A stretch of DNA of 64,000 bases from Acidobacteriota bacterium (GCA_050258555.1 JBLMZA010000129.1:21026-85025), one strand, 5' to 3'. Positions 1-64,000 are shown, counted from the stretch's first letter. The notes: generated by a model not told the origin, from the sequence alone. Made by a program: numbers and translations.

Positions 1-1
1 C

Positions 2-370
2 TGGTGGGGCTCGGAGTGGGGCAGCGCGTTCAAGACCATCAAATTGCAGACGATCACCGGCGTCGATGCGGAAAATTCCGCCGTGCCCACGGTCTACTCG
101 CTCTCGCAGAACTATCCGAATCCCTTCAACCCGTCGACAACCGTGAAATTCAGCGTTCCGCAACCGAGCGTCGTGAAGATCACGGTCTACGACTTGATCG
201 GCCGGGAAGTCGCCACGATCGCCAACGGCACATATGCGCCGGGCTACTATGCGGTGGCCTTCAACGCCGAGCGTCTCTCGAGCGGCATGTATGTCTACCG
301 CATGACATCGACGTCGGTTGCAGGATCGAAGACGTTCAGTGAGACGAAGAAACTCATGCTGCTGAAGTAA
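2..370 (+). CDS. T9SS type A sorting domain-containing protein, C-terminal part (5' truncated by window edge)
   Basis: Open frame from base 2 (WWGSEWGSAFKTIKLQTITGV...) ending in SLSQNYPNPFNPSTTVKF...LSSGMYVYRM...KKLMLLK, a typical T9SS C-terminal domain. Confidence 0.85.
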   Translation, partial: WWGSEWGSAFKTIKLQTITGVDAENSAVPTVYSLSQNYPNPFNPSTTVKFSVPQPSVVKITVYDLIGREVATIANGTYAPGYYAVAFNAERLSSGMYVYRMTSTSVAGSKTFSETKKLMLLK

Positions 371-396
371 GCAATCCATCGTTTATGCACACACAG

Positions 397-442
397 GAGC
401 CGGCGCCGATTCCTTCGCTGAGAAAGAAAATGGCGCCGGCTC
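397..442 (+). promoter_or_regulatory. Intergenic stem-loop (mRNA-stabilising or attenuating hairpin)
   Basis: Perfect 11-bp inverted repeat GAGCCGGCGCC (397-407) / GGCGCCGGCTC (432-442) with partial inner pairing; no clear U-tract. Confidence 0.55.
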
Positions 443-467
443 GCTTATCATCACACAAAGAGGCATT

Positions 468-2375
468 ATGAACCATGTGCGACAACTTTTGATTGTGCTT
501 GCGCTCCTGATCGCCGGACTCGGGGCTGTGACACAGGCCCAACCCCAGAGGACCGACGCGATCTGGGCGCGCACGGCGCCTGCGGGTTCGCTCACCGTCG
601 ACGGACGGATGAACGAAGCGGCATGGGCGTCGGCCGAGTCGATCTATGTGGAATACGGCAAGATCGCCGGCATTCCCGGAAGCGGCTACACGGCAGAGAC
701 CGGCATCCCGAAGGATCCGGTGCGCGCCGTCGTGAAATTTCTCGTCTCCGGCAATCAGCTCTATCTCGGCATCACCGTGCAGGACAGTTCGATCGGCGGC
801 GCGAATCTTTCACCCGATAATTTCGGCGCGGCCGATGCGATCATCTTCAATGTCCGCGACAAATCCAATCCTTCGGCGCGCCCATCGCCGCCCACTGAAT
901 TTTTGTGGGGTTGGATCAAGGCCGACTGGATGAATACCGAAACGAACGTTTCGGCCGTCGGCGCCGGCCCCTCGACGGGCCCCAAGAACCGCTACACGAA
1001 GAACCGGTTCGAGACGGCGACGACCGTCAAGGGCGTCACCAACGACGACTCGAAGCCCGATACGAGCTACACGGTGGAGATGCGGATCAACCTCGATTCG
1101 CTCGGCTACAAAACCAACAATGCTTCGGGCGATATCGTGATGTTCAATATGGCCATCCGCGATATCGACTGGTACTGGCCCATCCAGGACTGGCTCACAT
1201 TCAGCCGCGTCTGGATCCAGGGACCGTGGGCGAACGTCTCGGAGCGCGATCACCTGCGCATTTATGCGCGGCCCGATGTCACCACAAGCTCGGGCGCCGC
1301 GCCGAAGATTCTTCCCGATGTCATCATTCCTAACGGAAAGAATTTCGCAACGCCCGCGATCGACGGCAGGCTCACGGAACCCGTGTGGAAGGCGATCAAG
1401 GGATTCGATATCCGCTGGAACGATTCGACGCTGCGCGACACGTATCCCGGCACGGGTCCCTTCCGAAGCGGACAGTATCAGCCCGAGATTAACGGCGGCA
1501 AGGCCAATGTGATCGATCCGGCCAATGCGACCGTGAAATGGTTCTTCAACGCCGACACGCTGTATATCGGCATCGATGTGCGCGACAAGGTCGTGCAGTA
1601 CTCGAGCCTTTATGACCGCTGGGATGGCGCCATTGTCACGATGGTCGACCGCGGCAAGACAAACGATCTGGATCACGATCTCATGTCGCGCAAGCTCACC
1701 GTGCAGGTCGATTCGGCGAAGGCGAATCCGACGCGCTTGCAGGATTATCTTCCCTTCCTGCGCGATTCCTTGAACGGCGCGCGCGCCGTGCTCTCGCTCA
1801 ATTCCGGCACCGTGGTCGATACGACGGGCGTGAAGGCCGACTCCGGCTATCAGATCGAAATGGCGATCGCATTGACGAAGATGGGATACCCGGCGGGGCG
1901 CGGAGACGGCATCGTCTTTCTCGGCGTCGACATCCTGGACGGCGACTCGTTCATTCCGGCCACGAACAGCTACGGCACGCGCACCTGGTGGTTCCGCGAG
2001 CACGACGGCTCTGACGGACCGGCCTTCTGCTACATGGATCCGTCATCTGTCGTGACGGCGGTCGGGCGCGAAGAAACGTCTGCGATTCCCTCGGAGTTTG
2101 CCGTCATCGGAACCTATCCCAATCCGTTCAACCCTGCCACATCGATCCGGTATATGATGCCGCAGGCGGGAGAGGTGACGCTGGAAGTCTATGACATGCT
2201 CGGCCGCCGCGTCGCGCAGCGTGCCCTGGGGCTGCAGAGCGCCGGAGAGCACACGGCGCGCTTCGACGCGTCGCATCTGAGCTCGGGCGTGTATCTCTAC
2301 AGGCTGCAGCTTGCAGGCGCTTCGACGGGCCGCATCGCTTCCACGTCCTACCGGAAGATGATGCTTGTGAAGTGA
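468..2375 (+). CDS. Secreted glycan-binding protein: two CBM9/DOMON-like domains plus T9SS type A CTD
   Basis: Sec signal peptide; repeated LTVDGRMNEAAW / PAIDGRLTEPVW motifs and YTVEMRI / YQIEMAI ends typical of CBM9-like folds; C-terminal YPNPFNP...SSGVYLY...RKMMLVK; no catalytic domain recognised. Confidence 0.75.
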   Translation: MNHVRQLLIVLALLIAGLGAVTQAQPQRTDAIWARTAPAGSLTVDGRMNEAAWASAESIYVEYGKIAGIPGSGYTAETGIPKDPVRAVVKFLVSGNQLYLGITVQDSSIGGANLSPDNFGAADAIIFNVRDKSNPSARPSPPTEFLWGWIKADWMNTETNVSAVGAGPSTGPKNRYTKNRFETATTVKGVTNDDSKPDTSYTVEMRINLDSLGYKTNNASGDIVMFNMAIRDIDWYWPIQDWLTFSRVWIQGPWANVSERDHLRIYARPDVTTSSGAAPKILPDVIIPNGKNFATPAIDGRLTEPVWKAIKGFDIRWNDSTLRDTYPGTGPFRSGQYQPEINGGKANVIDPANATVKWFFNADTLYIGIDVRDKVVQYSSLYDRWDGAIVTMVDRGKTNDLDHDLMSRKLTVQVDSAKANPTRLQDYLPFLRDSLNGARAVLSLNSGTVVDTTGVKADSGYQIEMAIALTKMGYPAGRGDGIVFLGVDILDGDSFIPATNSYGTRTWWFREHDGSDGPAFCYMDPSSVVTAVGREETSAIPSEFAVIGTYPNPFNPATSIRYMMPQAGEVTLEVYDMLGRRVAQRALGLQSAGEHTARFDASHLSSGVYLYRLQLAGASTGRIASTSYRKMMLVK

Positions 2376-2415
2376 TTGACTGATCACACAATTTCTATTT
2401 CCCAGACGCATTGCC

Positions 2416-5103
2416 ATGAACCGTCCTTCCTTGTTCCAGTGCACGCCGCGCGCGCTTCTGCGCGCGGCGCTGCTTGCTGCCGTGAGCCTCACAGCGCTCA
2501 CGCGCGTCTCTGCCGATACGCGCGGCAAACTCACCGGCGTGATCACCGACCAGACAAATACGCCCATCCCCGGCGTCACGGTCGTGCTTGCCGGCACAAC
2601 CATGGGCACGGCCACCGATCCCTCGGGCTATTACGTGATCATCAACGTTCCGCCGGCGGCCTACGAGGTGCGCATCTCGAGCGTGGGCTACCAGCCGAAG
2701 GTCGTGCGCAATGTGCGCATCTCGGCCGGAGAGACCACCACGCTCGATGAAAAGCTTTCGGAAGAAGTGGTGCAGGGAAAGGAAGTCGTCGTCGTGGCCG
2801 AGCGCCCGCTGGTCGATACGCGCCAGACAAGCGCCGTCTCGATTCTGAACAACGAACAGATCGCCGTGCTTCCGGTGCAGAATCTGCAGGATATCGTCAA
2901 TATCCAGGCCGGCGTGGTCGACGGCCATTTCAGAGGCGGACGGCTCGGCGAAGTGCAGTATCAGGTCGACGGCGTTTCGGTCAATAATCCCCTGACCAAC
3001 CAGTCGACCGTACAGCTCGACCGCTCGGTGCTGCAGGAAGTGCAGGTCATCAGCGGCACATTCGATGCCGAATACGGACAGGCCATGAGCGGCGTGGTGA
3101 ACGCCGTGCTCAGAAGCGGACGCTCCGATGCGTATGAGTGGAGCGCCGAAACGTATTTCGGCGACAATGTCTCCTTCGGCACCAATCCGCGCTTCCCGCA
3201 TCTGGAAAACTTCGATCCGCTTGCCTATCAGAGCTATCAGGCGACCGTGAGCGGACCCGTACCGATGGTGCCCAAGACGACATTCCTTTTGAGCGGCCGC
3301 CGCTATAAAAGCGACGGCTACCTCTTCGGCACGCGGCTTTTCATGCCGACCGACACATCGGATTTCAACAACCGGATTCTGCATCCGACCGGCGACGGGA
3401 AACTTGTGCCGCTTCAGACACAGGACGAGTATTCGGGGCAGGTCAAGATCACGAACTCCTCGATCCAGGATATACAGCTGTCCTATCAGGCCATTTTCAA
3501 TTATTCGGAAAACAAGCCGTACCGGTTCGACTTCCGTTTCAATCCCGAAGGCGTCAAGACGCCGAAAAATTTCTCGCTTGTGCACGGCCTGGATCTGACG
3601 CACATGCTCACGGAAAAAACATTCTACACGCTCAACCTCCGCCAGAACCATGTCGATTACCGCGACTACAAATACGCGAACATCAACGATCCGCGCTACT
3701 ACCTGGCCGGAAGTCCGAAGGGCGATCCGAATTATGAAAACGGCGCGCTCATACAGGGCGTGGATCTGGACCGCTACACCGAAAAAACCGACGTCTATAT
3801 CGGCAAGGCGTCCCTCACAAGCCAGGTCACATCGATCCATCTGGTAAAAGTCGGCCTCGAGCTGCAATTGTCCGACATCACATACGGAAAGCCCGGCGTG
3901 ATCATTCCGACGACCGTGGGCGGCGTGACGATGCTCATGCCGCATGTCGATGATCCGAACTATCCGGGACCGAAGCGCTACAAGCCCGTGTCGTTTGCCG
4001 CCTACGCCCAGGACCGCGTCGAGTGGAAGGATGTGATGGTGCGCGGCGGGCTCCGCTTCGAATATTTCGACGCCAATACGACCGTGCCCGGCAATCTTCA
4101 GAATCCGGCCAACGCCATCACCGGGCAGCCGACGGCGCCCGCGAAGCATACGAGCGTGAAGGCCGTGCTTGCGCCGAGACTCGGCGTGTCGTATCCGATC
4201 ATCACCAACGGTTCGCTCTATTTTTCGTACGGACATTTTTATCAGCTTCCGGCCATCAGCCAGTTCTTCTCGAACTCCGATTATTCGCTCCTGAAGGATC
4301 TGCAGTCGGGCGGACTGAATTTCGGCGTGATGGGCAATCCCGACCTCAAGCCCGAGTTCACGACGCAGTATGAGTTCGGCATGAAGGCGCAGATGAGCGA
4401 GATGTTCGGCCTGGACGCCAGCCTGTTCTATAAGGATATCCGCGACCTGCTGGGCGTCGAGTTCATCGAGACATACAACACGGCGCAGTACACGCGCCTG
4501 ACGAATGTCGACTTCGGCGGCGTCTCGGGCTTCACGCTCGCGCTCGAGTTCCGCTCTGGTCCCATGCTCTCGGCCACGCTCGACTACACGTATCAGAATG
4601 CGGAGGGCAATTCAAGCGATCCGTCCGAAACCGCCGTGCGCGCCTCGGCCGGACAGGATGCGCGGCCGCGCGTGACGCCCTTCGCGTGGGATCAGCGCCA
4701 CACGATCAATGCCTCTCTGACCATACAGGAGGCGAATAATTTTTCCGTCACATCGATCGTCAAGTACGGATCGGGCCAGCCCTATACGCCCGCGATCGGC
4801 TCGGGCTTCGGCGCCGAGCTCGAAAACAATTCGGGCGTCAAGCCCGCCGGCGTCACGGCGGATATGCGCGGCGAGAAGCTCTTCGACATCGGAGGCGGTG
4901 TGCAATTGAGCGTCTTTGCGCGCATCTACAATCTGTTCAACACCTCGTTCTTCAACGGATTCGTCTTTGCCACCACGGGCTCGCCCGATTATTCGCTCAC
5001 GGCTTCGAGCGACCGCGCGACGCTCCAGGATCCGGGACGCTTCTATGCGCCCCGGCGCATCGAACTGGGATTATCCATCAAGGGATCGACACTCGTACCA
5101 TGA
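2416..5103 (+). CDS. TonB-dependent receptor (non-SusC type) with N-terminal CarboxypepD_reg-like domain
   Basis: Signal peptide; GKLTGVITD...PIPGVTV...GTATDPSGYY domain; plug motif HFRGGR...YQVDG and ISGTFDAEYGQAMSGVVN; GNPDLKPE and PRRIELGL barrel motifs. Confidence 0.92.
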   Translation: MNRPSLFQCTPRALLRAALLAAVSLTALTRVSADTRGKLTGVITDQTNTPIPGVTVVLAGTTMGTATDPSGYYVIINVPPAAYEVRISSVGYQPKVVRNVRISAGETTTLDEKLSEEVVQGKEVVVVAERPLVDTRQTSAVSILNNEQIAVLPVQNLQDIVNIQAGVVDGHFRGGRLGEVQYQVDGVSVNNPLTNQSTVQLDRSVLQEVQVISGTFDAEYGQAMSGVVNAVLRSGRSDAYEWSAETYFGDNVSFGTNPRFPHLENFDPLAYQSYQATVSGPVPMVPKTTFLLSGRRYKSDGYLFGTRLFMPTDTSDFNNRILHPTGDGKLVPLQTQDEYSGQVKITNSSIQDIQLSYQAIFNYSENKPYRFDFRFNPEGVKTPKNFSLVHGLDLTHMLTEKTFYTLNLRQNHVDYRDYKYANINDPRYYLAGSPKGDPNYENGALIQGVDLDRYTEKTDVYIGKASLTSQVTSIHLVKVGLELQLSDITYGKPGVIIPTTVGGVTMLMPHVDDPNYPGPKRYKPVSFAAYAQDRVEWKDVMVRGGLRFEYFDANTTVPGNLQNPANAITGQPTAPAKHTSVKAVLAPRLGVSYPIITNGSLYFSYGHFYQLPAISQFFSNSDYSLLKDLQSGGLNFGVMGNPDLKPEFTTQYEFGMKAQMSEMFGLDASLFYKDIRDLLGVEFIETYNTAQYTRLTNVDFGGVSGFTLALEFRSGPMLSATLDYTYQNAEGNSSDPSETAVRASAGQDARPRVTPFAWDQRHTINASLTIQEANNFSVTSIVKYGSGQPYTPAIGSGFGAELENNSGVKPAGVTADMRGEKLFDIGGGVQLSVFARIYNLFNTSFFNGFVFATTGSPDYSLTASSDRATLQDPGRFYAPRRIELGLSIKGSTLVP

Positions 5104-8100
5104 AAACACTCCGACTGCATCATGTCATACTGCTTGCCACAGCGCTTGCGTGCGCGACGCCCGCGTTGGCGCAGCGCAAACTGTTTCCGAGCGTGCCTCC
5201 GGAAAAGCGGGGCAACAAGGATTTCGAGCGCACCGGCACGCACGATGCCAACAACATCCGCACGCTCTTCAAAAACTTCGGCATGGTCGGATCCTATCCC
5301 GACGCCGAAGGCTATTCGGATGTGACGAAAGTCGACTTGAGCGTCTTCCACTCGGTGGAAGCGCCCAAAGGCACGGGCATGAATTATTCGGACGGCATCA
5401 CGCCCTTCGTGCTGGCGCGCGTGAAGCAATCCACCGGCGACGACGTCTACATCATGGAGACGGGATTCAGGGAGCGCCAGCAATTGAGTCCCACCAAAAA
5501 CCGCGTGATGCGCTTCGAGCCTCGTCCGGGGTACATGCAGGAGAACGCCTCGATCAATATCGACCGCTCGCCGGCCATGAGCCACCTCGAGCGCACCTGG
5601 CCCGATGAGTGGCCCGACAAGCTCGATGATCCGGATGATCCGGGATGGAAGGGCGCATGGAACGGGTACTTCGGCAAGAAGCCCAACGCGAGCCAGGAAA
5701 GTTACTTCGTGATGGACGACGATTACTACGACGCCTGGCGCGACTTCGTGCCCGATACGCGCGATCCGAGCCGGCGCGGACTGGGACTGCGCGTTGAAGT
5801 GCGCGGCTTCCAGTGGCAGAATCCCCAGGCCGGCAATGTGATCTTCTGGCATTACGACATCGCCAATGAAGGCACATACGACTACAACGAGAATATCATC
5901 TTCGGCCTCTATATGGATTCGGGCGTCGGCGGCTCCGCGCTCGGCTGCGATCCGCTGCCGGAGTCGGATGACGACAATGCCTTTTACGACAAGTCGCTCG
6001 GACAGAACCTCGTCTATACCTGGGACACGTATGGCCACGGCGTGAATCTCAGTTCGTCGTGCGGACAGACGGGCTATCTCGGCTACGCATACCTCGAAAC
6101 GCCGGGAAAGGATTACGACCGCATCGACAACGACGACGACGGCATGACCGATGAAAGCCGCACATCCGCTCCCGGCCAAAAGATCACGGGACAGCAGGCG
6201 ATCCGTGAGTACGCTCAGTCGCATTACGACATGGCGAAGTTCACGCTCGCCTATGGTCCGATCGAGAACCGTCCGGCCTACAAGGCGGGCGTGTGGTGGA
6301 CGGGCGATGAGGATATGGACTGGACCGCCGAGTTCAACGACACGGGCGCCGACGGTCTTGCCGGCACGCACGATACGGGCGAGGGCGACGGCATGCCCAC
6401 CAACGGAGAGGAGAATGTCGACAAGACCGATCTGCATGAATCGGATCAGATCGGACTCACCGGGTTCAAGATGAACCGCATCAAGGCCGGCTCGACGCAT
6501 CCGAGCGATCCGGTGGACGGCATCACCTTCTATAATGACGGCACGAAGAACTGGCCGTATCTGCTCTACCAGCAGTTTGCCGATCCCGTCTTTTCGAAGC
6601 ATTTCGATCAGCCGCTGACGCAGGATTACAATATCGCGTTTCTCTTCGCCTCCGGCCCCTTCAATCTTCCGGCCGGAAGCCGCGAGCGCTTCAGCCTGGC
6701 GCTCTCCTACGGACCCACGCTCCAGGATCTGAAGCGCACGGTGAAGATCGTGCAGCAGATCTACAACGCGAACTACCGGTTTGCCGAGCCTCCCCCCACG
6801 CCGACGCTGCATGCCGAGACGGGCGACAAGTCTGTGCGCCTGTCCTGGGACGATGCCTCGGAGCGCGGAGTGGATCCCGTCACGTTCCAGAACGATTTTG
6901 AAGGCTACAAGATCTACCGCGCCACCGATCCCGAGTTCCGCGATGTGCATGTGATCACCAACGGACAGGGCACGGGTCCGATGGTCTTCGGCCGTCCGCT
7001 GGTCACGTTCGATCTTGCCGACAACAAAACCGGGTACTCGAGCCAGATCGTGGAGGGCGTCGGATACTATCTCGGCGACGATACCGGCATCCGCCATGAG
7101 TTCAGGGATACGACGGTCGTGAACGGGCAGACGTATTTCTATGCGCTCGTCTCGTACGATTACGGCTCGGATTCGCTCGGGTTCTTCCCCTCGGAAAATG
7201 CCGTCTCCGTCTCGCGCACGCCGCGCGGCGGCATCGTGCTGCCGAAGAATGTGGTGGAAGTCAGGCCCGAGCCGAAGACAGCCGGGTACGTGCCGGCGCA
7301 GGCCTCTGCGCTTCGGCACACGCAGGGCACCGGAAGCGGAACGCTCGCGCTGGAGATCGTCAATTCGAATCTCGTTCCGGACAAGCGGACGCTCCTTCTG
7401 CAGTTCAAGACCGATCGCCCGGAGCATATCCGCGCCGATTATTACACGCTCTCCGACAGCGCCTCAGGCACGGTCTACATCGACCGCGGCACGGACTTCT
7501 CCGGAGCGGGCACGGGACAGGTGGGCGCGGGCGTGAAGCCCGTTATTGCAACGGCGCTGCTGCCGTCGTTCAACGCCGATACGACGGTCTCGCGCTTCAT
7601 ACAGAATGCGGGCGCGTCCACGATCCGGTTGAAGATGACATTCAATCCGGGACTCGACAGGAACACGCGCCATCTCGGCTATCCCTTCAACCTGATCGTG
7701 CGCTTCAGCGCAAGCGTGATCGATACCTCCGTCGACTATGACTTCTCGCATCCGGGCATTCCCGCCAAAATGAAGGTGTCGATGGTGAGTGCGCCCGGGC
7801 AGGAGCGACAGCTGAAGTACGTGCTGCACGACGAAAACAGCGACGGGCTGCTTTCCACGGTGAACGATTATCTCGATCTCATCGATACGACGATGAATAT
7901 CTACGGATTGAACAATCTCACCTGGCGCATACAGCTCGATACGGCGGGGCAGTGGAAACGCGGAGCGCTCGTGCTGCCCTCGACCGGCGATGCGTACATG
8001 CTCGGTGTCTCGACACCCTTGAGCGCGGGCGATATCTATTCCTTCCGCACCGAAGCGCAGAAGATCGATCCGTCGAAGGCGCGAACCGACTTTGCCGAAG

Positions 8101-8405
8101 CGCCCTATGTCGTGCCCAATCCGTATGTGGGCGCGGCAAGCTTCGAGCCCGAGCGCTTTGCGATTTCGGGCCGCGGCGAGCGCCGCCTGGAATTCCGCAA
8201 TCTTCCGGCCAAATGCACGATCCGCATCTACACGGTCAAGGGAGATCTCGTGCGGACGCTCGAGCATGACGGCTCGAATTCCGGCATGGTGCCCTGGGAT
8301 CTGCGCACGAAGGACAATCTCGATGTCGCGCCCGGCCTCTATATTTTCTTTGTGGACGGCAAGGATGCCGGAACGCATTCAGGCAAGTTTGCCATTATCA
8401 AGTAG
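5100..8405 (+). CDS. Large secreted protein of unknown function with Asp-rich Ca-binding loops, FN3-like domain and VVPNPY-type T9SS/FlgD-Ig-like CTD
   Basis: ATGA overlap with TBDR stop; signal peptide; DNDDDGMTDE and DTGADG...DTGEGDG loops; PPPTPTLHAETGDKSVRLSWD FN3-like segment; C-terminal YVVPNPYV...LEFRNLP...IRIYTVKGDLV...WDL...PGLYIF...FAIIK. Confidence 0.75.
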   Translation: MKTLRLHHVILLATALACATPALAQRKLFPSVPPEKRGNKDFERTGTHDANNIRTLFKNFGMVGSYPDAEGYSDVTKVDLSVFHSVEAPKGTGMNYSDGITPFVLARVKQSTGDDVYIMETGFRERQQLSPTKNRVMRFEPRPGYMQENASINIDRSPAMSHLERTWPDEWPDKLDDPDDPGWKGAWNGYFGKKPNASQESYFVMDDDYYDAWRDFVPDTRDPSRRGLGLRVEVRGFQWQNPQAGNVIFWHYDIANEGTYDYNENIIFGLYMDSGVGGSALGCDPLPESDDDNAFYDKSLGQNLVYTWDTYGHGVNLSSSCGQTGYLGYAYLETPGKDYDRIDNDDDGMTDESRTSAPGQKITGQQAIREYAQSHYDMAKFTLAYGPIENRPAYKAGVWWTGDEDMDWTAEFNDTGADGLAGTHDTGEGDGMPTNGEENVDKTDLHESDQIGLTGFKMNRIKAGSTHPSDPVDGITFYNDGTKNWPYLLYQQFADPVFSKHFDQPLTQDYNIAFLFASGPFNLPAGSRERFSLALSYGPTLQDLKRTVKIVQQIYNANYRFAEPPPTPTLHAETGDKSVRLSWDDASERGVDPVTFQNDFEGYKIYRATDPEFRDVHVITNGQGTGPMVFGRPLVTFDLADNKTGYSSQIVEGVGYYLGDDTGIRHEFRDTTVVNGQTYFYALVSYDYGSDSLGFFPSENAVSVSRTPRGGIVLPKNVVEVRPEPKTAGYVPAQASALRHTQGTGSGTLALEIVNSNLVPDKRTLLLQFKTDRPEHIRADYYTLSDSASGTVYIDRGTDFSGAGTGQVGAGVKPVIATALLPSFNADTTVSRFIQNAGASTIRLKMTFNPGLDRNTRHLGYPFNLIVRFSASVIDTSVDYDFSHPGIPAKMKVSMVSAPGQERQLKYVLHDENSDGLLSTVNDYLDLIDTTMNIYGLNNLTWRIQLDTAGQWKRGALVLPSTGDAYMLGVSTPLSAGDIYSFRTEAQKIDPSKARTDFAEAPYVVPNPYVGAASFEPERFAISGRGERRLEFRNLPAKCTIRIYTVKGDLVRTLEHDGSNSGMVPWDLRTKDNLDVAPGLYIFFVDGKDAGTHSGKFAIIK

Positions 8406-8411
8406 ACGGTG

Positions 8412-9443
8412 ATGAATATGAACCTCTCTCTGTTTCGACACGCGGGCGCACGGATTGCGGCGGCCCTCATGCTGTTCTCCGCTCTGGCGCTGCCGCAGAG
8501 CAAGACGGGCACGACCGTGGGGCAGTTCCTCCTGATCGAGCCGAGCGCGCGCATCGCAGGCATGGGCAATGCGGGCGCGACCGCTGTCGGCGAAGCCTCG
8601 GCCCTCTACTATAATCCCGCCGCGCTCGGCGCTTCCATCAGTTCCGATGCCGAGTTCGCGCACAGCCAGTGGCTTGCCGGCATCGCCTACAATTACGCCG
8701 CCGCATCGATCCACGTGACCGACGCCAGCGCGATCGGACTCTCGGTCACCTCGCTCAATTCGGGCGAGATCGCCGTGCGCACGGTCGAGGCTCCGCTCGG
8801 CACCGGAGAGCGCTACACGGTGTCCGACATGGCCATCGGCGTGGCCTACGGCCAGAAGATCACCGACCGCTTTTCGGCCGGACTCCAATTGAACTACATT
8901 CAGGAGACGATCTGGCATTCCAGCCTTGCGGCCTTCGGCATCAACTTCGGCACGCTCTACCAGATCACCTCCGACGGACTCATGCTCGGGGCCAGCATCT
9001 CGAACTTCGGCACCCGCGCCCGCTATGACGGCAGCGACTTGAGAATCCGTTATGATCTCGATCCGTCGCGCTACGGAGACAACAGCAGCATTCCGTCCGA
9101 AATCCAGACCGACCAGTTCCCGCTGCCGATCGTCTTCCGCGTCGGCTTCGGCTATCCGCTCGTGATCAACGAGAGCAACATGGTGCATCTGGCCGTCGAC
9201 GCGCTCCATCCGAGCGACAATTCGGAAAGCGTGAGCCTCGGCGCCGAATATGTCTTCATGAAGACATTCGCACTTCGGGCGGGATATCAGCGCCTGTTTG
9301 AAACCGATTCGGAAGTCGGCCTTACGCTCGGGGCCGGCATCGACTATGAACTGACGCCGTATTCCATCCGCATCGATTACGGATGGGCGACGCACGAGAG
9401 CCTGGGAGACATGCAGCGCTTCAGTGTGGGGGTTTCTTTTTAA
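8412..9443 (+). CDS. PorV/PorQ-family outer-membrane beta-barrel (T9SS cargo shuttle-like)
   Basis: GQFLLIEPSARIAGMGNA...ALYYNPAAL N-terminal motif of the PorV/FadL-like family; C-terminal Phe (FSVGVSF); start may be GTG 8409 or ATG 8412/8418. Confidence 0.85.
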   Translation: MNMNLSLFRHAGARIAAALMLFSALALPQSKTGTTVGQFLLIEPSARIAGMGNAGATAVGEASALYYNPAALGASISSDAEFAHSQWLAGIAYNYAAASIHVTDASAIGLSVTSLNSGEIAVRTVEAPLGTGERYTVSDMAIGVAYGQKITDRFSAGLQLNYIQETIWHSSLAAFGINFGTLYQITSDGLMLGASISNFGTRARYDGSDLRIRYDLDPSRYGDNSSIPSEIQTDQFPLPIVFRVGFGYPLVINESNMVHLAVDALHPSDNSESVSLGAEYVFMKTFALRAGYQRLFETDSEVGLTLGAGIDYELTPYSIRIDYGWATHESLGDMQRFSVGVSF

Positions 9444-9455
9444 ATTCAATTCGGG

Positions 9456-11339
9456 ATGGAATGCATGAGGAATATTGTTTCGGCTCTATCGATGCTTGCT
9501 GTGTTTGGAACCACGCTTGCGGCCTTGGCCGCGCCGGCAGTGCCGCAGAAACCCGTGACGCGCTCGGGCGACAGAAGCGTTGTCGTGCACTGGAATCAGA
9601 ATACGGATACGGAGACCACGGGCTACAGAGTCTACCGGGCCACGAGCATCGCGGGGCCGTATCAGGAGCTCACCTCCTCGAACGCCGCGGAGCTTTCCGG
9701 ATATGCCGATTGTTCGGTCTCGAACAACCGGCGCTACTTCTATTATGTGCGCGCCCAGAACGCGCAGCAGGAACTCTCCGCGAGCTCCGATACGGTCGAC
9801 GCCGCGCCGCAGAGCTTTGCGTCAGACGAGGCGTTTCTTGACTACGTCGAACAGACGGCCTTCGATTATTTCTGGTATGAAGCCAATCCCTCAAACGGAC
9901 TCGTGAAGGATCGCAGCACGCGCGGATCCTCATCGAGCATCGCCGCCACGGGCTTCGGCCTCACGGCAATCGGCATCGGCATCGACCGCGGCTGGATCAC
10001 GCGCCAGGAAGGCAGGGAGCGCACGATGGCCGCCCTCTCCACATTCTGGCAGGGACCCCAAAGCGTGCTGCCCTCAGGCATGATCGGATACAGGGGCTGG
10101 TTCTATCATTTCCTTGATATGAAAAACGCCGTGCGCGCCGGAACTTCCGAGCTCTCATCGATCGATACGGGACTGCTGCTTGCGGGCATCCTTTTTTCAA
10201 AGCAGTATTTTGAAGGAAGCGACACCACGGAAGTCCGCATCCGCGCGCTTGCCGATTCGATCATCCGGCGCGTCGACTGGAACTGGATGCGCAATAACGG
10301 CTCGACGCTCACCATGGGATGGAATCCGGGCTCGGGCTTCATCAACGCGCGCTGGACGGGATACAACGAGGCGATGATCCTCTATATTCTCGGCATCGGC
10401 GCGCCCTCCGCTCCGCTTCCTTCATCGAGCTGGAGCGCCTGGACATCGACCTATCAGTGGTTCTTCAATACGTGGCTCGGCGACTACTTCGTGCAGTTTC
10501 CTCCGCTCTTCGGGCATCAGTATTCGCACTGCTGGGTCGACTTCAGAGCGATCGCCGACGGCTACATGAAGTCGAAGGGCATCACGTATTTCGAAAATTC
10601 GCGCCGGGCGACATTGGCCCAGCGCCTCTACTGCATCGACAATCCGCGCGGCGCCACAGGCTACGGACCCAATGTCTGGGGCATCACGGCCTCCGATGTG
10701 CCGACGGGCTATGCCGCGCGCGGCACGAACTATAACGACGACGGCACGATCAACCCGACCGCTCCCGGCGGCTCGATGCCCTTCGCACCCGAATTCTGCC
10801 TGCCCGCACTCAAGACCATGTACGAGCTCTACCGCGAGAAGATCTGGACGCCGTACGGGTTTTCGGATGCGTTCAATCTGAGCGTCACGCCCGCATGGTT
10901 CGATCCGGCCGTCCTGGGCATCGATCAGGGACCGATCGTGATCATGATTGAAAACTACCGCACAGGCTCTGTCTGGAATCGATTCATGAAGGAAAAGATC
11001 GTCGCCGACGGATTGGCCCGGGCCGGCTTCACGAGCGTCACATCGGTCGAAGACCGCGACGGGGCGCTCGCTCCGCACGCATATCGGCTTGAACAGAATT
11101 ATCCCAATCCCTTCAATCCGGCAACGGAGATCCGGTTTCATCTTGGCGCGCAGGCCCGCGTCATACTCAGCATCTCGAATGTGCTCGGAGAGGAAGTCTC
11201 GCGCCCCATCGACGGCGTTCTTGCATCGGGCGCTCACCAGGTGAGCGTTGATGCCGGGAAGTGGGCAAGCGGCGTCTATTTCTATACGCTCAAAGCCGGA
11301 GCCTTTACACAGACACGCAGGATGCTTCTTCTGCGATAG
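9456..11339 (+). CDS. GH144 (glucoamylase-like PF10091) endo-beta-1,2-glucanase-type enzyme with N-terminal FN3 and T9SS type A CTD
   Basis: SIAATGFGL, GWFYHFLD, ELSSIDT, GYNEAMILY, PLFGHQYSH, YFENSRRA, WGITASD, YGFSDAFN, GIDQGPI motifs; YPNPFNP CTD. Confidence 0.88.
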   Translation: MECMRNIVSALSMLAVFGTTLAALAAPAVPQKPVTRSGDRSVVVHWNQNTDTETTGYRVYRATSIAGPYQELTSSNAAELSGYADCSVSNNRRYFYYVRAQNAQQELSASSDTVDAAPQSFASDEAFLDYVEQTAFDYFWYEANPSNGLVKDRSTRGSSSSIAATGFGLTAIGIGIDRGWITRQEGRERTMAALSTFWQGPQSVLPSGMIGYRGWFYHFLDMKNAVRAGTSELSSIDTGLLLAGILFSKQYFEGSDTTEVRIRALADSIIRRVDWNWMRNNGSTLTMGWNPGSGFINARWTGYNEAMILYILGIGAPSAPLPSSSWSAWTSTYQWFFNTWLGDYFVQFPPLFGHQYSHCWVDFRAIADGYMKSKGITYFENSRRATLAQRLYCIDNPRGATGYGPNVWGITASDVPTGYAARGTNYNDDGTINPTAPGGSMPFAPEFCLPALKTMYELYREKIWTPYGFSDAFNLSVTPAWFDPAVLGIDQGPIVIMIENYRTGSVWNRFMKEKIVADGLARAGFTSVTSVEDRDGALAPHAYRLEQNYPNPFNPATEIRFHLGAQARVILSISNVLGEEVSRPIDGVLASGAHQVSVDAGKWASGVYFYTLKAGAFTQTRRMLLLR

Positions 11340-11342
11340 TGA

Positions 11343-14300
11343 ATGAAAAAGCCTATGACGATCCTGATGCGCATGCGGGTTTGCTTCCTTCTCACGCTTA
11401 TGATGCTCGTCTCTGTGCCGGGTTTCGGCATCGCGGCAGGGGACGATGCGCCGCGCCTGCTCGATGATTTTGAAACATTGTCCTCCTGGCACCCGATCGT
11501 TTCCGAAGGCGCGAAGCTGTCGCTCTCGCTTCAGAAGGATGACCGCACGGGCTCATCCTGCATGGCGATGGATTTCGAACTCGTGGGCGTCTACGGGTAT
11601 GTGATCGCCGAGAAGGATGTCTCGATCGATGTGCCGGAGAACTACGAGTTCACGTTCGATTTGAAGGCGGACATCCCGGTCAATAATTTCGAATTCAAGC
11701 TCATCGACGAGAAGGAGAATGTCTTCTGGATCAAGAAGTTGAATGTCGAGTATCCGAAAAACTGGCAGAAGCAGACGATCAAGAAGCGGCACATCACATT
11801 TGCCTGGGGACCGACGAAGGGGGCGGAGCTGCGTCATGTGAAGAAACTGCAGATCGTGGTTTCTTCGGGACAGGGAGGCCGGGGGCGCGTCCTGGTCGAC
11901 AACCTGAAATTTGAAGCGCTGAAGGATCCTTCCGCGATCGATGCGCGCGGCACATTCTCGTCGTCGAGCGCACATGCGGAAGCCCGGATCGATGTCAAAG
12001 GCGGCGTGCTTTCCGACTGGCAGAGCGGAGAAAAGGATTCGGCCTGGATCGTGATCTCGTACAATTATCTGAAGGAAATCGGCGGCCTCATGCTCGAGTG
12101 GAACGGCACGCGCTTTGCGCGGCGCTATGCGGTCGAGCTTTCGGATGACGGCAAAGAGTGGATGACGGCCTACGAAGTGAAGGAAGGCAATGGCGGACGC
12201 GACTGGATCTATCTGCCCGAGAAGGAAGGCCGTGCGCTGCGCCTCCGGTTTTTTGAAAGCAACGATGGCACAGGCTACTCGCTGCGGCGCATGGAAGTGA
12301 AGGGATCGGAGTTTTCGCTCGATGCGAATCATTTTTTTTCGGCGATGGCGCAGGAAAGCGCAAAAGGCCGCTTCCCGAAATATTTTCTGAACCAGGCGAG
12401 CTATTGGACGATCGCCGGTGCGAATGCCGACCGGAAGGAAGCGCTCATCAATGAAGAGGGCATGATCGAAGTCGACAAGGAAGCCTTCTCGATCGAGCCC
12501 TTTCTCCTGCTTGACGGAAAACTTGTCGCATGGAGCGATGTCGAGTGCACGCAGTCGCTCGAAGACGGATATCTTCCCATTCCCTCCGTCACCTGGAAGC
12601 AGGATTCGCTCACGCTTCGCATTCGGCTTCTTGCTTCCGGCGAAGCCGGACGCTCGCTTTTGATCGCCTCATACAGGCTTGTGAATACGCGCGCACGTGC
12701 GCTGGAAGGAACGCTCTTTCTTGCCCTGCGTCCCTTCCAGGTGAATCCGCCCTGGCAGTGGCTCAACAGCCTGGGCGGGGTCTCGCATCTGAAGACGATC
12801 GAGATGGGGCCGGATCTGATCAGAGCCGATGACCGCCGTGTGGTTCCGCTTGCGCGTCCCGACGCCTTCGGCGCCGCCATATTCGACAGCGGCGACATCA
12901 CCGAGTATCTTGCCCGGGGGAGCGTGCCCGAGGCGCACAGCGTCTCCGATCCTGCGGGCTTTGCCTCGGCGGCGATCGGGTACCGCTTCAGACTCGCGCC
13001 CGGCGATTCGGCAGAGTATCACATGGCCGTGCCCTTCCATGAGGCGACCCCGCTGCCGCATGCGGCAATGGAGGATGGCGGAAGATCGTTCGTGAAGGCG
13101 GCCGTCGATTCGACATCCAGGTTCTGGAAGCGGAAGCTCGACAGAGTCGGCATCCGTCTTCCCCGATCGGCCATGGATGTCATCAACACCGTGAAGTCGA
13201 ATCTCGCCTACATCCTCATCAACCGGGACAGCGCGGGCATACAGCCGGGGTCGAGAAACTATGAACGCTCCTGGATCCGCGACGGCTCGCTCACATCGAC
13301 CGCGCTGCTGCAATTGGGCATCGACAAGGAAGTGAGGGAATATCTCGACTGGTATGCCGGCTTCCAATATCCGTCGGGCAAGATCCCGTGCGTGGTCGAC
13401 CGGCGCGGCGCCGATCCGACGCCGGAGCACGACAGCCACGGCGAATTTCTCTATGCCATCCGCACGTATTTCCAATATTCGCGCGATACCTCATGGCTCA
13501 GAGGAAAATTCGACCGGGTCGTGAAGACCGTGCGCTACATCCATGAGCTGAGAGCCGAGCGCATGACCGGGCGCTACCGAAGCGGCGCGAAGGAGGAGCA
13601 CGCGCTCTACGGACTCCTTCCCGAATCGATCAGCCACGAAGGCTATTCGGATATGCCGCGGCATTCGTACTGGGACGATTTCTTCGCGCTGCGCGGATTG
13701 AAGGATGCCGAGGCCATGGCGCGGGCGCTCAAGGAGGCGGGATACGCGCGTGAGTTCGCGCGCGAGCGCGACGAGTTCCGCCGCGATCTCTACGCCTCGA
13801 TGCGCCTGGCGATGAAGAATACGAAGATCGATTTCATTCCGGGATGCGCCGAGCTCGGAGACTTCGACGCCACATCGACCACGATCGGCATCATGCCCGG
13901 GGGCGAGCTGGGAAATATTCCCGAGCCGGCCCTGCACAACACGTTCGAAAAATATTACGCGTATTTCAGCAGCCGGAAAAATGATGCGATTGCCTGGACG
14001 AACTACACGCCGTATGAAAACCGCGTGATCGGCACATTCGTCATGCTCGGCGAAAAGGACCGGGCGCAGGAGGCGATGCGTTATTTCCTGCATGACCGCC
14101 GGCCTGCTGCATGGAATCACTGGGCCGAAGTCGTGTGGCGCGACCCCTCGACGCCGAAATTCATCGGCGATATGCCGCACACCTGGGTCGGCTCGGATTT
14201 CATCCGCTCCATCCGGGCGATGTTCGTTTATGAGCGCGAGAAGGATCAGTCGCTTGTGATCGGCGCGGGCATTCCCGAAGCATGGCTTTCCGATTCTGCG

Positions 14301-14549
14301 GGCGTTTCCGTTTCCGCGCTGCCGACGGTCTACGGGCGCCTCAGTTTTACGATGACGAAGAAGGAGCATTCCGCCATTGTCTTTGTCTCGGGCGCCGAGC
14401 TTCAGATGCCCGAAGGCGGCATCATTCTTCACTCGCCGCTCGACCGACCGGTGAAAGCCGTGCGCGTTGACGGCGGACGACTCCGCGCGATGCATGCGCG
14501 AAGCATTCTTGTGCGATCGCTGCCGGCGAGCGTGGAATTTTTCTATTGA
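11343..14549 (+). CDS. Discoidin (F5/8C, CBM32-like) domain protein with CBM11-like N-terminus and unclassified (alpha/alpha)6 glycoside hydrolase-like domain
   Basis: Signal peptide; LLDDFE start of galactose-binding-like domain; YAVELSDDGKEW discoidin motif; C-terminal SWIRDGS, EHDSHG, ESISHEGY, HSYWDDFFALRGL, GDMPHTW six-hairpin motifs; no T9SS CTD. Confidence 0.75.
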   Translation: MKKPMTILMRMRVCFLLTLMMLVSVPGFGIAAGDDAPRLLDDFETLSSWHPIVSEGAKLSLSLQKDDRTGSSCMAMDFELVGVYGYVIAEKDVSIDVPENYEFTFDLKADIPVNNFEFKLIDEKENVFWIKKLNVEYPKNWQKQTIKKRHITFAWGPTKGAELRHVKKLQIVVSSGQGGRGRVLVDNLKFEALKDPSAIDARGTFSSSSAHAEARIDVKGGVLSDWQSGEKDSAWIVISYNYLKEIGGLMLEWNGTRFARRYAVELSDDGKEWMTAYEVKEGNGGRDWIYLPEKEGRALRLRFFESNDGTGYSLRRMEVKGSEFSLDANHFFSAMAQESAKGRFPKYFLNQASYWTIAGANADRKEALINEEGMIEVDKEAFSIEPFLLLDGKLVAWSDVECTQSLEDGYLPIPSVTWKQDSLTLRIRLLASGEAGRSLLIASYRLVNTRARALEGTLFLALRPFQVNPPWQWLNSLGGVSHLKTIEMGPDLIRADDRRVVPLARPDAFGAAIFDSGDITEYLARGSVPEAHSVSDPAGFASAAIGYRFRLAPGDSAEYHMAVPFHEATPLPHAAMEDGGRSFVKAAVDSTSRFWKRKLDRVGIRLPRSAMDVINTVKSNLAYILINRDSAGIQPGSRNYERSWIRDGSLTSTALLQLGIDKEVREYLDWYAGFQYPSGKIPCVVDRRGADPTPEHDSHGEFLYAIRTYFQYSRDTSWLRGKFDRVVKTVRYIHELRAERMTGRYRSGAKEEHALYGLLPESISHEGYSDMPRHSYWDDFFALRGLKDAEAMARALKEAGYAREFARERDEFRRDLYASMRLAMKNTKIDFIPGCAELGDFDATSTTIGIMPGGELGNIPEPALHNTFEKYYAYFSSRKNDAIAWTNYTPYENRVIGTFVMLGEKDRAQEAMRYFLHDRRPAAWNHWAEVVWRDPSTPKFIGDMPHTWVGSDFIRSIRAMFVYEREKDQSLVIGAGIPEAWLSDSAGVSVSALPTVYGRLSFTMTKKEHSAIVFVSGAELQMPEGGIILHSPLDRPVKAVRVDGGRLRAMHARSILVRSLPASVEFFY

Positions 14550-14608
14550 CAACGAACAACGAATTCTTTTTATAGAGCAGAGAGAAAGAGAGAGAGGAAG
14601 AGCACACC

Positions 14609-16999
14609 GTGAAACAGTTCAAAACGAAATACGGACATTTTTCGGACGACGGCCGGGAATTCGTCATCACCACGCCGCGCACGCCGCGGCCATGGGCCAA
14701 TGTCGTCACCAACGGAGACTTCGGCTTCATCGTCTCGCAGACAGGCGGCGGATACACTTGGAAGACCAATGCGCAATTGAACCGCATCACGCGCTGGGAG
14801 CAGGACATGATCAAGGATGAGTGGGGCAAATACCTCTACATCCGCGACAACGAGTCCGAAGAGTTCTGGTCCGCGGCCTGGAAGCCCGTCTGCCGTGAGC
14901 CCGAGGAGTATGAAGTCCGGCACGGCATCGGCTACACATCGATCCGTTCGGTCAATGCCGGCATCGAAACCGAGACGGTGATGTTCGTGCCGAACGACGA
15001 TCCGGTCGAGCTCTGGAATGTGACGGTGCGCAACCGCTCGCGCCGCACCCGCCGGCTCTCGCTCTTCACGTATTTCGAATGGAACCTGGGCGCCGCGCCG
15101 GACTGGCACCGCGAGTTTCACAAATGCTTCCTCCGCACCGAATACGACGCGGCGCACCATGCGCTCTTCGGCACCAAGCGCCTGTGGGAAGTCCCGTCGG
15201 AACGCGGACACTGGAACCGCGACTGGGAATACGTCGCCTTCCACAGCTCGAACCTTCGTCCCGCATCCTATGACGGAGACAAGGAGTCCTTCATCGGCAT
15301 GTACGGCTCGCAGCGCGCGCCTCAGGCCGTCGTGGCGAAGAAGATGGGGCGGCGCACCGGAGACTGGCTCGATGCGATCGGAAGCCTGCAATTGAATGTC
15401 ACGCTTGCGCCGAAAGAGTCGAAGGAAATCGTCTTCACGCTTGGCGCCGCGCCTTCGAAGGAAGAAGCCGAAGGGATCATCAAAAAATATCGCCGGCCGA
15501 ACCATGTGCACGAGGCGTTTGCATCGATGCAGGAGAGGTGGGACGGGCTCTTAAGCGCAAGCGAAGTCGAAACGCCCGATCCGGCCGCGAACATCATGCT
15601 CAACACGTGGCTCAAGTATCAGGCCATTGCCGGCCGCCTCTGGGGCCGCACAGGCTACTATCAGACCGGAGGCGCATACGGCTTCCGCGACCAATTGCAG
15701 GACAGCCAGATCTTTCTGCCGATCGATCCCATGCGCACCAAAGAGCAGATCAGGCTTCATGCGCGTCATCAGTTCCGTGACGGCACGGTCTATCACTGGT
15801 GGCATCCGCTTTCGGAAATCGGCCTGCCCACCGAGATGACCGATGATCTTCTGTGGCTTCCGTTTCTCGTGCTTCAATACATCGAGGAAACAGGCGATCG
15901 GGAGATCCTTCGCGAAGCGGAGCCGTTCCTTGATGACGCGGCAGGCGCGAACCTCTATGCGCACTGCGTGCGCGCGATCGAAAAAGTGCTCTCGCGATTG
16001 AGTGCGCGCGGACTCCCGCTCATCGGCGCAGGTGACTGGAATGACGGATTAAGCGCGGTGGGGCTCGGCTGGAAAGGCGAATCGATCTGGCTCGGAGAGT
16101 TTCTCCACCGCATTCTCGTCGACTTCGCGATCGAAGCCGAGGCCTGGGGCGATGCCGAAACTGCCTCGCGCTTCAGTTCGCGCGCCTCGGCGCTCAAAGG
16201 CGCGCTCAATACGGAAGGATGGGACGGACAGTATTACTACGGCGCGACGAAGGATTCGGGAGAAAAACTCGGGAGCAGGGAAAGCCGCGAAAGCAGGGTC
16301 TGGCTCAACACGCAGACCTGGGCCGTGCTGGGAGATGTGGCCGAGCGGGCGCGTGCCGAAGAGGTGATGGATATTGTCGAGCGCGAACTCGAATTCAAGG
16401 CGGGCCCCGTCCTGCTGTATCCGGCCTATAAGACGCCCGATCCCGAAATCGGATATCTGACGCGCTACGGCGCGGGCATGAGAGAAAACGGCGGCGTCTA
16501 CACGCATGCGGCCACATGGGCCGTGATGGCCGAAGCGAAGCTCGGACGAGCCGAGGCGGCCTGGCGCATGTTCTCGAAGCTCAATCCGATCAACCGCGGC
16601 GCGCGCCCCGATGAATACACGGCCGAGCCCTACGTGACGCCCGGCAATATCGACGGACCGGACTCGCGCTTCTACGGACGGGGCGGATGGACCTGGTATA
16701 CGGGTTCGGCCGCATGGCTCTACAAGGCGGGCTTCGACTGGATCCTGGGCGTGCGCGCGCACAAAGACGGACTCATCGTCGCGCCCTGCATTCCTTCCTC
16801 ATGGAAAGAGTACCGTGTGAAACGCCTGTTCCGCGGTTCGGAATACCGGATCACGGTGGAAAATCCCGGCGGCGTTTCCGTCGGCATCACGCGCGTCAGC
16901 TTCGACGGCCGCGACCTTGCAATCGAACCCGGTGCGTCGTACATTGTGCTTCCGCAGGAAAGCGGAGACGTGCACGACGTGACGGTAGTCATGGGATGA
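14609..16999 (+). CDS. GH94 glycoside phosphorylase (cellobiose-phosphorylase size, specificity unknown)
   Basis: YGHFSDDGREFVI, TPRPWANV, GFRDQLQD, GDWNDGL (catalytic Asp), RENGGVYTHAATW, WYTGSAAW; no signal peptide; GTG start. Confidence 0.92.
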   Translation: MKQFKTKYGHFSDDGREFVITTPRTPRPWANVVTNGDFGFIVSQTGGGYTWKTNAQLNRITRWEQDMIKDEWGKYLYIRDNESEEFWSAAWKPVCREPEEYEVRHGIGYTSIRSVNAGIETETVMFVPNDDPVELWNVTVRNRSRRTRRLSLFTYFEWNLGAAPDWHREFHKCFLRTEYDAAHHALFGTKRLWEVPSERGHWNRDWEYVAFHSSNLRPASYDGDKESFIGMYGSQRAPQAVVAKKMGRRTGDWLDAIGSLQLNVTLAPKESKEIVFTLGAAPSKEEAEGIIKKYRRPNHVHEAFASMQERWDGLLSASEVETPDPAANIMLNTWLKYQAIAGRLWGRTGYYQTGGAYGFRDQLQDSQIFLPIDPMRTKEQIRLHARHQFRDGTVYHWWHPLSEIGLPTEMTDDLLWLPFLVLQYIEETGDREILREAEPFLDDAAGANLYAHCVRAIEKVLSRLSARGLPLIGAGDWNDGLSAVGLGWKGESIWLGEFLHRILVDFAIEAEAWGDAETASRFSSRASALKGALNTEGWDGQYYYGATKDSGEKLGSRESRESRVWLNTQTWAVLGDVAERARAEEVMDIVERELEFKAGPVLLYPAYKTPDPEIGYLTRYGAGMRENGGVYTHAATWAVMAEAKLGRAEAAWRMFSKLNPINRGARPDEYTAEPYVTPGNIDGPDSRFYGRGGWTWYTGSAAWLYKAGFDWILGVRAHKDGLIVAPCIPSSWKEYRVKRLFRGSEYRITVENPGGVSVGITRVSFDGRDLAIEPGASYIVLPQESGDVHDVTVVMG

Positions 17000-18408
17000 G
17001 CGAGATGCGACTGACAACGATACTGTGGTGTTTCTGCTTCCTGATGGCGTGCCCGGACCGGTCCGAGTCGGCCTCGGGCCGCTCCGCGGCTTCTCCGTAT
17101 TTCAGAGACGGATTCTTGGACACGCTGCAGCGCCGGACGTTTCTCTACTTCTGGGAACAATCGGATCCCGTGCGCGGCATGACGCCCGACCGTGCGCCGA
17201 CGCGCACATTCTCGAGCGTGGCGGCCACGGGCTTCGCGCTCACCTGTTATCCGATCGGCGCGGAGCGCGGCTATGTGACGCGCGCTGCGGCAGCAAAGCG
17301 CGTGCGTGCCGCGCTGAAATTTTTCCACACGGCTCCGCAATCATCCGATGCGTCGAAGGCATCGGGGTATCGGGGATTTTTCTATCACTTCCTCGATCTT
17401 GAAACCGGGCTGCGCTTCGAGCGCACGGAGCTTTCGACGATCGACACGGCATTGCTGCTTGCAGGCATGCTCTTTTGCCAGTCGTATTTCGACCGGAGGA
17501 CAACAGAGGAGACCGAGATCCGCGCGCTTGCCGATTCGATCTACCGGCGCATCGAATGGAACTGGGCGATGAACGGTGGTCCGACGCTCTCGATGGGCTG
17601 GCATCCCGAAGACGGATTCATCCGCGCGCGCTGGCGCGGCTATAACGAGGCGATGCTTCTGTATGTGCTCGCACTCGGTTCGCCCACGCATCCGATTCCG
17701 GATACGGCATGGAGCGCGTGGACCGACACGTACATCTGGGCGCCGTATTATGGAATGCCCTTTGTGAGCTTCGGTCCGCTCTTCGGCCATCAGTATTCGC
17801 ACTGCTGGATCGACTTCCGCGGCATCCGCGACGAGTACATGCGCGCGCGGCAAATCGATTACTTCGAAAACTCACGGCGCGCCGTCTACTCGCAGCAAGC
17901 GTATGCGAAGGAAAATCCGCGGCGCTTCCGCGGCTATTCGGACAGCGTCTGGGGACTCACGGCCTGCGACGGACCCGGATCGTTCACGCTTCGTGTGGAC
18001 GGAGCGAAGCGCACATTCGACGGCTATGCCGCGCGCGGCTGCTCCTTCGACTGGGTGAACGACGACGGCACGATCGCCCCCACGGCCGCGGGAGGATCCC
18101 TGGCCTTTGCGCCCGAAATCGCGCTTCCGGCGCTCCGCGCGATGAAGGCGCGCTACGGCGAGCGCGTCTATCGGCGCTACGGCTTCATCGACGCCTTCAA
18201 TCCGACCTGCGTGAAGGATGCGCCCGAGGGATGGTTCGATCACGACTATCTCGGCATCGACCAGGGGCCGATCGTGATCATGATCGAGAATCTCCGCAAT
18301 GAATTTGTCTGGAAGACCATGAAAAAAAATCCGTATATCATCCGTGGACTGCGCCGGGCGGGATTCGGCGGCGGCTGGCTCGATGCGGCGAAGGAAAGCA
18401 GGCACTGA
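16996..18408 (+). CDS. Second GH144 enzyme, probable lipoprotein/periplasmic
   Basis: Start reassigned to ATG overlapping the GH94 stop (MSEMRLTTILWCFCFLMAC); SVAATGFAL, GFFYHFLD, ELSTIDT, GYNEAML, PLFGHQYSH, GIDQGPI; no T9SS CTD. Confidence 0.88.
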   Translation: MSEMRLTTILWCFCFLMACPDRSESASGRSAASPYFRDGFLDTLQRRTFLYFWEQSDPVRGMTPDRAPTRTFSSVAATGFALTCYPIGAERGYVTRAAAAKRVRAALKFFHTAPQSSDASKASGYRGFFYHFLDLETGLRFERTELSTIDTALLLAGMLFCQSYFDRRTTEETEIRALADSIYRRIEWNWAMNGGPTLSMGWHPEDGFIRARWRGYNEAMLLYVLALGSPTHPIPDTAWSAWTDTYIWAPYYGMPFVSFGPLFGHQYSHCWIDFRGIRDEYMRARQIDYFENSRRAVYSQQAYAKENPRRFRGYSDSVWGLTACDGPGSFTLRVDGAKRTFDGYAARGCSFDWVNDDGTIAPTAAGGSLAFAPEIALPALRAMKARYGERVYRRYGFIDAFNPTCVKDAPEGWFDHDYLGIDQGPIVIMIENLRNEFVWKTMKKNPYIIRGLRRAGFGGGWLDAAKESRH

Positions 18409-18415
18409 AGCGCGC

Positions 18416-21154
18416 ATGCCCGATTTCACACTCACATTCGATCCGGCTTCCGCGCGCGTCACGCAGTCGCTCAACGGGCTCTGGGAAATCGCCCCCGGCG
18501 ATGAAGCGCGTCCGCTCGAGGAGTTCACGCGAGTGATCCCCGTGCCGTCGCTCGTCGATTGCGCCGAGCCCTCGTACGAGTGGCAGCGCTACGACTATCA
18601 CTGGTACCGGGCGCGCTTTTCGGTGCGCGGCGAAGGCGAACTGCGCTCGCTGTTTCTGAAGCTCCGGCACTCGATGTACACGACCGCCGTCTGGATCAAC
18701 GACGAACCGGCCGGCAGCTCCATCTCCTGCTATACCCCGCAGCTCTACAGGATCGATGAATCGTACCGCGACGGCGCGCCCAATGAGATCCTCATCCGCG
18801 TCGGCGCCCGCCAGACGCTTCCTCCGGAAAGCGCCGCAGGCAAAGACCAGGAGCGCAGCGCATTCATTCCGGGCATCTGGGGCGATGTCGAGCTCTCGGC
18901 ATCGGGCGAAGTGCGCATCACATCCATCCAGACAATCCCGCACATCCGGCGCTCGGTGGCCGAAGTGCGCGTGCGGATCGAAAACATATCGTCGAGCTCG
19001 CGGCATTGCAGCGTCGTTGCCGCCATCCAGGAGCGGGCGTCCAAACGCCCGGCTTCCGATCTGATTCCGAAGGAGGTCGCGCTTTCGGCCTACGGCGCCG
19101 AGTGCGTCACCTTCCAGATCCCGATCGAGCCCCTCCGGCTGTGGTCTCCCGAGTCGCCCTTTCTCTACACGGTGCACGTCACCGTGCAGGAATCCTCACA
19201 GCTGCATGACAGCGATCGGGCCTCATTCGGCATGCGCGAATTCTCGATCGAGGGACCGGACTTTCTGCTCAACGGCAGGAAGATCATGCTTCGCGGCGGC
19301 AATATCGCGCTGCACCGGTTCTTTTCCGACCGAATGCGAAAACTCCTGCCCTGGGATGAAGAGTGGATCAGAAAAGTGCTCGTCGATATTCCGCGCGCGC
19401 ACCATTTCAATTTCTTCCGGAACCACATCGGTCCGCTCTATCACCGGTGGTATGACATCGCCGACGAACACGGCATCCTGCTTCAGAATGAATGGCCGTT
19501 CTGGGGCTCTACGGGTTCGAAGGAGGAGATCAGAAAAGAATTCCGAGAGTGGATTCTGGATGCGTGCAACCATCCGAGCATCGTCATCTGGGATCCGCTC
19601 AACGAGTCGAGCGATGATGTGATCCGCTACGAGATCGTGCCCGAGATGAAAAAACTCGATCCGACACGGCCCTGGGAGTCGGTCGACTTTTTCGAGGAAC
19701 ATCCCTACATCTATTCGCTCGGCATGGTGCTCAACGGCCGCGCCTTCGGCTTTGCCCGCCCGCTCGACGAGATCGCGCGCTCGGCAACGCCCTCGATGGT
19801 GAATGAATTTTTGTGGTGGTGGCTCGATGCCGCAAACGCCCCGGCGCCGCTCATGAAGGGGATTACCGAGCGCTGGCTCGGGCGCACCTGGAGCCGGGAG
19901 GAACTCATCGAGCGCCAGAGCTTTTTGGCGTGCGAGCTTGTGGAGCTCTTCCGTCGTCTGCGCGTGCGGGCCATACAGCCCTTCGTCTACATCAGCAACA
20001 ACGACGGCCCCACAGGCAACTGGTTCGAGGGCGATATCGCCCTTGCGCGTCCGAAGCCCGTCATGAAGGCGCTGGCCAATGCCTTCCATCCCTTCGGCGT
20101 TTCGATCGAGCTCTGGGACCGGCATTTTGCCGCAGGCGAACGGCGCGAAGTGCGCGTCTTCCTCTTCAACGACACGCCTTCGGAAAAGCGCGGCGTGCTG
20201 CGCGTGTGGATCCGTCCCGAAGGTGCGCCTGGAGAGACGAATCCGCCGGGGGATGAGCAGACGCTCAGCGTGAGCGTCAAGGCCGGAGAGACAGTGATTG
20301 TGCCCGTGACGCTCGAGCTGCCGGCTTCCGCCGGCACATACATGCTCAAGGCGGAACTGACGGCCGTGGACGAAGTCTCGATCTTTTCTTCGCTTGCTGC
20401 GTCCGCATCGGAACCTGAAACCAAGGCGTCCGATGCCTGGAGCGAGAAAGTGCTCCATGTCTTTGAGCCGGTGGTGATGCCGCAGCATATCCGGCAGTCG
20501 GAGCTTGCCGTCTGGGACCCGAGCGGAGAGCTTCAGGCGTTCTTGGGGCTTCCCCTGAAACCGTGTGCGATTTCCAATGCGACCGGCATCGTTCTCACCC
20601 ATGGCGCCGTGATCGCACACGCCGAGTACCAGAAGCTGCTGCCCGAGCTCTCGACATTTGTGCGCAGAGGCGGAACGCTCATCGTCATCGAGCCCGAATA
20701 CCGCACGACCGGATCGGTCTCTGTGGCGCTTCTGCAGGATGTGGAACTCCGGATCACCCAGCGCAAGGATCTCGACAAAGGCGGATACGACTCGTATGTC
20801 TTTCCGGAGGATGAATCGCATCCGGTCTGGAAGGGCATCACGAAGGAGCATCTGAAGATGTTCAACGGCGCCTTGGGCGGCGAAGTCGTTTCGGAACACG
20901 ACATCGACGTCTCGGTCCACTGCCGCACGCTGGCATCGTGCGGACTGGGGCTGGGCGTGAAGGCGATGATCGAAATTCCGCATGCGAAGGGGCGCGTGAT
21001 CGTCTCGCGTCTGCAATGCCGCGGAAGGCTTGTCGCGCGTCAGGGAAGTCCCGATGCGCTCTATGCGCGCCGCACGGATCCCGTGATGCAGCGCCTTGTG
21101 CTGAATCTGATCGACTACGGCCTGGGCGCGCCGGTGCCGGCTCCGACACTATAA
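18416..21154 (+). CDS. GH2-family beta-glycosidase, cytoplasmic
   Basis: Start reassigned to MPDFTL; QSLNGLW, PGIWGDV, LWSPESPFLY, FGMREF, NHPSIVIWDPLNES (acid/base), MVNEF (nucleophile candidate); no signal peptide. Confidence 0.85.
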   Translation: MPDFTLTFDPASARVTQSLNGLWEIAPGDEARPLEEFTRVIPVPSLVDCAEPSYEWQRYDYHWYRARFSVRGEGELRSLFLKLRHSMYTTAVWINDEPAGSSISCYTPQLYRIDESYRDGAPNEILIRVGARQTLPPESAAGKDQERSAFIPGIWGDVELSASGEVRITSIQTIPHIRRSVAEVRVRIENISSSSRHCSVVAAIQERASKRPASDLIPKEVALSAYGAECVTFQIPIEPLRLWSPESPFLYTVHVTVQESSQLHDSDRASFGMREFSIEGPDFLLNGRKIMLRGGNIALHRFFSDRMRKLLPWDEEWIRKVLVDIPRAHHFNFFRNHIGPLYHRWYDIADEHGILLQNEWPFWGSTGSKEEIRKEFREWILDACNHPSIVIWDPLNESSDDVIRYEIVPEMKKLDPTRPWESVDFFEEHPYIYSLGMVLNGRAFGFARPLDEIARSATPSMVNEFLWWWLDAANAPAPLMKGITERWLGRTWSREELIERQSFLACELVELFRRLRVRAIQPFVYISNNDGPTGNWFEGDIALARPKPVMKALANAFHPFGVSIELWDRHFAAGERREVRVFLFNDTPSEKRGVLRVWIRPEGAPGETNPPGDEQTLSVSVKAGETVIVPVTLELPASAGTYMLKAELTAVDEVSIFSSLAASASEPETKASDAWSEKVLHVFEPVVMPQHIRQSELAVWDPSGELQAFLGLPLKPCAISNATGIVLTHGAVIAHAEYQKLLPELSTFVRRGGTLIVIEPEYRTTGSVSVALLQDVELRITQRKDLDKGGYDSYVFPEDESHPVWKGITKEHLKMFNGALGGEVVSEHDIDVSVHCRTLASCGLGLGVKAMIEIPHAKGRVIVSRLQCRGRLVARQGSPDALYARRTDPVMQRLVLNLIDYGLGAPVPAPTL

Positions 21155-21191
21155 AAAAATTTCGTCATCCATCATTTTTATTCACGCACGG

Positions 21192-22478
21192 ATGCTACGC
21201 CTGCAGCGTTTTCTTTTTCCGGTCCTTGTATTGTGTGTGCTGTTGTCTCTGTCCGCCTGCAAAGGGACGGGGGACGCTTCGCGCACCGTGATCACATTCT
21301 GGGGTCTGGGCGCGGAAGGCGAAAAAGTGCGCGCGATGATTCCGGAATTCGAGCGGCTCCATCCCGAGATCACCGTGCGCGTGCAGCAGATCCCATGGAC
21401 GGCCGCGCATGAAAAGCTCCTGACCTCGTATGCCGGCAATTCGTCGCCCGACATCTGCCAGCTCGGCAACACCTGGGTGCCGGAGTTCGCGCTTCTGGAG
21501 GCGCTCGAGGATCTCTCGCCCTGGGTCGAGAGCTCGACGGTCGTCCGCAGAGAGCATTATTTTCCCGGCATTCTTGCCACCAACGTGATCGACTCCGCGC
21601 TCTACGGCATCCCGTGGTATGTCGATACGCGCGTGCTTTTTTACCGGAAGGATCTTCTGGCGCGCGTGGGCTACCCCGACGGACCCCGCACCTGGAGCGA
21701 GCTGCATGATGCGTCGAAGAAGCTGGTGGAATCGCGTCTGACGCATACGGGCATCTTCATGCCGGTCACCGAATGGGCGCCGCCGGTGATCTTCGGAATG
21801 CAGAAGGGGTCGACGCTTCTGAAGAACGACAACACCGAAGGCGATTTCAGCGGAAGGGCGTTCACGGAGGCCTTCCGGTTTTATATCGGGCTCTTCGATG
21901 AAAAGCTCGGCCTGGCCACGGCCACCGAGGTGTCCAATATCTATCAGTCGTTCATGGAAGGCTACTTCGCCATGTACATCACGGGACCGTGGAATATCGG
22001 AGAGTTCCAGTCGCGCATCCCGCAATCGCGCCAGGCAATCTGGATGACGGCTCCGCTGCCTTCGCCCGACACGACGTATCCCGGCGCCTCGCTCGCCGGC
22101 GGCGCAAGCATCGTCATGTTCCGCTCCTCGAAGCACAAGGAGGCGGCATGGAAGTTCATCGAATATCTCTCGAGGCAGAAGACGCAGCTCGAGTTTTACC
22201 ATGTCACGGGCAATCTTCCGGCCGTGCGCGAGGCGTGGACGGATTCGTCCCTGGCGCAGAACGTGTATACGCAGGCGTTCTTCCGCCAGTTTTCGCGCGT
22301 CGTTCCCGCGCCGAAGGTGCCCGAGTGGGAGCAGATCGCCATGAAGATGCAGGACTACGCGGAATCCGCGGCCAAGCATGCGATGACGATCGATCAGGCG
22401 CTCGGCGCGTTCGATCGTGATGTCAACAAGATCCTGGAGAAGCGGCGCTGGATGATCGAACGGAAGAAAGGCTCATGA
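21192..22478 (+). CDS. Carbohydrate ABC transporter substrate-binding lipoprotein (CUT1)
   Basis: Lipobox LSAC; PDICQLGNTWVPEF, YGIPWYVDTRVLFYRKDLL, AMYITGPW, GGASI motifs. Confidence 0.92.
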   Translation: MLRLQRFLFPVLVLCVLLSLSACKGTGDASRTVITFWGLGAEGEKVRAMIPEFERLHPEITVRVQQIPWTAAHEKLLTSYAGNSSPDICQLGNTWVPEFALLEALEDLSPWVESSTVVRREHYFPGILATNVIDSALYGIPWYVDTRVLFYRKDLLARVGYPDGPRTWSELHDASKKLVESRLTHTGIFMPVTEWAPPVIFGMQKGSTLLKNDNTEGDFSGRAFTEAFRFYIGLFDEKLGLATATEVSNIYQSFMEGYFAMYITGPWNIGEFQSRIPQSRQAIWMTAPLPSPDTTYPGASLAGGASIVMFRSSKHKEAAWKFIEYLSRQKTQLEFYHVTGNLPAVREAWTDSSLAQNVYTQAFFRQFSRVVPAPKVPEWEQIAMKMQDYAESAAKHAMTIDQALGAFDRDVNKILEKRRWMIERKKGS

Positions 22479-23386
22479 AGAGGATGAACGCAGACACGCG
22501 AACGAAGACGCGCCGGCATTTCTCGGCCGCCTGGTTCTTTCTTGCCCCGGCGCTTTGCGCGCTCACGGCGTTTTTCTTTCTGCCTGTGGCCGCGGCCTTT
22601 GTCATGAGCCTGAGTGACTTCGATATTTATTCGCTGGCCGATTTTTCGAACGCGCGCTTTGTCGGATTCCGCAACTACATCGATCTTATGCACGATCCGC
22701 TCTTTTGGAAGGCGCTCGGCAACACGTTCTACTTTGTTGCGGCCGGCGGTCCGCTCTCGGTGGCCGCATCGCTCTCGGCGGCGCTGCTCATCAATTCGAA
22801 GCTCGTGCGTTTCAAGGGATTCTTCCGCTCGGTGTATTTCCTGCCCGTGGTGACGACGCTCGTGGCGGTCTCGATCGTCTGGCGCTTCCTCTATCATCCG
22901 CGCTACGGCATGCTCAACTATCTGCTCTCGCTTGCCGGCATCAGTCCCGTCGACTGGCTCGGCGATCCCGTCTGGGCGATGCCGGCGATCATTCTGCTTG
23001 CCGTGTGGAAGAACTTCGGCTACAACATGATCATCTTCATTGCCGGGCTGCAGAATATTCCCGACTATTTGTATGAAGCGGCGCGCCTGGACGGCGCCTC
23101 GGCCTGGCAGCAGTTCCGCTCGATCACCGTGCCGATGCTGGCGCCGACCACGTTCTTCGTCGTCATCATCACGATGATCGGATACTTTCAGCTCTTTGCC
23201 GAGCCCTATGTGATGACCGACGGCGGTCCGCTGCAGTCGACGATGAGCGTCGTGCTCATGATGTACAAGGAGGGATTCAAGTGGTGGAGCATGGGGTATT
23301 CGGCCGCCGTGGCCTTCGCGCTCTTTGCGATCATCGCGGGCGCGACCGCGATCCAGATGCTCATACAGAAACAGACACACGAATAG
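22475..23386 (+). CDS. Carbohydrate ABC transporter permease (MalF-like)
   Basis: FVGFRNY, WKNFGYNMIIFIAGLQNIP, EAA motif YEAARLDGAS. Confidence 0.93.
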   Translation: MKRMNADTRTKTRRHFSAAWFFLAPALCALTAFFFLPVAAAFVMSLSDFDIYSLADFSNARFVGFRNYIDLMHDPLFWKALGNTFYFVAAGGPLSVAASLSAALLINSKLVRFKGFFRSVYFLPVVTTLVAVSIVWRFLYHPRYGMLNYLLSLAGISPVDWLGDPVWAMPAIILLAVWKNFGYNMIIFIAGLQNIPDYLYEAARLDGASAWQQFRSITVPMLAPTTFFVVIITMIGYFQLFAEPYVMTDGGPLQSTMSVVLMMYKEGFKWWSMGYSAAVAFALFAIIAGATAIQMLIQKQTHE

Positions 23387-23401
23387 GAAGAACAAGACGC
23401 G

Positions 23402-24220
23402 ATGCGCACGGCCGTGAAATACCTGCTGTTTCTTCTTCTCATCCTCATCGCCCTGGCGACATTGGCGCCGGTCGTCTGGATGGTCTCCGCCTCGTTGATG
23501 CCCTCGGGAGAGGCCGCGACATTTCCGCCGAAGTTCCTTCCGCGCCATCCGACCTTCGAGCATTACCGGACGCTCTTCACGCGGCTGAATCTGGCGCGCT
23601 ACGCGCTCAACAGCGCCGCGCTTTCCGTGCTTGTGACGGCGCTCTCGCTGTTCATCAACTCCATGGCGGGATACGCGTTCGCCAAATACCGCTTCGCCGG
23701 ACGCGAGAGGCTCTTCCGCCTTCTCATCACATCGATGGTCGTGCCGGCGCAGATCACGATGCTTCCGCTGTTCCTGCTGATGAACAAGCTCGGGCTCGTG
23801 AACACCTACTGGGGACTCCTCATTCCCGGCATGGCAAGCATCTTCGGCATCTTCCTCATCCGGCAGTATGCGCTTTCGATTCCCGACAGCCTGATCGAGG
23901 CCGCGCGCATGGACGGCGCGGGCGACTTCGAGATCTATTGGCGCGTCATCCTTCCCTTATGCAAGCCCATCCTTGTGACGCTGGCCATCTTCACATTCAT
24001 GGGCACATGGAACGATTTTTTGTGGCCGCTCATCATCATGACCGACGACTCGATGTACACGCTGCCGGTGGCGCTGCAGAATCTGATGGGAGAGCACACG
24101 CTCGATGTCGAGCTGATGATGGCCGGCTCCGTGCTGACCACGCTTCCGGTGATGATCGTCTTTGTTGCGATGCAGAAATATTACATCGAGGGCATCATGA
24201 TGGGAAGCGTGAAAGGGTGA
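23402..24220 (+). CDS. Carbohydrate ABC transporter permease (MalG-like)
   Basis: AGYAFAK, EAARMDGAG, WNDFLWPLI, QKYYIEGIMMGSVKG. Confidence 0.93.
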   Translation: MRTAVKYLLFLLLILIALATLAPVVWMVSASLMPSGEAATFPPKFLPRHPTFEHYRTLFTRLNLARYALNSAALSVLVTALSLFINSMAGYAFAKYRFAGRERLFRLLITSMVVPAQITMLPLFLLMNKLGLVNTYWGLLIPGMASIFGIFLIRQYALSIPDSLIEAARMDGAGDFEIYWRVILPLCKPILVTLAIFTFMGTWNDFLWPLIIMTDDSMYTLPVALQNLMGEHTLDVELMMAGSVLTTLPVMIVFVAMQKYYIEGIMMGSVKG

Positions 24221-24588
24221 CGCTTAAAAACTTCTAATCCGCATTAGCGATTTCTAACGATGATTTCGCCCGCACGCATGCTATCTTCCCTGTGTCACAA
24301 GACCTGAGCGCTCCCGGAATAGACTGAGTCTGATCATGGCATCGTCATGGCGCCGGAGCGTGCGGGCGGCAAGTTTCGTGTGCTGAATGAGGTGCGTGCG
24401 AGGGGAGACGAACTTACTGCTTGCGCATCCGGCGCTCTTTACCATCGACGGCGGCACCCCGGGGGCGGCTCCGCCCTCCGGCAAAAAAAATGTACTGCTA
24501 TTTAGTAAAATTATTTCTACCTTCCTACAAAAGCCGATTTTCAATTGCTGCCGTCAATTGGGCTTTTCTAACACCACTGAAGACATTT

Positions 24589-25692
24589 GTGAATTTTCCC
24601 GGTCCCGAATATATCAACGCGTCACTGGCCCACGGGCATCTGCATGACTATCTGGAGACGATCATCAATTCGATCGCCGCGCCCGTACTCGTGAAAAACA
24701 ACCGCCACCAGTGGGTGCTGGTCAACGACGCCTGCTGCCGATTCATCGGCCGGACGCGCGAGCAGCTCATCGGGAAGACGGATCACGATTACTTTCCGAA
24801 ACATCAGGCCGATCTCTTCTGGGAGATGGATAACCGTGTGCTTGCGACAAGGCAGGAGCATACCAATGAGGAGGAGCTGATCGACGCAGAGGGTGTGACG
24901 CACACGATTCTGACCACGAAGAATATCCACATCGATCCGCTGGGCGAAGCCTTCGTGGTGGCGGTGCTCACCGACATCACCGACAGGAAGAAAGACGAGG
25001 ACGCGCTCAGCCTCTCGCGCCAGCAGCTGCGCGTGCTCTCGGCGCATACCGAGGCGATGGTGGAAAAGGAGCGCACGCGCATTGCGCGCGAAGTGCACGA
25101 CGAGCTCGGCCAGTCGCTCACGGCGCTGAAGATGGACTGCATGTGGCTTGAGCGGCATTTTGCCGAAAGCCAGCAGGAGCTGAAGGCGCGCACGCGCATG
25201 ATGTCGCAGCTGATCGACGACACGATCAAGACCGTGCGGCGCATCTCGACGGAACTCCGGCCCGAAATGCTCGACGACCTCGGACTGGCCGCGACCATCG
25301 AATGGCAGCTGCAGGAATTTGAAAAGCGCACCGGCATCACCTGGTCCCTCGACCTTCGACCGAAGGAGCTCGAGGTGCCCGATCCGATGAACACGGCCGT
25401 CTACCGCGTCTTCCTTGAGACGCTCACCAATATCGCCCGCCACGCCCAGGCAAGCGCGATGAGCGTGGAGCTGCATGCCGACGAAAGCGAGGTGCGACTG
25501 CGCGTTCAGGACAACGGCGTCGGCATCACGCCCGAAGCGGTGATGCGCTCGAGCTCGCTCGGACTCTTGGGCATACGCGAGCGCGTGGGATTTCTCGGCG
25601 GCTCATTCGAAATCACCGGCGCGCCCGGCAAAGGAACTACTGTTGAAATCAGAATCCCTATTATTCTTTCTCAACTTGGAGGTGAACCATGA
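24589..25692 (+). CDS. Soluble PAS-domain sensor histidine kinase (HisKA_3/NarX-UhpB type)
   Basis: PAS (VNDACCRFIGRTREQLIGKTD...DITDRK), ERTRIAREVHDELGQSLT, ETLTNIARHA, DNGVG, GLLGIRER; start uncertain, GTG 24589 chosen. Confidence 0.88.
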   Translation: MNFPGPEYINASLAHGHLHDYLETIINSIAAPVLVKNNRHQWVLVNDACCRFIGRTREQLIGKTDHDYFPKHQADLFWEMDNRVLATRQEHTNEEELIDAEGVTHTILTTKNIHIDPLGEAFVVAVLTDITDRKKDEDALSLSRQQLRVLSAHTEAMVEKERTRIAREVHDELGQSLTALKMDCMWLERHFAESQQELKARTRMMSQLIDDTIKTVRRISTELRPEMLDDLGLAATIEWQLQEFEKRTGITWSLDLRPKELEVPDPMNTAVYRVFLETLTNIARHAQASAMSVELHADESEVRLRVQDNGVGITPEAVMRSSSLGLLGIRERVGFLGGSFEITGAPGKGTTVEIRIPIILSQLGGEP

Positions 25693-26321
25693 TTCGCATA
25701 ATGATCGTTGACGACCATACTATTGTACGACGCGGATTGAAGGACATTCTGGCCGAAGATCCCGAGTTCTCGGTTGTCTGCGAAGCCGGATCGTACGCGG
25801 AAATGATGGAGCTGTTAGGCAAGAAGAAGCCCGATGTGATATTGCTCGATTTGTCGCTTCCCGACAAGAGCGGGCTCGATATCATCGAGGAAATCGTCGC
25901 AAAGAAGGGCACGCCGCCGATTCTTGTGCTCTCTGTGTATTCGGAAGATCATTACGGCGTGCGCGTGCTCAAAGCCGGCGCTTCGGGCTTCATGAACAAG
26001 GAAGTCGCTCCTTCCGAGCTCATCGCGGCGGTGCATAAGGTCGCAGGCGGCGGCAAGTACGTCTCTTCGGCGCTTGCCGAAAAGATCGCCGGCCGGCTCT
26101 ATGCCGACGCCGATATGGCCATACACGATCTTCTCTCGAACCGCGAGTTCCAGGTGATGAAGATGATCGCCTCCGGAAAGACGCTCACCGAAATCGGCCA
26201 TGAACTCGGGTTGAGCGTGAAGACCATCAGCACCTACCGCATGCGCATCATGGAAAAGACGCGCATGAAGACCAACTCGGAGCTCACGCATTACGCGTTC
26301 CAGCACAAGCTGGTGGAATAA
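25689..26321 (+). CDS. NarL/UvrY-family response regulator (REC + LuxR HTH)
   Basis: IVDDHTIVRRGL, LLDLSLPDKSG, LSNREFQV...LSVKTISTYR; overlaps kinase stop. Confidence 0.95.
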   Translation: MIRIMIVDDHTIVRRGLKDILAEDPEFSVVCEAGSYAEMMELLGKKKPDVILLDLSLPDKSGLDIIEEIVAKKGTPPILVLSVYSEDHYGVRVLKAGASGFMNKEVAPSELIAAVHKVAGGGKYVSSALAEKIAGRLYADADMAIHDLLSNREFQVMKMIASGKTLTEIGHELGLSVKTISTYRMRIMEKTRMKTNSELTHYAFQHKLVE

Positions 26322-26363
26322 AAAAACGCGCAGGCGCGCCGCATCCGGTTTTCTGCATTGCAC

Positions 26364-26421
26364 AATGCCCGCACAGGGAAGAAGGAGAGAGACTGCTTCC
26401 TTCCATCCTTGTGCGGGCATT
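26364..26421. terminator. Long hairpin between convergent genes, probable bidirectional terminator
   Basis: AATGCCCGCACA (26364-26375) / TGTGCGGGCATT (26410-26421) perfect 12-bp inverted repeat with purine/pyrimidine inner pairing. Confidence 0.6.
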
Positions 26422-26453
26422 CGTGTCTCATCACTGCCTGCGCCGTAGGCGTG

Positions 26454-27119
26454 TCAGAGGACTTTGATCATTTCCCCGGGCTTCACGCCGCAGTCGGCGC
26501 AGCCGGTCGTTTTCGATGTCAGCACGAGTCCGCCGCACTTCGGGCAGATATAAAACGGAATGTGCGAAATGGCGCCGTTGTTGTCCGCCGCCTCGCGCAT
26601 GAGCCGTATCTGCGCTTCATCGGCGCGCTTGAAGCGGCGGAATGTCGCGGCGATCTCGTTGAGCTTCTCGGCCTCTGCCGTCGCGATCAGGTTCGGATAC
26701 ATCGATTCGGTCTCGATCTGTTCGTCGCTTACGGCCATGCGCAGCGTCTGCATGGTCGTGCCCACGACGACCTTCTCGGGCGTGTACGGTTTCGGCACGA
26801 CCCCCAGGGCTTTCATCTGCTCAAGATGGGCGGCGGCGTGGATGGCTTCGCTCGCGGCGGCGGCGCGGTAGAGCCGGGCGACATTGGGCAGGTATTCCTT
26901 CGCGGCCTTCTTTGCAAACAGATCGTATGTGTAGGCAAGCCGGGCCTCGCGCGCATAGGCCGTCTGAAGATTTTCAGGCGTCACAAGCGGCTTCTTTTCG
27001 ATCTCCTCCTGCTGGCGGCAGCCTTCCAGTACGGCCACGGATGGAAGAAGCATGCAGAAGGCGAGTGCGGCAGACAGGCGGACGAGTGCGGTGCGATACA
27101 GCGGTTGATGTTGTTTCAT
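26454..27119 (-). CDS. Rubrerythrin-family protein with N-terminal signal/lipoprotein peptide
   Basis: AAGGAGGG RBS before MKQHQ; hydrophobic leader ending LEGC; ENLQTAYARE, SEAIH, EQIETESMYP; C-terminal rubredoxin CPKCG...CADCG. Confidence 0.82.
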   Translation of the reverse strand: MKQHQPLYRTALVRLSAALAFCMLLPSVAVLEGCRQQEEIEKKPLVTPENLQTAYAREARLAYTYDLFAKKAAKEYLPNVARLYRAAAASEAIHAAAHLEQMKALGVVPKPYTPEKVVVGTTMQTLRMAVSDEQIETESMYPNLIATAEAEKLNEIAATFRRFKRADEAQIRLMREAADNNGAISHIPFYICPKCGGLVLTSKTTGCADCGVKPGEMIKVL

Positions 27120-27247
27120 GGCGGAACCCTCCTTGAAAGATGAAAGTTCACTGCCGGTCACAAAGCGGCGGCCGATGCGCGCGGGGATACCGTGCGCACC
27201 CGAATGTACAGGGAAATTCAACGAAAAGAAAGAGGGGGAGGCGCCCT

Positions 27248-28531
27248 TCAGGATGCCGGTTCCAGCGAGAGCATGATTTCGAGTTCTTCGGTGCCGGGAA
27301 ACATATCGAAGGGGATGGCCGCGCGCAGCCGGTAGCCCGCACTCTGCCAGCGCGTGAGCTCCGATTTCAGAAGATCGATATTGCAGACGATGTGGCAGAC
27401 GCGCGCAGGCCGATAGGAGGCGAGCGCGTCGATCACGCCGGGCTTCGTGCCGCTGCGCGGCGGATCCAGAAGCACCTTGAGCGATTCTCCCTCATGCCTG
27501 ATGAAGCGCGGAAGCGTCTCCTCGCTGATGTCGCTTGCGAGATACCGCGCATGCTGGACGTGCAGCCGCGCGGCATTGGCCTTGGCGTCCTCGATCGACT
27601 CGCGCGAGAGCTCCACGCCGGTGATGCCGCGGACGCTTCCGGCCAGACAGAGCGAGAAGAGTCCGTATCCGCAATAGAGGTCATAGAGATGATCCTCCCG
27701 CGTGAGCTCCAGCGCTTCGCCGGCTTTCTTCGTGAAGAGCTCCAGGATCTGATGGTTGGTCTGTGAAAACGAAAGGGGCGAATAAAAGAACTTCCGTTCG
27801 CCGACTGTGTGGGCGATATCCGGCTTGCCGAAGAGCTTGTGGAGCACCATCTGCCGCTTCGTCTTCATCTGCGCATTGCCCGAGAGGTAGTACTTCGAGC
27901 GTTCGGGATCGATGAAGACGAAGACCGCGGCGATCGACGGCACATGCTTCGTCAGGTATTTCGAGAAGGCGGTGAACATCTGCCGGTCATGCGGCGCATA
28001 GCGCGAAGCGTTCACAATCACGGTGAACTCGCGCGCGCCTCCCTTGATGATCAGATACGTGAGCAGTCCGGCCAGATCACGGTGCTCGGGCCTGGCGATG
28101 TAGGAGGAAACGGCGCGATAGATCTCCGCGTGGCCTTCGGGCTCGATCTGGCAGGCGCCGACTTCGATGCCGTAGGTGTTCGCGCGCGACTCATCGAGTC
28201 CGAGCAGGCCGAGCGTGTACTTCGGCTTGCGGAAGAAGACTTTCCTTTTCGTGACGGTCCGGTAATGGCGCGGCTTCGGCGCGCGCACGATCGGCTCGGG
28301 CGCACCCGGCAGTCCCTCGCGCTGCCAGAACTGCCGGAGCGCATCGGTCTTCAATGCGTATTCATGCTCGTACTCGATGCGCGAGGCAAGACAGAGCTCG
28401 CAGGGCGCGCCCTGCGCCGTGCGGCATTCTCCTGCCGCGGTGGCGGCGGAGCGCGCCGGAACGCGCAGGGCTTCGGTGCGAAGCAGCATGCTGTATGCCG
28501 GATGTTCCGGGGTTTCGTTCTTCGGTGTCAT
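27248..28531 (-). CDS. rlmD: 23S rRNA (uracil-5)-methyltransferase, RlmD/TrmA family (no TRAM domain)
   Basis: SFSQTN, DLYCGYGLFSL, LDPPRSG, IVCN, FDMFPGT; N-terminal Cys cluster. Confidence 0.8.
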   Translation of the reverse strand: MTPKNETPEHPAYSMLLRTEALRVPARSAATAAGECRTAQGAPCELCLASRIEYEHEYALKTDALRQFWQREGLPGAPEPIVRAPKPRHYRTVTKRKVFFRKPKYTLGLLGLDESRANTYGIEVGACQIEPEGHAEIYRAVSSYIARPEHRDLAGLLTYLIIKGGAREFTVIVNASRYAPHDRQMFTAFSKYLTKHVPSIAAVFVFIDPERSKYYLSGNAQMKTKRQMVLHKLFGKPDIAHTVGERKFFYSPLSFSQTNHQILELFTKKAGEALELTREDHLYDLYCGYGLFSLCLAGSVRGITGVELSRESIEDAKANAARLHVQHARYLASDISEETLPRFIRHEGESLKVLLDPPRSGTKPGVIDALASYRPARVCHIVCNIDLLKSELTRWQSAGYRLRAAIPFDMFPGTEELEIMLSLEPAS

Positions 28532-28627
28532 CCTTCTAAAATACGAACCCTCTGATTGAAAACAAAACCGCAGGCTCGAGAAAAATACGATTTTTAATTC
28601 TGCGCTTTTCTTGGTACATTACGTCAA

Positions 28628-28975
28628 ATGGACTTTAAAGACATCAAAAAGATCAGGAAGAAGCTCCGGCCTTCCGCACTGGGCGAACTCGCATGGGCCA
28701 ACAAGAAAAGCACCGCCGTCGGCGCGCTCTTGTTCCTCGGACTGCTCTTCATGCTCTTCGCCGATAACGGAGTGCTCAGGCGCATGAAGCTCGAGCGCGA
28801 GCGCACGGCGCTCATGGAAAAGATCCGCATTGCCGAAGAGGAGCAGCGCATGCTCCGCAACCAGTCGCGCGCGCTCGACGGCGACCGCAAGGCGATCGAG
28901 AAGGTGGCGCGCGAAAAATACGGCATGGTCAGGCGGGGCGAAAAAGTGTACAAAATCGTTCCGAAGGCGCAATGA
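28628..28975 (+). CDS. ftsB: Septum formation initiator FtsB/DivIC family
   Basis: Single TM, coiled coil, IEKVAREKYGMVRRGE. Confidence 0.85.
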   Translation: MDFKDIKKIRKKLRPSALGELAWANKKSTAVGALLFLGLLFMLFADNGVLRRMKLERERTALMEKIRIAEEEQRMLRNQSRALDGDRKAIEKVAREKYGMVRRGEKVYKIVPKAQ

Positions 28976-30270
28976 GCAGCCCGATGCCTACAACGCCGCT
29001 GGCTGAACGCGTCCGGCCCCGCACGCTCGATGAATTCATCGGGCAGCCCCATCTGGTGGGCGAAGGCAGGCCGCTGCGCCTGATGGTGGAATCCGACGCG
29101 CTCCGCTCCTTCATATTGTGGGGACCGCCCGGCGTCGGCAAAACGACGCTCGCGCGGATCATCGCCGCGCGCACCGAATCGGAATTCTTCGCGCTCAATG
29201 CCGTCTCCTCGGGCATCAAGGATGTGCGCGAGGTGATCGCCAAGGCCGAGGACTTCCGCACGATCGGAAAAAAGACGGTCCTCTTCATCGACGAGATCCA
29301 CCGCTTCAACAAGGCCCAGCAGGACGGACTCCTTCATTCGGTCGAAAGCGGCGTCATCACGCTCATCGGCGCCACGACAGAAAATCCGTCCTTCGAAGTG
29401 ATCTCTCCGCTCTTGTCGCGTATGCGCGTCTTTGTGATGGATGCGCTCACAAAAGAGGACTGCGAGCGCATGCTGGTGCAGGCGCTGTCGGCCGATCCCG
29501 TGATCAATGCATCGACGGTCGAGATCGAGGATCCGGAGTTTCTCATTTATCTTTCGGGCGGCGACGGGCGCAAGCTCTTGAACGGACTCGAAGTCGCCTT
29601 CGGACTCGTCAGGCCCGACAGCGACGGCGTGCGGCACATCAAAAAGAAGACGCTCGAGGACGCCTTCCAGCGGCAGTATTCGCTCTACGACAAGAAGGGC
29701 GAGCAGCATTACGACATCATCTCGGCATTCATCAAGTCGCTCCGCGGATCCGATCCCGATGCGGCCGTCTACTGGCTGGCGCGCATGCTCGACGGGGGAG
29801 AGGATCCGAAGTTCATCGCCCGGCGCATGGTCATTCTCGCCTCGGAAGATGTGGGCAATGCCGATCCGGTGGGGCTCATGCTGGCCACCGACGGCTTCAC
29901 CGCGGTCGATTACGTGGGCATGCCCGAGGCCCGGATCATCCTTGCGCATGTGGCGACGTACCTTGCCTCCGCGCCCAAGAGCAACGCCTCCTATATGGCG
30001 ATCAATCAGGCGTACGAGGATGTTCGCGCGCTGCCGAATCTTCCGGTGCCGATTCATCTTCGCAACGCGCCGACCAAACTCATGAAGGAACTCGGCTACG
30101 GCGAGGCATACAAATACGCGCACGATTATCCGAACCATTTCATCGAGCAGCAGTATCTGCCGGACAAGATCCGGAACAAAGTCTATTACGAGCCGACGGA
30201 CAACGGGCGCGAAAAGTCGATACGCGAGCGCCTGGAATTTTTGTGGAAGCGCCGGCGGCCGAACACGTAA
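28972..30270 (+). CDS. rarA: Replication-associated recombination protein A (AAA+ ATPase)
   Basis: PLAERVRP, GPPGVGKTT, LFIDEIHRFNKAQQD, GATTENPSFEV, HYDIISAFIKSLRGSDPDAA. Confidence 0.96.
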   Translation: MSSPMPTTPLAERVRPRTLDEFIGQPHLVGEGRPLRLMVESDALRSFILWGPPGVGKTTLARIIAARTESEFFALNAVSSGIKDVREVIAKAEDFRTIGKKTVLFIDEIHRFNKAQQDGLLHSVESGVITLIGATTENPSFEVISPLLSRMRVFVMDALTKEDCERMLVQALSADPVINASTVEIEDPEFLIYLSGGDGRKLLNGLEVAFGLVRPDSDGVRHIKKKTLEDAFQRQYSLYDKKGEQHYDIISAFIKSLRGSDPDAAVYWLARMLDGGEDPKFIARRMVILASEDVGNADPVGLMLATDGFTAVDYVGMPEARIILAHVATYLASAPKSNASYMAINQAYEDVRALPNLPVPIHLRNAPTKLMKELGYGEAYKYAHDYPNHFIEQQYLPDKIRNKVYYEPTDNGREKSIRERLEFLWKRRRPNT

Positions 30271-30328
30271 CCTATGTGTTGTGCATCACTTCACGGTTGA
30301 AGCATCGCGCAGAGAAAGGATTGTGAGA

Positions 30329-31276
30329 ATGAATAACAAACTTGTCGTGGGCGTCGATCTCGGCGGCACGACGGTCAAGACCGGCCTTATCACGCGCTCG
30401 GGAGAGATCCTTGCGCTTTCCAAGCTCCCGACACTGGCCGACGACGGACCGAAAGCCGTATTGGGGCAGATCCGCAAATCGATCGAAGAGGTGATCGCGC
30501 ATGCGGGACCGGCCGAAGTCACCGGCATCGGCATCGGCTCTCCCGGCATCATCGAGAAGAACGGCATCGTGAAGGCGCCGCCGAACTTCAGGAATTGGAC
30601 TTCCATCCCCATGGCCGATGAGATCTCCTTTGCCATGAAGATCCACACCGAAGTCGACAACGATGCGAACACGGCCGCGATCGCCGAATCGAAATTCGGC
30701 GCGGGCCGCGAATTCCCGAACTTCCTGTTCATCATCTGGGGCACGGGCGTCGGCGGCGGCATCATCATGAACGGACAGATCTACCGCGGGCCGCACGGCG
30801 GCGCGGGCGAAGTCGGACACATCTCGATCGATCACAACGGCCCCGTCTGCAACTGCGGATCGCGCGGATGCGTCGAGGCCTACGTCGGGCAGCGCTACCT
30901 GTCGGCCCGGACGGCCGAGAAACTGAAGTCGCATCCCGAATCGAAGATCAACGAACTCATCGGCGGCGATCTCTCGAAGGTCGAGCCGCTCTATATCAGT
31001 CAGGCGGCGCACGAAGGAGATCCTCTGGCGCGCGAAATCTTCACCGAAGCCGGCCGGCTTCTGGGCGTGATGATCGGCGGCGTGATGAACACGCTCGACT
31101 ACCGCATCACGATCGTTGGCGGCGGCGTGTCGGCCGCAGGCCAGTTCGTGTTCGATGCGATCACCGAGTCGGCGAAAGCCTCCGTCCAGGCTCCGCTCAA
31201 GGCGGGCATCCGCGTCATTCCCGCACAGCTCGGCAACACGGCAGGCATGCTCGGCGCGGCCGGACTCGTCCTGTAA
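30329..31276 (+). CDS. ROK-family sugar kinase (glucokinase-like)
   Basis: GVDLGGT, DNDANTAA, GTGVGGG, GEVGH, CNCGSRGCVEAY. Confidence 0.92.
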   Translation: MNNKLVVGVDLGGTTVKTGLITRSGEILALSKLPTLADDGPKAVLGQIRKSIEEVIAHAGPAEVTGIGIGSPGIIEKNGIVKAPPNFRNWTSIPMADEISFAMKIHTEVDNDANTAAIAESKFGAGREFPNFLFIIWGTGVGGGIIMNGQIYRGPHGGAGEVGHISIDHNGPVCNCGSRGCVEAYVGQRYLSARTAEKLKSHPESKINELIGGDLSKVEPLYISQAAHEGDPLAREIFTEAGRLLGVMIGGVMNTLDYRITIVGGGVSAAGQFVFDAITESAKASVQAPLKAGIRVIPAQLGNTAGMLGAAGLVL

Positions 31277-31390
31277 ACCGTCAGAAAGTTTTTTTCGAGA
31301 ATGGCTCCACTGCGACATACGTCTGCCCATACACACGGAGGATCCCGCTTGTGCGCCCGGATCCCTGGCAGGCGTGCGTCCGGAGCTCTC

Positions 31391-33946
31391 ATGCGCTTGT
31401 GCCTTCTTCTTGTGCTTGCCGCTTCCGCGCTTGCTGCGCAGCAGCCCGACTCGCTGCGCCAGCGCTCCGGATCCGCCGATACGCTTTCTCTTTCGGCGCG
31501 CGATACGACGGCGAAGTCTGCAAGCGGCATCGATTCGGCCGTTGCCTACACATCGGCCGACTCGATCGTCTTCAATTACAATTCGAAGGTGATGAGCCTC
31601 TACGGCAAGGGCGATGTGAAGTACAAGACGATGGCGCTGAAATCGGAGCGCATCGAGGTCGAAATGAACGACGACAGGCTCGAGGCCTACGGCGTGCTCG
31701 ATTCATCGAAGGCCACGAATCCCGATTCGATCCGGCAGCGCTACATCGGCACGCCGGTCATGGTCGACGGAAGCGAAACCTACGAGGGATTCAGGATCGC
31801 CTACAACTTCAAGACGCAGAAAGGGCGCATCACGCTCGGAGAGACGGCCAAGGATCAGGGCTATTACTACGGCGGGCACATCAAGAAGGTCGAGCCCGAT
31901 GTGCTCTTCATCGCCGACGGGCGCTTCACCACCTGCAGCCTCGGGCATCCGCATTATTTCTTTCTGAGTCCCGAGATGCGCGTGACGGTCAAGGACAAGA
32001 TCGTGGCGCGTCCGATCTATCTCTATATCTCCGATGTCCCCTTGTTTGCACTGCCCTTCGGGGTCTTCCCGAGCCAGGGCGGGCGGCGTTCGGGCATCAT
32101 CGCCCCGGCCTACGGCGACGACAATCAGCGCGGGCGCTACCTCTCGCACTTCGGCTATTACTTCGCGCTCTCCGATTATTACGATCTTGCGCTTTCCGGC
32201 GACTGGTATACGAACGGATCATGGAGCGCGATGCCCCGCTTCCGCTATGCGAAGCGCTACGACTTCAGCGGAGATCTGAGCTTCGTTTACTCGCGCTACA
32301 GAACCGGCGAGGAGTCCGATCCCGACCGCAGGGACGAGCAGTACTACAACGCCTCGATCGTGCACAATCAGCAGTTCAATCCCACGACCAGGCTCGATGT
32401 CAACTTCACGTTCGCCTCTTCCAACTCGTTTCTTGCCACGCCGGACAACTATGCATGGCGGCTCAACCAGAATGTGACATCGAACGCCACGCTGAGCAAA
32501 TCGTGGGAAGGCACGAACAACTCGATGCTCATCAACGTGAATCAGACGCAGGATCTGCGTCTCGGCAATATGACATCGACGCTTCCCTCGATCTCCTTCT
32601 CGCATGCGCAGAGTTTTCCCTTCCGCTCATCGCGCCGTGCGCGCTCCGAAGCGGGTTACTCGTGGTATGAAATGATCGGCGTCTCCTATCAGGGCGTTGC
32701 GCAGCATGCGGAATCGAAAACGCGCTCCATCGACACGGCCGCCTTCACCCGGCTTAACAGAAACGGCGCCCAGCATTCGATCGGCATTTCCTATGCGCCC
32801 AAAGCCGGATACTTCACAATCACCCCGCAGTTTTCCTATCAGGAACGGTGGTATGACAAGAGCCGGCGCGTGACGGGACTCGACACCTCGGGCCTTCCGG
32901 TCTATGAAGACGTCAAGGGATTCAACGCCGTGCGCACGTTTCAGACAGGCGTTTCCGTCTCGACGAAACTCTACGGCATGATGCGCTCGCCCGTTGCGGG
33001 CATCGAAGGCTTCCGGCACACGCTGCAGCCGGCGGTGTCGTATGTGTTCACGCCCGATTTTTCAAAGCCGTTCTGGGGCTATTGGGGCTCATACACGGAC
33101 AAGCACGGCGTGCTCAAGCGCTATGACCGGTTTGATGGTGCGCTCTATGGCGGTGCGCCATCGGGCGAGTCGCAGGCGATCAATGTGAGTGTCACGAATC
33201 TCTTCGAGATGAAGACCGCGCCGCGCGACACAGCGGTGAAGCCCGAGAAGTATCAGCTCCTGAATCTGACGGCATCGACCGGATACAATTTCGCGGCCGA
33301 GCGCCTGAATCTCCAGCCGCTTTCGATTTTCTACCGCACGAGCATCGGACAGGTGCTCGATATCTCCGGATCGAACACGTACGATTTCTACATGTACGAC
33401 CGCGCCTCGAACGCGCGCATCAACAAGCTGCTGTTTAAAAACACGGGGCGCATCGCCGATCTCACAAGCTTCACGCTCAATATTTCCACATCGCTCAAAG
33501 GCGAGAAGCGCCGGGCTGAAACTCCCGAACAGGCTTCGGATTCGATCCGCGTGGAGGAGCAGCGCCGGAGCCGGCAAAGCGGCGTGCACGAGCTCTACAT
33601 GGACGACGTGCCGGATTTTTCCATCCCCTGGAATCTCACGGCCGCCTTCTCCTATTCGCTCTCGCAGTATGATCCCACGCGGCCCGTGCGCTCGGCCAGC
33701 CTCATGCTCAACGGCGGATTCAACCTCACGGAAAACTGGCGCTTCACCGTCTCGACCAACTACGATCTCATCACGCGCCAGTTCGCCGCGCCCTCGATCA
33801 ACATCTTCCGCGATCTCCACTGCTGGGAGATGAACTTCAACTGGCGTCCTTCCGGAACGATGGCCGGCTACCGCCTGGAAATCCGCGTGAAGGCGCCGCA
33901 ATTGCAGGATGTGAAGGTGACGAAGCAGTCGCTCGGCGGCTTCTGA
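31391..33946 (+). CDS. lptD: LPS-assembly protein LptD (Bacteroidota type)
   Basis: Signal peptide; YTSADSI, FTTC...HPHY, PLFALPFGVFP, SGIIAPAYG, RDLHCWEMNFNW. Confidence 0.88.
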   Translation: MRLCLLLVLAASALAAQQPDSLRQRSGSADTLSLSARDTTAKSASGIDSAVAYTSADSIVFNYNSKVMSLYGKGDVKYKTMALKSERIEVEMNDDRLEAYGVLDSSKATNPDSIRQRYIGTPVMVDGSETYEGFRIAYNFKTQKGRITLGETAKDQGYYYGGHIKKVEPDVLFIADGRFTTCSLGHPHYFFLSPEMRVTVKDKIVARPIYLYISDVPLFALPFGVFPSQGGRRSGIIAPAYGDDNQRGRYLSHFGYYFALSDYYDLALSGDWYTNGSWSAMPRFRYAKRYDFSGDLSFVYSRYRTGEESDPDRRDEQYYNASIVHNQQFNPTTRLDVNFTFASSNSFLATPDNYAWRLNQNVTSNATLSKSWEGTNNSMLINVNQTQDLRLGNMTSTLPSISFSHAQSFPFRSSRRARSEAGYSWYEMIGVSYQGVAQHAESKTRSIDTAAFTRLNRNGAQHSIGISYAPKAGYFTITPQFSYQERWYDKSRRVTGLDTSGLPVYEDVKGFNAVRTFQTGVSVSTKLYGMMRSPVAGIEGFRHTLQPAVSYVFTPDFSKPFWGYWGSYTDKHGVLKRYDRFDGALYGGAPSGESQAINVSVTNLFEMKTAPRDTAVKPEKYQLLNLTASTGYNFAAERLNLQPLSIFYRTSIGQVLDISGSNTYDFYMYDRASNARINKLLFKNTGRIADLTSFTLNISTSLKGEKRRAETPEQASDSIRVEEQRRSRQSGVHELYMDDVPDFSIPWNLTAAFSYSLSQYDPTRPVRSASLMLNGGFNLTENWRFTVSTNYDLITRQFAAPSINIFRDLHCWEMNFNWRPSGTMAGYRLEIRVKAPQLQDVKVTKQSLGGF

Positions 33947-34049
33947 CGCGTCACGGGGCGAGCAAAGCATTCCTTCGCGGGGAAACGTTTCGCCTTCCCC
34001 CAGCGTTCAAGTTTCTATACCCACGAAGATGTGAAAGCGACGAACGAGT

Positions 34050-35942
34050 ATGTCCAACCGATTGCAGTACGAGCAGTCTCCCTATCTGCTTCAGCACGCC
34101 GAAAATCCCGTCGACTGGTATCCCTGGGGCCCCGAGGCCTTCGAGCGGGCCAGGCGCGAAGACAAGCCGATCTTTCTCTCGATCGGATATTCCACCTGCC
34201 ACTGGTGCCATGTGATGGAGCGCGAATCGTTCGAGAACGCGGACGTGGCGCGGATCCTGAACGAGTTCTATGTGCCCGTCAAGGTCGACCGCGAAGAGCG
34301 GCCCGATCTCGACCGCATCTACATGTCGGCCGTGCAGGCGATGACCGGCAGCGGCGGATGGCCCATGTCGATGTTCCTGACCCCGGAACTGGCGCCGTTC
34401 TACGGCGGCACATATTATCCGCCGGAGGATCTGCCGCAGCGGCCGGGATTCAAGACGGTGCTCGAGCGCATTCATCAGTTCTGGATCGAGGAGAAGGAGA
34501 AGGCGGTCGAATCGGCCGGGCAGCTTATCGACATTCTCAATGAAGAGCGCGCGGGCGATCCGCTCGGCGCCGATCCGACTCCGGCATTGATGGATGCGGC
34601 CTATCAGGCGCTCGAAGCGAGCTATGATCCCTCGAATGCCGGCTTCGGCACCGGCGCGAAGTTTCCGCGCCCGGTCGTCTTCGCCTTTCTCTTCCGCTAT
34701 TACCGCCGCACGAAACAGGAGAAGGCGCTCGAGATGACGCTTGCCACGCTTGTGGCGATGGCCAGCGGCGGCATGTACGACCATATCGGCGGAGGCTTCC
34801 ACCGCTACACGGTCGATCCTGAATGGCGCGTGCCGCATTTCGAAAAAATGCTCTACGACCAGGCGCAGCTCGTGCATGCGTATGTGGACGCCTTTGCGCT
34901 CACGCGCGACGGATTGTTCGAGGCCGCGGCCCGTGAGACGCTCGAGTATGTGCTGCGCGACCTGAAGAACGAGGAGGGGGGATTTTTTTCGGCCGAGGAT
35001 GCCGACAGCCGCGAGCATGCCGATTCGCCGGAGGCGAAGGAAGGCGCGTTCTATGTGTGGACGAAAGAAGAGATCGATCGTGTGCTGAGCCCGGAGGAGT
35101 CGCGCGTTGTGACGGCCTATTACTCTATTAAGGAGGAAGGAAACGTGCAGAGCGATCCGCACGGTGAATTCAGCGGAAAGAATATCCTTTCATCGCTCTT
35201 TACGATCGATGAAGTGGCGGAAGAACTCGGACTGGATCCGCAGGAAACAGAAACGCTGCTTGAGGCGGCCAAAGCGAAGCTCCTGGAAGCGCGCGCAGCG
35301 CGGCCGCGCCCGTTTCTCGACGACAAATCGATCGCCGCCTGGAACGGGCTCATGATTTCGGCATTGGCCAAGGCCTCGCGCGTGCTGGAAGACGCGCGCT
35401 TGCTCGAGGCTGCGGCCGCCGGGGCGCGCTTTCTCATCCGCTCGCTCTATAATCCGGAGGACAAGACGCTCCGGCGCGTCTGGAGAAAAGGGCGGGCATA
35501 CGCCGAGGCCCATCTTGAGGATTATGCCGCGGTGATCGACGGCCTGCTCGAATTGCATCTGGCCGGCGGCGGCGAAGAATGGCTTCAACTGGCGCAAAAG
35601 CTCTCATCGACCGAGGAAGCGCTCTTTTGGGATGCGGCCGAGGGCGGATTCTTTGAAACCTCGGGCCGCGACCGGTCGGTGCTCGTGCGGATGAAGGAGA
35701 TGTATGACGGAGCCGAGCCGGCCGGCAATTCGATGGCGGCCATGAACCTGCTCCGGCTCTCGCGCCTGACGCAGATGCCGGCATACCAGATGCAGGCGCG
35801 CAAGACGCTGCGCTCCGCATGCGCGCGGATCGCCCTTTTTCCGCAGATGATGCCCATGATGATGTGCGCGGTGGACGCATGGCTCTCGCCGGGAGAGTTT
35901 TCCTGCACGCCCGAGGGATGCGCGCTGCCGGAGGGAAAATGA
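34050..35942 (+). CDS. YyaL/SPATA20-like thioredoxin-domain (DUF255) six-hairpin protein
   Basis: [58 protein letters not shown]. Confidence 0.93.
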
Positions 35943-35959
35943 ACTTACACAGTGCAGAA

Positions 35960-36100
35960 AAAAAAGATTTTTTTGACAACTGTCGACAAAAAATTATTTG
36001 CTTTTATTTGAAAAAATACAGAAATTGTTAATTGCAGGGACGAGTGTGCTTAAGAATGCGTTTATTTGACAAGAAAACTGCCTGTTTTTCTACACTACAG
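35960..36100 (+). promoter_or_regulatory. AT-rich promoter region of the STAS-exbB operon
   Basis: Sharp AT enrichment; TTGACA at 35973 and 36066, TACACT at 36091; TTATTTG repeated at 35994, 36004 and 36062. Confidence 0.45.
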
Positions 36101-36135
36101 CATGAATTCCTTCCACGAGCAAGGAGAATAACGGA

Positions 36136-36477
36136 ATGAAAGTTAGAACGGAGATGAAAGGCGAAATCGCGGTCCTCGCCCCCAAGGGATCGCTGGTGGG
36201 AGGGGAAGAGACCGATGAACTGCGTGCCGCAGTCGCCCAGCTCATCGAAAAAGGAAATAAGAAATTGATCGTCGATCTTGGCGGTGTCGATTACATGAAT
36301 TCGACCGCGATCGGCGCGCTGGTCTCGGCCCATACTTCCTATGCGAACCGGTCGGGCAGCATGATCCTCTGCAATGTGAACAAAAAGATCTCCAATATCT
36401 TCATTGTGACAAAACTCTCGATGATCTTCCAGATAGAAACCGATCTAGCCGAAGCAGAACTCTCGTTAACAAAGTAA
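36136..36477 (+). CDS. STAS-domain anti-sigma-factor antagonist
   Basis: IVDLGGVDYMNSTAIGALV with conserved phospho-Ser position; AAGGAG RBS. Confidence 0.9.
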   Translation: MKVRTEMKGEIAVLAPKGSLVGGEETDELRAAVAQLIEKGNKKLIVDLGGVDYMNSTAIGALVSAHTSYANRSGSMILCNVNKKISNIFIVTKLSMIFQIETDLAEAELSLTK

Positions 36478-36538
36478 ACCAAAGTAGAAAATCGTAGTTA
36501 ATCTTTTATAATTTCCATTATCAACAAGGAGCAGTTTT

Positions 36539-37285
36539 ATGAAACAGGGTATTTTCAACACCATGGTCTTTGTGATCGCATTCGCCATCGGTTTCACGAT
36601 TTATTATATGGTGTTCGGAACAGCACCGAAAGAGAGCATTCTCCACGATATGTATGCCGGCGGTCCTCTGGTGGCGTGCCTCATGGGTTTGTCGATCATG
36701 GTGTTGACGTACGTCGTCGAGCGTCTGTTGTCGCTTCGCAAAGCGCAGGGAAAAGCGGCTCTCCCGAAGTTCCTCACTGTGCTGGTGAAGCATGTGAATG
36801 ACGGCGATATCACGAAGGCGGTTGCGGCATGCGATGCACAGCGCGGTTCGCTGGCGAACATCGTCCGCTCGGGTCTTGCACGCTTCAGCGAAGTGCGCGC
36901 CGCAAAGGACATGGACAAGAAGGACAAGATGGCCGAAGTCAAGCGCGTCATCGAAGAAGCCACAATGCTTGAAATGCCGATTCTCGAAAAGAACCTCATC
37001 GCCCTCTCGACGATCGCATCGATCTCGACCATGGTCGGTCTTCTCGGAACGGTTATCGGTATGATTCGTTCGTTCGCGGCTCTTGCCCGTGCAGGCTCGG
37101 CCGACGCCGTCGGTCTGTCGCGCGGTATCTCCGAAGCGCTCTTCAACACGGCAGGCGGTATCGCCATCGCCATCGCGGCCATCGTTGCCTACAACTTCTT
37201 CACCACGAAGATCGACGGCATGACATACATGATCGATGAGGCGAGCAAGGACATCCTCGAGAACCTCCAGTCCAAAGCCGAATAA
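36539..37285 (+). CDS. exbB: MotA/TolQ/ExbB proton channel protein
   Basis: STMVGLLGTVIGMIRSF, GISEALFNTAGGI. Confidence 0.93.
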   Translation: MKQGIFNTMVFVIAFAIGFTIYYMVFGTAPKESILHDMYAGGPLVACLMGLSIMVLTYVVERLLSLRKAQGKAALPKFLTVLVKHVNDGDITKAVAACDAQRGSLANIVRSGLARFSEVRAAKDMDKKDKMAEVKRVIEEATMLEMPILEKNLIALSTIASISTMVGLLGTVIGMIRSFAALARAGSADAVGLSRGISEALFNTAGGIAIAIAAIVAYNFFTTKIDGMTYMIDEASKDILENLQSKAE

Positions 37286-37291
37286 TTTTTC

Positions 37292-37325
37292 AGGGACCGG
37301 CCGCCCGGCGGCCGTCCCTTTTTTT
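37292..37325 (+). terminator. Intrinsic terminator-like hairpin between exbB and exbD
   Basis: AGGGA-C-CGGCCGC-ccg-GCGGCCG-TCCCT followed by a T run. Confidence 0.75.
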
Positions 37326-37350
37326 AGGAAATGCCATTTAAGAGAGACTT

Positions 37351-37809
37351 ATGTCTAAAAAAAGAGTTGGTGTTAAACAGGATATGACGCCGATGGTGGA
37401 CGTCGGCTTCCTGCTCTTGACGTTCTTCATGCTGACGACGCAGTTCAAGCCTGAAGATGCGATCGAGGTCAGCCTGCCCGAGTCGCACTCGGCATTCAAG
37501 CTTCCCGATGCCGACGTGATCACGATCTCGATCGGCAAGGATGGCAGGACATTTCTCGGTTTCGACTCGCAGATCATGCGCTCCAACATCTTCGGCGAGC
37601 AGAACAGGCTGAAGGCCGGCATGGAAGTGCAGCCGGATATGGATCACCTCGGCCAGCTGCTGATCCGCGCCCGCACGATGAACCCGAAACTGAGAACAGT
37701 GATCAAATCGGACAAGGACACGGAGTATGAAGTGGTCGAGCGCGTCATGTCGCTGCTTCAGAAGGTCAACATCACACGCTTCAACCTTGTCACGAATCAA
37801 GCAAAATAA
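37351..37809 (+). CDS. exbD: Biopolymer transporter ExbD (paralog 1)
   Basis: DMTPMVDVGFLLLTFFMLTT with essential TM Asp. Confidence 0.93.
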   Translation: MSKKRVGVKQDMTPMVDVGFLLLTFFMLTTQFKPEDAIEVSLPESHSAFKLPDADVITISIGKDGRTFLGFDSQIMRSNIFGEQNRLKAGMEVQPDMDHLGQLLIRARTMNPKLRTVIKSDKDTEYEVVERVMSLLQKVNITRFNLVTNQAK

Positions 37810-37829
37810 AATTTTGAAGGATATAAATC

Positions 37830-38354
37830 ATGGCTGATGTAGATCTGTCGCAATCGCGCGGAAAACAAAAGCATTCCAAGAAGAAGAAACGTCGTATCGG
37901 CGTAAAAAACGATATGACTCCCATGGTCGACGTGGCATTCCTGTTGCTGACATTCTTCATGCTCACCACAACGATGGCCAAGCCGCAGACGATGGAAATC
38001 AACCTCCCGCCCGACGAGAAGGTGAACGTGGAGGTCGCGGAATCGAATCTTTTGACATTACGCGTTGTTCCAGATGAAAAGGGCAAGGATACGCTGTCGA
38101 TCTATTACAATGTCGGCGTCGACAAGCCGGTGAAGATCGCCGGAAGCCGCTATGCGTCGATCAAGGCGCTGGGCAAGCTTCTGGCCGAGCAGAACAAGGC
38201 CAATCCGAAGCTGATCACGCTCCTGAAGATCGACAAGAAGGCGAAGTACGTGGATATGGTGGCAATCATGGACGAGTTCGGTCTGGCCGATATCCAGCGC
38301 TTCAGTCTTGCTCCGATGGCGGATTTGGATAAAAAAATACTCGAAAAAATATAG
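37830..38354 (+). CDS. exbD: Biopolymer transporter ExbD (paralog 2)
   Basis: DMTPMVDVAFLLLTFFMLTT. Confidence 0.93.
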   Translation: MADVDLSQSRGKQKHSKKKKRRIGVKNDMTPMVDVAFLLLTFFMLTTTMAKPQTMEINLPPDEKVNVEVAESNLLTLRVVPDEKGKDTLSIYYNVGVDKPVKIAGSRYASIKALGKLLAEQNKANPKLITLLKIDKKAKYVDMVAIMDEFGLADIQRFSLAPMADLDKKILEKI

Positions 38355-38391
38355 CAGTTTGAAAACATCATTGTGTTAAGGAGTTTATTCT

Positions 38392-39135
38392 ATGGCAGCT
38401 GCAGCATCAAATGTTAGCGCGCCGTACGGGTTTCTGGAATTACGCAAGCTCTATCCGAAAAATGTCGTCCGGGCTTTGATCATCGCCGCGGTCATTCATT
38501 TTGCAGCAGTTGGATCGTACTTTCTGATACAGTGGCTTCGCACGGAAGATGAGCCCGTTTATTCAGCGCGCGTCGTATTGAAATATTCAGACCTCGGTCC
38601 GCCGCCGTCGCTGTCGAGCTCGACAGCAGCCCCGGCGGTCTCTGTCGCCGGTCCGGCCGCAAAGCCGACGGTCGGCACGCCTGTTCCGGTGCCGGATGCC
38701 GAAGTCAGCCCTGAGGCCACGATCGCCACGCAGACGGAAATGGCCGCGCAGGTCGGCGCAGCCGTCGAAGGCGGCGAAGGCACCGGCGGCGGCGCTCCGG
38801 TCATCGAAAACGACGTGAAGATTGAAGACGACGGTCCGCCGCCCGATTTCGTGCCGGTGGAGAAGCAGCCCGTGCCGATCAAGAATCCCGCTCCGCAGTA
38901 TCCCGAGATCGCCCGCCGCGCGGGTGTCGAAGGAACGGTGTGGGTGAAGATCTGGGTCGACAAGGAAGGCAAGGCGAAGAAGGCGCAGGTCATCAAGTCC
39001 GATGCCGAGCTCTTCAATCAGAACGCCATCGACGCCGCATTGCAGTGGACGTTCACGCCCGCTGTCATGAACAACGGTCCGGTCGCCGTCTGGGTTTCGA
39101 TCCCCTTCAAGTTCAAACTGAACCAGGCGCGGTAA
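38392..39135 (+). CDS. tonB: Energy transducer TonB
   Basis: YGFLELRKLY N-terminus, TM with His, Pro-rich linker, YPEIARRAGVEGTV, WTFTPA. Confidence 0.93.
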   Translation: MAAAASNVSAPYGFLELRKLYPKNVVRALIIAAVIHFAAVGSYFLIQWLRTEDEPVYSARVVLKYSDLGPPPSLSSSTAAPAVSVAGPAAKPTVGTPVPVPDAEVSPEATIATQTEMAAQVGAAVEGGEGTGGGAPVIENDVKIEDDGPPPDFVPVEKQPVPIKNPAPQYPEIARRAGVEGTVWVKIWVDKEGKAKKAQVIKSDAELFNQNAIDAALQWTFTPAVMNNGPVAVWVSIPFKFKLNQAR

Positions 39136-39150
39136 TTGTTCTCGACCACG

Positions 39151-39372
39151 ATGGATCCAGGAAAATTCAGTATCTATTTCGGATATGCCATGGCAGCGAT
39201 TTTCTGCTGCCTTGGCATTGTTTTATTAGCGGGGGTCCTGCCGGCCGAACTTCAGCCGCCTGCGGAGTTCCGCATCATCCTCGGCATCGTGCTCCTGCTC
39301 TATGCCGTGTTCCGGTTTCTTTCGACGCGCACCAAAGCAAAACAAACCAATGAAGATCGGTCTGCATTTTGA
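39151..39372 (+). CDS. Small two-TM membrane protein
   Basis: 73 aa with two hydrophobic helices (GIVLLLYAVFRF); sits in-operon between tonB and the PstS-like gene. Confidence 0.65.
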   Translation: MDPGKFSIYFGYAMAAIFCCLGIVLLAGVLPAELQPPAEFRIILGIVLLLYAVFRFLSTRTKAKQTNEDRSAF

Positions 39373-40276
39373 TCATGTTCTGCGCTCGATCCTCTCCGTA
39401 CTCCTGCTGTGTGCTTTCTTCGGATGCGGACCGAGCGAAGGATCGCCCACCAGCGGCATCGCGACCATCTATGTTGCGGAGGATCTTGCTCCGATCATGG
39501 AACTGGAAGTCGACGCCTTTCAGCAGCAGTATCCTTCGGCGACGATTCAATTGAGGACATCGACGGCAGGACAGGCCGTCGCACACCTGATCAACGACAG
39601 CGTCAAGCTGGTCGTCGTGCCCCGGTATCTGACGCCGGAGGAACAGGCCGTCGTCCGGAAGAATAACATACAGATCGATTCGCAGCGCATCGCCTACGAC
39701 GGCGTGGCCGTCCTGGCCAATTCGTATACGGGCGTGAAAGAGGCGACCGCGGCGCAGCTGGCGGCCTTTGCCTCCGGCGCGCAGACGTCGATGAAGTCCA
39801 TCGGCGGCTCGGCCTCGGAGAATGTCATTCTGGCCTTCGGCGGCCGGAATTCGGAGATGCGCGAGGAACTCGGCGCGCGCCTCCTGCCCTCGGGCGTGAA
39901 GATGACCGAGTCGGTCGCTCCGTGCACCAGTTCTACGCACGCCGTTTCATTCGTCGCAAGCCACCCCTCGGCGCTCGGATTCGTGGGGCTTGCCTGGACG
40001 AAACAGCTTCCGCAGAACGTGAAGATTCTCTCGATCGGAGACCCCGCTTTCAAGCGGCTGCCCTACTTCGACACGCTCGAATATTTTGCGCCCCATCCGG
40101 CCCATCTCTACAGAAATTTTTACCCGCTCCGCCGCACCGTCTACATCCTTTCACGGGGCACGCATATCAATGCCGACAAAGGATTCCTTGCCTTCGTCTC
40201 GGGCAGGGAAGGTCAGAGTGTGATCAACAAGAACGGCCTGGTTCCTGCAACCATGCCGGTGCGTTTAGTTCCATAA
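39350..40276 (+). CDS. PstS-like (PBP_like_2) substrate-binding lipoprotein
   Basis: Lipobox-like FFGC; PTSG, IAYDGVAV, ALGFVG, YPLRRTVY, GFLAFVSGREGQSVI. Confidence 0.82.
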   Translation: MKIGLHFDHVLRSILSVLLLCAFFGCGPSEGSPTSGIATIYVAEDLAPIMELEVDAFQQQYPSATIQLRTSTAGQAVAHLINDSVKLVVVPRYLTPEEQAVVRKNNIQIDSQRIAYDGVAVLANSYTGVKEATAAQLAAFASGAQTSMKSIGGSASENVILAFGGRNSEMREELGARLLPSGVKMTESVAPCTSSTHAVSFVASHPSALGFVGLAWTKQLPQNVKILSIGDPAFKRLPYFDTLEYFAPHPAHLYRNFYPLRRTVYILSRGTHINADKGFLAFVSGREGQSVINKNGLVPATMPVRLVP

Positions 40277-40310
40277 CTTTTCCGTACTTTAACAGCACAA
40301 GGTAGATATC

Positions 40311-42041
40311 ATGAAATATTTCAGTAAGTTCATTGTGTCGTTGTTACTGACTGCGACCGTCTTTGCCGCACAAGATCCGGTGACGGCCGGTAAAGAGGCG
40401 CTGCATAAAAAAGACTACGACGAGGCGATCAATCAGCTCAGCACGGCCTACAAGGCCAATGCGCGCAATGCCGAAGTCTGCTACATGCTCGGCGAAGCCT
40501 ACCGCCAGAAGGAAAACATCGACTCCGCGTACTTCTTCCTCAACCGGTCGATCGATCTGAACGACGAGTACACGCCCGCCTATGTTTCATTCTTCCCTGT
40601 GCTCGCCTCCAAGGGCGAGTGGACGCGCATCAACAAGCTCTTTGCCGCGGCCACGAAATACGACAAGAAGAATCCGGCCATTCCGTTCGCGCTCGGCGAT
40701 ACCTACCTCGAGCATGATTCGCTCGATAAGGCGATCCTGAACTTCTCGCGCGCCAAGGAGCTCGATGAAAAATTCGTCGACGCCTATATCGGCCTGGCCG
40801 AAGCCTACTCGCGCCAGAACGTCGGCGCCATGGCCATCGCCAACTACCAGAAGGCGCTCGAAGTGGCGCCGAACGATCCGACGGTGCACTACCGTCTGGG
40901 CAAGTCGTACTACAAGAACCGCCAGTACACCGAATCGGCGAAGGAGTTCCAGGAAGCGATCAATCTCGATCCGAAGAACGATGTCGTGATTTACGAGCTG
41001 GCCGACCTCTACTGGCGCGCGAAGCAGTGGGACAACGCCGCGCGCTTCTACGAGAAGTACGTCGCTCTGAAGCCCGATAACAAGCTGGCCTACGAGCATT
41101 ACGCGAAGTCGCTCTATTATTCGAAGAAGAACTACAAGGATGCCGTGCCGGTGATCGAGCAGGCCATCAAGCTGAACCCGACCGTGTTCGACCTGAAACC
41201 GATGCTCGCCCACGCGCTCTATGTGGCCAAGGAGGAAAAGCGCTCGCTCGAGATCTACAAGTCGATTCCCGCCGACTCGCTCGCGGCGGACGATTTCGTG
41301 CGCATGGGCCGCGCCTCGCTCTCCTTGAAGGATACGAGCGCGGCCGTGGCATCCTTCGAGAAGGCAAACAGGCTCGACACGTCGTCCGTCGATGTGGCCG
41401 GAGAGCTTGCCGCCATTTACATGAAGCACCGCCAGATGCGCCAGGCGGCCGATCAGTACATCCGCATCGCAAAGTCGAATCCCGAAAACAAGAGCGCCGT
41501 CTTCTATGCGGCCTACTGTCTGAGCGTGCTTGAACGGTTCGATTCTTCCAAGACGTTCTACAAGCGCTACGTCGAATTGATGCCGGCTTCGGTCCAGGGA
41601 CGCATGATGCTTGCCCAGGCGTATGCCAACGTCGACTCGCTCTCGATGACGCGCCGCGTCTACAACGAAACGCTCCAGCTCATCGACAGCCTTGCACAGG
41701 CCGATACGCTCGACCGGGCGCAGCGCGAGGAGAAATACGGACCGCAGTACATCGCCGTCTACCGCGTGCTGGCGGTGATGCACTATCAGGAAAAGGACTA
41801 TCAGGCCGCGATCAACACGCTGCTGAAGGCGCTCACATACGAAGGAAAGAAGAAGGATGAGAACCTTCACCTCTTCCTGGCCCAGATGTACAATGTGGCG
41901 CGCGGCGCCATCAAGACGCTCTCGCCCGATGAACAGGTGGCATACCGCGACAAGGCTGTCGCCGAGTACAACGTCGTGCTTCAGATCAATCCGCGCAATG
42001 CGACGGCGCTCAAGGAGCGCGGACAGATCATCGGCAAGTAA
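40311..42041 (+). CDS. Periplasmic tetratricopeptide-repeat protein
   Basis: Signal peptide; many TPR motifs (e.g. AIANYQKALEVAPND, AKEFQEAINLDPKN). Confidence 0.9.
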   Translation: MKYFSKFIVSLLLTATVFAAQDPVTAGKEALHKKDYDEAINQLSTAYKANARNAEVCYMLGEAYRQKENIDSAYFFLNRSIDLNDEYTPAYVSFFPVLASKGEWTRINKLFAAATKYDKKNPAIPFALGDTYLEHDSLDKAILNFSRAKELDEKFVDAYIGLAEAYSRQNVGAMAIANYQKALEVAPNDPTVHYRLGKSYYKNRQYTESAKEFQEAINLDPKNDVVIYELADLYWRAKQWDNAARFYEKYVALKPDNKLAYEHYAKSLYYSKKNYKDAVPVIEQAIKLNPTVFDLKPMLAHALYVAKEEKRSLEIYKSIPADSLAADDFVRMGRASLSLKDTSAAVASFEKANRLDTSSVDVAGELAAIYMKHRQMRQAADQYIRIAKSNPENKSAVFYAAYCLSVLERFDSSKTFYKRYVELMPASVQGRMMLAQAYANVDSLSMTRRVYNETLQLIDSLAQADTLDRAQREEKYGPQYIAVYRVLAVMHYQEKDYQAAINTLLKALTYEGKKKDENLHLFLAQMYNVARGAIKTLSPDEQVAYRDKAVAEYNVVLQINPRNATALKERGQIIGK

Positions 42042-42098
42042 CGTTTGTGTTATTCACATTCACTCTTACACATACATCATCTCTTAAAAGGTGACTCT

Positions 42099-43136
42099 AT
42101 GACGCAGGCATCAAAAAAGATTGTCGCAACACCGCTCGTGCTTGTTCTGATGGCCGGACTTTCCCTGTTCGTTGCTTCATGCGGAAAGACTTCGGCGCCC
42201 GAAGTGAAGGAATGGGCGTTCTATCAGAATGCATACGGCATGGAATTCCAGTATCCCCAGGGATGGCAGATCATCGACGAGGCGAAGACTGTCAGGATCT
42301 ACCCGTCGCCCGATGTGGCGCTGCGCTTCGGACCGCCGCCGCAGGAAGATGCGACAAGCGGCGTCGAGATCCGTTTCGGCTTCGAGAAGTTCAAGGATGT
42401 CAACATGGGAACACTGGCCATGTACAAGGATACGGTCGCCGCGAAGATCAAGGAGATGAACACGCTTGACAAGCAGTGGCAGATGACCATCCGCAACGAG
42501 CCGGCCGAAGTGATCACCTATCATGCGAAGATCGGCCCGCGCACGACCATCTACGGCCGCCGCGTCGTGGTCGCCCATGACAGCTCCTTCTACTACATGA
42601 ACTTCGAGGCCTTCAACGATGACTTCACGGCCTATCAGCCGATCATCGATTCGATCACGGCCTCCTGGAAGCTGCCGAAGCCGAAGGAAAGCTACAAGGA
42701 TCCGAATGCGGCATCGAAGCCGTCGCCGGACTTCACGCGCTATCAGAGCGCGGTGATCGAAATGCAGTATCCCGACAACTTCGAGTACAAGCTGCTGCCC
42801 AAGAAAGGCAAGACCGAATTTGCCGTCTCCTTCCAGGGCCTTCGTCAGGACTGCACGATCGACATCGACGTGTTCCCGGCCGAGAAGCTCACGGTCGACA
42901 AGGTGTTCGATCAGAACAAGGGCAAGTTCAATCCGCGCCAGCAGGGCAACGCCACGATCGACGGCAACCAGGCGAAGTTCCTCGTCACACAGGTCAATCC
43001 CTCGATCGACCGCAAGGTGTACTTCACGGTGAAGAACGACAAAGTCTACCGCGTCATCCTCACCTGGTACAAGCCGATGACGTCCGACTTCCAGCCGGCC
43101 TTCGAGAAGGCGGTGAGCACGCTGAAGATCAAGTAA
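42099..43136 (+). CDS. Lipoprotein with two PsbP/DcrB-like domains
   Basis: Lipobox VASC; repeated MEFQYPQGW / IEMQYPDNF starts, TIRNEPA / TIDGNQA, and C-terminal helices typical of the PsbP/Mog1 fold. Confidence 0.65.
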   Translation: MTQASKKIVATPLVLVLMAGLSLFVASCGKTSAPEVKEWAFYQNAYGMEFQYPQGWQIIDEAKTVRIYPSPDVALRFGPPPQEDATSGVEIRFGFEKFKDVNMGTLAMYKDTVAAKIKEMNTLDKQWQMTIRNEPAEVITYHAKIGPRTTIYGRRVVVAHDSSFYYMNFEAFNDDFTAYQPIIDSITASWKLPKPKESYKDPNAASKPSPDFTRYQSAVIEMQYPDNFEYKLLPKKGKTEFAVSFQGLRQDCTIDIDVFPAEKLTVDKVFDQNKGKFNPRQQGNATIDGNQAKFLVTQVNPSIDRKVYFTVKNDKVYRVILTWYKPMTSDFQPAFEKAVSTLKIK

Positions 43137-43158
43137 CGCGGCGTTCCAGTAGTGTCGC

Positions 43159-43216
43159 CAAAGGCACGGAGCCGTTCCATGATGAGCCATGGGACCTCCG
43201 TGCCTTTGCTGTTTTT
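43159..43216 (+). terminator. Intrinsic terminator of the Ton/TPR operon
   Basis: CAAAGGCACGGAG (43159-43171) / CTCCGTGCCTTTG (43196-43208) followed by CTGTTTTT. Confidence 0.75.
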
Positions 43217-43307
43217 GGCCAGGGAATTATTTATATTCTCTTGACTGTTGTAAGGCTGAGACTCCGAGTCTTTGTATCCACTCACTTATTGACAGGACGC
43301 ATCCTCT

Positions 43308-43856
43308 ATGACCAATCTGAAAGACCTGCCGGTGGGACCCGATGCCCCCCGTGTCGTCAATGCGATCATTGAAATTCCGAAGGGCAGCCGCAACAAATAC
43401 GAGTACGACATCGAGCTCGGCGTGATGAAGCTCAACCGCGTGCTCTATTCGTCGATTCATTATCCGGCGGCCTACGGATTCGTGCCGAGCACGCTGTGGG
43501 ACGACGGGGATCCGATGGACATTCTCATCTTCATCAATGAGCCGCTGGCAACCGGAGTGCTCGTCGAAGCGAAACCGATCGGGATCCTCCGCATGCGCGA
43601 TGAAAAGGAAAATGACGACAAGCTTCTTGCCATCGCCATGAACGATCCGACATACCGTTCGATCCGCGACATCAAGGATGTGCCCGAACACATGCTCCTG
43701 GAAATCGAATATTTCTTCCAGACCTATAAGAAGCTCGAGCATAAGCACGTGGAAAGCCTCGGCTGGGATAACGTGCTCTCGGCGCAGGAATCGATCCGCC
43801 GTGCGCAGCAGCTCTATCAGCAGTCGCAAAAGAAACGAAGGACGAAGAAGAAATGA
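43308..43856 (+). CDS. ppa: Inorganic pyrophosphatase, family I
   Basis: IEIPKGSRNKYEYD, YGFVPST, DGDPMD, DDKL, FFQTYKKLE. Confidence 0.95.
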   Translation: MTNLKDLPVGPDAPRVVNAIIEIPKGSRNKYEYDIELGVMKLNRVLYSSIHYPAAYGFVPSTLWDDGDPMDILIFINEPLATGVLVEAKPIGILRMRDEKENDDKLLAIAMNDPTYRSIRDIKDVPEHMLLEIEYFFQTYKKLEHKHVESLGWDNVLSAQESIRRAQQLYQQSQKKRRTKKK

Positions 43857-43863
43857 GGTGAGC

Positions 43864-44586
43864 ATGCCAATCGGTTCTCTCATCCGCCGTTTCAGCCTGC
43901 GTGCATGGGGCGCATGCGCCCTGTCTCTGCTGCTGCTCTCGGGCGCATCCCGGGCGCAGAGAGCCGATCAGCCGCAGTGCGGAGACGGCCCGCAGCCTCT
44001 GCATACGGGCCGGGCCTATTATTATGACGCCGATGGCAGCGGCAACTGCGGCTTCGATGCGACCCCGAACGACCTGATGGTCGCGGCGGTGAACACGGCC
44101 GATTATCTCGGAGCCTATCTCTGCGGCGCGTCGATCAGAGTCACGGGTCCCAAGGGCTCGGTTGTGGTGCGGGTCGTGGACCGCTGCGGCGGGTGCCCGG
44201 AAGGCGATATCGATCTGAGTCCCCAGGCGTTCGCAAAAATCGGCGATCTCCCGCTCGGTTCTGTTCCCGTGACCTGGCAGATCGTCGCCTCCGACATCTC
44301 GGGGCCCATCCGCTACCACTTCCAGGCCGAGAGCAACCAGTGGTGGACCGCCGTGCAGGTGCGCAACCACCGGTATCCCATCGTGCGCTTCGAATACAAA
44401 ACCGCCGGCGGTATGTTCAAGCGCGTCGAGCGCGTGAATTACAACTACTTCGTCGAAGGCATGGGACCCGGACCCTATACCTTCCGCGTGACGGATGTCT
44501 ACGGACACACGCTCACAGACAGCCTTATTGCGCACACGCCCGGGGCCGACGTCCCGGGCCGCTCGCAGTTCCCGGTGAGCCGGTGA
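43864..44586 (+). CDS. Bacterial expansin (EXLX1 family; DPBB + CBM63)
   Basis: Signal peptide; GNCGF, CGASIRVTGPKG, VVDRCGGCPEGDIDLSPQAF, NQWWTAVQVRNHRYPI, YNYF, RVTDVYG. Confidence 0.9.
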   Translation: MPIGSLIRRFSLRAWGACALSLLLLSGASRAQRADQPQCGDGPQPLHTGRAYYYDADGSGNCGFDATPNDLMVAAVNTADYLGAYLCGASIRVTGPKGSVVVRVVDRCGGCPEGDIDLSPQAFAKIGDLPLGSVPVTWQIVASDISGPIRYHFQAESNQWWTAVQVRNHRYPIVRFEYKTAGGMFKRVERVNYNYFVEGMGPGPYTFRVTDVYGHTLTDSLIAHTPGADVPGRSQFPVSR

Positions 44587-44670
44587 GCCCCGGTTGAAAA
44601 AAACGCGGGGCTGAAACTTGCAGATCAATGCGGTGTTGTGTAGTTTATAAGGATAGTTTCATAATCCCGG

Positions 44671-45231
44671 ATGATGTTTACACGCGAGGAAAAAAAATAC
44701 CTGATCGGCGTCGCCCGGCATGCTCTCGAAGAGGAGATCGCCGGCGGCTCTTCGCTTCCCGTGCCCGTGCGGCCTTCCGCCTCCGAGCACCTGGCGCAGA
44801 AATCCGGCGCCTTCGTCACGCTCATGGAAGGAAGCGAACTCCGGGGCTGCCTGGGGCTCCTTTCTGCCGATGCGCCGCTTCCGGAAACGATTGCCGAGAT
44901 GGCGCGCCGCGCCGCCACCGAGGATCCGCGATTCGATCCTGTGACCGCGCAGGAACTCGGCCGGCTTTCCATTGAGCTGTCGATCCTTTCTCCCTTCACG
45001 CCGATTGCCGGCCCTTCAGAGATTCAAATCGGCAGGGACGGATTGCTCGTGACGCAGGGGCGTCGGCGGGGACTGCTTCTGCCGCAGGTGGCCGAACGCT
45101 ACCATTTCACGCCCGAAGAATTTCTGGAAGAGACATGCCTGAAGGCCGGCCTGCCGCGCGCGGCATGGAAGATGGAAGAGACCAGCCTTTTTTCATTCAG
45201 GGCCGATGTGATCGAAGAAGAAGAGACGTAA
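44671..45231 (+). CDS. amrA: AmmeMemoRadiSam system protein A (AMMECR1 domain)
   Basis: GAFVTL, LRGCLG, DPRF, GLLLPQVA, CLKAGL. Confidence 0.92.
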   Translation: MMFTREEKKYLIGVARHALEEEIAGGSSLPVPVRPSASEHLAQKSGAFVTLMEGSELRGCLGLLSADAPLPETIAEMARRAATEDPRFDPVTAQELGRLSIELSILSPFTPIAGPSEIQIGRDGLLVTQGRRRGLLLPQVAERYHFTPEEFLEETCLKAGLPRAAWKMEETSLFSFRADVIEEEET

Positions 45232-45244
45232 AGGAGAGACAGCC

Positions 45245-46084
45245 ATGATTGCACATGATACCATCAGGCGTCCCGCCGTGGCGGGAATGTTCTATCCCGG
45301 CACCAAAGAGGAATTGGAGAGCGAAGTGGGCCGGCTGCTCGATGCGGCATCGGCGCAGCCTTCGGCGAAGAAGGAGGGGGTGCTTACAGGACTGATTGTT
45401 CCCCATGCGGGATACATGTATTCGGGCGCGACGGCCGCACGCGCCTATCATCTGGCCAAAGGCGCCGATATCGAGACCTGCATCCTCATCGGTCCGAGCC
45501 ATCAGGAATATTTCATGGGGGTGAGCGTGTATCCGGGAGCGGCCTATGTGACGCCCCTGGGCGAGGCGCCGATCGATCAGGACTTGCGCGATAAGCTCTT
45601 GTCGCATTCGCCGCTCATACAGGAAGCGGCCGAAGGCCACCGGGCCGAGCATTCGCTTGAAGTGCAGCTTCCGTTTCTGCAGACCGTGCTGCCTGAAGCG
45701 AAGATTGTTCCGCTGGTGATGGGAGACCAGGAATCGGAAACCTGCTGGGAACTCGGCACAATCGTGGCCGATGCCTCGCGCGGAAAGAAGGTGCTTCTGG
45801 TGGCCAGCAGCGACCTGTCGCATTTCTATCCCTCGACGGTGGCGAGAACCAAAGACCAGGAAGTGCTCTCTTTGATCGGCGCCTTCGATATCCGGGGCCT
45901 GCTCACGCAGCTTGAATCCGGATCGTGCGAGGCTTGCGGAGGCGGACCGATCGCTGCGGTGATGTCGGCCGCACAGGAACTGGGCGCGACACGGGCGACG
46001 ATTGTGCATGCCTGCAATTCAGGCGATATCACCGGAGACACATCGCGCGTGGTCGGATACTGCTCGGCGGCCCTATGGAGATGA
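45245..46084 (+). CDS. amrB: AmmeMemoRadiSam system protein B (MEMO1 family)
   Basis: RPAVAGMFYP, PHAGYMYSG, EHSLEVQLPFLQ, ASSDLSH, ACG, VVGY. Confidence 0.93.
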   Translation: MIAHDTIRRPAVAGMFYPGTKEELESEVGRLLDAASAQPSAKKEGVLTGLIVPHAGYMYSGATAARAYHLAKGADIETCILIGPSHQEYFMGVSVYPGAAYVTPLGEAPIDQDLRDKLLSHSPLIQEAAEGHRAEHSLEVQLPFLQTVLPEAKIVPLVMGDQESETCWELGTIVADASRGKKVLLVASSDLSHFYPSTVARTKDQEVLSLIGAFDIRGLLTQLESGSCEACGGGPIAAVMSAAQELGATRATIVHACNSGDITGDTSRVVGYCSAALWR

Positions 46085-46926
46085 TCGTGAAACCCCTTGT
46101 GACCATTCTGGGAGCGGGAGCCGTGGGCTCCTCGCTCGCGCTTGCGCTGCGCGCTCCCTCGGGCGCCTATGCGCTTTCTGCGCTGGCAAGCAGGAGCGAG
46201 GAAACGGTCAGATCCCTGGCCCGGCGCCTGCGGACGAAGCGCTTCACGACGTTCGAAGACTTTACGATGCCCGACGAGGGGCTCATCCTGATTGCCGTGC
46301 CCGATGACGCGCTGCCGGGCCTTGCCCTGCGGATCGCTCACGCGATGCCGCCGGAGCGCCGCACGGCGGCCGTCGTGCTCCATACATCGGGCGCGCTCGG
46401 CGCCGATGTGCTTTCACCGCTGCGCGAGAAGGGAGCCTCGGTCGGATCATTCCATCCGCTCATGCTGTTTCCCAGGGGCCGCTCGACAGGCAAAGAGTTC
46501 GCCCGATGTCCCGTGGCGATCGAGGGAGACGCATTGGCCGTCGAGGCGGCCGAAGGGCTCGCTGCCGCGCTTCAGGCGCGGCCGTTCCGGATCGCCACGG
46601 AAAAAAAGACGCTCTATCACATTGCCGCTGTTTTTGCAAGTAATTATTTCGTAACTTTGTTATCTGCCGTCGGGAAGTCCGGAAGCGCGCTCGGGCTGCC
46701 GCCTGAAGAAACCATGGCGCTTTTTACGCCGCTCATCCGCCAGACGCTTGGAGCCGTGCTGGAATCCTCTCCGGGCGAAGCGCTCACCGGACCGATTGTC
46801 CGCAACGACTGCGATACGCTCCGCCGGCATCTTGATGCGCTGAGAGAGTTCGGTGACAACGACCTGCTCTCGCTCTATATTGAACTCGGCCTTGCCACAG
46901 CGCACCTGGCCAGGGAACATGAATGA
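46081..46926 (+). CDS. Rossmann-like + DUF2520 protein (PanG-type ketopantoate reductase-like)
   Basis: GAGAVG, AVPDD, HTSG, HPL, YHIAAVFASNY, ALTGPIVRND; ATGA overlap with amrB. Confidence 0.88.
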   Translation: MIVKPLVTILGAGAVGSSLALALRAPSGAYALSALASRSEETVRSLARRLRTKRFTTFEDFTMPDEGLILIAVPDDALPGLALRIAHAMPPERRTAAVVLHTSGALGADVLSPLREKGASVGSFHPLMLFPRGRSTGKEFARCPVAIEGDALAVEAAEGLAAALQARPFRIATEKKTLYHIAAVFASNYFVTLLSAVGKSGSALGLPPEETMALFTPLIRQTLGAVLESSPGEALTGPIVRNDCDTLRRHLDALREFGDNDLLSLYIELGLATAHLAREHE

Positions 46927-47723
46927 GATCCGACCTTCATACACATACATACCTCTGTAACCACGCAGATGGAACCGCAGAAGAGTATATCGAAAAAGCC
47001 GTCGAGTACGGATTCGACATGATCGGGTGCACGGACCATGCGCCGATGCCCGACAACTACGACGCGAAACACCGCATGACGATCGAACAATTCGAGAGCG
47101 TCTACAAGCCTTCGGTGCTCGCGCTGAAGGAGCGCTGCCGCGGATCGATCGACGTGAAGTTCGGCGTCGAAAGCGATTTCTTTCCCGGCACCGAAGAGTG
47201 GGTGCGCGCGTTTCACGCGGCGAATGAATTCGACTATGTGATCGGCTCCGTGCATTATCTGGGCGAATGGGGATTCGACAACCCCGTCTTCGTCCATCGT
47301 TATGAGGAAGAAAATATCGACGAGATCTATGAGCGCTACTACGACCATATCCGGCGCTCGGCCGAATCGGGACTCTTCGACATCATCGGCCACTGCGATC
47401 TGGTGAAGAAGTTCGGACACCGCCCCAAGAAAAATTTCGATGAAATCCTGCACGAGACCATGAAGGCCGTCAAACGCGCCGATATCGCCATCGAGATCAA
47501 CACATCGGGCCTGAGAAAGCCGGTGAAGGAAGTCTATCCGGGAGAGCGCATTCTTGCGATCGCCTCCGATCTCGGCATCCCGCTCACGCTCGGCTCCGAT
47601 GCGCACACGCCGGGCGATGTCGGCAGGGATTTCGAACTCGGGCGCGCGCTCATCGAACGCTATGGAGGCGGCCGTGTCTCCGTCTTTACCCGGCGCCAGC
47701 GCTCCGAGGTGAGGGTATCCTAG
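46923..47723 (+). CDS. hisJ: Histidinol-phosphatase, PHP/HisJ family
   Basis: DLHTHT...HA, TDHAP, DYVIGSVH, GHCDLVKKF, EINTSG, GSDAH. Confidence 0.88.
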   Translation: MRSDLHTHTYLCNHADGTAEEYIEKAVEYGFDMIGCTDHAPMPDNYDAKHRMTIEQFESVYKPSVLALKERCRGSIDVKFGVESDFFPGTEEWVRAFHAANEFDYVIGSVHYLGEWGFDNPVFVHRYEEENIDEIYERYYDHIRRSAESGLFDIIGHCDLVKKFGHRPKKNFDEILHETMKAVKRADIAIEINTSGLRKPVKEVYPGERILAIASDLGIPLTLGSDAHTPGDVGRDFELGRALIERYGGGRVSVFTRRQRSEVRVS

Positions 47724-47725
47724 CC

Positions 47726-48175
47726 ATGCGTTCCGTTGATCCCCGTGTGGTGCTTATCGTGGTTCTTGCTGCCGCTGCTTCCGTGCTCGGCTATTGCCGG
47801 TATGTCTCCGGACCCGCCTCCGAGGCGCCGGGGCTTCCGGCGTTTTCCCCGCCTACAGTCCCGGAGGCGCCGCCGGCCTCGCGCATGCGCTCGATGATCG
47901 ATACGACACTCAAAGCGCTCGGCGCTCCGAAAAAGTTCGTCCAGTTCCGCACAAACCGCGACTCGGGAAATGTGCCCGAAGCCGTCGCGGGCGTGCCCGC
48001 ATCGTTCGATGAGCTGCGGCTGATCAGAGCCTTGACCGATTCGCTCGCCTCCTGGCAGTGCACGCTTTCGGCGCGCAAAAGTCTGAAAGAAAAAACAACG
48101 ACGATCCGCATCGAGGATCGCAGCCATACATGCATGTACCGATTGATTCTCTACAGAAAGGAGTTGTCCCATTAG
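47726..48175 (+). CDS. Hypothetical membrane-anchored protein
   Basis: N-terminal hydrophobic helix, Pro-rich linker; fills the gap between hisJ and glyQS on the same strand. Confidence 0.55.
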   Translation: MRSVDPRVVLIVVLAAAASVLGYCRYVSGPASEAPGLPAFSPPTVPEAPPASRMRSMIDTTLKALGAPKKFVQFRTNRDSGNVPEAVAGVPASFDELRLIRALTDSLASWQCTLSARKSLKEKTTTIRIEDRSHTCMYRLILYRKELSH

Positions 48176-48197
48176 TACGAATAATGCTTCAGCCGTG

Positions 48198-49640
48198 ATG
48201 GACAAAATCGTGTCCCTGGCCAAGCGCCGGGGCTTTGTCTTCCAGTCCAGTGAAATTTACGGCGGCCTCAACGGCTGCTGGGATTACGGCCCGCTCGGCG
48301 TCGAGATGCTCAACAACCTCAAGCAGGCCTGGTGGCGCTCCATGACATTCCGCGACGACGTCGAAGGCGTCGATGCGTCGATCCTCATGCACCCGCGCGT
48401 GTGGGAGGCGTCGGGACATGTGGCGAACTTCACCGATCCGATGGTCGACTGCAAGCAGTGCAAGAGCCGCTACAGAGTCGACGTGCTGCTGGAAGAGACC
48501 TCGCTCAAGAAGAAGAAAGAAATCCTCCGCGCACTCGATCCCGAACGCTTCAAGGGACAGTTGGCCGACCAGACGGTCGCAGACGAGTTTGCCGCGCGCA
48601 CAAGCGATGAGGACACCGCCGCGCACATCATCCAGGACCTCATGACGTGCCCCACGTGCGGATCGAAGAACGCCTTCACCGCCGCGCGCCAGTTCAATCT
48701 CATGTTCAAGACGTTCGTCGGCCCTGTCGAGGATACGAACAACGTCGTCTATCTGCGCCCCGAAACGGCCCAGGGCATCTTCGTCAATTTCCTGAACGTG
48801 CAGTCGGCATCGCGCCAGAAGCTGCCCTTCGGCATCGCGCAGATCGGCAAGGCCTTCCGCAACGAGATCAACACGAAGAACTTCCTTTTCCGCACGCGCG
48901 AATTCGAGCAGATGGAGATGCAGTATTTCGTGAAGCCGGGCGAAGAGGACAAGTATTTCGAGTATTGGCGCGAGCAGCGCATGAAATGGTTCGTCGATCT
49001 CGGCATGAAGCCCGAGAATCTCCAGTGGCACAAGCACGAGAAGCTGGCGCATTACGCCAAGGCCGCCTACGATATCGAGTTCAACTTCCCGTTCGGCTGG
49101 GGCGAGATCGAAGGCATCCACTCGCGCACCAATTTCGACCTCTCGCGCCACGAGGAATTTTCGGGCAAGAGCATGCGCTACTTCGACGACCAGACGAAGG
49201 AGAAGTTCGTGCCGTTCGTGATCGAAACCTCCGCCGGGGCCAGCCGCTCGTTCATGGCCTTTCTGGCCGCGGCCTACGACGAGGAACTCGCGCCGACCGG
49301 CTCGGGCGGCGAAGAGCAGCGCGTCGTATTGCGGCTGCATCCGAAGCTTGCGCCGATGAAGGCCGCCGTGCTGCCTTTGGTCAACCGCGACGGCATGGAT
49401 GACATCGGCAAAAAGCTCGCATCCGATCTTCAGAATTCGTTCCGTGTGTTTTACGACGACTCGGGCGCGGTCGGCCGCCGCTACCGGCGCCAGGATGAGA
49501 TCGGCACGCCCTACTGCTTCACGATCGATTCCGAAACGCTTGCCGACCAGACCGTGACCGTGCGCGAGCGCGACTCGATGCAGCAGGAGCGCATCGCTCT
49601 CGATCGCGTGAAGGCGTATCTGGCCGAACGCATCGTTTGA
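48198..49640 (+). CDS. glyQS: Glycine--tRNA ligase (alpha2 type)
   Basis: SEIYGG...DYGPLG, YLRPETAQGIF, GKAFRNEI, FRTREFEQME, GRRYRRQDEIGTP. Confidence 0.96.
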   Translation: MDKIVSLAKRRGFVFQSSEIYGGLNGCWDYGPLGVEMLNNLKQAWWRSMTFRDDVEGVDASILMHPRVWEASGHVANFTDPMVDCKQCKSRYRVDVLLEETSLKKKKEILRALDPERFKGQLADQTVADEFAARTSDEDTAAHIIQDLMTCPTCGSKNAFTAARQFNLMFKTFVGPVEDTNNVVYLRPETAQGIFVNFLNVQSASRQKLPFGIAQIGKAFRNEINTKNFLFRTREFEQMEMQYFVKPGEEDKYFEYWREQRMKWFVDLGMKPENLQWHKHEKLAHYAKAAYDIEFNFPFGWGEIEGIHSRTNFDLSRHEEFSGKSMRYFDDQTKEKFVPFVIETSAGASRSFMAFLAAAYDEELAPTGSGGEEQRVVLRLHPKLAPMKAAVLPLVNRDGMDDIGKKLASDLQNSFRVFYDDSGAVGRRYRRQDEIGTPYCFTIDSETLADQTVTVRERDSMQQERIALDRVKAYLAERIV

Positions 49641-49678
49641 GCGCAGAGTAAACCAGACAGAAAGGGCGGATAGGACGT

Positions 49679-50635
49679 ATGACAGCCTCAGAGCTCTTTA
49701 TCAATCCGAAGGAGGGCCGCCTTCGCGCCGCATGGCGCATGGCGATCTTCATCGCGGCATTCATGCTCCTGAACTCGGGGGTCTTTGCCGTGCTCATTCC
49801 GCTGTTGACGTCGGCGGGCATCGTGCGCTCGCGCGTTCTCTTTACGGTCATCACGTATCTTGTGGTGACCGTGGTGACCTGGGGCGTCTGCCGATGGATC
49901 GACCGGCGCCCGCTTCGCTCGGTGGGGCTCGGCTTCCATGACCGGACGCTTGTGGAACTCTCCCAGGGCCTTGCGCTGGGCGCGCTGATGATGGGCGTGA
50001 TCTTTCTGGCGATCACGGCCTCCGGCATGGCCGAATTCCACTGGAAGGATCTTTCCTGGACGCAGGCCGCGTGGATGGCCGCTGTCTCCTTCGCCGAGTT
50101 TGCGGCCGTGGCCTGGGGCGAAGAGCTGCTCTTTCGGGGCTATCTCTTTCAGACGCTGGCCGAAGGCACGACGCGCATCACGGCCGTCGCCGTCTTTGCC
50201 GTCTTCTTCGGCGTTGTGCATATGGGCAATCCGAATGTCACGTTTTTCTCGCTCGTCAATATCGCGATCGCCGGCGTGTGGCTCTCGGCGGCCTATTTCA
50301 AGACGCGGGGATTGTGGCTGCCGGTCGGCCTGCATTTTTCCTGGAATTTCTTCCAGAACCATGTGTTCTCGTTTCCCGTGAGCGGCATACAGATGTCGGA
50401 AACGCAGCTGGGCACCGTCACAGACCGCGGACCCGAATGGCTCACCGGCGGCGCCTTCGGACCCGAAGGCGGGGCCATCGCGACGGTGATGCTTCTTGCC
50501 GGCTCCGCCTTCATATGGTTTTCTCCGGCCATACGCCCCTCTGCCTGGGCGTGGGTGAAATGGCCGGCCCCCGGCGAAACGAAGACCGGCCAGGTGCTTC
50601 AAGGCGAGGCCGGAAGCAGTCCTGATGCGGTATGA
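49679..50635 (+). CDS. CPBP/Abi-family intramembrane metalloprotease
   Basis: EELLFRGY, FGVVH, HFSWNF, TGGAFGPEG. Confidence 0.9.
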   Translation: MTASELFINPKEGRLRAAWRMAIFIAAFMLLNSGVFAVLIPLLTSAGIVRSRVLFTVITYLVVTVVTWGVCRWIDRRPLRSVGLGFHDRTLVELSQGLALGALMMGVIFLAITASGMAEFHWKDLSWTQAAWMAAVSFAEFAAVAWGEELLFRGYLFQTLAEGTTRITAVAVFAVFFGVVHMGNPNVTFFSLVNIAIAGVWLSAAYFKTRGLWLPVGLHFSWNFFQNHVFSFPVSGIQMSETQLGTVTDRGPEWLTGGAFGPEGGAIATVMLLAGSAFIWFSPAIRPSAWAWVKWPAPGETKTGQVLQGEAGSSPDAV

Positions 50636-50665
50636 TTTCTTTTTTCTGATGCAGACGTGGTTGAG

Positions 50666-51832
50666 ATGAACAGTGATGTACGAACATATGCGGGAATGAT
50701 CCTCATGCTTGTGTGCTGGCTTTCACAGCCGGCGCACGCGCAGTGGATCACCGATCCTGATTACGAGGCGCACGCGCAGCGCGGGATCGCCGAAGTCTAT
50801 AACCTCGAGTTCCAGAAGGCCGAGTCGGAGTTCCAGTACCTGATACAGAAATATCCGCATCATCCCTCGGGCAAATTCTTCCTGGCGATGGTCGACTGGG
50901 GACGCATCACGCTCGATATCGACAACGAATCGATGGATGAACGGTTCATCCAGAAACTGAACGATGTGATCGACATGTGCGACGACATGCTCGACCGCGA
51001 CGAGAACGATGTGGCGGCGCTCTTTTTCAAGGGCGGCGCGCTCGGATTCCGCGGCCGGCTCTATGCGCACAGAGGGGCCTGGATGAAGGCCGCCAACGAC
51101 GGGCGGCTGGCGCTGCCGATTGTGCAGCGGGCCTATAAGATCGCCCCGACCAATTACGACATCCTGCTCGGCATCGGCATCTACAACTATTACGCCGAGG
51201 TGATCCCGGAGCAGTATCCGGTCGTCAAGCCGGTGATGGTCTTCTTCCCGCCGGGCGACAGAAAGCGGGGCATCCGGCAGCTCGTGCAGGCCGGACTGCA
51301 TGCGAAATACGCTTCGGCTGAAGCCAATTATTTCCTCCTGCAGCTCTACTATACGTACGAGAAGCAGTACGACAAGGGAATCGAGATGGGGAAGATGCTC
51401 CTGGAGCGCTACCCGAAGAATGTGCTCGTGCACCGATACCTTGGACGGTGCTATGTGAGCCGCGCCCAGTGGCCTGAGACGCGCGCGGTGTTCAGCGAAA
51501 TTCTCTCGCGCTGCAATAACGGATATACAGGCTACAGCCCGAACACCAAGCGCGAGGCGCTCTATTACCTCGGCGTCAGCCAGATGAACCTGAACCAGCT
51601 GGATGATGCGCTCCGCGCCTTCTACCAGTGCGATGAACTCTGCCGGCAGATCGACGTGAAGAAGGAATCGGGGTACATGCCGCTGACCAATCTGAAGATC
51701 GGCATGATCTACGATCTTCAGTCGAAGCGTGCGCTTGCCCTGGAGCAGTACAGGAAAGTGCTGCAGATGGATGACTACGATAATTCGCGCGACCTGGCCG
51801 AACGCTACAGCCATTCGCCCTTCGTGCGGTAA
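50666..51832 (+). CDS. Secreted TPR-repeat protein
   Basis: Signal peptide (AHA-Q); helical repeats; LGIGIYNYY motif; start may be GTG 50657. Confidence 0.75.
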   Translation: MNSDVRTYAGMILMLVCWLSQPAHAQWITDPDYEAHAQRGIAEVYNLEFQKAESEFQYLIQKYPHHPSGKFFLAMVDWGRITLDIDNESMDERFIQKLNDVIDMCDDMLDRDENDVAALFFKGGALGFRGRLYAHRGAWMKAANDGRLALPIVQRAYKIAPTNYDILLGIGIYNYYAEVIPEQYPVVKPVMVFFPPGDRKRGIRQLVQAGLHAKYASAEANYFLLQLYYTYEKQYDKGIEMGKMLLERYPKNVLVHRYLGRCYVSRAQWPETRAVFSEILSRCNNGYTGYSPNTKREALYYLGVSQMNLNQLDDALRAFYQCDELCRQIDVKKESGYMPLTNLKIGMIYDLQSKRALALEQYRKVLQMDDYDNSRDLAERYSHSPFVR

Positions 51833-51887
51833 TGTGTGTGTGTGATACGATGCTTTCTCAACGAACAATCGTTCTATTAAACGCGCT

Positions 51888-52643
51888 ATGACTCAAACGC
51901 TCATCATTCTCCTTGCCGGAGTGCTCGCCTCCGCCGCCGAAATTGTCGGCGGAAGCCTCGTGGTCTTCAGAAGCACGATGCCGAAAAAAGTCCAGGAATA
52001 CCTGCTGGCGCTCGGCGCCGGATTTCTGCTGGCACTCGTGATCGTGGAACTGATTCCGGAAAGCATCGAGGGCATCGGACAGAGCGCACCCATCTGGATC
52101 CTTTTGGGCTTTTCGGTCATCCATCTTGTCGAGCATACGATCGTGGGACATCTGCATTTCGGAGAGGAGACGCATCACGATGTGATGGTCTCGAAAGTGG
52201 CGAGCTATTCGGCGTTCGGCGGACTCTTCATACACGCCTTTTTCGACGGGCTGGCGATTTCGGCGGGCATGTTCTACAATTTCGAGCTCGGGCTCATGAT
52301 CTTCTTCGCCATATTGCTCCACAAATTCCCCGAGGGGCTTACCATCGCCTCGATCATGCTTGCCGCGCGTCATCCGAAAAAAACGGCGCTCTGGGCTTCG
52401 GCCGGCATCGGCATCAGCACGATGATCGGCATCCTCATGATCTTCTTCCTGAAGAATGTGGACGCCCAGATTACAGGCTTCGCCTTCGCGTTTTCGGCCG
52501 GATCGGCGCTCTATGTGGGGGCGAGCGACCTGATTCCCGAGATCAACCATTCGCATCACCGCGTGATCCCGGTCTTCGTCTTCGTGGGCATGCTCTTGTT
52601 TTATCTGAGCGCCGCGCTCATCAAGGTGCTTGTGGGCGTCTGA
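51888..52643 (+). CDS. ZIP-family metal transporter
   Basis: ALGAGFLL, His-rich loop HLHFGEETHH, HAFFDG, HKFPEG, DLIPE. Confidence 0.92.
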   Translation: MTQTLIILLAGVLASAAEIVGGSLVVFRSTMPKKVQEYLLALGAGFLLALVIVELIPESIEGIGQSAPIWILLGFSVIHLVEHTIVGHLHFGEETHHDVMVSKVASYSAFGGLFIHAFFDGLAISAGMFYNFELGLMIFFAILLHKFPEGLTIASIMLAARHPKKTALWASAGIGISTMIGILMIFFLKNVDAQITGFAFAFSAGSALYVGASDLIPEINHSHHRVIPVFVFVGMLLFYLSAALIKVLVGV

Positions 52644-52655
52644 GGCTCGTTTTGC

Positions 52656-53600
52656 TCAGAGCAGGAGGCCGAGCGTGATGCGGTTGATGGCGCCGATCTC
52701 TCCGAGCGACGAGTAGGCGTAGTCGAACCGGAATTTCTCGAGCACCAGTCCCGCGCCGAATGACAGTCCCGCCATGCCGGCCGATGTGCCGATTTTCAAT
52801 TCCTTCCTCCGCTCGTTGCTGTACCCGGCCCGGAAGCGGACCGCCTTGCCAAGCTGCAGCTCGGCGCCGAGCGTGAAGGCCTTGAAATGCCCGATGAACG
52901 AATCCTGCTTGTCGGTGAGCTTGTGGAAGTTGAGGCTCAGGAGCAGGGGCAGATGCTGCGGCTTGACCGTGCCCCCAATGGAAAGATCCAAGGGAAGGTC
53001 TTCTTTCGTGCCGGCATAGGTCGAGAGCTGCGTGCCGAGATTGGAGAGACTGGCGCCGAATGAGATCGGATTGGAGCCGGGAATGACATAGACCATGCCG
53101 AGATCGGCGCCGAGCGCGGTCGATGAATAGTCGGCAAGCGAGGAGAAGATGAATTTCACGGCGGCGCCGTAGTACAGGTTCTCCTCGAGCTGCCGCGCCG
53201 CGGCAATCGAAAGCGCCAGATCGTGCGCGCTGAATGTGCCGAGCGTGGTTCCCTTGCTGTCGGTTTCATCCATCGTGCCGTAGCTGTAATATTGCACGCC
53301 GGCCTGCATCATGCCGACACCCTCGACCGATTGCTCATAGGAGGCGAATCCCGAGTTGATGTCGAGAAGGTGACGCGCGTAGCCGAACTGCGCCTGCGTC
53401 TGCGTCACGGTGGCAAGCGTGGCCGGATTGTAGAAGACGGCCGACGGATCCTCCGTCACGGACACGAAGCTTCCGCCCATGGCGGCCGCACGCGCGCTCA
53501 CGTCATTGCGCAGAAATTCGAACGTCGTGGTCTGTGCCTTCACGGCTCCCGATGCCAGAAGAAGACAGCAGAAGATGATGCAGTGCTTTCGGAAACGCAT
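52656..53600 (-). CDS. porQ: Type IX secretion system protein PorQ
   Basis: Start reassigned to MRFRKH; FEFLRNDVSARAAAMGG, YNPA, NLGTQL, LPL, RAGYSNERRKELK, GLSFGAG. Confidence 0.8.
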   Translation of the reverse strand: MRFRKHCIIFCCLLLASGAVKAQTTTFEFLRNDVSARAAAMGGSFVSVTEDPSAVFYNPATLATVTQTQAQFGYARHLLDINSGFASYEQSVEGVGMMQAGVQYYSYGTMDETDSKGTTLGTFSAHDLALSIAAARQLEENLYYGAAVKFIFSSLADYSSTALGADLGMVYVIPGSNPISFGASLSNLGTQLSTYAGTKEDLPLDLSIGGTVKPQHLPLLLSLNFHKLTDKQDSFIGHFKAFTLGAELQLGKAVRFRAGYSNERRKELKIGTSAGMAGLSFGAGLVLEKFRFDYAYSSLGEIGAINRITLGLLL

Positions 53601-53751
53601 GCCTGTGGTATTCCTTTCGATATGGTCATAGCCGGCTTTGTAAAAGTTACCATATTCGCCCCGGAAAAACAAGACGGCTTTCTTCTCAGTCAAATTATTT
53701 CTATTTTTTATCACGATCGGCTTTCCCATCACCAGACACAGACAGGACGCG

Positions 53752-55467
53752 ATGAGGCAGTCTTTGCGCTTTTGTTTCTTCCGATATCCATTGATTCCCG
53801 CAGTCACGCTTCTATGGCTCCTCTCCGGCTGTGCCGGACAGCGCGCGCCCGAGGGCGGTCCCGTGGATACGGAGCCTCCCCAAATCGTCTCGGCCTATCC
53901 GGCCCCCAACACGGTGAACTTCAGGGATCGCCGCATCGCGCTCGAATTCAGCGAGTATGTCGACCGCGCCTCGGTCGAAAAAGCGGTCTTCATCTCTCCC
54001 TACGTGGCCGATGTGGAGTATGAATGGAGCGGACACGAAGTCGAGATCGTCTTTCCTGAAGGACTGAAAGCCAACACGACATACGTCCTGACGCTCGGCA
54101 CCGACGTCGTGGACATGCACAACCGCAACCGCATGGCGAGCGCCTTCACGCTTGCCTTCTCGACCGGACCCGCGATCGACCGCGGAGCGATCGCCGGACG
54201 CGTCGTCGATCCGAAATCGGAAGGCGTCATGCTCTTTGCCTACCGGCTCGACGAGATCAACGCCGACACGCTCAATCCGGAGAAGACTTCCCCCGACTAC
54301 ATCACGCAGACGGGCACACTCGGCACATACGGACTCTCGCATCTCAGGCTGGGCACATACCGCGTTCTTGCCGTGCGCGATGAGTACCGCGATCTGCTCT
54401 ATACGCCGGAAGTCGATGCGGCGGGCGCCCTGACGCACGATCTCAGGCTTTCGGAAGCCGATACGCTCGCTTCCGGCTGCGATTTCACGCTCGCCCTCGA
54501 AGACACGTCTTCTCCCAGACTGTTGTCTGTCGAAGCGCGCGACAAGCGCCATCTTGTGCTCCGCTTCAGCGAGCCGCTTGATACCGCCTTGTCGCATCCG
54601 CTGGTGACGGCCCTGGATACCTCAAGCGGGCGCCCGCTCGAAGTGACGCACGCATTCATCGAGGATGCCGCATCGCCTGTCGCCGTCGTTGCCCGCACCG
54701 AAAGCCAGGAGACCGGAGCGTCCTACCGCGTCACGGTCGCCGCGGTGTTCGACCGGGCGGGGCATCCGATCAGGCCCGGATTCAATACGCTTGGTGTTGC
54801 CGCATCGGAGCGGCCCGATACGCTTTCGCCCGCTCTCATTTCGGGCACGCTGCGCGATACGATGCAAGCCATTGGCACCGATGCGCGCTTCCGCTTCGAC
54901 TTTTCGGATATCCTTTCGGGTTCGATCCTTCATGCCTTCCGCTTCCGCCTGGGCGATTCGACGGATGCGCCCTTCAGGCTCGAACCGACGACCGCAGGAT
55001 CCGGCATCGTGCTTGTTCCCCAGTCGACGCTTCGCCAGAAATCGCGCTACACGATCCGCCTTCGGATGGATTCCGTGCGAAGCCTCTCGGGTTCGGCGCT
55101 CAAAGACAGCGTGCGAATTTTCCGCTATACGACAATCGATCCGGAAAATTTCAGCTCGATCGAAGGGCGTGTCGAAGCGTCCGCACTGAGTGACACCTCG
55201 CTCACGATTCTTGAAGCCTACCAGACCAAAGCCGATAAAATCGTATCCGCACCCGCCCGCGTGAGCGTGAAGAAGGATCGTTCATTCATCTTTCCGATGC
55301 TGGGGGAAGGAAATTACGGATTGCGCGCCTTCAGCGACTATAACCGCAATGGCAGGCTCGATGCGGGCCGTGTCTATCCGTTCATGCCGAGCGAGCCGTT
55401 TGTGGTCGGACGCGACACGGTGAAGCTGCGGGCGCGATGGCCGGTTGAAGGCGTGCTTGTGCGCTGA
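53752..55467 (+). CDS. Ig-like (Big_5) domain lipoprotein
   Basis: Lipobox LSGC; PEGGPVDTEPP, FSEYV, LKANTTY, AFSTGPAID, DYNRNGRLDAG; conserved Bacteroidota envelope protein type. Confidence 0.85.
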   Translation: MRQSLRFCFFRYPLIPAVTLLWLLSGCAGQRAPEGGPVDTEPPQIVSAYPAPNTVNFRDRRIALEFSEYVDRASVEKAVFISPYVADVEYEWSGHEVEIVFPEGLKANTTYVLTLGTDVVDMHNRNRMASAFTLAFSTGPAIDRGAIAGRVVDPKSEGVMLFAYRLDEINADTLNPEKTSPDYITQTGTLGTYGLSHLRLGTYRVLAVRDEYRDLLYTPEVDAAGALTHDLRLSEADTLASGCDFTLALEDTSSPRLLSVEARDKRHLVLRFSEPLDTALSHPLVTALDTSSGRPLEVTHAFIEDAASPVAVVARTESQETGASYRVTVAAVFDRAGHPIRPGFNTLGVAASERPDTLSPALISGTLRDTMQAIGTDARFRFDFSDILSGSILHAFRFRLGDSTDAPFRLEPTTAGSGIVLVPQSTLRQKSRYTIRLRMDSVRSLSGSALKDSVRIFRYTTIDPENFSSIEGRVEASALSDTSLTILEAYQTKADKIVSAPARVSVKKDRSFIFPMLGEGNYGLRAFSDYNRNGRLDAGRVYPFMPSEPFVVGRDTVKLRARWPVEGVLVR

Positions 55468-55508
55468 ACATTGCGCGCTGTAGAAACGCCGCCTTCCTCT
55501 TTTCAGCG

Positions 55509-56087
55509 TCAGCGCGCCAGTGTGGAATCGATGGGCTGGGCCAGGGGCATGCGCGGGGGAAGGTGCAGCACGACTTTATCGGGCACGAGCCAGGCATTCG
55601 GAAATCCTTTTTGCTGGATCTCCTCGAGCGCGCGTTTGGCCTCGATGCGCGTTCCGAAATCGCCGATTCTCACCTTGTATGTCGGCGCATCATACAGCAC
55701 GTAGACCCACCAGGTGTCGAACAATTCAAGCAGCGTCGTGCGCATGGAAGAGGATTCCTCGAAGCTGTTCGTGTTCATGACCTGTATGCGGAACCCCTGT
55801 GTGGTTTCGGGCTGCGCGCTTGTCAAGCCGGAGCTCGTCATGAGATCGGCTTGTGAGGTGTCCGATGCGATTGCAGGAATCGGCGCGTCATAGGTCGACG
55901 GCCGGAACGATTTCTCAAACAAGAGCAGACGCTGCCTGCGAAGAGAGAGCGAATCGGATGCGCCGGCGGCGCGTGCCTGCGCCATCATCGGCGACGATGC
56001 GACGGAGGACACAAGCGACAGCGCCGAGGCAAGGATGACCGCTCCGGCAAGCCAGAGCGTGATTACTCGGTGATGCGTACGACCCAT
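55509..56087 (-). CDS. SPOR domain-containing protein
   Basis: GFRIQV, PTYKVRIGDF, FPNAWLVPD. Confidence 0.85.
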   Translation of the reverse strand: MGRTHHRVITLWLAGAVILASALSLVSSVASSPMMAQARAAGASDSLSLRRQRLLLFEKSFRPSTYDAPIPAIASDTSQADLMTSSGLTSAQPETTQGFRIQVMNTNSFEESSSMRTTLLELFDTWWVYVLYDAPTYKVRIGDFGTRIEAKRALEEIQQKGFPNAWLVPDKVVLHLPPRMPLAQPIDSTLAR

Positions 56088-56599
56088 GCCGTTTTATACT
56101 CCCGCGGATATTTTTTTCTGATCGATGCGGCAAAGCGCCGCGCTTCCCCTTGTGTTGCAAATTCTCCGATTGTGACGCGGTAGAGCTTCAAGGCCTCATC
56201 GAAGTGCTGGGCCGCGGGGCGCTTCGTGCGCCTGGCCAGGCGGGCTTTCGCCCGGGCGGCATTGGCTTCCTCGCGGAACGCGCCGATCTGGACGGCGAAG
56301 AGCGTCTGTGCGCGCGGCGTGCGCGGCTGAAGCGCGAGCGCCGAAGGCTCGGGACGATGGTCGTGCTTGGCCGATTCGACTTCGATCGTGTCTTCTTTGG
56401 TGGTGAATCCCTGCCGGGTTGTCTGCGCCGGCGTCTGCGGTCTGTGCGCCGGCGCCTGCATGGTGGTGTCCGGTCGCGCAGCAGCGGCAGTCTGCCCGTC
56501 TGTTTCATCGCTTCCAAGCTCGCCCGATGCCGTGCATCCGGCCAGCAGCGCGCTCACGATGAATGCGCATGCATTGCGAAGCAGCGTGTGTGAATTCAT
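56063..56599 (-). CDS. SPOR domain-containing lipoprotein
   Basis: Lipobox LAGC; FAVQIGAF...NA, LYRVTIGEF, AWVV. Confidence 0.88.
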   Translation of the reverse strand: MNSHTLLRNACAFIVSALLAGCTASGELGSDETDGQTAAAARPDTTMQAPAHRPQTPAQTTRQGFTTKEDTIEVESAKHDHRPEPSALALQPRTPRAQTLFAVQIGAFREEANAARAKARLARRTKRPAAQHFDEALKLYRVTIGEFATQGEARRFAASIRKKYPREYKTAWVVRITE

Positions 56600-56645
56600 G
56601 ACAATCTCTTTCTTCCGTCTCCGGAGTGGTGAGAAGGGCGCGCGC

Positions 56646-57425
56646 TTACCGCGTCTGGGCTCCCTCGATGATGGCGATGCTGGCGCTGGCGCCGATGCGC
56701 GATGCGCCGGCTTCGACCATCGCGATGGCGTCGGCGGTCGTGCGGATGCCTCCCGAAGCCTTGACGCCGAGCGCGGAGCCGACCGTGCGGCGCATGAGTG
56801 TGATGTCGGATGCCGTGGCGCCGCCGGTGGAAAATCCGGTCGAGGTCTTCACATAGTCCGCCTGGGCCTTCTTGGCAAGCACGCAGGCCTTCATCTTTTC
56901 CTCATCGGAAAGAAGGCACGTCTCGATGATCACCTTCAGGAGTCCCCCCGCCCTGTGCGTCACCGATGCCACGGCCGCGATGTCGGCAAGCGTATAGGCA
57001 TAGGCGCCCGATTTGAAGAGCCCGATCTGTATCACCATGTCGATTTCCCGGGCGCCGTCGCGCAGCGCCTGCTCGGCCTCGCAGGCCTTCGATGCCGTGC
57101 TTGTGGCGCCCAGGGGAAAGCCCACGACCGTGCAGACGGGCACGCCCGAGCCTTCCAGCAGCTCACGGCATAAGGAAACATAGGCGGCATTGACGCAGAC
57201 CGAGGCGAAACGGTGCTCCCGCGCTTCCGTGCAGAGCGCGGTGATCTGTCCGGGCGTTGCCTCCGCTTTCAGTATCGTGTGATCGATCATGCCTGCAAGC
57301 GGAACGATCGGGGCCGGCAGCCGGACCTCTTCCAGCGGATTCTCATCGTGCGTGCCCGCGACGCGGGCGAATTCCTGATCGGCAAAAAGAGCGCGATAGC
57401 GCCCGGCAAATTCCTGTGTGTTCAT
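56646..57425 (-). CDS. deoC: Deoxyribose-phosphate aldolase
   Basis: IDHTILK, TVVGFPLG, EIDMVI, KVIIET, YVKTSTGF, VKASGGIR, RIGAS; start MNTQEF overlaps the GH26 stop. Confidence 0.95.
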   Translation of the reverse strand: MNTQEFAGRYRALFADQEFARVAGTHDENPLEEVRLPAPIVPLAGMIDHTILKAEATPGQITALCTEAREHRFASVCVNAAYVSLCRELLEGSGVPVCTVVGFPLGATSTASKACEAEQALRDGAREIDMVIQIGLFKSGAYAYTLADIAAVASVTHRAGGLLKVIIETCLLSDEEKMKACVLAKKAQADYVKTSTGFSTGGATASDITLMRRTVGSALGVKASGGIRTTADAIAMVEAGASRIGASASIAIIEGAQTR

Positions 57426-59131
57426 TTCAGTAGGACCATTGCTTTGGTGAATGAATAAGCGCCGGCTCTGAGCCGGCAGAAATAAATTCCTGATGGATAG
57501 TTTCGCGCATCCCACCGTGCGGAATGCGATCCTTGCGGCATCACGCGCTCGACAAGCACGGCGCGCTCTCTTCCCATGGCGTCATAGATCGAAAGACGAA
57601 CGGATGATGCCGCACCGAGCGTATAGAAGAACGTTGTCGACGGATTAAAGGGATTGGGAAAATTCTGTCCGAGGCCGAAGCCCGTGGGCGGCAGCGTGCG
57701 TTCGTGCCCGTCAACCGAGGTCGTCCGGCCGGTGACGAGTTCGAAGCGGACGGCGTCGGCGATCACGTAGCATCCGGGCTCGGCGGCGTTCGTCAGTTCG
57801 ACGGAACCCGATGCGCCGGCATGGAAACTCCAGCGGCCGAGCAGATTCCACTGTCCGCCTCCTGTCTTCTGGTTCATGCGCACGGTATCGCGCCCGGCGT
57901 CGTGCGTGATGACATACGGCGCGCCCGATGAGCGGTTGTCCCATGCGCTCCACAAGGCGAAGACGTCATAGACCCCCGAAGCGGGAAGCACAGGGCGCCA
58001 GATGGCCAGAGAAAGCGAATCGTCCGTCGAACAGACCATATAATCGGCTCCCCAGCGGTCGGCCTGCGACGTGGAGACGCGGAATTTGCCGGCACAGGAA
58101 AAGCCCGAATCGACATTGTCGAGCACGCGGTTGATCGGGGGCGACAGAAAGTACGGATCACTCACCGAGCGCCTGTACTGGGCAAGGATGCCGGGGTCGC
58201 TCGTGAGCTTATAGTCCCGGTAGGCGTTGGGCGCATTCGCGGTGTTGTAGTCGAAATACGTCACGGCCTTCACGCGCGGAAACTCCGTTTTCAAGTGGGC
58301 ATAGAGCGTGTCGATGCGCGAGGCGGCGTAGCGGAAGATGCCCGTGGTGTCTCCGCGGTTCGTGTCGTGGGCCACGCCCCATTCGGAAATCATGATCGGC
58401 TTTCTGGCGGCATAGACATCATAGATGACGCTCAGCTTCGCGCGCGGATCCTTCCAGTCGCGCACGGTGTACCACAGGCTGTCTGTGTAGAATGTGCTGT
58501 AGAAGTCGACGCCCACCCAGTCGACATACTCGTCGCCGGGATAGTACGAGAAGGGATTGTTGGCCGGGCTATTGGGATTATTGGGCACGTCATTCGGCGT
58601 CCAGACCATGGCGACATTGGGCGCTTCCTCCCGCATCACGCGGGCGACCGTCTTCCACCGGTCGATGTAAAGCGCCGGGTCTCCGTACCACGCGACCCAC
58701 GGTCCGTTCATTTCGCTTGCCCAGCGCAGAAAGATCCGCGCGCCGCTCGATTTCGCCGCGCGCGCCCAGTCGCGCAAGTACGGCGTATCGCCGACGTCGC
58801 CGAGTCCGCTGTTGGGTTCGAAGCCGATCTGCATGATGGCCCCGTTTCGTGTGTAGTGTGCGACGGTCGTTGCGGGAAAGGGCTGTCCGTATCCGGCATA
58901 GGTCAGATAGCTCGAATGCGGCCGCGTCTTGGATTCGAAAAGAGCGACATCATCCGTCCGCGGCAGCCCGGCGCGCAGAGACGGATCGTTCTGTATGAAG
59001 GCGCCGATGAGGCATCCTTCTTCCGGCTCGAACTTCGCCCGTGGCTGCGAAGCGGCGCCGGATGCTTCCCCAAGCACAAGCGCGCAGAGCACGAGGCACA
59101 TGCGCGCCCATCGATTCACGAAGAGCTTCAT
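57422..59131 (-). CDS. GH26-family glycoside hydrolase with golvesin/CBM-like domain and T9SS type A CTD
   Basis: Signal peptide; FLRWASEMNG, YYPGDEYVDWVG, KPIMISEWG; AIWRP...GVYDV...NQKTGGGQWNLLG domain; FPNPFNP CTD. Confidence 0.85.
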   Translation of the reverse strand: MKLFVNRWARMCLVLCALVLGEASGAASQPRAKFEPEEGCLIGAFIQNDPSLRAGLPRTDDVALFESKTRPHSSYLTYAGYGQPFPATTVAHYTRNGAIMQIGFEPNSGLGDVGDTPYLRDWARAAKSSGARIFLRWASEMNGPWVAWYGDPALYIDRWKTVARVMREEAPNVAMVWTPNDVPNNPNSPANNPFSYYPGDEYVDWVGVDFYSTFYTDSLWYTVRDWKDPRAKLSVIYDVYAARKPIMISEWGVAHDTNRGDTTGIFRYAASRIDTLYAHLKTEFPRVKAVTYFDYNTANAPNAYRDYKLTSDPGILAQYRRSVSDPYFLSPPINRVLDNVDSGFSCAGKFRVSTSQADRWGADYMVCSTDDSLSLAIWRPVLPASGVYDVFALWSAWDNRSSGAPYVITHDAGRDTVRMNQKTGGGQWNLLGRWSFHAGASGSVELTNAAEPGCYVIADAVRFELVTGRTTSVDGHERTLPPTGFGLGQNFPNPFNPSTTFFYTLGAASSVRLSIYDAMGRERAVLVERVMPQGSHSARWDARNYPSGIYFCRLRAGAYSFTKAMVLLK

Positions 59132-61830
59132 GCCTGAAGCTGCCCGAGGCTCGCTTTGAGCTTCTCGATCGTCTCGGAGAAATTCGCGCGCTTGTCGTGC
59201 TCCTTCCTGAGCACATCGGCCGGCGCCTTCGAAACGAACGATTCATTGGAGAGCTTGGCGGTGACGCCCTTGAGCTGGCCTTCCAGCCGCGCGATTTCCT
59301 TTTCCAGGCGCGTGCGCTCGACGTCGATGTCGATGAGGCCCTTGAGCGGCACGAAGACTTCCTGGCCCGAGACCACGGCGCTGGCCGAATAGCCGGGCTT
59401 GGCAAGCCCGATGCCGGCCGTGACGCGCTCACTGCGCGTCATCTTCTGGATCGCCGTCACGTTCGATGTGAGGACGCTCATTTTCGCTTCATCCGTGCAG
59501 CTGATCGCGATATCGACCGCCTTCGAGGGCGGAAGATTCATTTCATTGCGGATGGTGCGCACGGCGCTGATCACATTCTGCAGAAATTCCATCGAGCGTT
59601 CGGCCTCCGCATCGATCATTGCTTCATTGAGCGTCGGGAGCGGGGAGACCATGATGCTCTCTCCCGATGCGCGCTCGGCGAGGCCCTGCCAGATCTCTTC
59701 GGTGATGAAGGGCATGAAGGGATGCAAGAGTTTCAGCGTCTCCTCGTAGATCGAGAGAGCGCGCGCGATGATCGCCTCTTTCTCGGCCGGATCGGCCGAA
59801 GAGGCGATGCGGTTTTTCGCGAATTCCACATACCAGTCGCAGAAGTCATGCCACAGGAAATCATAGATGGTTTTCACCGCATCGTTGATGCGGAAGTTCT
59901 CCATCGATGAAGTGAGTTCCTTCACGGTCGAATGGAAGCGCGAGAGGATCCACCGGTCGGCGATGTCCTCCGCCGGCGCATTGAGCGCGGCGGCCGCATG
60001 CTTCTCTGCGCTCGCGCCGAGTTCGGCGTCGATCGCATCGCGGTTCATGAGCAGGAAGCGTCCGGCGTTCCAGATCTTGTTGGCGAAGTTGCGGCCCATC
60101 TCGCATTTCTCGTTCGAATACATCACATCCTGCCCCAGGGGCGCCAGATAGAGCACCGTGAAGCGCAGCGCGTCGGCGCCGTATGTGGCGATCACATCGA
60201 GCGGATCGGGCGAATTGCCGAGGCTCTTGCTCATCTTGCGGCCCTGGGCGTCGCGGATGATGCTCGTGAAATACACATGCTTGAACGGAATCTCGCCCCT
60301 GAATTCCAGTCCGGCCATGATCATTCTGGCGACCCAGAAGAAGATGATGTCGGGACCCGTCACGAGCGTGTCGGTCGGATAGAAATATTTCAGGTCCTCG
60401 TTTTCCTCGGGCCAGTTGAGAATCGAGAAGGGCCAGAGCCAGGAGGAAAACCACGTATCAAGCACGTCCTCTTCCTGGCGCAGGTCCGAAAGCGTGATGC
60501 CGGGATCGGCCTGCCGCGCTTTTTCCAGCGCCTCTTCCGAAGAGCGCGCCACGACGACCGAACCATCCGGCAGGTAGTAGGCCGGTATGCGGTGGCCCCA
60601 CCACAGCTGGCGCGAGATGCACCAGTCGCGGATGTTGGTCATCCAGTGCTCGTAGACTTTCGTCCAGCGCTCGGGATAGAACTTGATCTGTCCTTCCTCG
60701 ACGACCTTGAGGGCCGGCTCGGCCAACGGAGCCATCTTCACAAACCACTGGTCGGAAAGATACGGCTCGATCACCGTGTCGCAGCGGTAGCAGTGGCCGA
60801 CATTGTGCGTGTGGTTTTCGGTCTTCACCAGGAGCCCCGCTTTTTCCAGATCACGCAAAAGCTCGCGCCGGCATTCGTAGCGGTCCATGCCCTGGTATTT
60901 CTTCGGCACATTCAGGTTCATCTTCCCCGATGTGTCCATCACGATCATCTGTTCGAGCCCATGGCGGATGCCCATCTGATAGTCGTTCGGATCGTGCGCG
61001 GGCGTGACTTTCACCGCGCCCGTGCCGAAGGAGGCTTCCACGTAATCATCGGCGATGATCCGGATCGCGCGCCCGGCCATCGGAATCACGGCCGAGCGGC
61101 CGATCAGATGCGCATAGCGCTCGTCTTTCGGGTTGACGGCGATCGCCGTATCGCCGAGCATCGTCTCGGGGCGCGTCGTGGCCACCTGAATGAACGCGTC
61201 GGACTCGCCTTCGATCGGATAATTGATGAACCAGAGATGTCCGCCGCTTTCCACATAGTTCACTTCATCGTCGGAAAGCGCCGTATGATCCTTCGGGCAC
61301 CAGTTGACGATATACTTGCCTCGGTAGATGAGCCCCTTGTCGTAGAGCCGGATGAAGACTTCCTGGACGGCCTTCGAGAGTCCCTCGTCCATCGTGAAGC
61401 GCTCGCGCTCCCAATCGCAGCTCGTGCCGAGCTTGCGCAGCTGCCGGATGATCGTGCCGCCGTACTGGTCCTTCCATGCCCAGACGCGCTTCAGAAATTC
61501 CTCGCGTCCGATTTCCCGGCGTTCGATGCCCTGCGCGCGGAGCGATTTTTCCACGACGTGCTGCGTGGCGATGCCCGCATGATCGGTGCCCGGAATCCAG
61601 CAGGCTTCATATCCCTGCATGCGCTTCCAGCGCACGAATGCGTCCTGGAGCGAATTGTTGAGCACATGCCCCATGGTCAGAATGCCGGTGATGTTCGGCG
61701 GCGGAATGGCGATCGTATACGGCTGTTTGTCCGGATTGACGGTGGCGTGAAACAGATTGTGGGATTCCCAATAGCGGTAGATTCTGTCTTCAACATCCTG
61801 GGGCGAATATGTCTTGGAAAGTTCGGGCAT
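59128..61830 (-). CDS. valS: Valine--tRNA ligase
   Basis: PPPNITG, DHAGIATQ, ATTRPET, DWCISRQLWWGHRIP, DVLDTWFSS, KMSKSLGN, C-terminal coiled coil. Confidence 0.97.
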   Translation of the reverse strand: MPELSKTYSPQDVEDRIYRYWESHNLFHATVNPDKQPYTIAIPPPNITGILTMGHVLNNSLQDAFVRWKRMQGYEACWIPGTDHAGIATQHVVEKSLRAQGIERREIGREEFLKRVWAWKDQYGGTIIRQLRKLGTSCDWERERFTMDEGLSKAVQEVFIRLYDKGLIYRGKYIVNWCPKDHTALSDDEVNYVESGGHLWFINYPIEGESDAFIQVATTRPETMLGDTAIAVNPKDERYAHLIGRSAVIPMAGRAIRIIADDYVEASFGTGAVKVTPAHDPNDYQMGIRHGLEQMIVMDTSGKMNLNVPKKYQGMDRYECRRELLRDLEKAGLLVKTENHTHNVGHCYRCDTVIEPYLSDQWFVKMAPLAEPALKVVEEGQIKFYPERWTKVYEHWMTNIRDWCISRQLWWGHRIPAYYLPDGSVVVARSSEEALEKARQADPGITLSDLRQEEDVLDTWFSSWLWPFSILNWPEENEDLKYFYPTDTLVTGPDIIFFWVARMIMAGLEFRGEIPFKHVYFTSIIRDAQGRKMSKSLGNSPDPLDVIATYGADALRFTVLYLAPLGQDVMYSNEKCEMGRNFANKIWNAGRFLLMNRDAIDAELGASAEKHAAAALNAPAEDIADRWILSRFHSTVKELTSSMENFRINDAVKTIYDFLWHDFCDWYVEFAKNRIASSADPAEKEAIIARALSIYEETLKLLHPFMPFITEEIWQGLAERASGESIMVSPLPTLNEAMIDAEAERSMEFLQNVISAVRTIRNEMNLPPSKAVDIAISCTDEAKMSVLTSNVTAIQKMTRSERVTAGIGLAKPGYSASAVVSGQEVFVPLKGLIDIDVERTRLEKEIARLEGQLKGVTAKLSNESFVSKAPADVLRKEHDKRANFSETIEKLKASLGQLQA

Positions 61831-61887
61831 GTGTGTGTGCGTGTCTTCGTGTGCTGTTAGAATAGAGAAAGATAAAATATACTACGC

Positions 61888-62400
61888 TCAGCGCTCAAGC
61901 GCAAGCGAGAGCGCGGTGGTCAGCTTCACCACGTCCTTCGTCGTCTTGTCGAGCCGGATGCTCACGATGCGGATGATGTTCTTCAGGATCGTGTAGCCGA
62001 GGGCCAGATCGGACTCGGCCAGAGCGAAAAACTCGTCTTTGGTGACGACGGCCACTTCGCAGGCCGTGAGTGCCGCCACGCTTGCCGAACGCTCGCTTTT
62101 TTCGTCGAAGAACCCCATTTCGCCGAAGAAGGCGTGATCGTCGGCCGAGAGCCGCTGCAGCATCTTGTCTCGCGTGTCGAGCCCCCGGCCCGCCACCTTG
62201 AGCATGAGGCTTTTGGAGACTTCCACTTCGCCTGCAAGGAGGATGAACATGTCGGTGCCGCGCTCGCGCTCGCGGATGATCATCGCGCCTGCCGGCACCG
62301 ACTGCACATGCATGATGCGCGTGAGCGCCTCCAGCTGCGATTCGGAAAGCCCGATGAAGATGGGAATGTTTTTCAGGAACGCCGTCTCAATTGTTTTCAT
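61888..62400 (-). CDS. Stand-alone cyclic-nucleotide-binding domain protein
   Basis: FLKNIPIF, MFILLAGEVEV, FFGEMG...RSASV phosphate-binding cassette; no HTH. Confidence 0.88.
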   Translation of the reverse strand: MKTIETAFLKNIPIFIGLSESQLEALTRIMHVQSVPAGAMIIRERERGTDMFILLAGEVEVSKSLMLKVAGRGLDTRDKMLQRLSADDHAFFGEMGFFDEKSERSASVAALTACEVAVVTKDEFFALAESDLALGYTILKNIIRIVSIRLDKTTKDVVKLTTALSLALER

Positions 62401-62420
62401 GCCGTCTCCCGTCTGGCCTT

Positions 62421-63596
62421 TCAGGTGTGCTCGAGCGTGCCCAGGACGACGGCTTCGTCGCCGGTTTTGAGCACATAGGAAAATGGGGGATTGACCGTGA
62501 TGCGCACGCCCGAGCGCTCTTCGACGTTGATGCCGGCCTCCTTGAACTTGCGTTCGATGAAGGCGTCGATGGCCGACGTGTCGGTGAGCAGGATGTCGTT
62601 CAGGCTCATCGTCTCTTCCTCGGTCACAATGCCGAGCACGGTGTAATTGTGATCCTGCTTCATGCGCACAAAGTATTCGCCGAATGTGCGGCCGGTGAAG
62701 GCCTGATCGATCGGGATCGTCTGGATGTCGTTGCCGTGCTCGAAGTTCATCATCTCCATGGCCACCTGCGGCGCGCCCGGATTCAGGATCTGGTTGGCCA
62801 GGAAGAATCCGACATGCTGGTCGCTGATGACGACGTCGTCGGCGCCGGCGCGCCGGATGTGCGGAAGATTCTCCCGGTTGACGATGTGGCAGAACACCTT
62901 CGTCTTCGGGCTGAGCGACTTCAATGTCAAGAGCGCCAAAAGCGTCTTATCGTCCGAGAGCGCGCCGGTGGCGCCGGTATCCGGAAGGACGAGCGCGGCT
63001 TCGGCCTCGCCGGCATTGGCGCGCTCCAGGATCGCCTCGCGCGTGTAATCGCCCCGGACAAAGCGGATATCCAGTTTCGGGAATGTCGAGATGAGCGACT
63101 CGATGCGCTCCGGGGCGGCGTCGTTGACGAGCACGATTTCCTGCGCCGATTTCTTCGTGCCGAGCCTGGAAAACAGGCTCAGCAATTCTTCGATGTGAAC
63201 GTTCCATCCGCAGATGAGCAGATGTCCGGTGAATGTGATTGTCTGCAAGCCCTGGCTCTCCTTGAGTTTTCGTGCAATGAAGACCGATGAGATCGTGGCG
63301 GTAAAGAGCGAGATCAAGACAAGTCCCGAGACGATGGTGACCGACCCGATGAGCCGCCCGGCTCCGGTATGCGGAACGATGTCGCCGTAGCCGACGGTGG
63401 CGATCGTGACCAGTGACCACCAGAGCGCGTCGCCGAAGCTTCCGAACTGTTCCTTGTTGGCGCCGTATTCGGCCATGAGCACCAGAAGCGCCATCGCATG
63501 CACCATCACGATGATGGCAAGCGTGATCTGGAGCAGACGGTGCGTCTTCAGAAGCCGGATCGCCCGTGAAAGGCGCGGCAGGTGTTTCCAGCGCAT
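62421..63596 (-). CDS. Two-TM potassium channel with RCK (TrkA-N) domain
   Basis: DALWWSLVTIATVGYGDIVP selectivity filter; HLLICGWN, FVRGD, LERANA, AGADDVV. Confidence 0.92.
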   Translation of the reverse strand: MRWKHLPRLSRAIRLLKTHRLLQITLAIIVMVHAMALLVLMAEYGANKEQFGSFGDALWWSLVTIATVGYGDIVPHTGAGRLIGSVTIVSGLVLISLFTATISSVFIARKLKESQGLQTITFTGHLLICGWNVHIEELLSLFSRLGTKKSAQEIVLVNDAAPERIESLISTFPKLDIRFVRGDYTREAILERANAGEAEAALVLPDTGATGALSDDKTLLALLTLKSLSPKTKVFCHIVNRENLPHIRRAGADDVVISDQHVGFFLANQILNPGAPQVAMEMMNFEHGNDIQTIPIDQAFTGRTFGEYFVRMKQDHNYTVLGIVTEEETMSLNDILLTDTSAIDAFIERKFKEAGINVEERSGVRITVNPPFSYVLKTGDEAVVLGTLEHT

Positions 63597-63620
63597 GGGC
63601 GCGTCCTTTCTGTGCCTGAG

Positions 63621-64000
63621 TTAGTGTGCGGAGACGACGCGGTGCGTGATCATTCCGATGCCGCCGATCGAGGCCTCGATCGTATCGCCCGGCATCACGC
63701 GTCCGACGCCCTGGGGCGTGCCGGTGAAGATGATGTCGCCTTCCGAAAGCGTGAAGACCGAGGAAAGGAATTCAATGATCGTCTCGATGCGGAAGATCAT
63801 GTTCGATGTCGTCGAATGCTGGCGGACGCTGCCGTTGACTTTCAGCATGATCTCGAGATTATGCGGATCCTCGATCTGGGAGCGCTCAAGAAACGGCGAG
63901 AGCGGGGCGGAGGTGTCGAAGCCTTTGGCCACGGCCCACGGCTGTCCGGCTTTCTTGGCCTCGAACTGCACATCGCGCATCGTCATATCGAGTCCCACGC
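63621..64000 (-). CDS. Fumarylacetoacetate hydrolase-family protein (5' truncated)
   Basis: GLDMTMRD, PWAVAKGFDTS, TLSEGDIIFTGTPQGVG. Confidence 0.92.
   Translation of the reverse strand, partial: VGLDMTMRDVQFEAKKAGQPWAVAKGFDTSAPLSPFLERSQIEDPHNLEIMLKVNGSVRQHSTTSNMIFRIETIIEFLSSVFTLSEGDIIFTGTPQGVGRVMPGDTIEASIGGIGMITHRVVSAH

Follow-up and report, generated by a model that had tools for sequence, protein, structure and literature searches.

The locus belongs to an Acidobacteriota bacterium (GCA_050258555.1), and the stretch of DNA analysed, referred to below as the window, is the 64,000 nt of JBLMZA010000129.1:21026-85025, with positions counted from its first letter. Three ORFs were verified on the + strand (2416-5103, 5100-8405 and 8409-9443), which encode a non-SusC TonB-dependent receptor, a 1101-aa partner protein and a PorV/PorQ-family barrel, respectively. 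These genes, the domains of the partner and the neighbouring features are as follows.

468-2375, + strand: CBM9-domain protein with a type A T9SS C-terminal domain (CTD), conserved first gene of the unit (Pfam CBM9_1 and Por_Secre_tail)
2416-5103, + strand: TonB-dependent receptor, 895 aa, with CarboxypepD_reg N-domain, plug and 22-strand-type barrel (Pfam and NCBIfam)
5100-8405, + strand: partner of 1101 aa whose sequence shows a Sec signal peptide, member of a very large unnamed family (ORF call and family searches)
5208-6779, + strand: partner residues ~37-560, galactose-mutarotase-like beta-supersandwich whose loops carry acidic insertions of DxDxDG type (AF2 model)
6793-8069, + strand: partner residues ~565-990, FN3-like domain and then beta-sandwich domains, the stalk (model)
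8097-8405, + strand: partner residues 1000-1101, PorZ-like C-terminal domain (profiles, NCBIfam)
8409-9443, + strand: PorV/PorQ-family outer-membrane barrel, 344 aa (NF033709)
9456-11339, + strand: GH144-type endo-beta-1,2-glucanase homologue with a type A CTD (Pfam Glycoamylase)
11343-14549, + strand: protein of 1068 aa in which Pfam finds an F5/8 type C domain and, weakly, a six-hairpin glycosidase
14609-16999, + strand: GH94 match (Pfam; PDB 8rf9, 1.1e-169)
16687-18408, + strand: second GH144-type protein, without a CTD (Pfam), its true start probably downstream of the listed ORF start
18344-21154, + strand: GH2-family glycosidase (Pfam and NCBIfam)
21192-24220, + strand: sugar ABC importer, comprising a solute-binding protein and two permeases (domain searches)
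24421-26321, + strand: PAS histidine kinase and LuxR-type response regulator
36539-39135, + strand: ExbB-ExbD-ExbD-TonB operon, candidate energiser of the receptor
52656-53807, - strand: housekeeping T9SS PorQ (NF033711, 267 bits against a cut-off of 220)

The receptor stop and the partner start share an ATGA overlap, and the TAG stop of the partner is separated by 3 bases from the GTG start of the barrel gene, in keeping with the tight coupling claimed in a preliminary description of this region, the observations of which were confirmed as a whole by ORF calls and family-model scores. Contigs from RNA libraries gave only short pieces of the locus, none of which spans two genes, and no published description of a receptor, partner and barrel triad was found in the literature. 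Beta-1,2-glucan is proposed as the substrate on the basis of the GH144 and GH94 matches in the locus. The product of 9456-11339 matches 8xul (1.1e-108) and the endo-beta-1,2-glucanase 5gzh (3.8e-61) in the PDB, and is probably a surface enzyme.

For synteny, 80 related loci were compared; they come from several lineages of the FCB group and carry the labels Ignavibacteria, Kryptoniota, Eisenbacteria, Krumholzibacteria, KSB1, Calditrichia, Rhodothermales and others. A barrel lies downstream of the partner in 79/80 loci, a receptor homologue directly upstream of it in 75/80, and GH144 or GH94 genes are present in 73/80; the misses fall at contig ends, except in one locus (L046) where the receptor is apparently merged into the ORF call of the partner. 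A homologue of the CBM9 protein precedes the receptor in 61/80 loci, and in all 19 loci that lack it, under 3.3 kb of sequence precedes the partner. Between receptor and partner the median estimated gap is 29 nt (73 loci, none above 138 nt); between partner and barrel it is -1 nt (79 loci, with 75 in the range -30 to +60). The conservation and CAZyme linkage that had been anticipated are thus borne out, and the triad is almost certainly a conserved functional module of CAZyme loci.

The plug and barrel domains of the receptor both exceed their Pfam gathering scores (PF00593 and PF07715; 112 bits against 27, and 24.3 against 23.9), with PF13620/PF13715 at residues 39-126, the plug at 137-227 and the barrel at 370-840 in Pfam. 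Its assignment as SusC/RagA was rejected, since its TIGR04056 score of 72.5 bits falls short of the 368.25-bit cut-off, and the similarity is confined to the N-terminal ~120 residues (residues 38-162 against model positions 2-119). Its closest PDB sequence is PhuR, at only 2.7e-11. The architecture is nevertheless SusC-like, an N-terminal CarboxypepD_reg-like domain being followed by plug and barrel, and the earlier statement that the receptor is not SusC-like holds for the family model but not for the N-terminal domain.

No SusD-family gene lies directly downstream of the receptor, the partner matching none of the SusD models PF07980, PF14322 and PF12771, and each of these models gave 0 matches across the entire genome, whose completeness by markers is 100%. 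SusD, reported earlier as absent after the receptor and from the window, is therefore absent genome-wide, the sequence upstream of the window included. The suggestion that the module replaces SusD agrees with its absence here but is too strong as a general rule, since in a sample of 151 genomes of the phylum the partner family and SusD occur together in many that lie outside the window's class; several coded families carry both, among them f17 (4/4 and 4/4 genomes) and f27 (17/22 and 22/22).

The partner matched no Pfam family at E≤0.01, and its relatives, which form at least 4516 clusters at 50% identity, are named only as 'hypothetical' and have no Pfam model. The family carries invariant acidic residues, and its consensus N-terminus is not of the lipoprotein type. 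Neither Pfam nor PDB profile search brought out a catalytic domain of any known CAZyme family in the partner. The AF2 model of the N-domain (pLDDT 88, pTM 0.86) has a galactose-mutarotase-like beta-supersandwich, with VIA-align Z scores of 20.6 to 9ju0 (rmsd 3.0 Å, 260 aligned), 19.6 to the glucoamylase 1lf6 and 18.4 to 8rf9; the range is 15-20.6 for supersandwich domains of carbohydrate enzymes and 13-14 for aldose 1-epimerases. As modelled, the domain shares its fold with the non-catalytic N-terminal domains of enzymes from GH15 and GH94, a likeness that concerns fold only and is no proof of function; no site for sugar binding was recognised. The stalk region (pLDDT 80-94), read as beta-sandwiches from the secondary structure of the model, gave only generic FN3/Ig chain matches, the PDB profile match to the Fn3-like 3mpc being at E 0.19 only. 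Separately, structure comparison found supersandwich domains also in lyases, mutarotases and YidC.

The tail of the partner comprises a VVPNPY motif, a conserved loop of ~20 residues, a type-A-like beta-sandwich core and a KFAIIK end. Neither the type A models (TIGR04183 and PF18962, searched in NCBIfam and Pfam) nor the type B model (TIGR04131) matched it at E≤0.01. In contrast, the products of 468-2375 (37.2 bits on TIGR04183 against 23) and 9456-11339 score over the type A cut-off, and the preliminary description was correct in setting the partner CTD apart from those of its neighbours. Some paralogous partners have sub-threshold to borderline type A scores (16-23.5 bits against 23), and the last 106 residues of the partner match FlgD_ig at E 0.0031. 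The tail has the sequence likeness of a PorZ-type CTD: residues 994-1100 weakly match the PorZ C-terminus (model positions 666-756, E 5e-5), and a tail profile finds the PorZ of the same genome over profile positions 7-104 at E 1.2e-11, picking up PorU and type A cargo tails more weakly. The profile covers 15 ORFs of this genome at full length, one of them the true PorZ (NF052228, 336.5 bits); its seeding with tails from in front of barrels makes such full-length counts partly circular. In 27 type-A-like tails the match is limited to the C-terminal ~60-70 positions. When the tail alone was used in tblastn against its own genome, 12 other places were found, 9 of which directly precede a PorV/PorQ-family barrel. 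At the level of sequence, a distinct, PorZ-like CTD class paired with the following barrel is supported.

The barrel scores 208.5 bits on NF033709 (cut-off 90, model positions 1-326), so that a PorV/PorQ-family barrel does follow the partner as described, and its profile matches the solved PorV 6h3i_F at 4.5e-17. It was rejected as a PorQ equivalog (NF033711, 93.1 bits against 220) and as a PorV equivalog (NF033710, 85.9 against 250). It is not a one-off, as 18 PorV/PorQ-family paralogues of the genome, the barrel included, pass the cut-off. In a tree of the 18 paralogues PorQ and two others are set off from the rest (support 85/82), among which the branching is unresolved; the barrel does not cluster with PorQ, which leaves a simple PorQ/PorZ duplication without support. 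The T9SS core of the genome includes SprA, PorU, PorV, PorQ and PorZ; its PorV, encoded after PorU, scores 260.8 bits against 250, and the housekeeping porQ noted at 52.6 kb is a true PorQ.

Several barrel paralogues have weak Toluene_X/FadL Pfam matches, and in the Bacteroides BAM the FadL-like BamG binds a surface protein and has no T9SS role (PMC12578637). The barrel might by the same token be unrelated to type IX secretion, acting as a FadL-like channel or receptor accessory, while the partner would be periplasmic or secreted with an Ig-like tail. We regard this as highly improbable in view of the 208.5-bit score on the PorV/PorQ model and the retrieval of a solved PorV, the recovery of PorZ and, more weakly, of PorU and type A cargo tails by the tail profile, and the complete T9SS of the genome. 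BamG-BamH is similar in that a FadL/PorV-like barrel there binds a surface protein through extracellular loops (PMC12578637), whereas the BamG model matches our barrel at E 6.9e-4 with 18.8 bits against 250, and the context is unrelated.

A complex of tail and barrel was predicted with an ipSAE of 0.93 in three runs, against 0.00 for the best control; the runs share at least 90% of contacts, and the pLDDT of the partner is at least 73. Invariant residues of both sides lie at the interface: Y1003-P1008, A1077-L1080, K1096, F1097 and K1101 of the tail, and I43, W88, I92, S118, G119, V123, T125 and V126 of the barrel. For calibration, 58/80 solved complexes and 2/110 mismatched pairs passed the mark, counts that are only approximate because the analysis's own alignments were used. 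Solved PorV structures exist (6h3i, 8gl6 and others), some of which presumably contain bound cargo CTDs, and the pass could be predictor memory because similar PorV-cargo complexes may already be solved. The prediction, which agrees with the interface expected earlier, suggests that the CTD probably binds the barrel.

A shuttle function for CTD cargo has been described for PorV (PMC5562754, PMC10947112), and the barrel could instead be a locus-specific PorV-type shuttle from the SprA translocon rather than an anchor. The partner tail would then be cleaved and the partner released or attached to lipopolysaccharide, and the neighbouring CTD enzymes would perhaps be escorted too. The position of the barrel in the tree, no nearer PorQ than PorV, and the type A CTDs of two neighbours are consistent with such a shuttle. 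However, the tail belongs to the PorZ kind, and PorZ reportedly keeps its CTD (PMC10947112), and the 1:1 pairing of partner and barrel in 79/80 loci fits a stoichiometric complex. Moreover, only 3/27 type-A-like tails in this genome precede a barrel gene, one of them being PorU before PorV, which indicates that ordinary cargo manages without private barrels. We therefore consider a shuttle improbable and retain the anchoring role for the barrel.

The genome contains at least 10 triads of receptor, CTD-protein and barrel. They lie mostly beside different CAZymes (GH2/GH3, GHL10, GH18, GH63-like, GH30/alginate lyase/GH88 and pectate lyase) and are also flanked by LacI/ROK regulators; two triads, C159 and C135, have no CAZyme within the examined stretch. 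The similarity matrices of the three components correlate over 10 triads (Spearman 0.65-0.79, reached by 0/5000 permutations). Adjacency and co-duplication reflect shared inheritance, not binding. It could be that gene order signifies co-regulation only and that a barrel-tethered partner acts alone, as a surface glycan-binding protein or enzyme like SusE/F/G, without forming a complex with the receptor. This would fit the C94 triad, where a GH18 gene separates receptor and partner, the barrel-receptor-partner order of the C11 triad, the occurrence of supersandwich domains in active lyases and epimerases, and the invariant acidic residues of the family. It appears rather unlikely given the translational-coupling-type overlap of receptor and partner in the window, the short gaps over 73 loci, the adjacency of the receptor in 75/80 loci, the parallel divergence of receptor, tail and barrel among the paralogues and a partner with no detected catalytic domain of a known CAZyme family.

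We favour, with moderate confidence, the reading that the triad takes up nutrients at the outer membrane for a beta-1,2-glucan utilisation locus and is one copy of a multi-copy, SusD-independent PUL-like system, in which it probably does the job of the SusC/SusD pairs of Bacteroides. Conservation, multiplication, a genome without SusD, the CTD class, predicted binding and the fold of the N-domain all speak for the earlier interpretation, which is thus supported in part; SusD replacement as a general rule is too sweeping.

In PorZ and PorU the CTD is kept, and PorQ and PorV serve as anchors (PMC10947112, PMC12365241); a review has proposed that cognate PorV-like barrels shield CTDs from cleavage (PMC10202324). 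We infer a mechanism of five steps. The partner would be exported by Sec through the inner membrane and then, by way of its C-terminal domain, by T9SS through the outer one. Its PorZ-kind tail would be captured by the co-encoded PorV/PorQ-family barrel, as PorQ captures PorZ, and would in this way escape PorU cleavage, leaving the partner non-covalently tethered on the cell surface. The mutarotase-like beta-supersandwich, carried on an FN3/Ig-like stalk, would bind glucan chains or fragments. The surface GH144 enzyme would free these and the CBM9 protein collect them, each of the two carrying a type A CTD. Oligosaccharides would be imported by the TonB-dependent receptor, powered by ExbBD-TonB, and would finally undergo periplasmic trimming by the second GH144 protein and GH2, ABC uptake and phosphorolysis by GH94. 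By analogy with the PorZ/PorQ precedent, on which surface location and CTD retention are modelled, it is likely that the partner is surface-exposed via T9SS. Glycan binding is a reasonable expectation for this putative carbohydrate-binding protein. That it caps the receptor like SusD is only a tentative possibility, and a 'lid' on the receptor is a conjecture.

The arrangement resembles the PorQ-PorZ and PorV-PorU pairs of Porphyromonas gingivalis, where a PorV/PorQ-family barrel holds a surface protein with a retained CTD (PMC10947112, PMC12365241); the partner tail is nearest that of PorZ, and PorU and PorV of this genome are encoded in the same order. It differs in that the cargo is a carbohydrate-fold protein and not a beta-propeller LPS carrier or sortase, the pair is joined to a receptor gene and CAZyme loci and is found a dozen times per genome, and the barrel falls under both equivalog cut-offs and apart from PorQ in the tree. 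A CTD class with a co-encoded anchoring barrel is also seen for type B CTDs and PorP/SprF barrels (SprB/SprF and PG1035/PorP; PMC9143113, PMC10202324). Here, however, the tail has no type B match and the barrel was rejected as PorP/SprF, with 22.3 bits against 90.55 on TIGR03519.

As in the SusC/SusD systems of Bacteroidia, a TonB-dependent receptor with a CarboxypepD_reg domain is directly followed by the gene of a surface protein, here a putative one, and the pair is multiplied per genome, each copy with its own CAZymes, regulators and inner-membrane transporter. In contrast to those systems, the receptor is below the SusC cut-off, the partner is beta-rich, twice as long and neither a SusD nor a lipoprotein, the barrel is an obligatory third gene, and the tether would be T9SS-based and not a lipid anchor. 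PUL prediction and much of glycan-uptake biology depend on SusC/SusD pairs, and Ignavibacteria, Calditrichia, KSB1, Eisenbacteria and Krumholzibacteria, which are common in soils and sediments and rich in CAZymes, are often without SusD. If our reading is correct, the receptor, CTD-protein and barrel would be a marker for glycan loci in SusD-poor lineages, many unexplained PorV/PorQ paralogues would acquire a function, and the PorQ-PorZ anchoring principle would reach past the secretion machine. It is conceivable, though doubtful at present, that much polysaccharide import in the FCB group outside Bacteroidia proceeds by an undescribed three-part machine, in which a large T9SS-delivered carbohydrate-binding protein caps the TonB-dependent receptor and is fixed there by its own PorV/PorQ-type barrel, docked next to the receptor. 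Such a machine would correspond to the SusCD utilisome but do without a lipoprotein, and the building of nutrient-uptake complexes would be a second general role of T9SS.

A related locus already described is the homologous Ignavibacterium album SGL cluster IALB_1177-1187, which has been investigated for beta-1,2-glucan and likewise contains two GH144 genes, GH94 and an ABC binding protein; the sections of that report on which we draw mention a TonB-dependent transporter and do not discuss the partner and barrel (PMC8861115). The enzymes of this cluster are characterised, and the idea is directly testable in I. album.

The three genes of the module are tightly coupled and sit inside a co-oriented gene run that carries carbohydrate-active genes on both sides. 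[quoted passage not shown]

468–2375, + strand: CBM9 protein with a type A CTD
2416–5103, + strand: receptor, 895 aa
5100–8405, + strand: partner, 1101 aa
8409–9443, + strand: barrel, 344 aa, GTG start
After the triad: GH144-type endo-beta-1,2-glucanase homologue with a type A CTD (PDB 8xul, 1.1e-108; 5gzh, 3.8e-61)
After the first GH144, co-oriented: F5/8C protein
Further along the same run, co-oriented: second GH144, and GH2
End of the listed run, co-oriented: ABC importer and two-component regulator
36539–39135: ExbB-ExbD-ExbD-TonB operon
52656–53807, − strand: true PorQ (267 bits vs 220)

An ATGA overlap joins the end of the receptor to the start of the partner, and three bases separate the partner stop codon from the barrel start, exactly as the preliminary description had it; the housekeeping porQ that it placed at about 52.6 kb is likewise genuine. 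Divergent from porQ lies a gene for a 571-aa Big_5 Ig-like protein (53752–55467, + strand), which overlaps the listed start of the porQ open reading frame by 56 bases. According to passages of PMC8861115, a homologous cluster from Ignavibacterium album has been characterised enzymatically.

The receptor has CarboxypepD_reg, plug and TonB-dependent barrel domains, and its closest solved sequence relative is the haem receptor PhuR (2.7e-11). It had been described as not SusC-like, which is true of its score against the SusC/RagA model (72.5 bits vs a cut-off of 368.25) but not of its N-terminal domain, which is common to SusC and alone contributes that score. No Pfam family matched the partner at E≤0.01, and its C-terminus was recognised by neither the type A nor the type B CTD model; over its last ~107 residues the protein weakly resembles the PorZ C-terminus (E 5e-5), in keeping with the claim that this CTD is unlike type A. 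The barrel belongs to the PorV/PorQ family (208.5 bits vs 90), falls under both the PorQ and the PorV equivalog cut-offs, and its profile retrieved the solved PorV 6h3i_F at 4.5e-17. The branching of a tree meant to seat it with PorQ or PorV was mostly without resolution. The earlier label of a ‘dedicated’ PorV-like barrel is thus right as to family, but the barrel is no one-off, being one of 18 PorV/PorQ-family members over the cut-off in this genome.

The partner is a member of a very large unnamed family. Among 7997 candidates scored, 2648 proteins were homologous at E≤0.001, the best 120 of them with 57–81% identity, and the names shown among the matches listed were all ‘hypothetical protein’ bar one ‘fibronectin type III domain-containing protein’. 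A library clustered at 50% identity holds 4516 representatives of the family at E≤0.001, 2065 at 1e-10 and 527 at 1e-30, and a search of the ESM Atlas with the partner returned unnamed clusters exclusively.

Scanning a single genome of each species confirmed 270 stretches that encode the partner, and synteny was counted in the best 80 of these, which are labelled as Ignavibacteria, Kryptoniota, Eisenbacteria, Krumholzibacteria, KSB1, Calditrichia/Caldithrix, Rhodothermales, Chlorobiota and unclassified ‘Bacteroidota’. A PorV-like open reading frame lies 3′ of the partner in 79/80 loci, the one miss having 25 bases downstream, and a receptor homologue lies directly upstream in 75/80; four of the receptor misses have less than 260 bases of room, and in the fifth (L046) the receptor is seemingly merged into the partner call. 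A CBM9 protein precedes the receptor in 61/80 loci, all 19 misses being short of room. GH144 or GH94 is present in 73/80; five of the loci lacking both have a short side of at most 1231 bases and less than 3.5 kb on the other, and the remaining two, L036 and L085, extend upstream for 7.8 and 10 kb but downstream for less than 1 kb. The estimated receptor–partner gap has a median of 29 nt and is at most 138 nt in 73/73 loci, and the estimated partner–barrel gap has a median of −1 nt, with 75/79 loci inside −30 to +60. Conservation of the triad and its linkage to CAZymes, for which the preliminary description proposed a synteny survey, are therefore borne out. Median identity was 56.7% for the partner, 52.0% for GH144 and 47.2% for GH94, so that the partner is conserved no less than the locus enzymes in a comparison biased by the choice of loci on partner similarity.

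Four fetched loci labelled Synechococcus, Limnocylindria, Udaeobacter and Actinokineospora (L012, L016, L043 and L088) bear an FCB-type locus and are probably mis-binned contigs. In L046 (7235–13177) receptor and partner form a single long open frame, either because the two are truly fused or because the called open reading frame of the partner reaches too far upstream and masks the receptor.

The module also recurs within the window's own genome. When the three triad proteins were compared by phmmer with the open reading frames around every PorV/PorQ paralogue, the order receptor, CTD protein, barrel was found on C129 (the contig of the window), C101, C146, C12, C14, C159, C3, C135 and C96, and a triad on C94 with a GH18 gene between receptor and partner brings the total to ten. 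Variants occur on C11, where the order is permuted to barrel, receptor, partner (L098:5610–11968), preceded by a TIG-domain protein and followed by GH30, alginate lyase, GH88 and a second GH30; on C119, with receptor then barrel and, 7 kb upstream where the contig ends, a fragment of a partner-type tail; and on C112, where partner and barrel are present and the contig end cuts the rest. On C146 (L090) two triads stand in tandem, the second being incomplete, with its receptor (2943–5837) and a partner-type gene running off the contig start. The middle proteins of the triads measure 589–1265 aa, have N-terminal parts unlike one another and matched zero Pfam families at 1e-5.

Neighbours of the paralogous triads and variants
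C101: CBM9 with CTD, GH2 with CTD, GH3, MFS
C12: LacI
C14: two GHL10 with CTD
C94: GH18 with CTD
C3: galactokinase, Laminin_G_3 with CTD, two GH63-like proteins
C11: ROK, GH30, alginate lyase, GH88
C96: pectate lyase, BNR protein with CTD
C112: Pel9A-like protein with CTD
C159 and C135: no CAZyme in the stretch examined

Like SusC/SusD pairs in polysaccharide utilisation loci (PULs), the triads repeat beside differing neighbours. The similarity matrices of receptor, tail (the last ~100 residues of the partner) and barrel correlate over the ten triads (Spearman 0.79, 0.65 and 0.73), values reached by 0/5000 label permutations. The triads have thus been duplicated and have diverged as whole units, though co-divergence alone does not show contact. 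On C112 a 508-aa FadL/Toluene_X-like barrel (L102:6917–8443) directly succeeds the PorV-family barrel, so that two barrels follow a partner-type tail beside the Pel9A-like pectate lyase.

We addressed the tail in two ways. A tblastn search of the genome with the window partner alone located the C-terminal ~100 residues at 12 further sites, and a PorV/PorQ-family barrel comes directly after 9 of them, a count free of seed circularity. A profile built from the ten triad tails matched 15 open reading frames over nearly its full length; a barrel follows 11 of these within 95–192 nt, a figure that is partly circular because the seeds were picked for preceding barrels. Two more have a barrel in the same cluster, one is without a barrel on a 12-kb contig, and one is the genome's own PorZ (NF052228, 336.5 bits vs 260). 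A further 27 open reading frames, both PorU copies and many CAZymes among them, matched the last ~60–70 profile positions only, and a barrel follows three: PorU, followed by PorV, on C88, a Big_5 protein on C38 and one on C148. The C38 protein (L100:5149–10884) has 1493 aa with Big_5 repeats and a FlgD_ig-type tail; the barrel after it has 416 aa, an additional C-terminal SH3_3 domain and a place with the housekeeping PorQ in the tree, and no receptor adjoins the pair.

The tail class is marked off by its N-terminal ‘VVPNPY’ strand and a loop of ~20 residues, which is invariant in orthologues at S1014, F1015, E1016, G1024–G1026 and R1028 and where model confidence is low. Judged by its sequence, the partner tail is of the PorZ kind, which goes with a barrel. 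Passages of PMC10947112 and PMC12365241 state that PorU and PorZ retain their CTDs, with PorV and PorQ as anchors, and that PorQ may receive its substrate direct from the translocon; a review (PMC10202324) suggests that cognate PorV-like barrels shield CTDs against cleavage. By analogy, the partner may be exposed at the surface with its CTD retained.

The preliminary description suggested that the barrel retains the partner at the surface as a lid or glycan-capture subunit of the receptor, and proposed predicting the CTD–barrel complex. With the barrel (39-row alignment) and partner residues 985–1101 (42-row alignment) as input, the complex scored 0.93 in every one of three runs, whereas the highest of three controls scored 0.00; the runs shared 90% or more of their contacts, and partner pLDDT was at least 73. 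The calibration mark, which is rough here with custom alignments, was reached by 58/80 solved complexes and 2/110 mismatched pairs. The PDB contains PorV structures, some of them with a cargo tail bound, and the high score may in part reproduce solved complexes already familiar to the predictor. The prediction supports binding of the tail to the barrel. The confident interface takes in 15/28 invariant residues of the tail and 10/36 of the barrel; the invariant loop 1014–1028 lies outside it and might thus, speculatively, be free for another binding partner.

For the fold of the partner, a first model from 42 close orthologues was mediocre (pLDDT 70), and its whole chain retrieved generic FN3/Ig chains with Foldseek, PorZ 5m11 ranking seventh at low TM. 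It was dropped for a model of residues 1–740 from a more diverse alignment of 60 rows (pLDDT 88, pTM 0.86), in which a beta-supersandwich spans residues ~37–560. Further along the chain come an FN3-like domain and more beta-sandwiches, as modelled in the first attempt. A VIA-align search of 48,161 representative chains ranked dextran dextrinase 9ju0 first (Z 20.6, rmsd 3.0 Å, 260 aligned), then bacterial glucoamylase 1lf6 (Z 19.6) and glucodextranase 1ulv (19.1), further GH94, GH65, GH116 and GH92 enzymes, and aldose 1-epimerases (about 13–14); Foldseek gave the same enzyme families at low TM. The partner profile found nothing among PDB sequences beyond one Fn3-like chain (E 0.19). The matches cover the beta-rich part of the enzyme chains, which we take to be the accessory supersandwich domain and not the catalytic barrel; the model of residues 1–740 lacks an (alpha/alpha)6 domain. 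An enzymatic role is conceivable. Our reading of the model is that the partner would be a stalked carbohydrate-binding protein, the fold alone being no proof, and by analogy it may bind glycan. Dense, invariant acid-rich insertions in the supersandwich (DNDxDG..DE, GDEDxDW and GEGDG..DESDQ, residues 340–450) look like thrombospondin-type-3 calcium sites and are candidates for calcium binding.

Every part of the module is a known family, and anchoring is known for PorZ/PorQ, PorU/PorV and type B CTD/PorP. What is new is that the anchoring pair and a TonB-dependent receptor make up a module that is repeated and linked to CAZymes over many lineages; the size to which the unnamed partner family has grown is new as well. 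Full-text literature outside subscription journals and supplements yielded no description of the triad (these genes may be labelled in the cluster figures, S1 and S12, of PMC8861115), and a 2026 review of glycoside transporters (PMC13543919) has no mention of T9SS, type IX, PorV, Ignavibacteri-, Gemmatimonad- or Fibrobacter. Metatranscriptomes (two runs from two studies) contain locus contigs of 200–320 bases, some identical to the window; they are no evidence of an operon transcript, since none in either run spans two genes and DNA carry-over is possible.

The genome encodes SprA (TIGR04189), PorU, PorV, PorQ and PorZ over cut-off. PorU is found as two C-terminal and two N-terminal halves on C88, C46, C123 and C151, each at a contig end, which suggests that two near-identical copies broke the assembly. 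SusD models gave zero matches in the whole genome, which is 100% complete by markers, so the absence of SusD claimed for the window extends genome-wide. A single receptor exceeds the SusC cut-off (398 bits summed), on C94 (82224–86631; L106:4225–8632). After it come a 503-aa protein, then a histidine kinase of the Reg_prop/Y_Y_Y type and a LytTR regulator. For the 503-aa protein the one match was TPR_2 (E 0.027), with none from NCBIfam or the PDB; since the layout resembles a Bacteroides PUL, it may be a very divergent SusD.

Distribution was assessed in 151 genomes, an even sample of the phylum in which related genomes are not independent.

Genomes with the partner family (E≤1e-10) and with SusD (PF07980)
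All genomes: partner family 87/151; SusD 78/151
Class of the window: partner family 36/37 (28/37 at E≤1e-50 by listed best E-values); SusD 9/37, 1–2 copies each
Families f15 and f20: partner family 1/19; SusD 18/19
Family f17: partner family 4/4; SusD 4/4
Family f27: partner family 17/22; SusD 22/22
Family f19: partner family 0/31; SusD 0/31

Genomes of f15 and f20 have 1–16 scored SusD matches among those listed; in nine of them the figure equals or exceeds the 14 candidates scored and is a lower bound. It can be seen that the partner family and SusD differ in weight between lineages yet co-occur, with no mutual exclusion.
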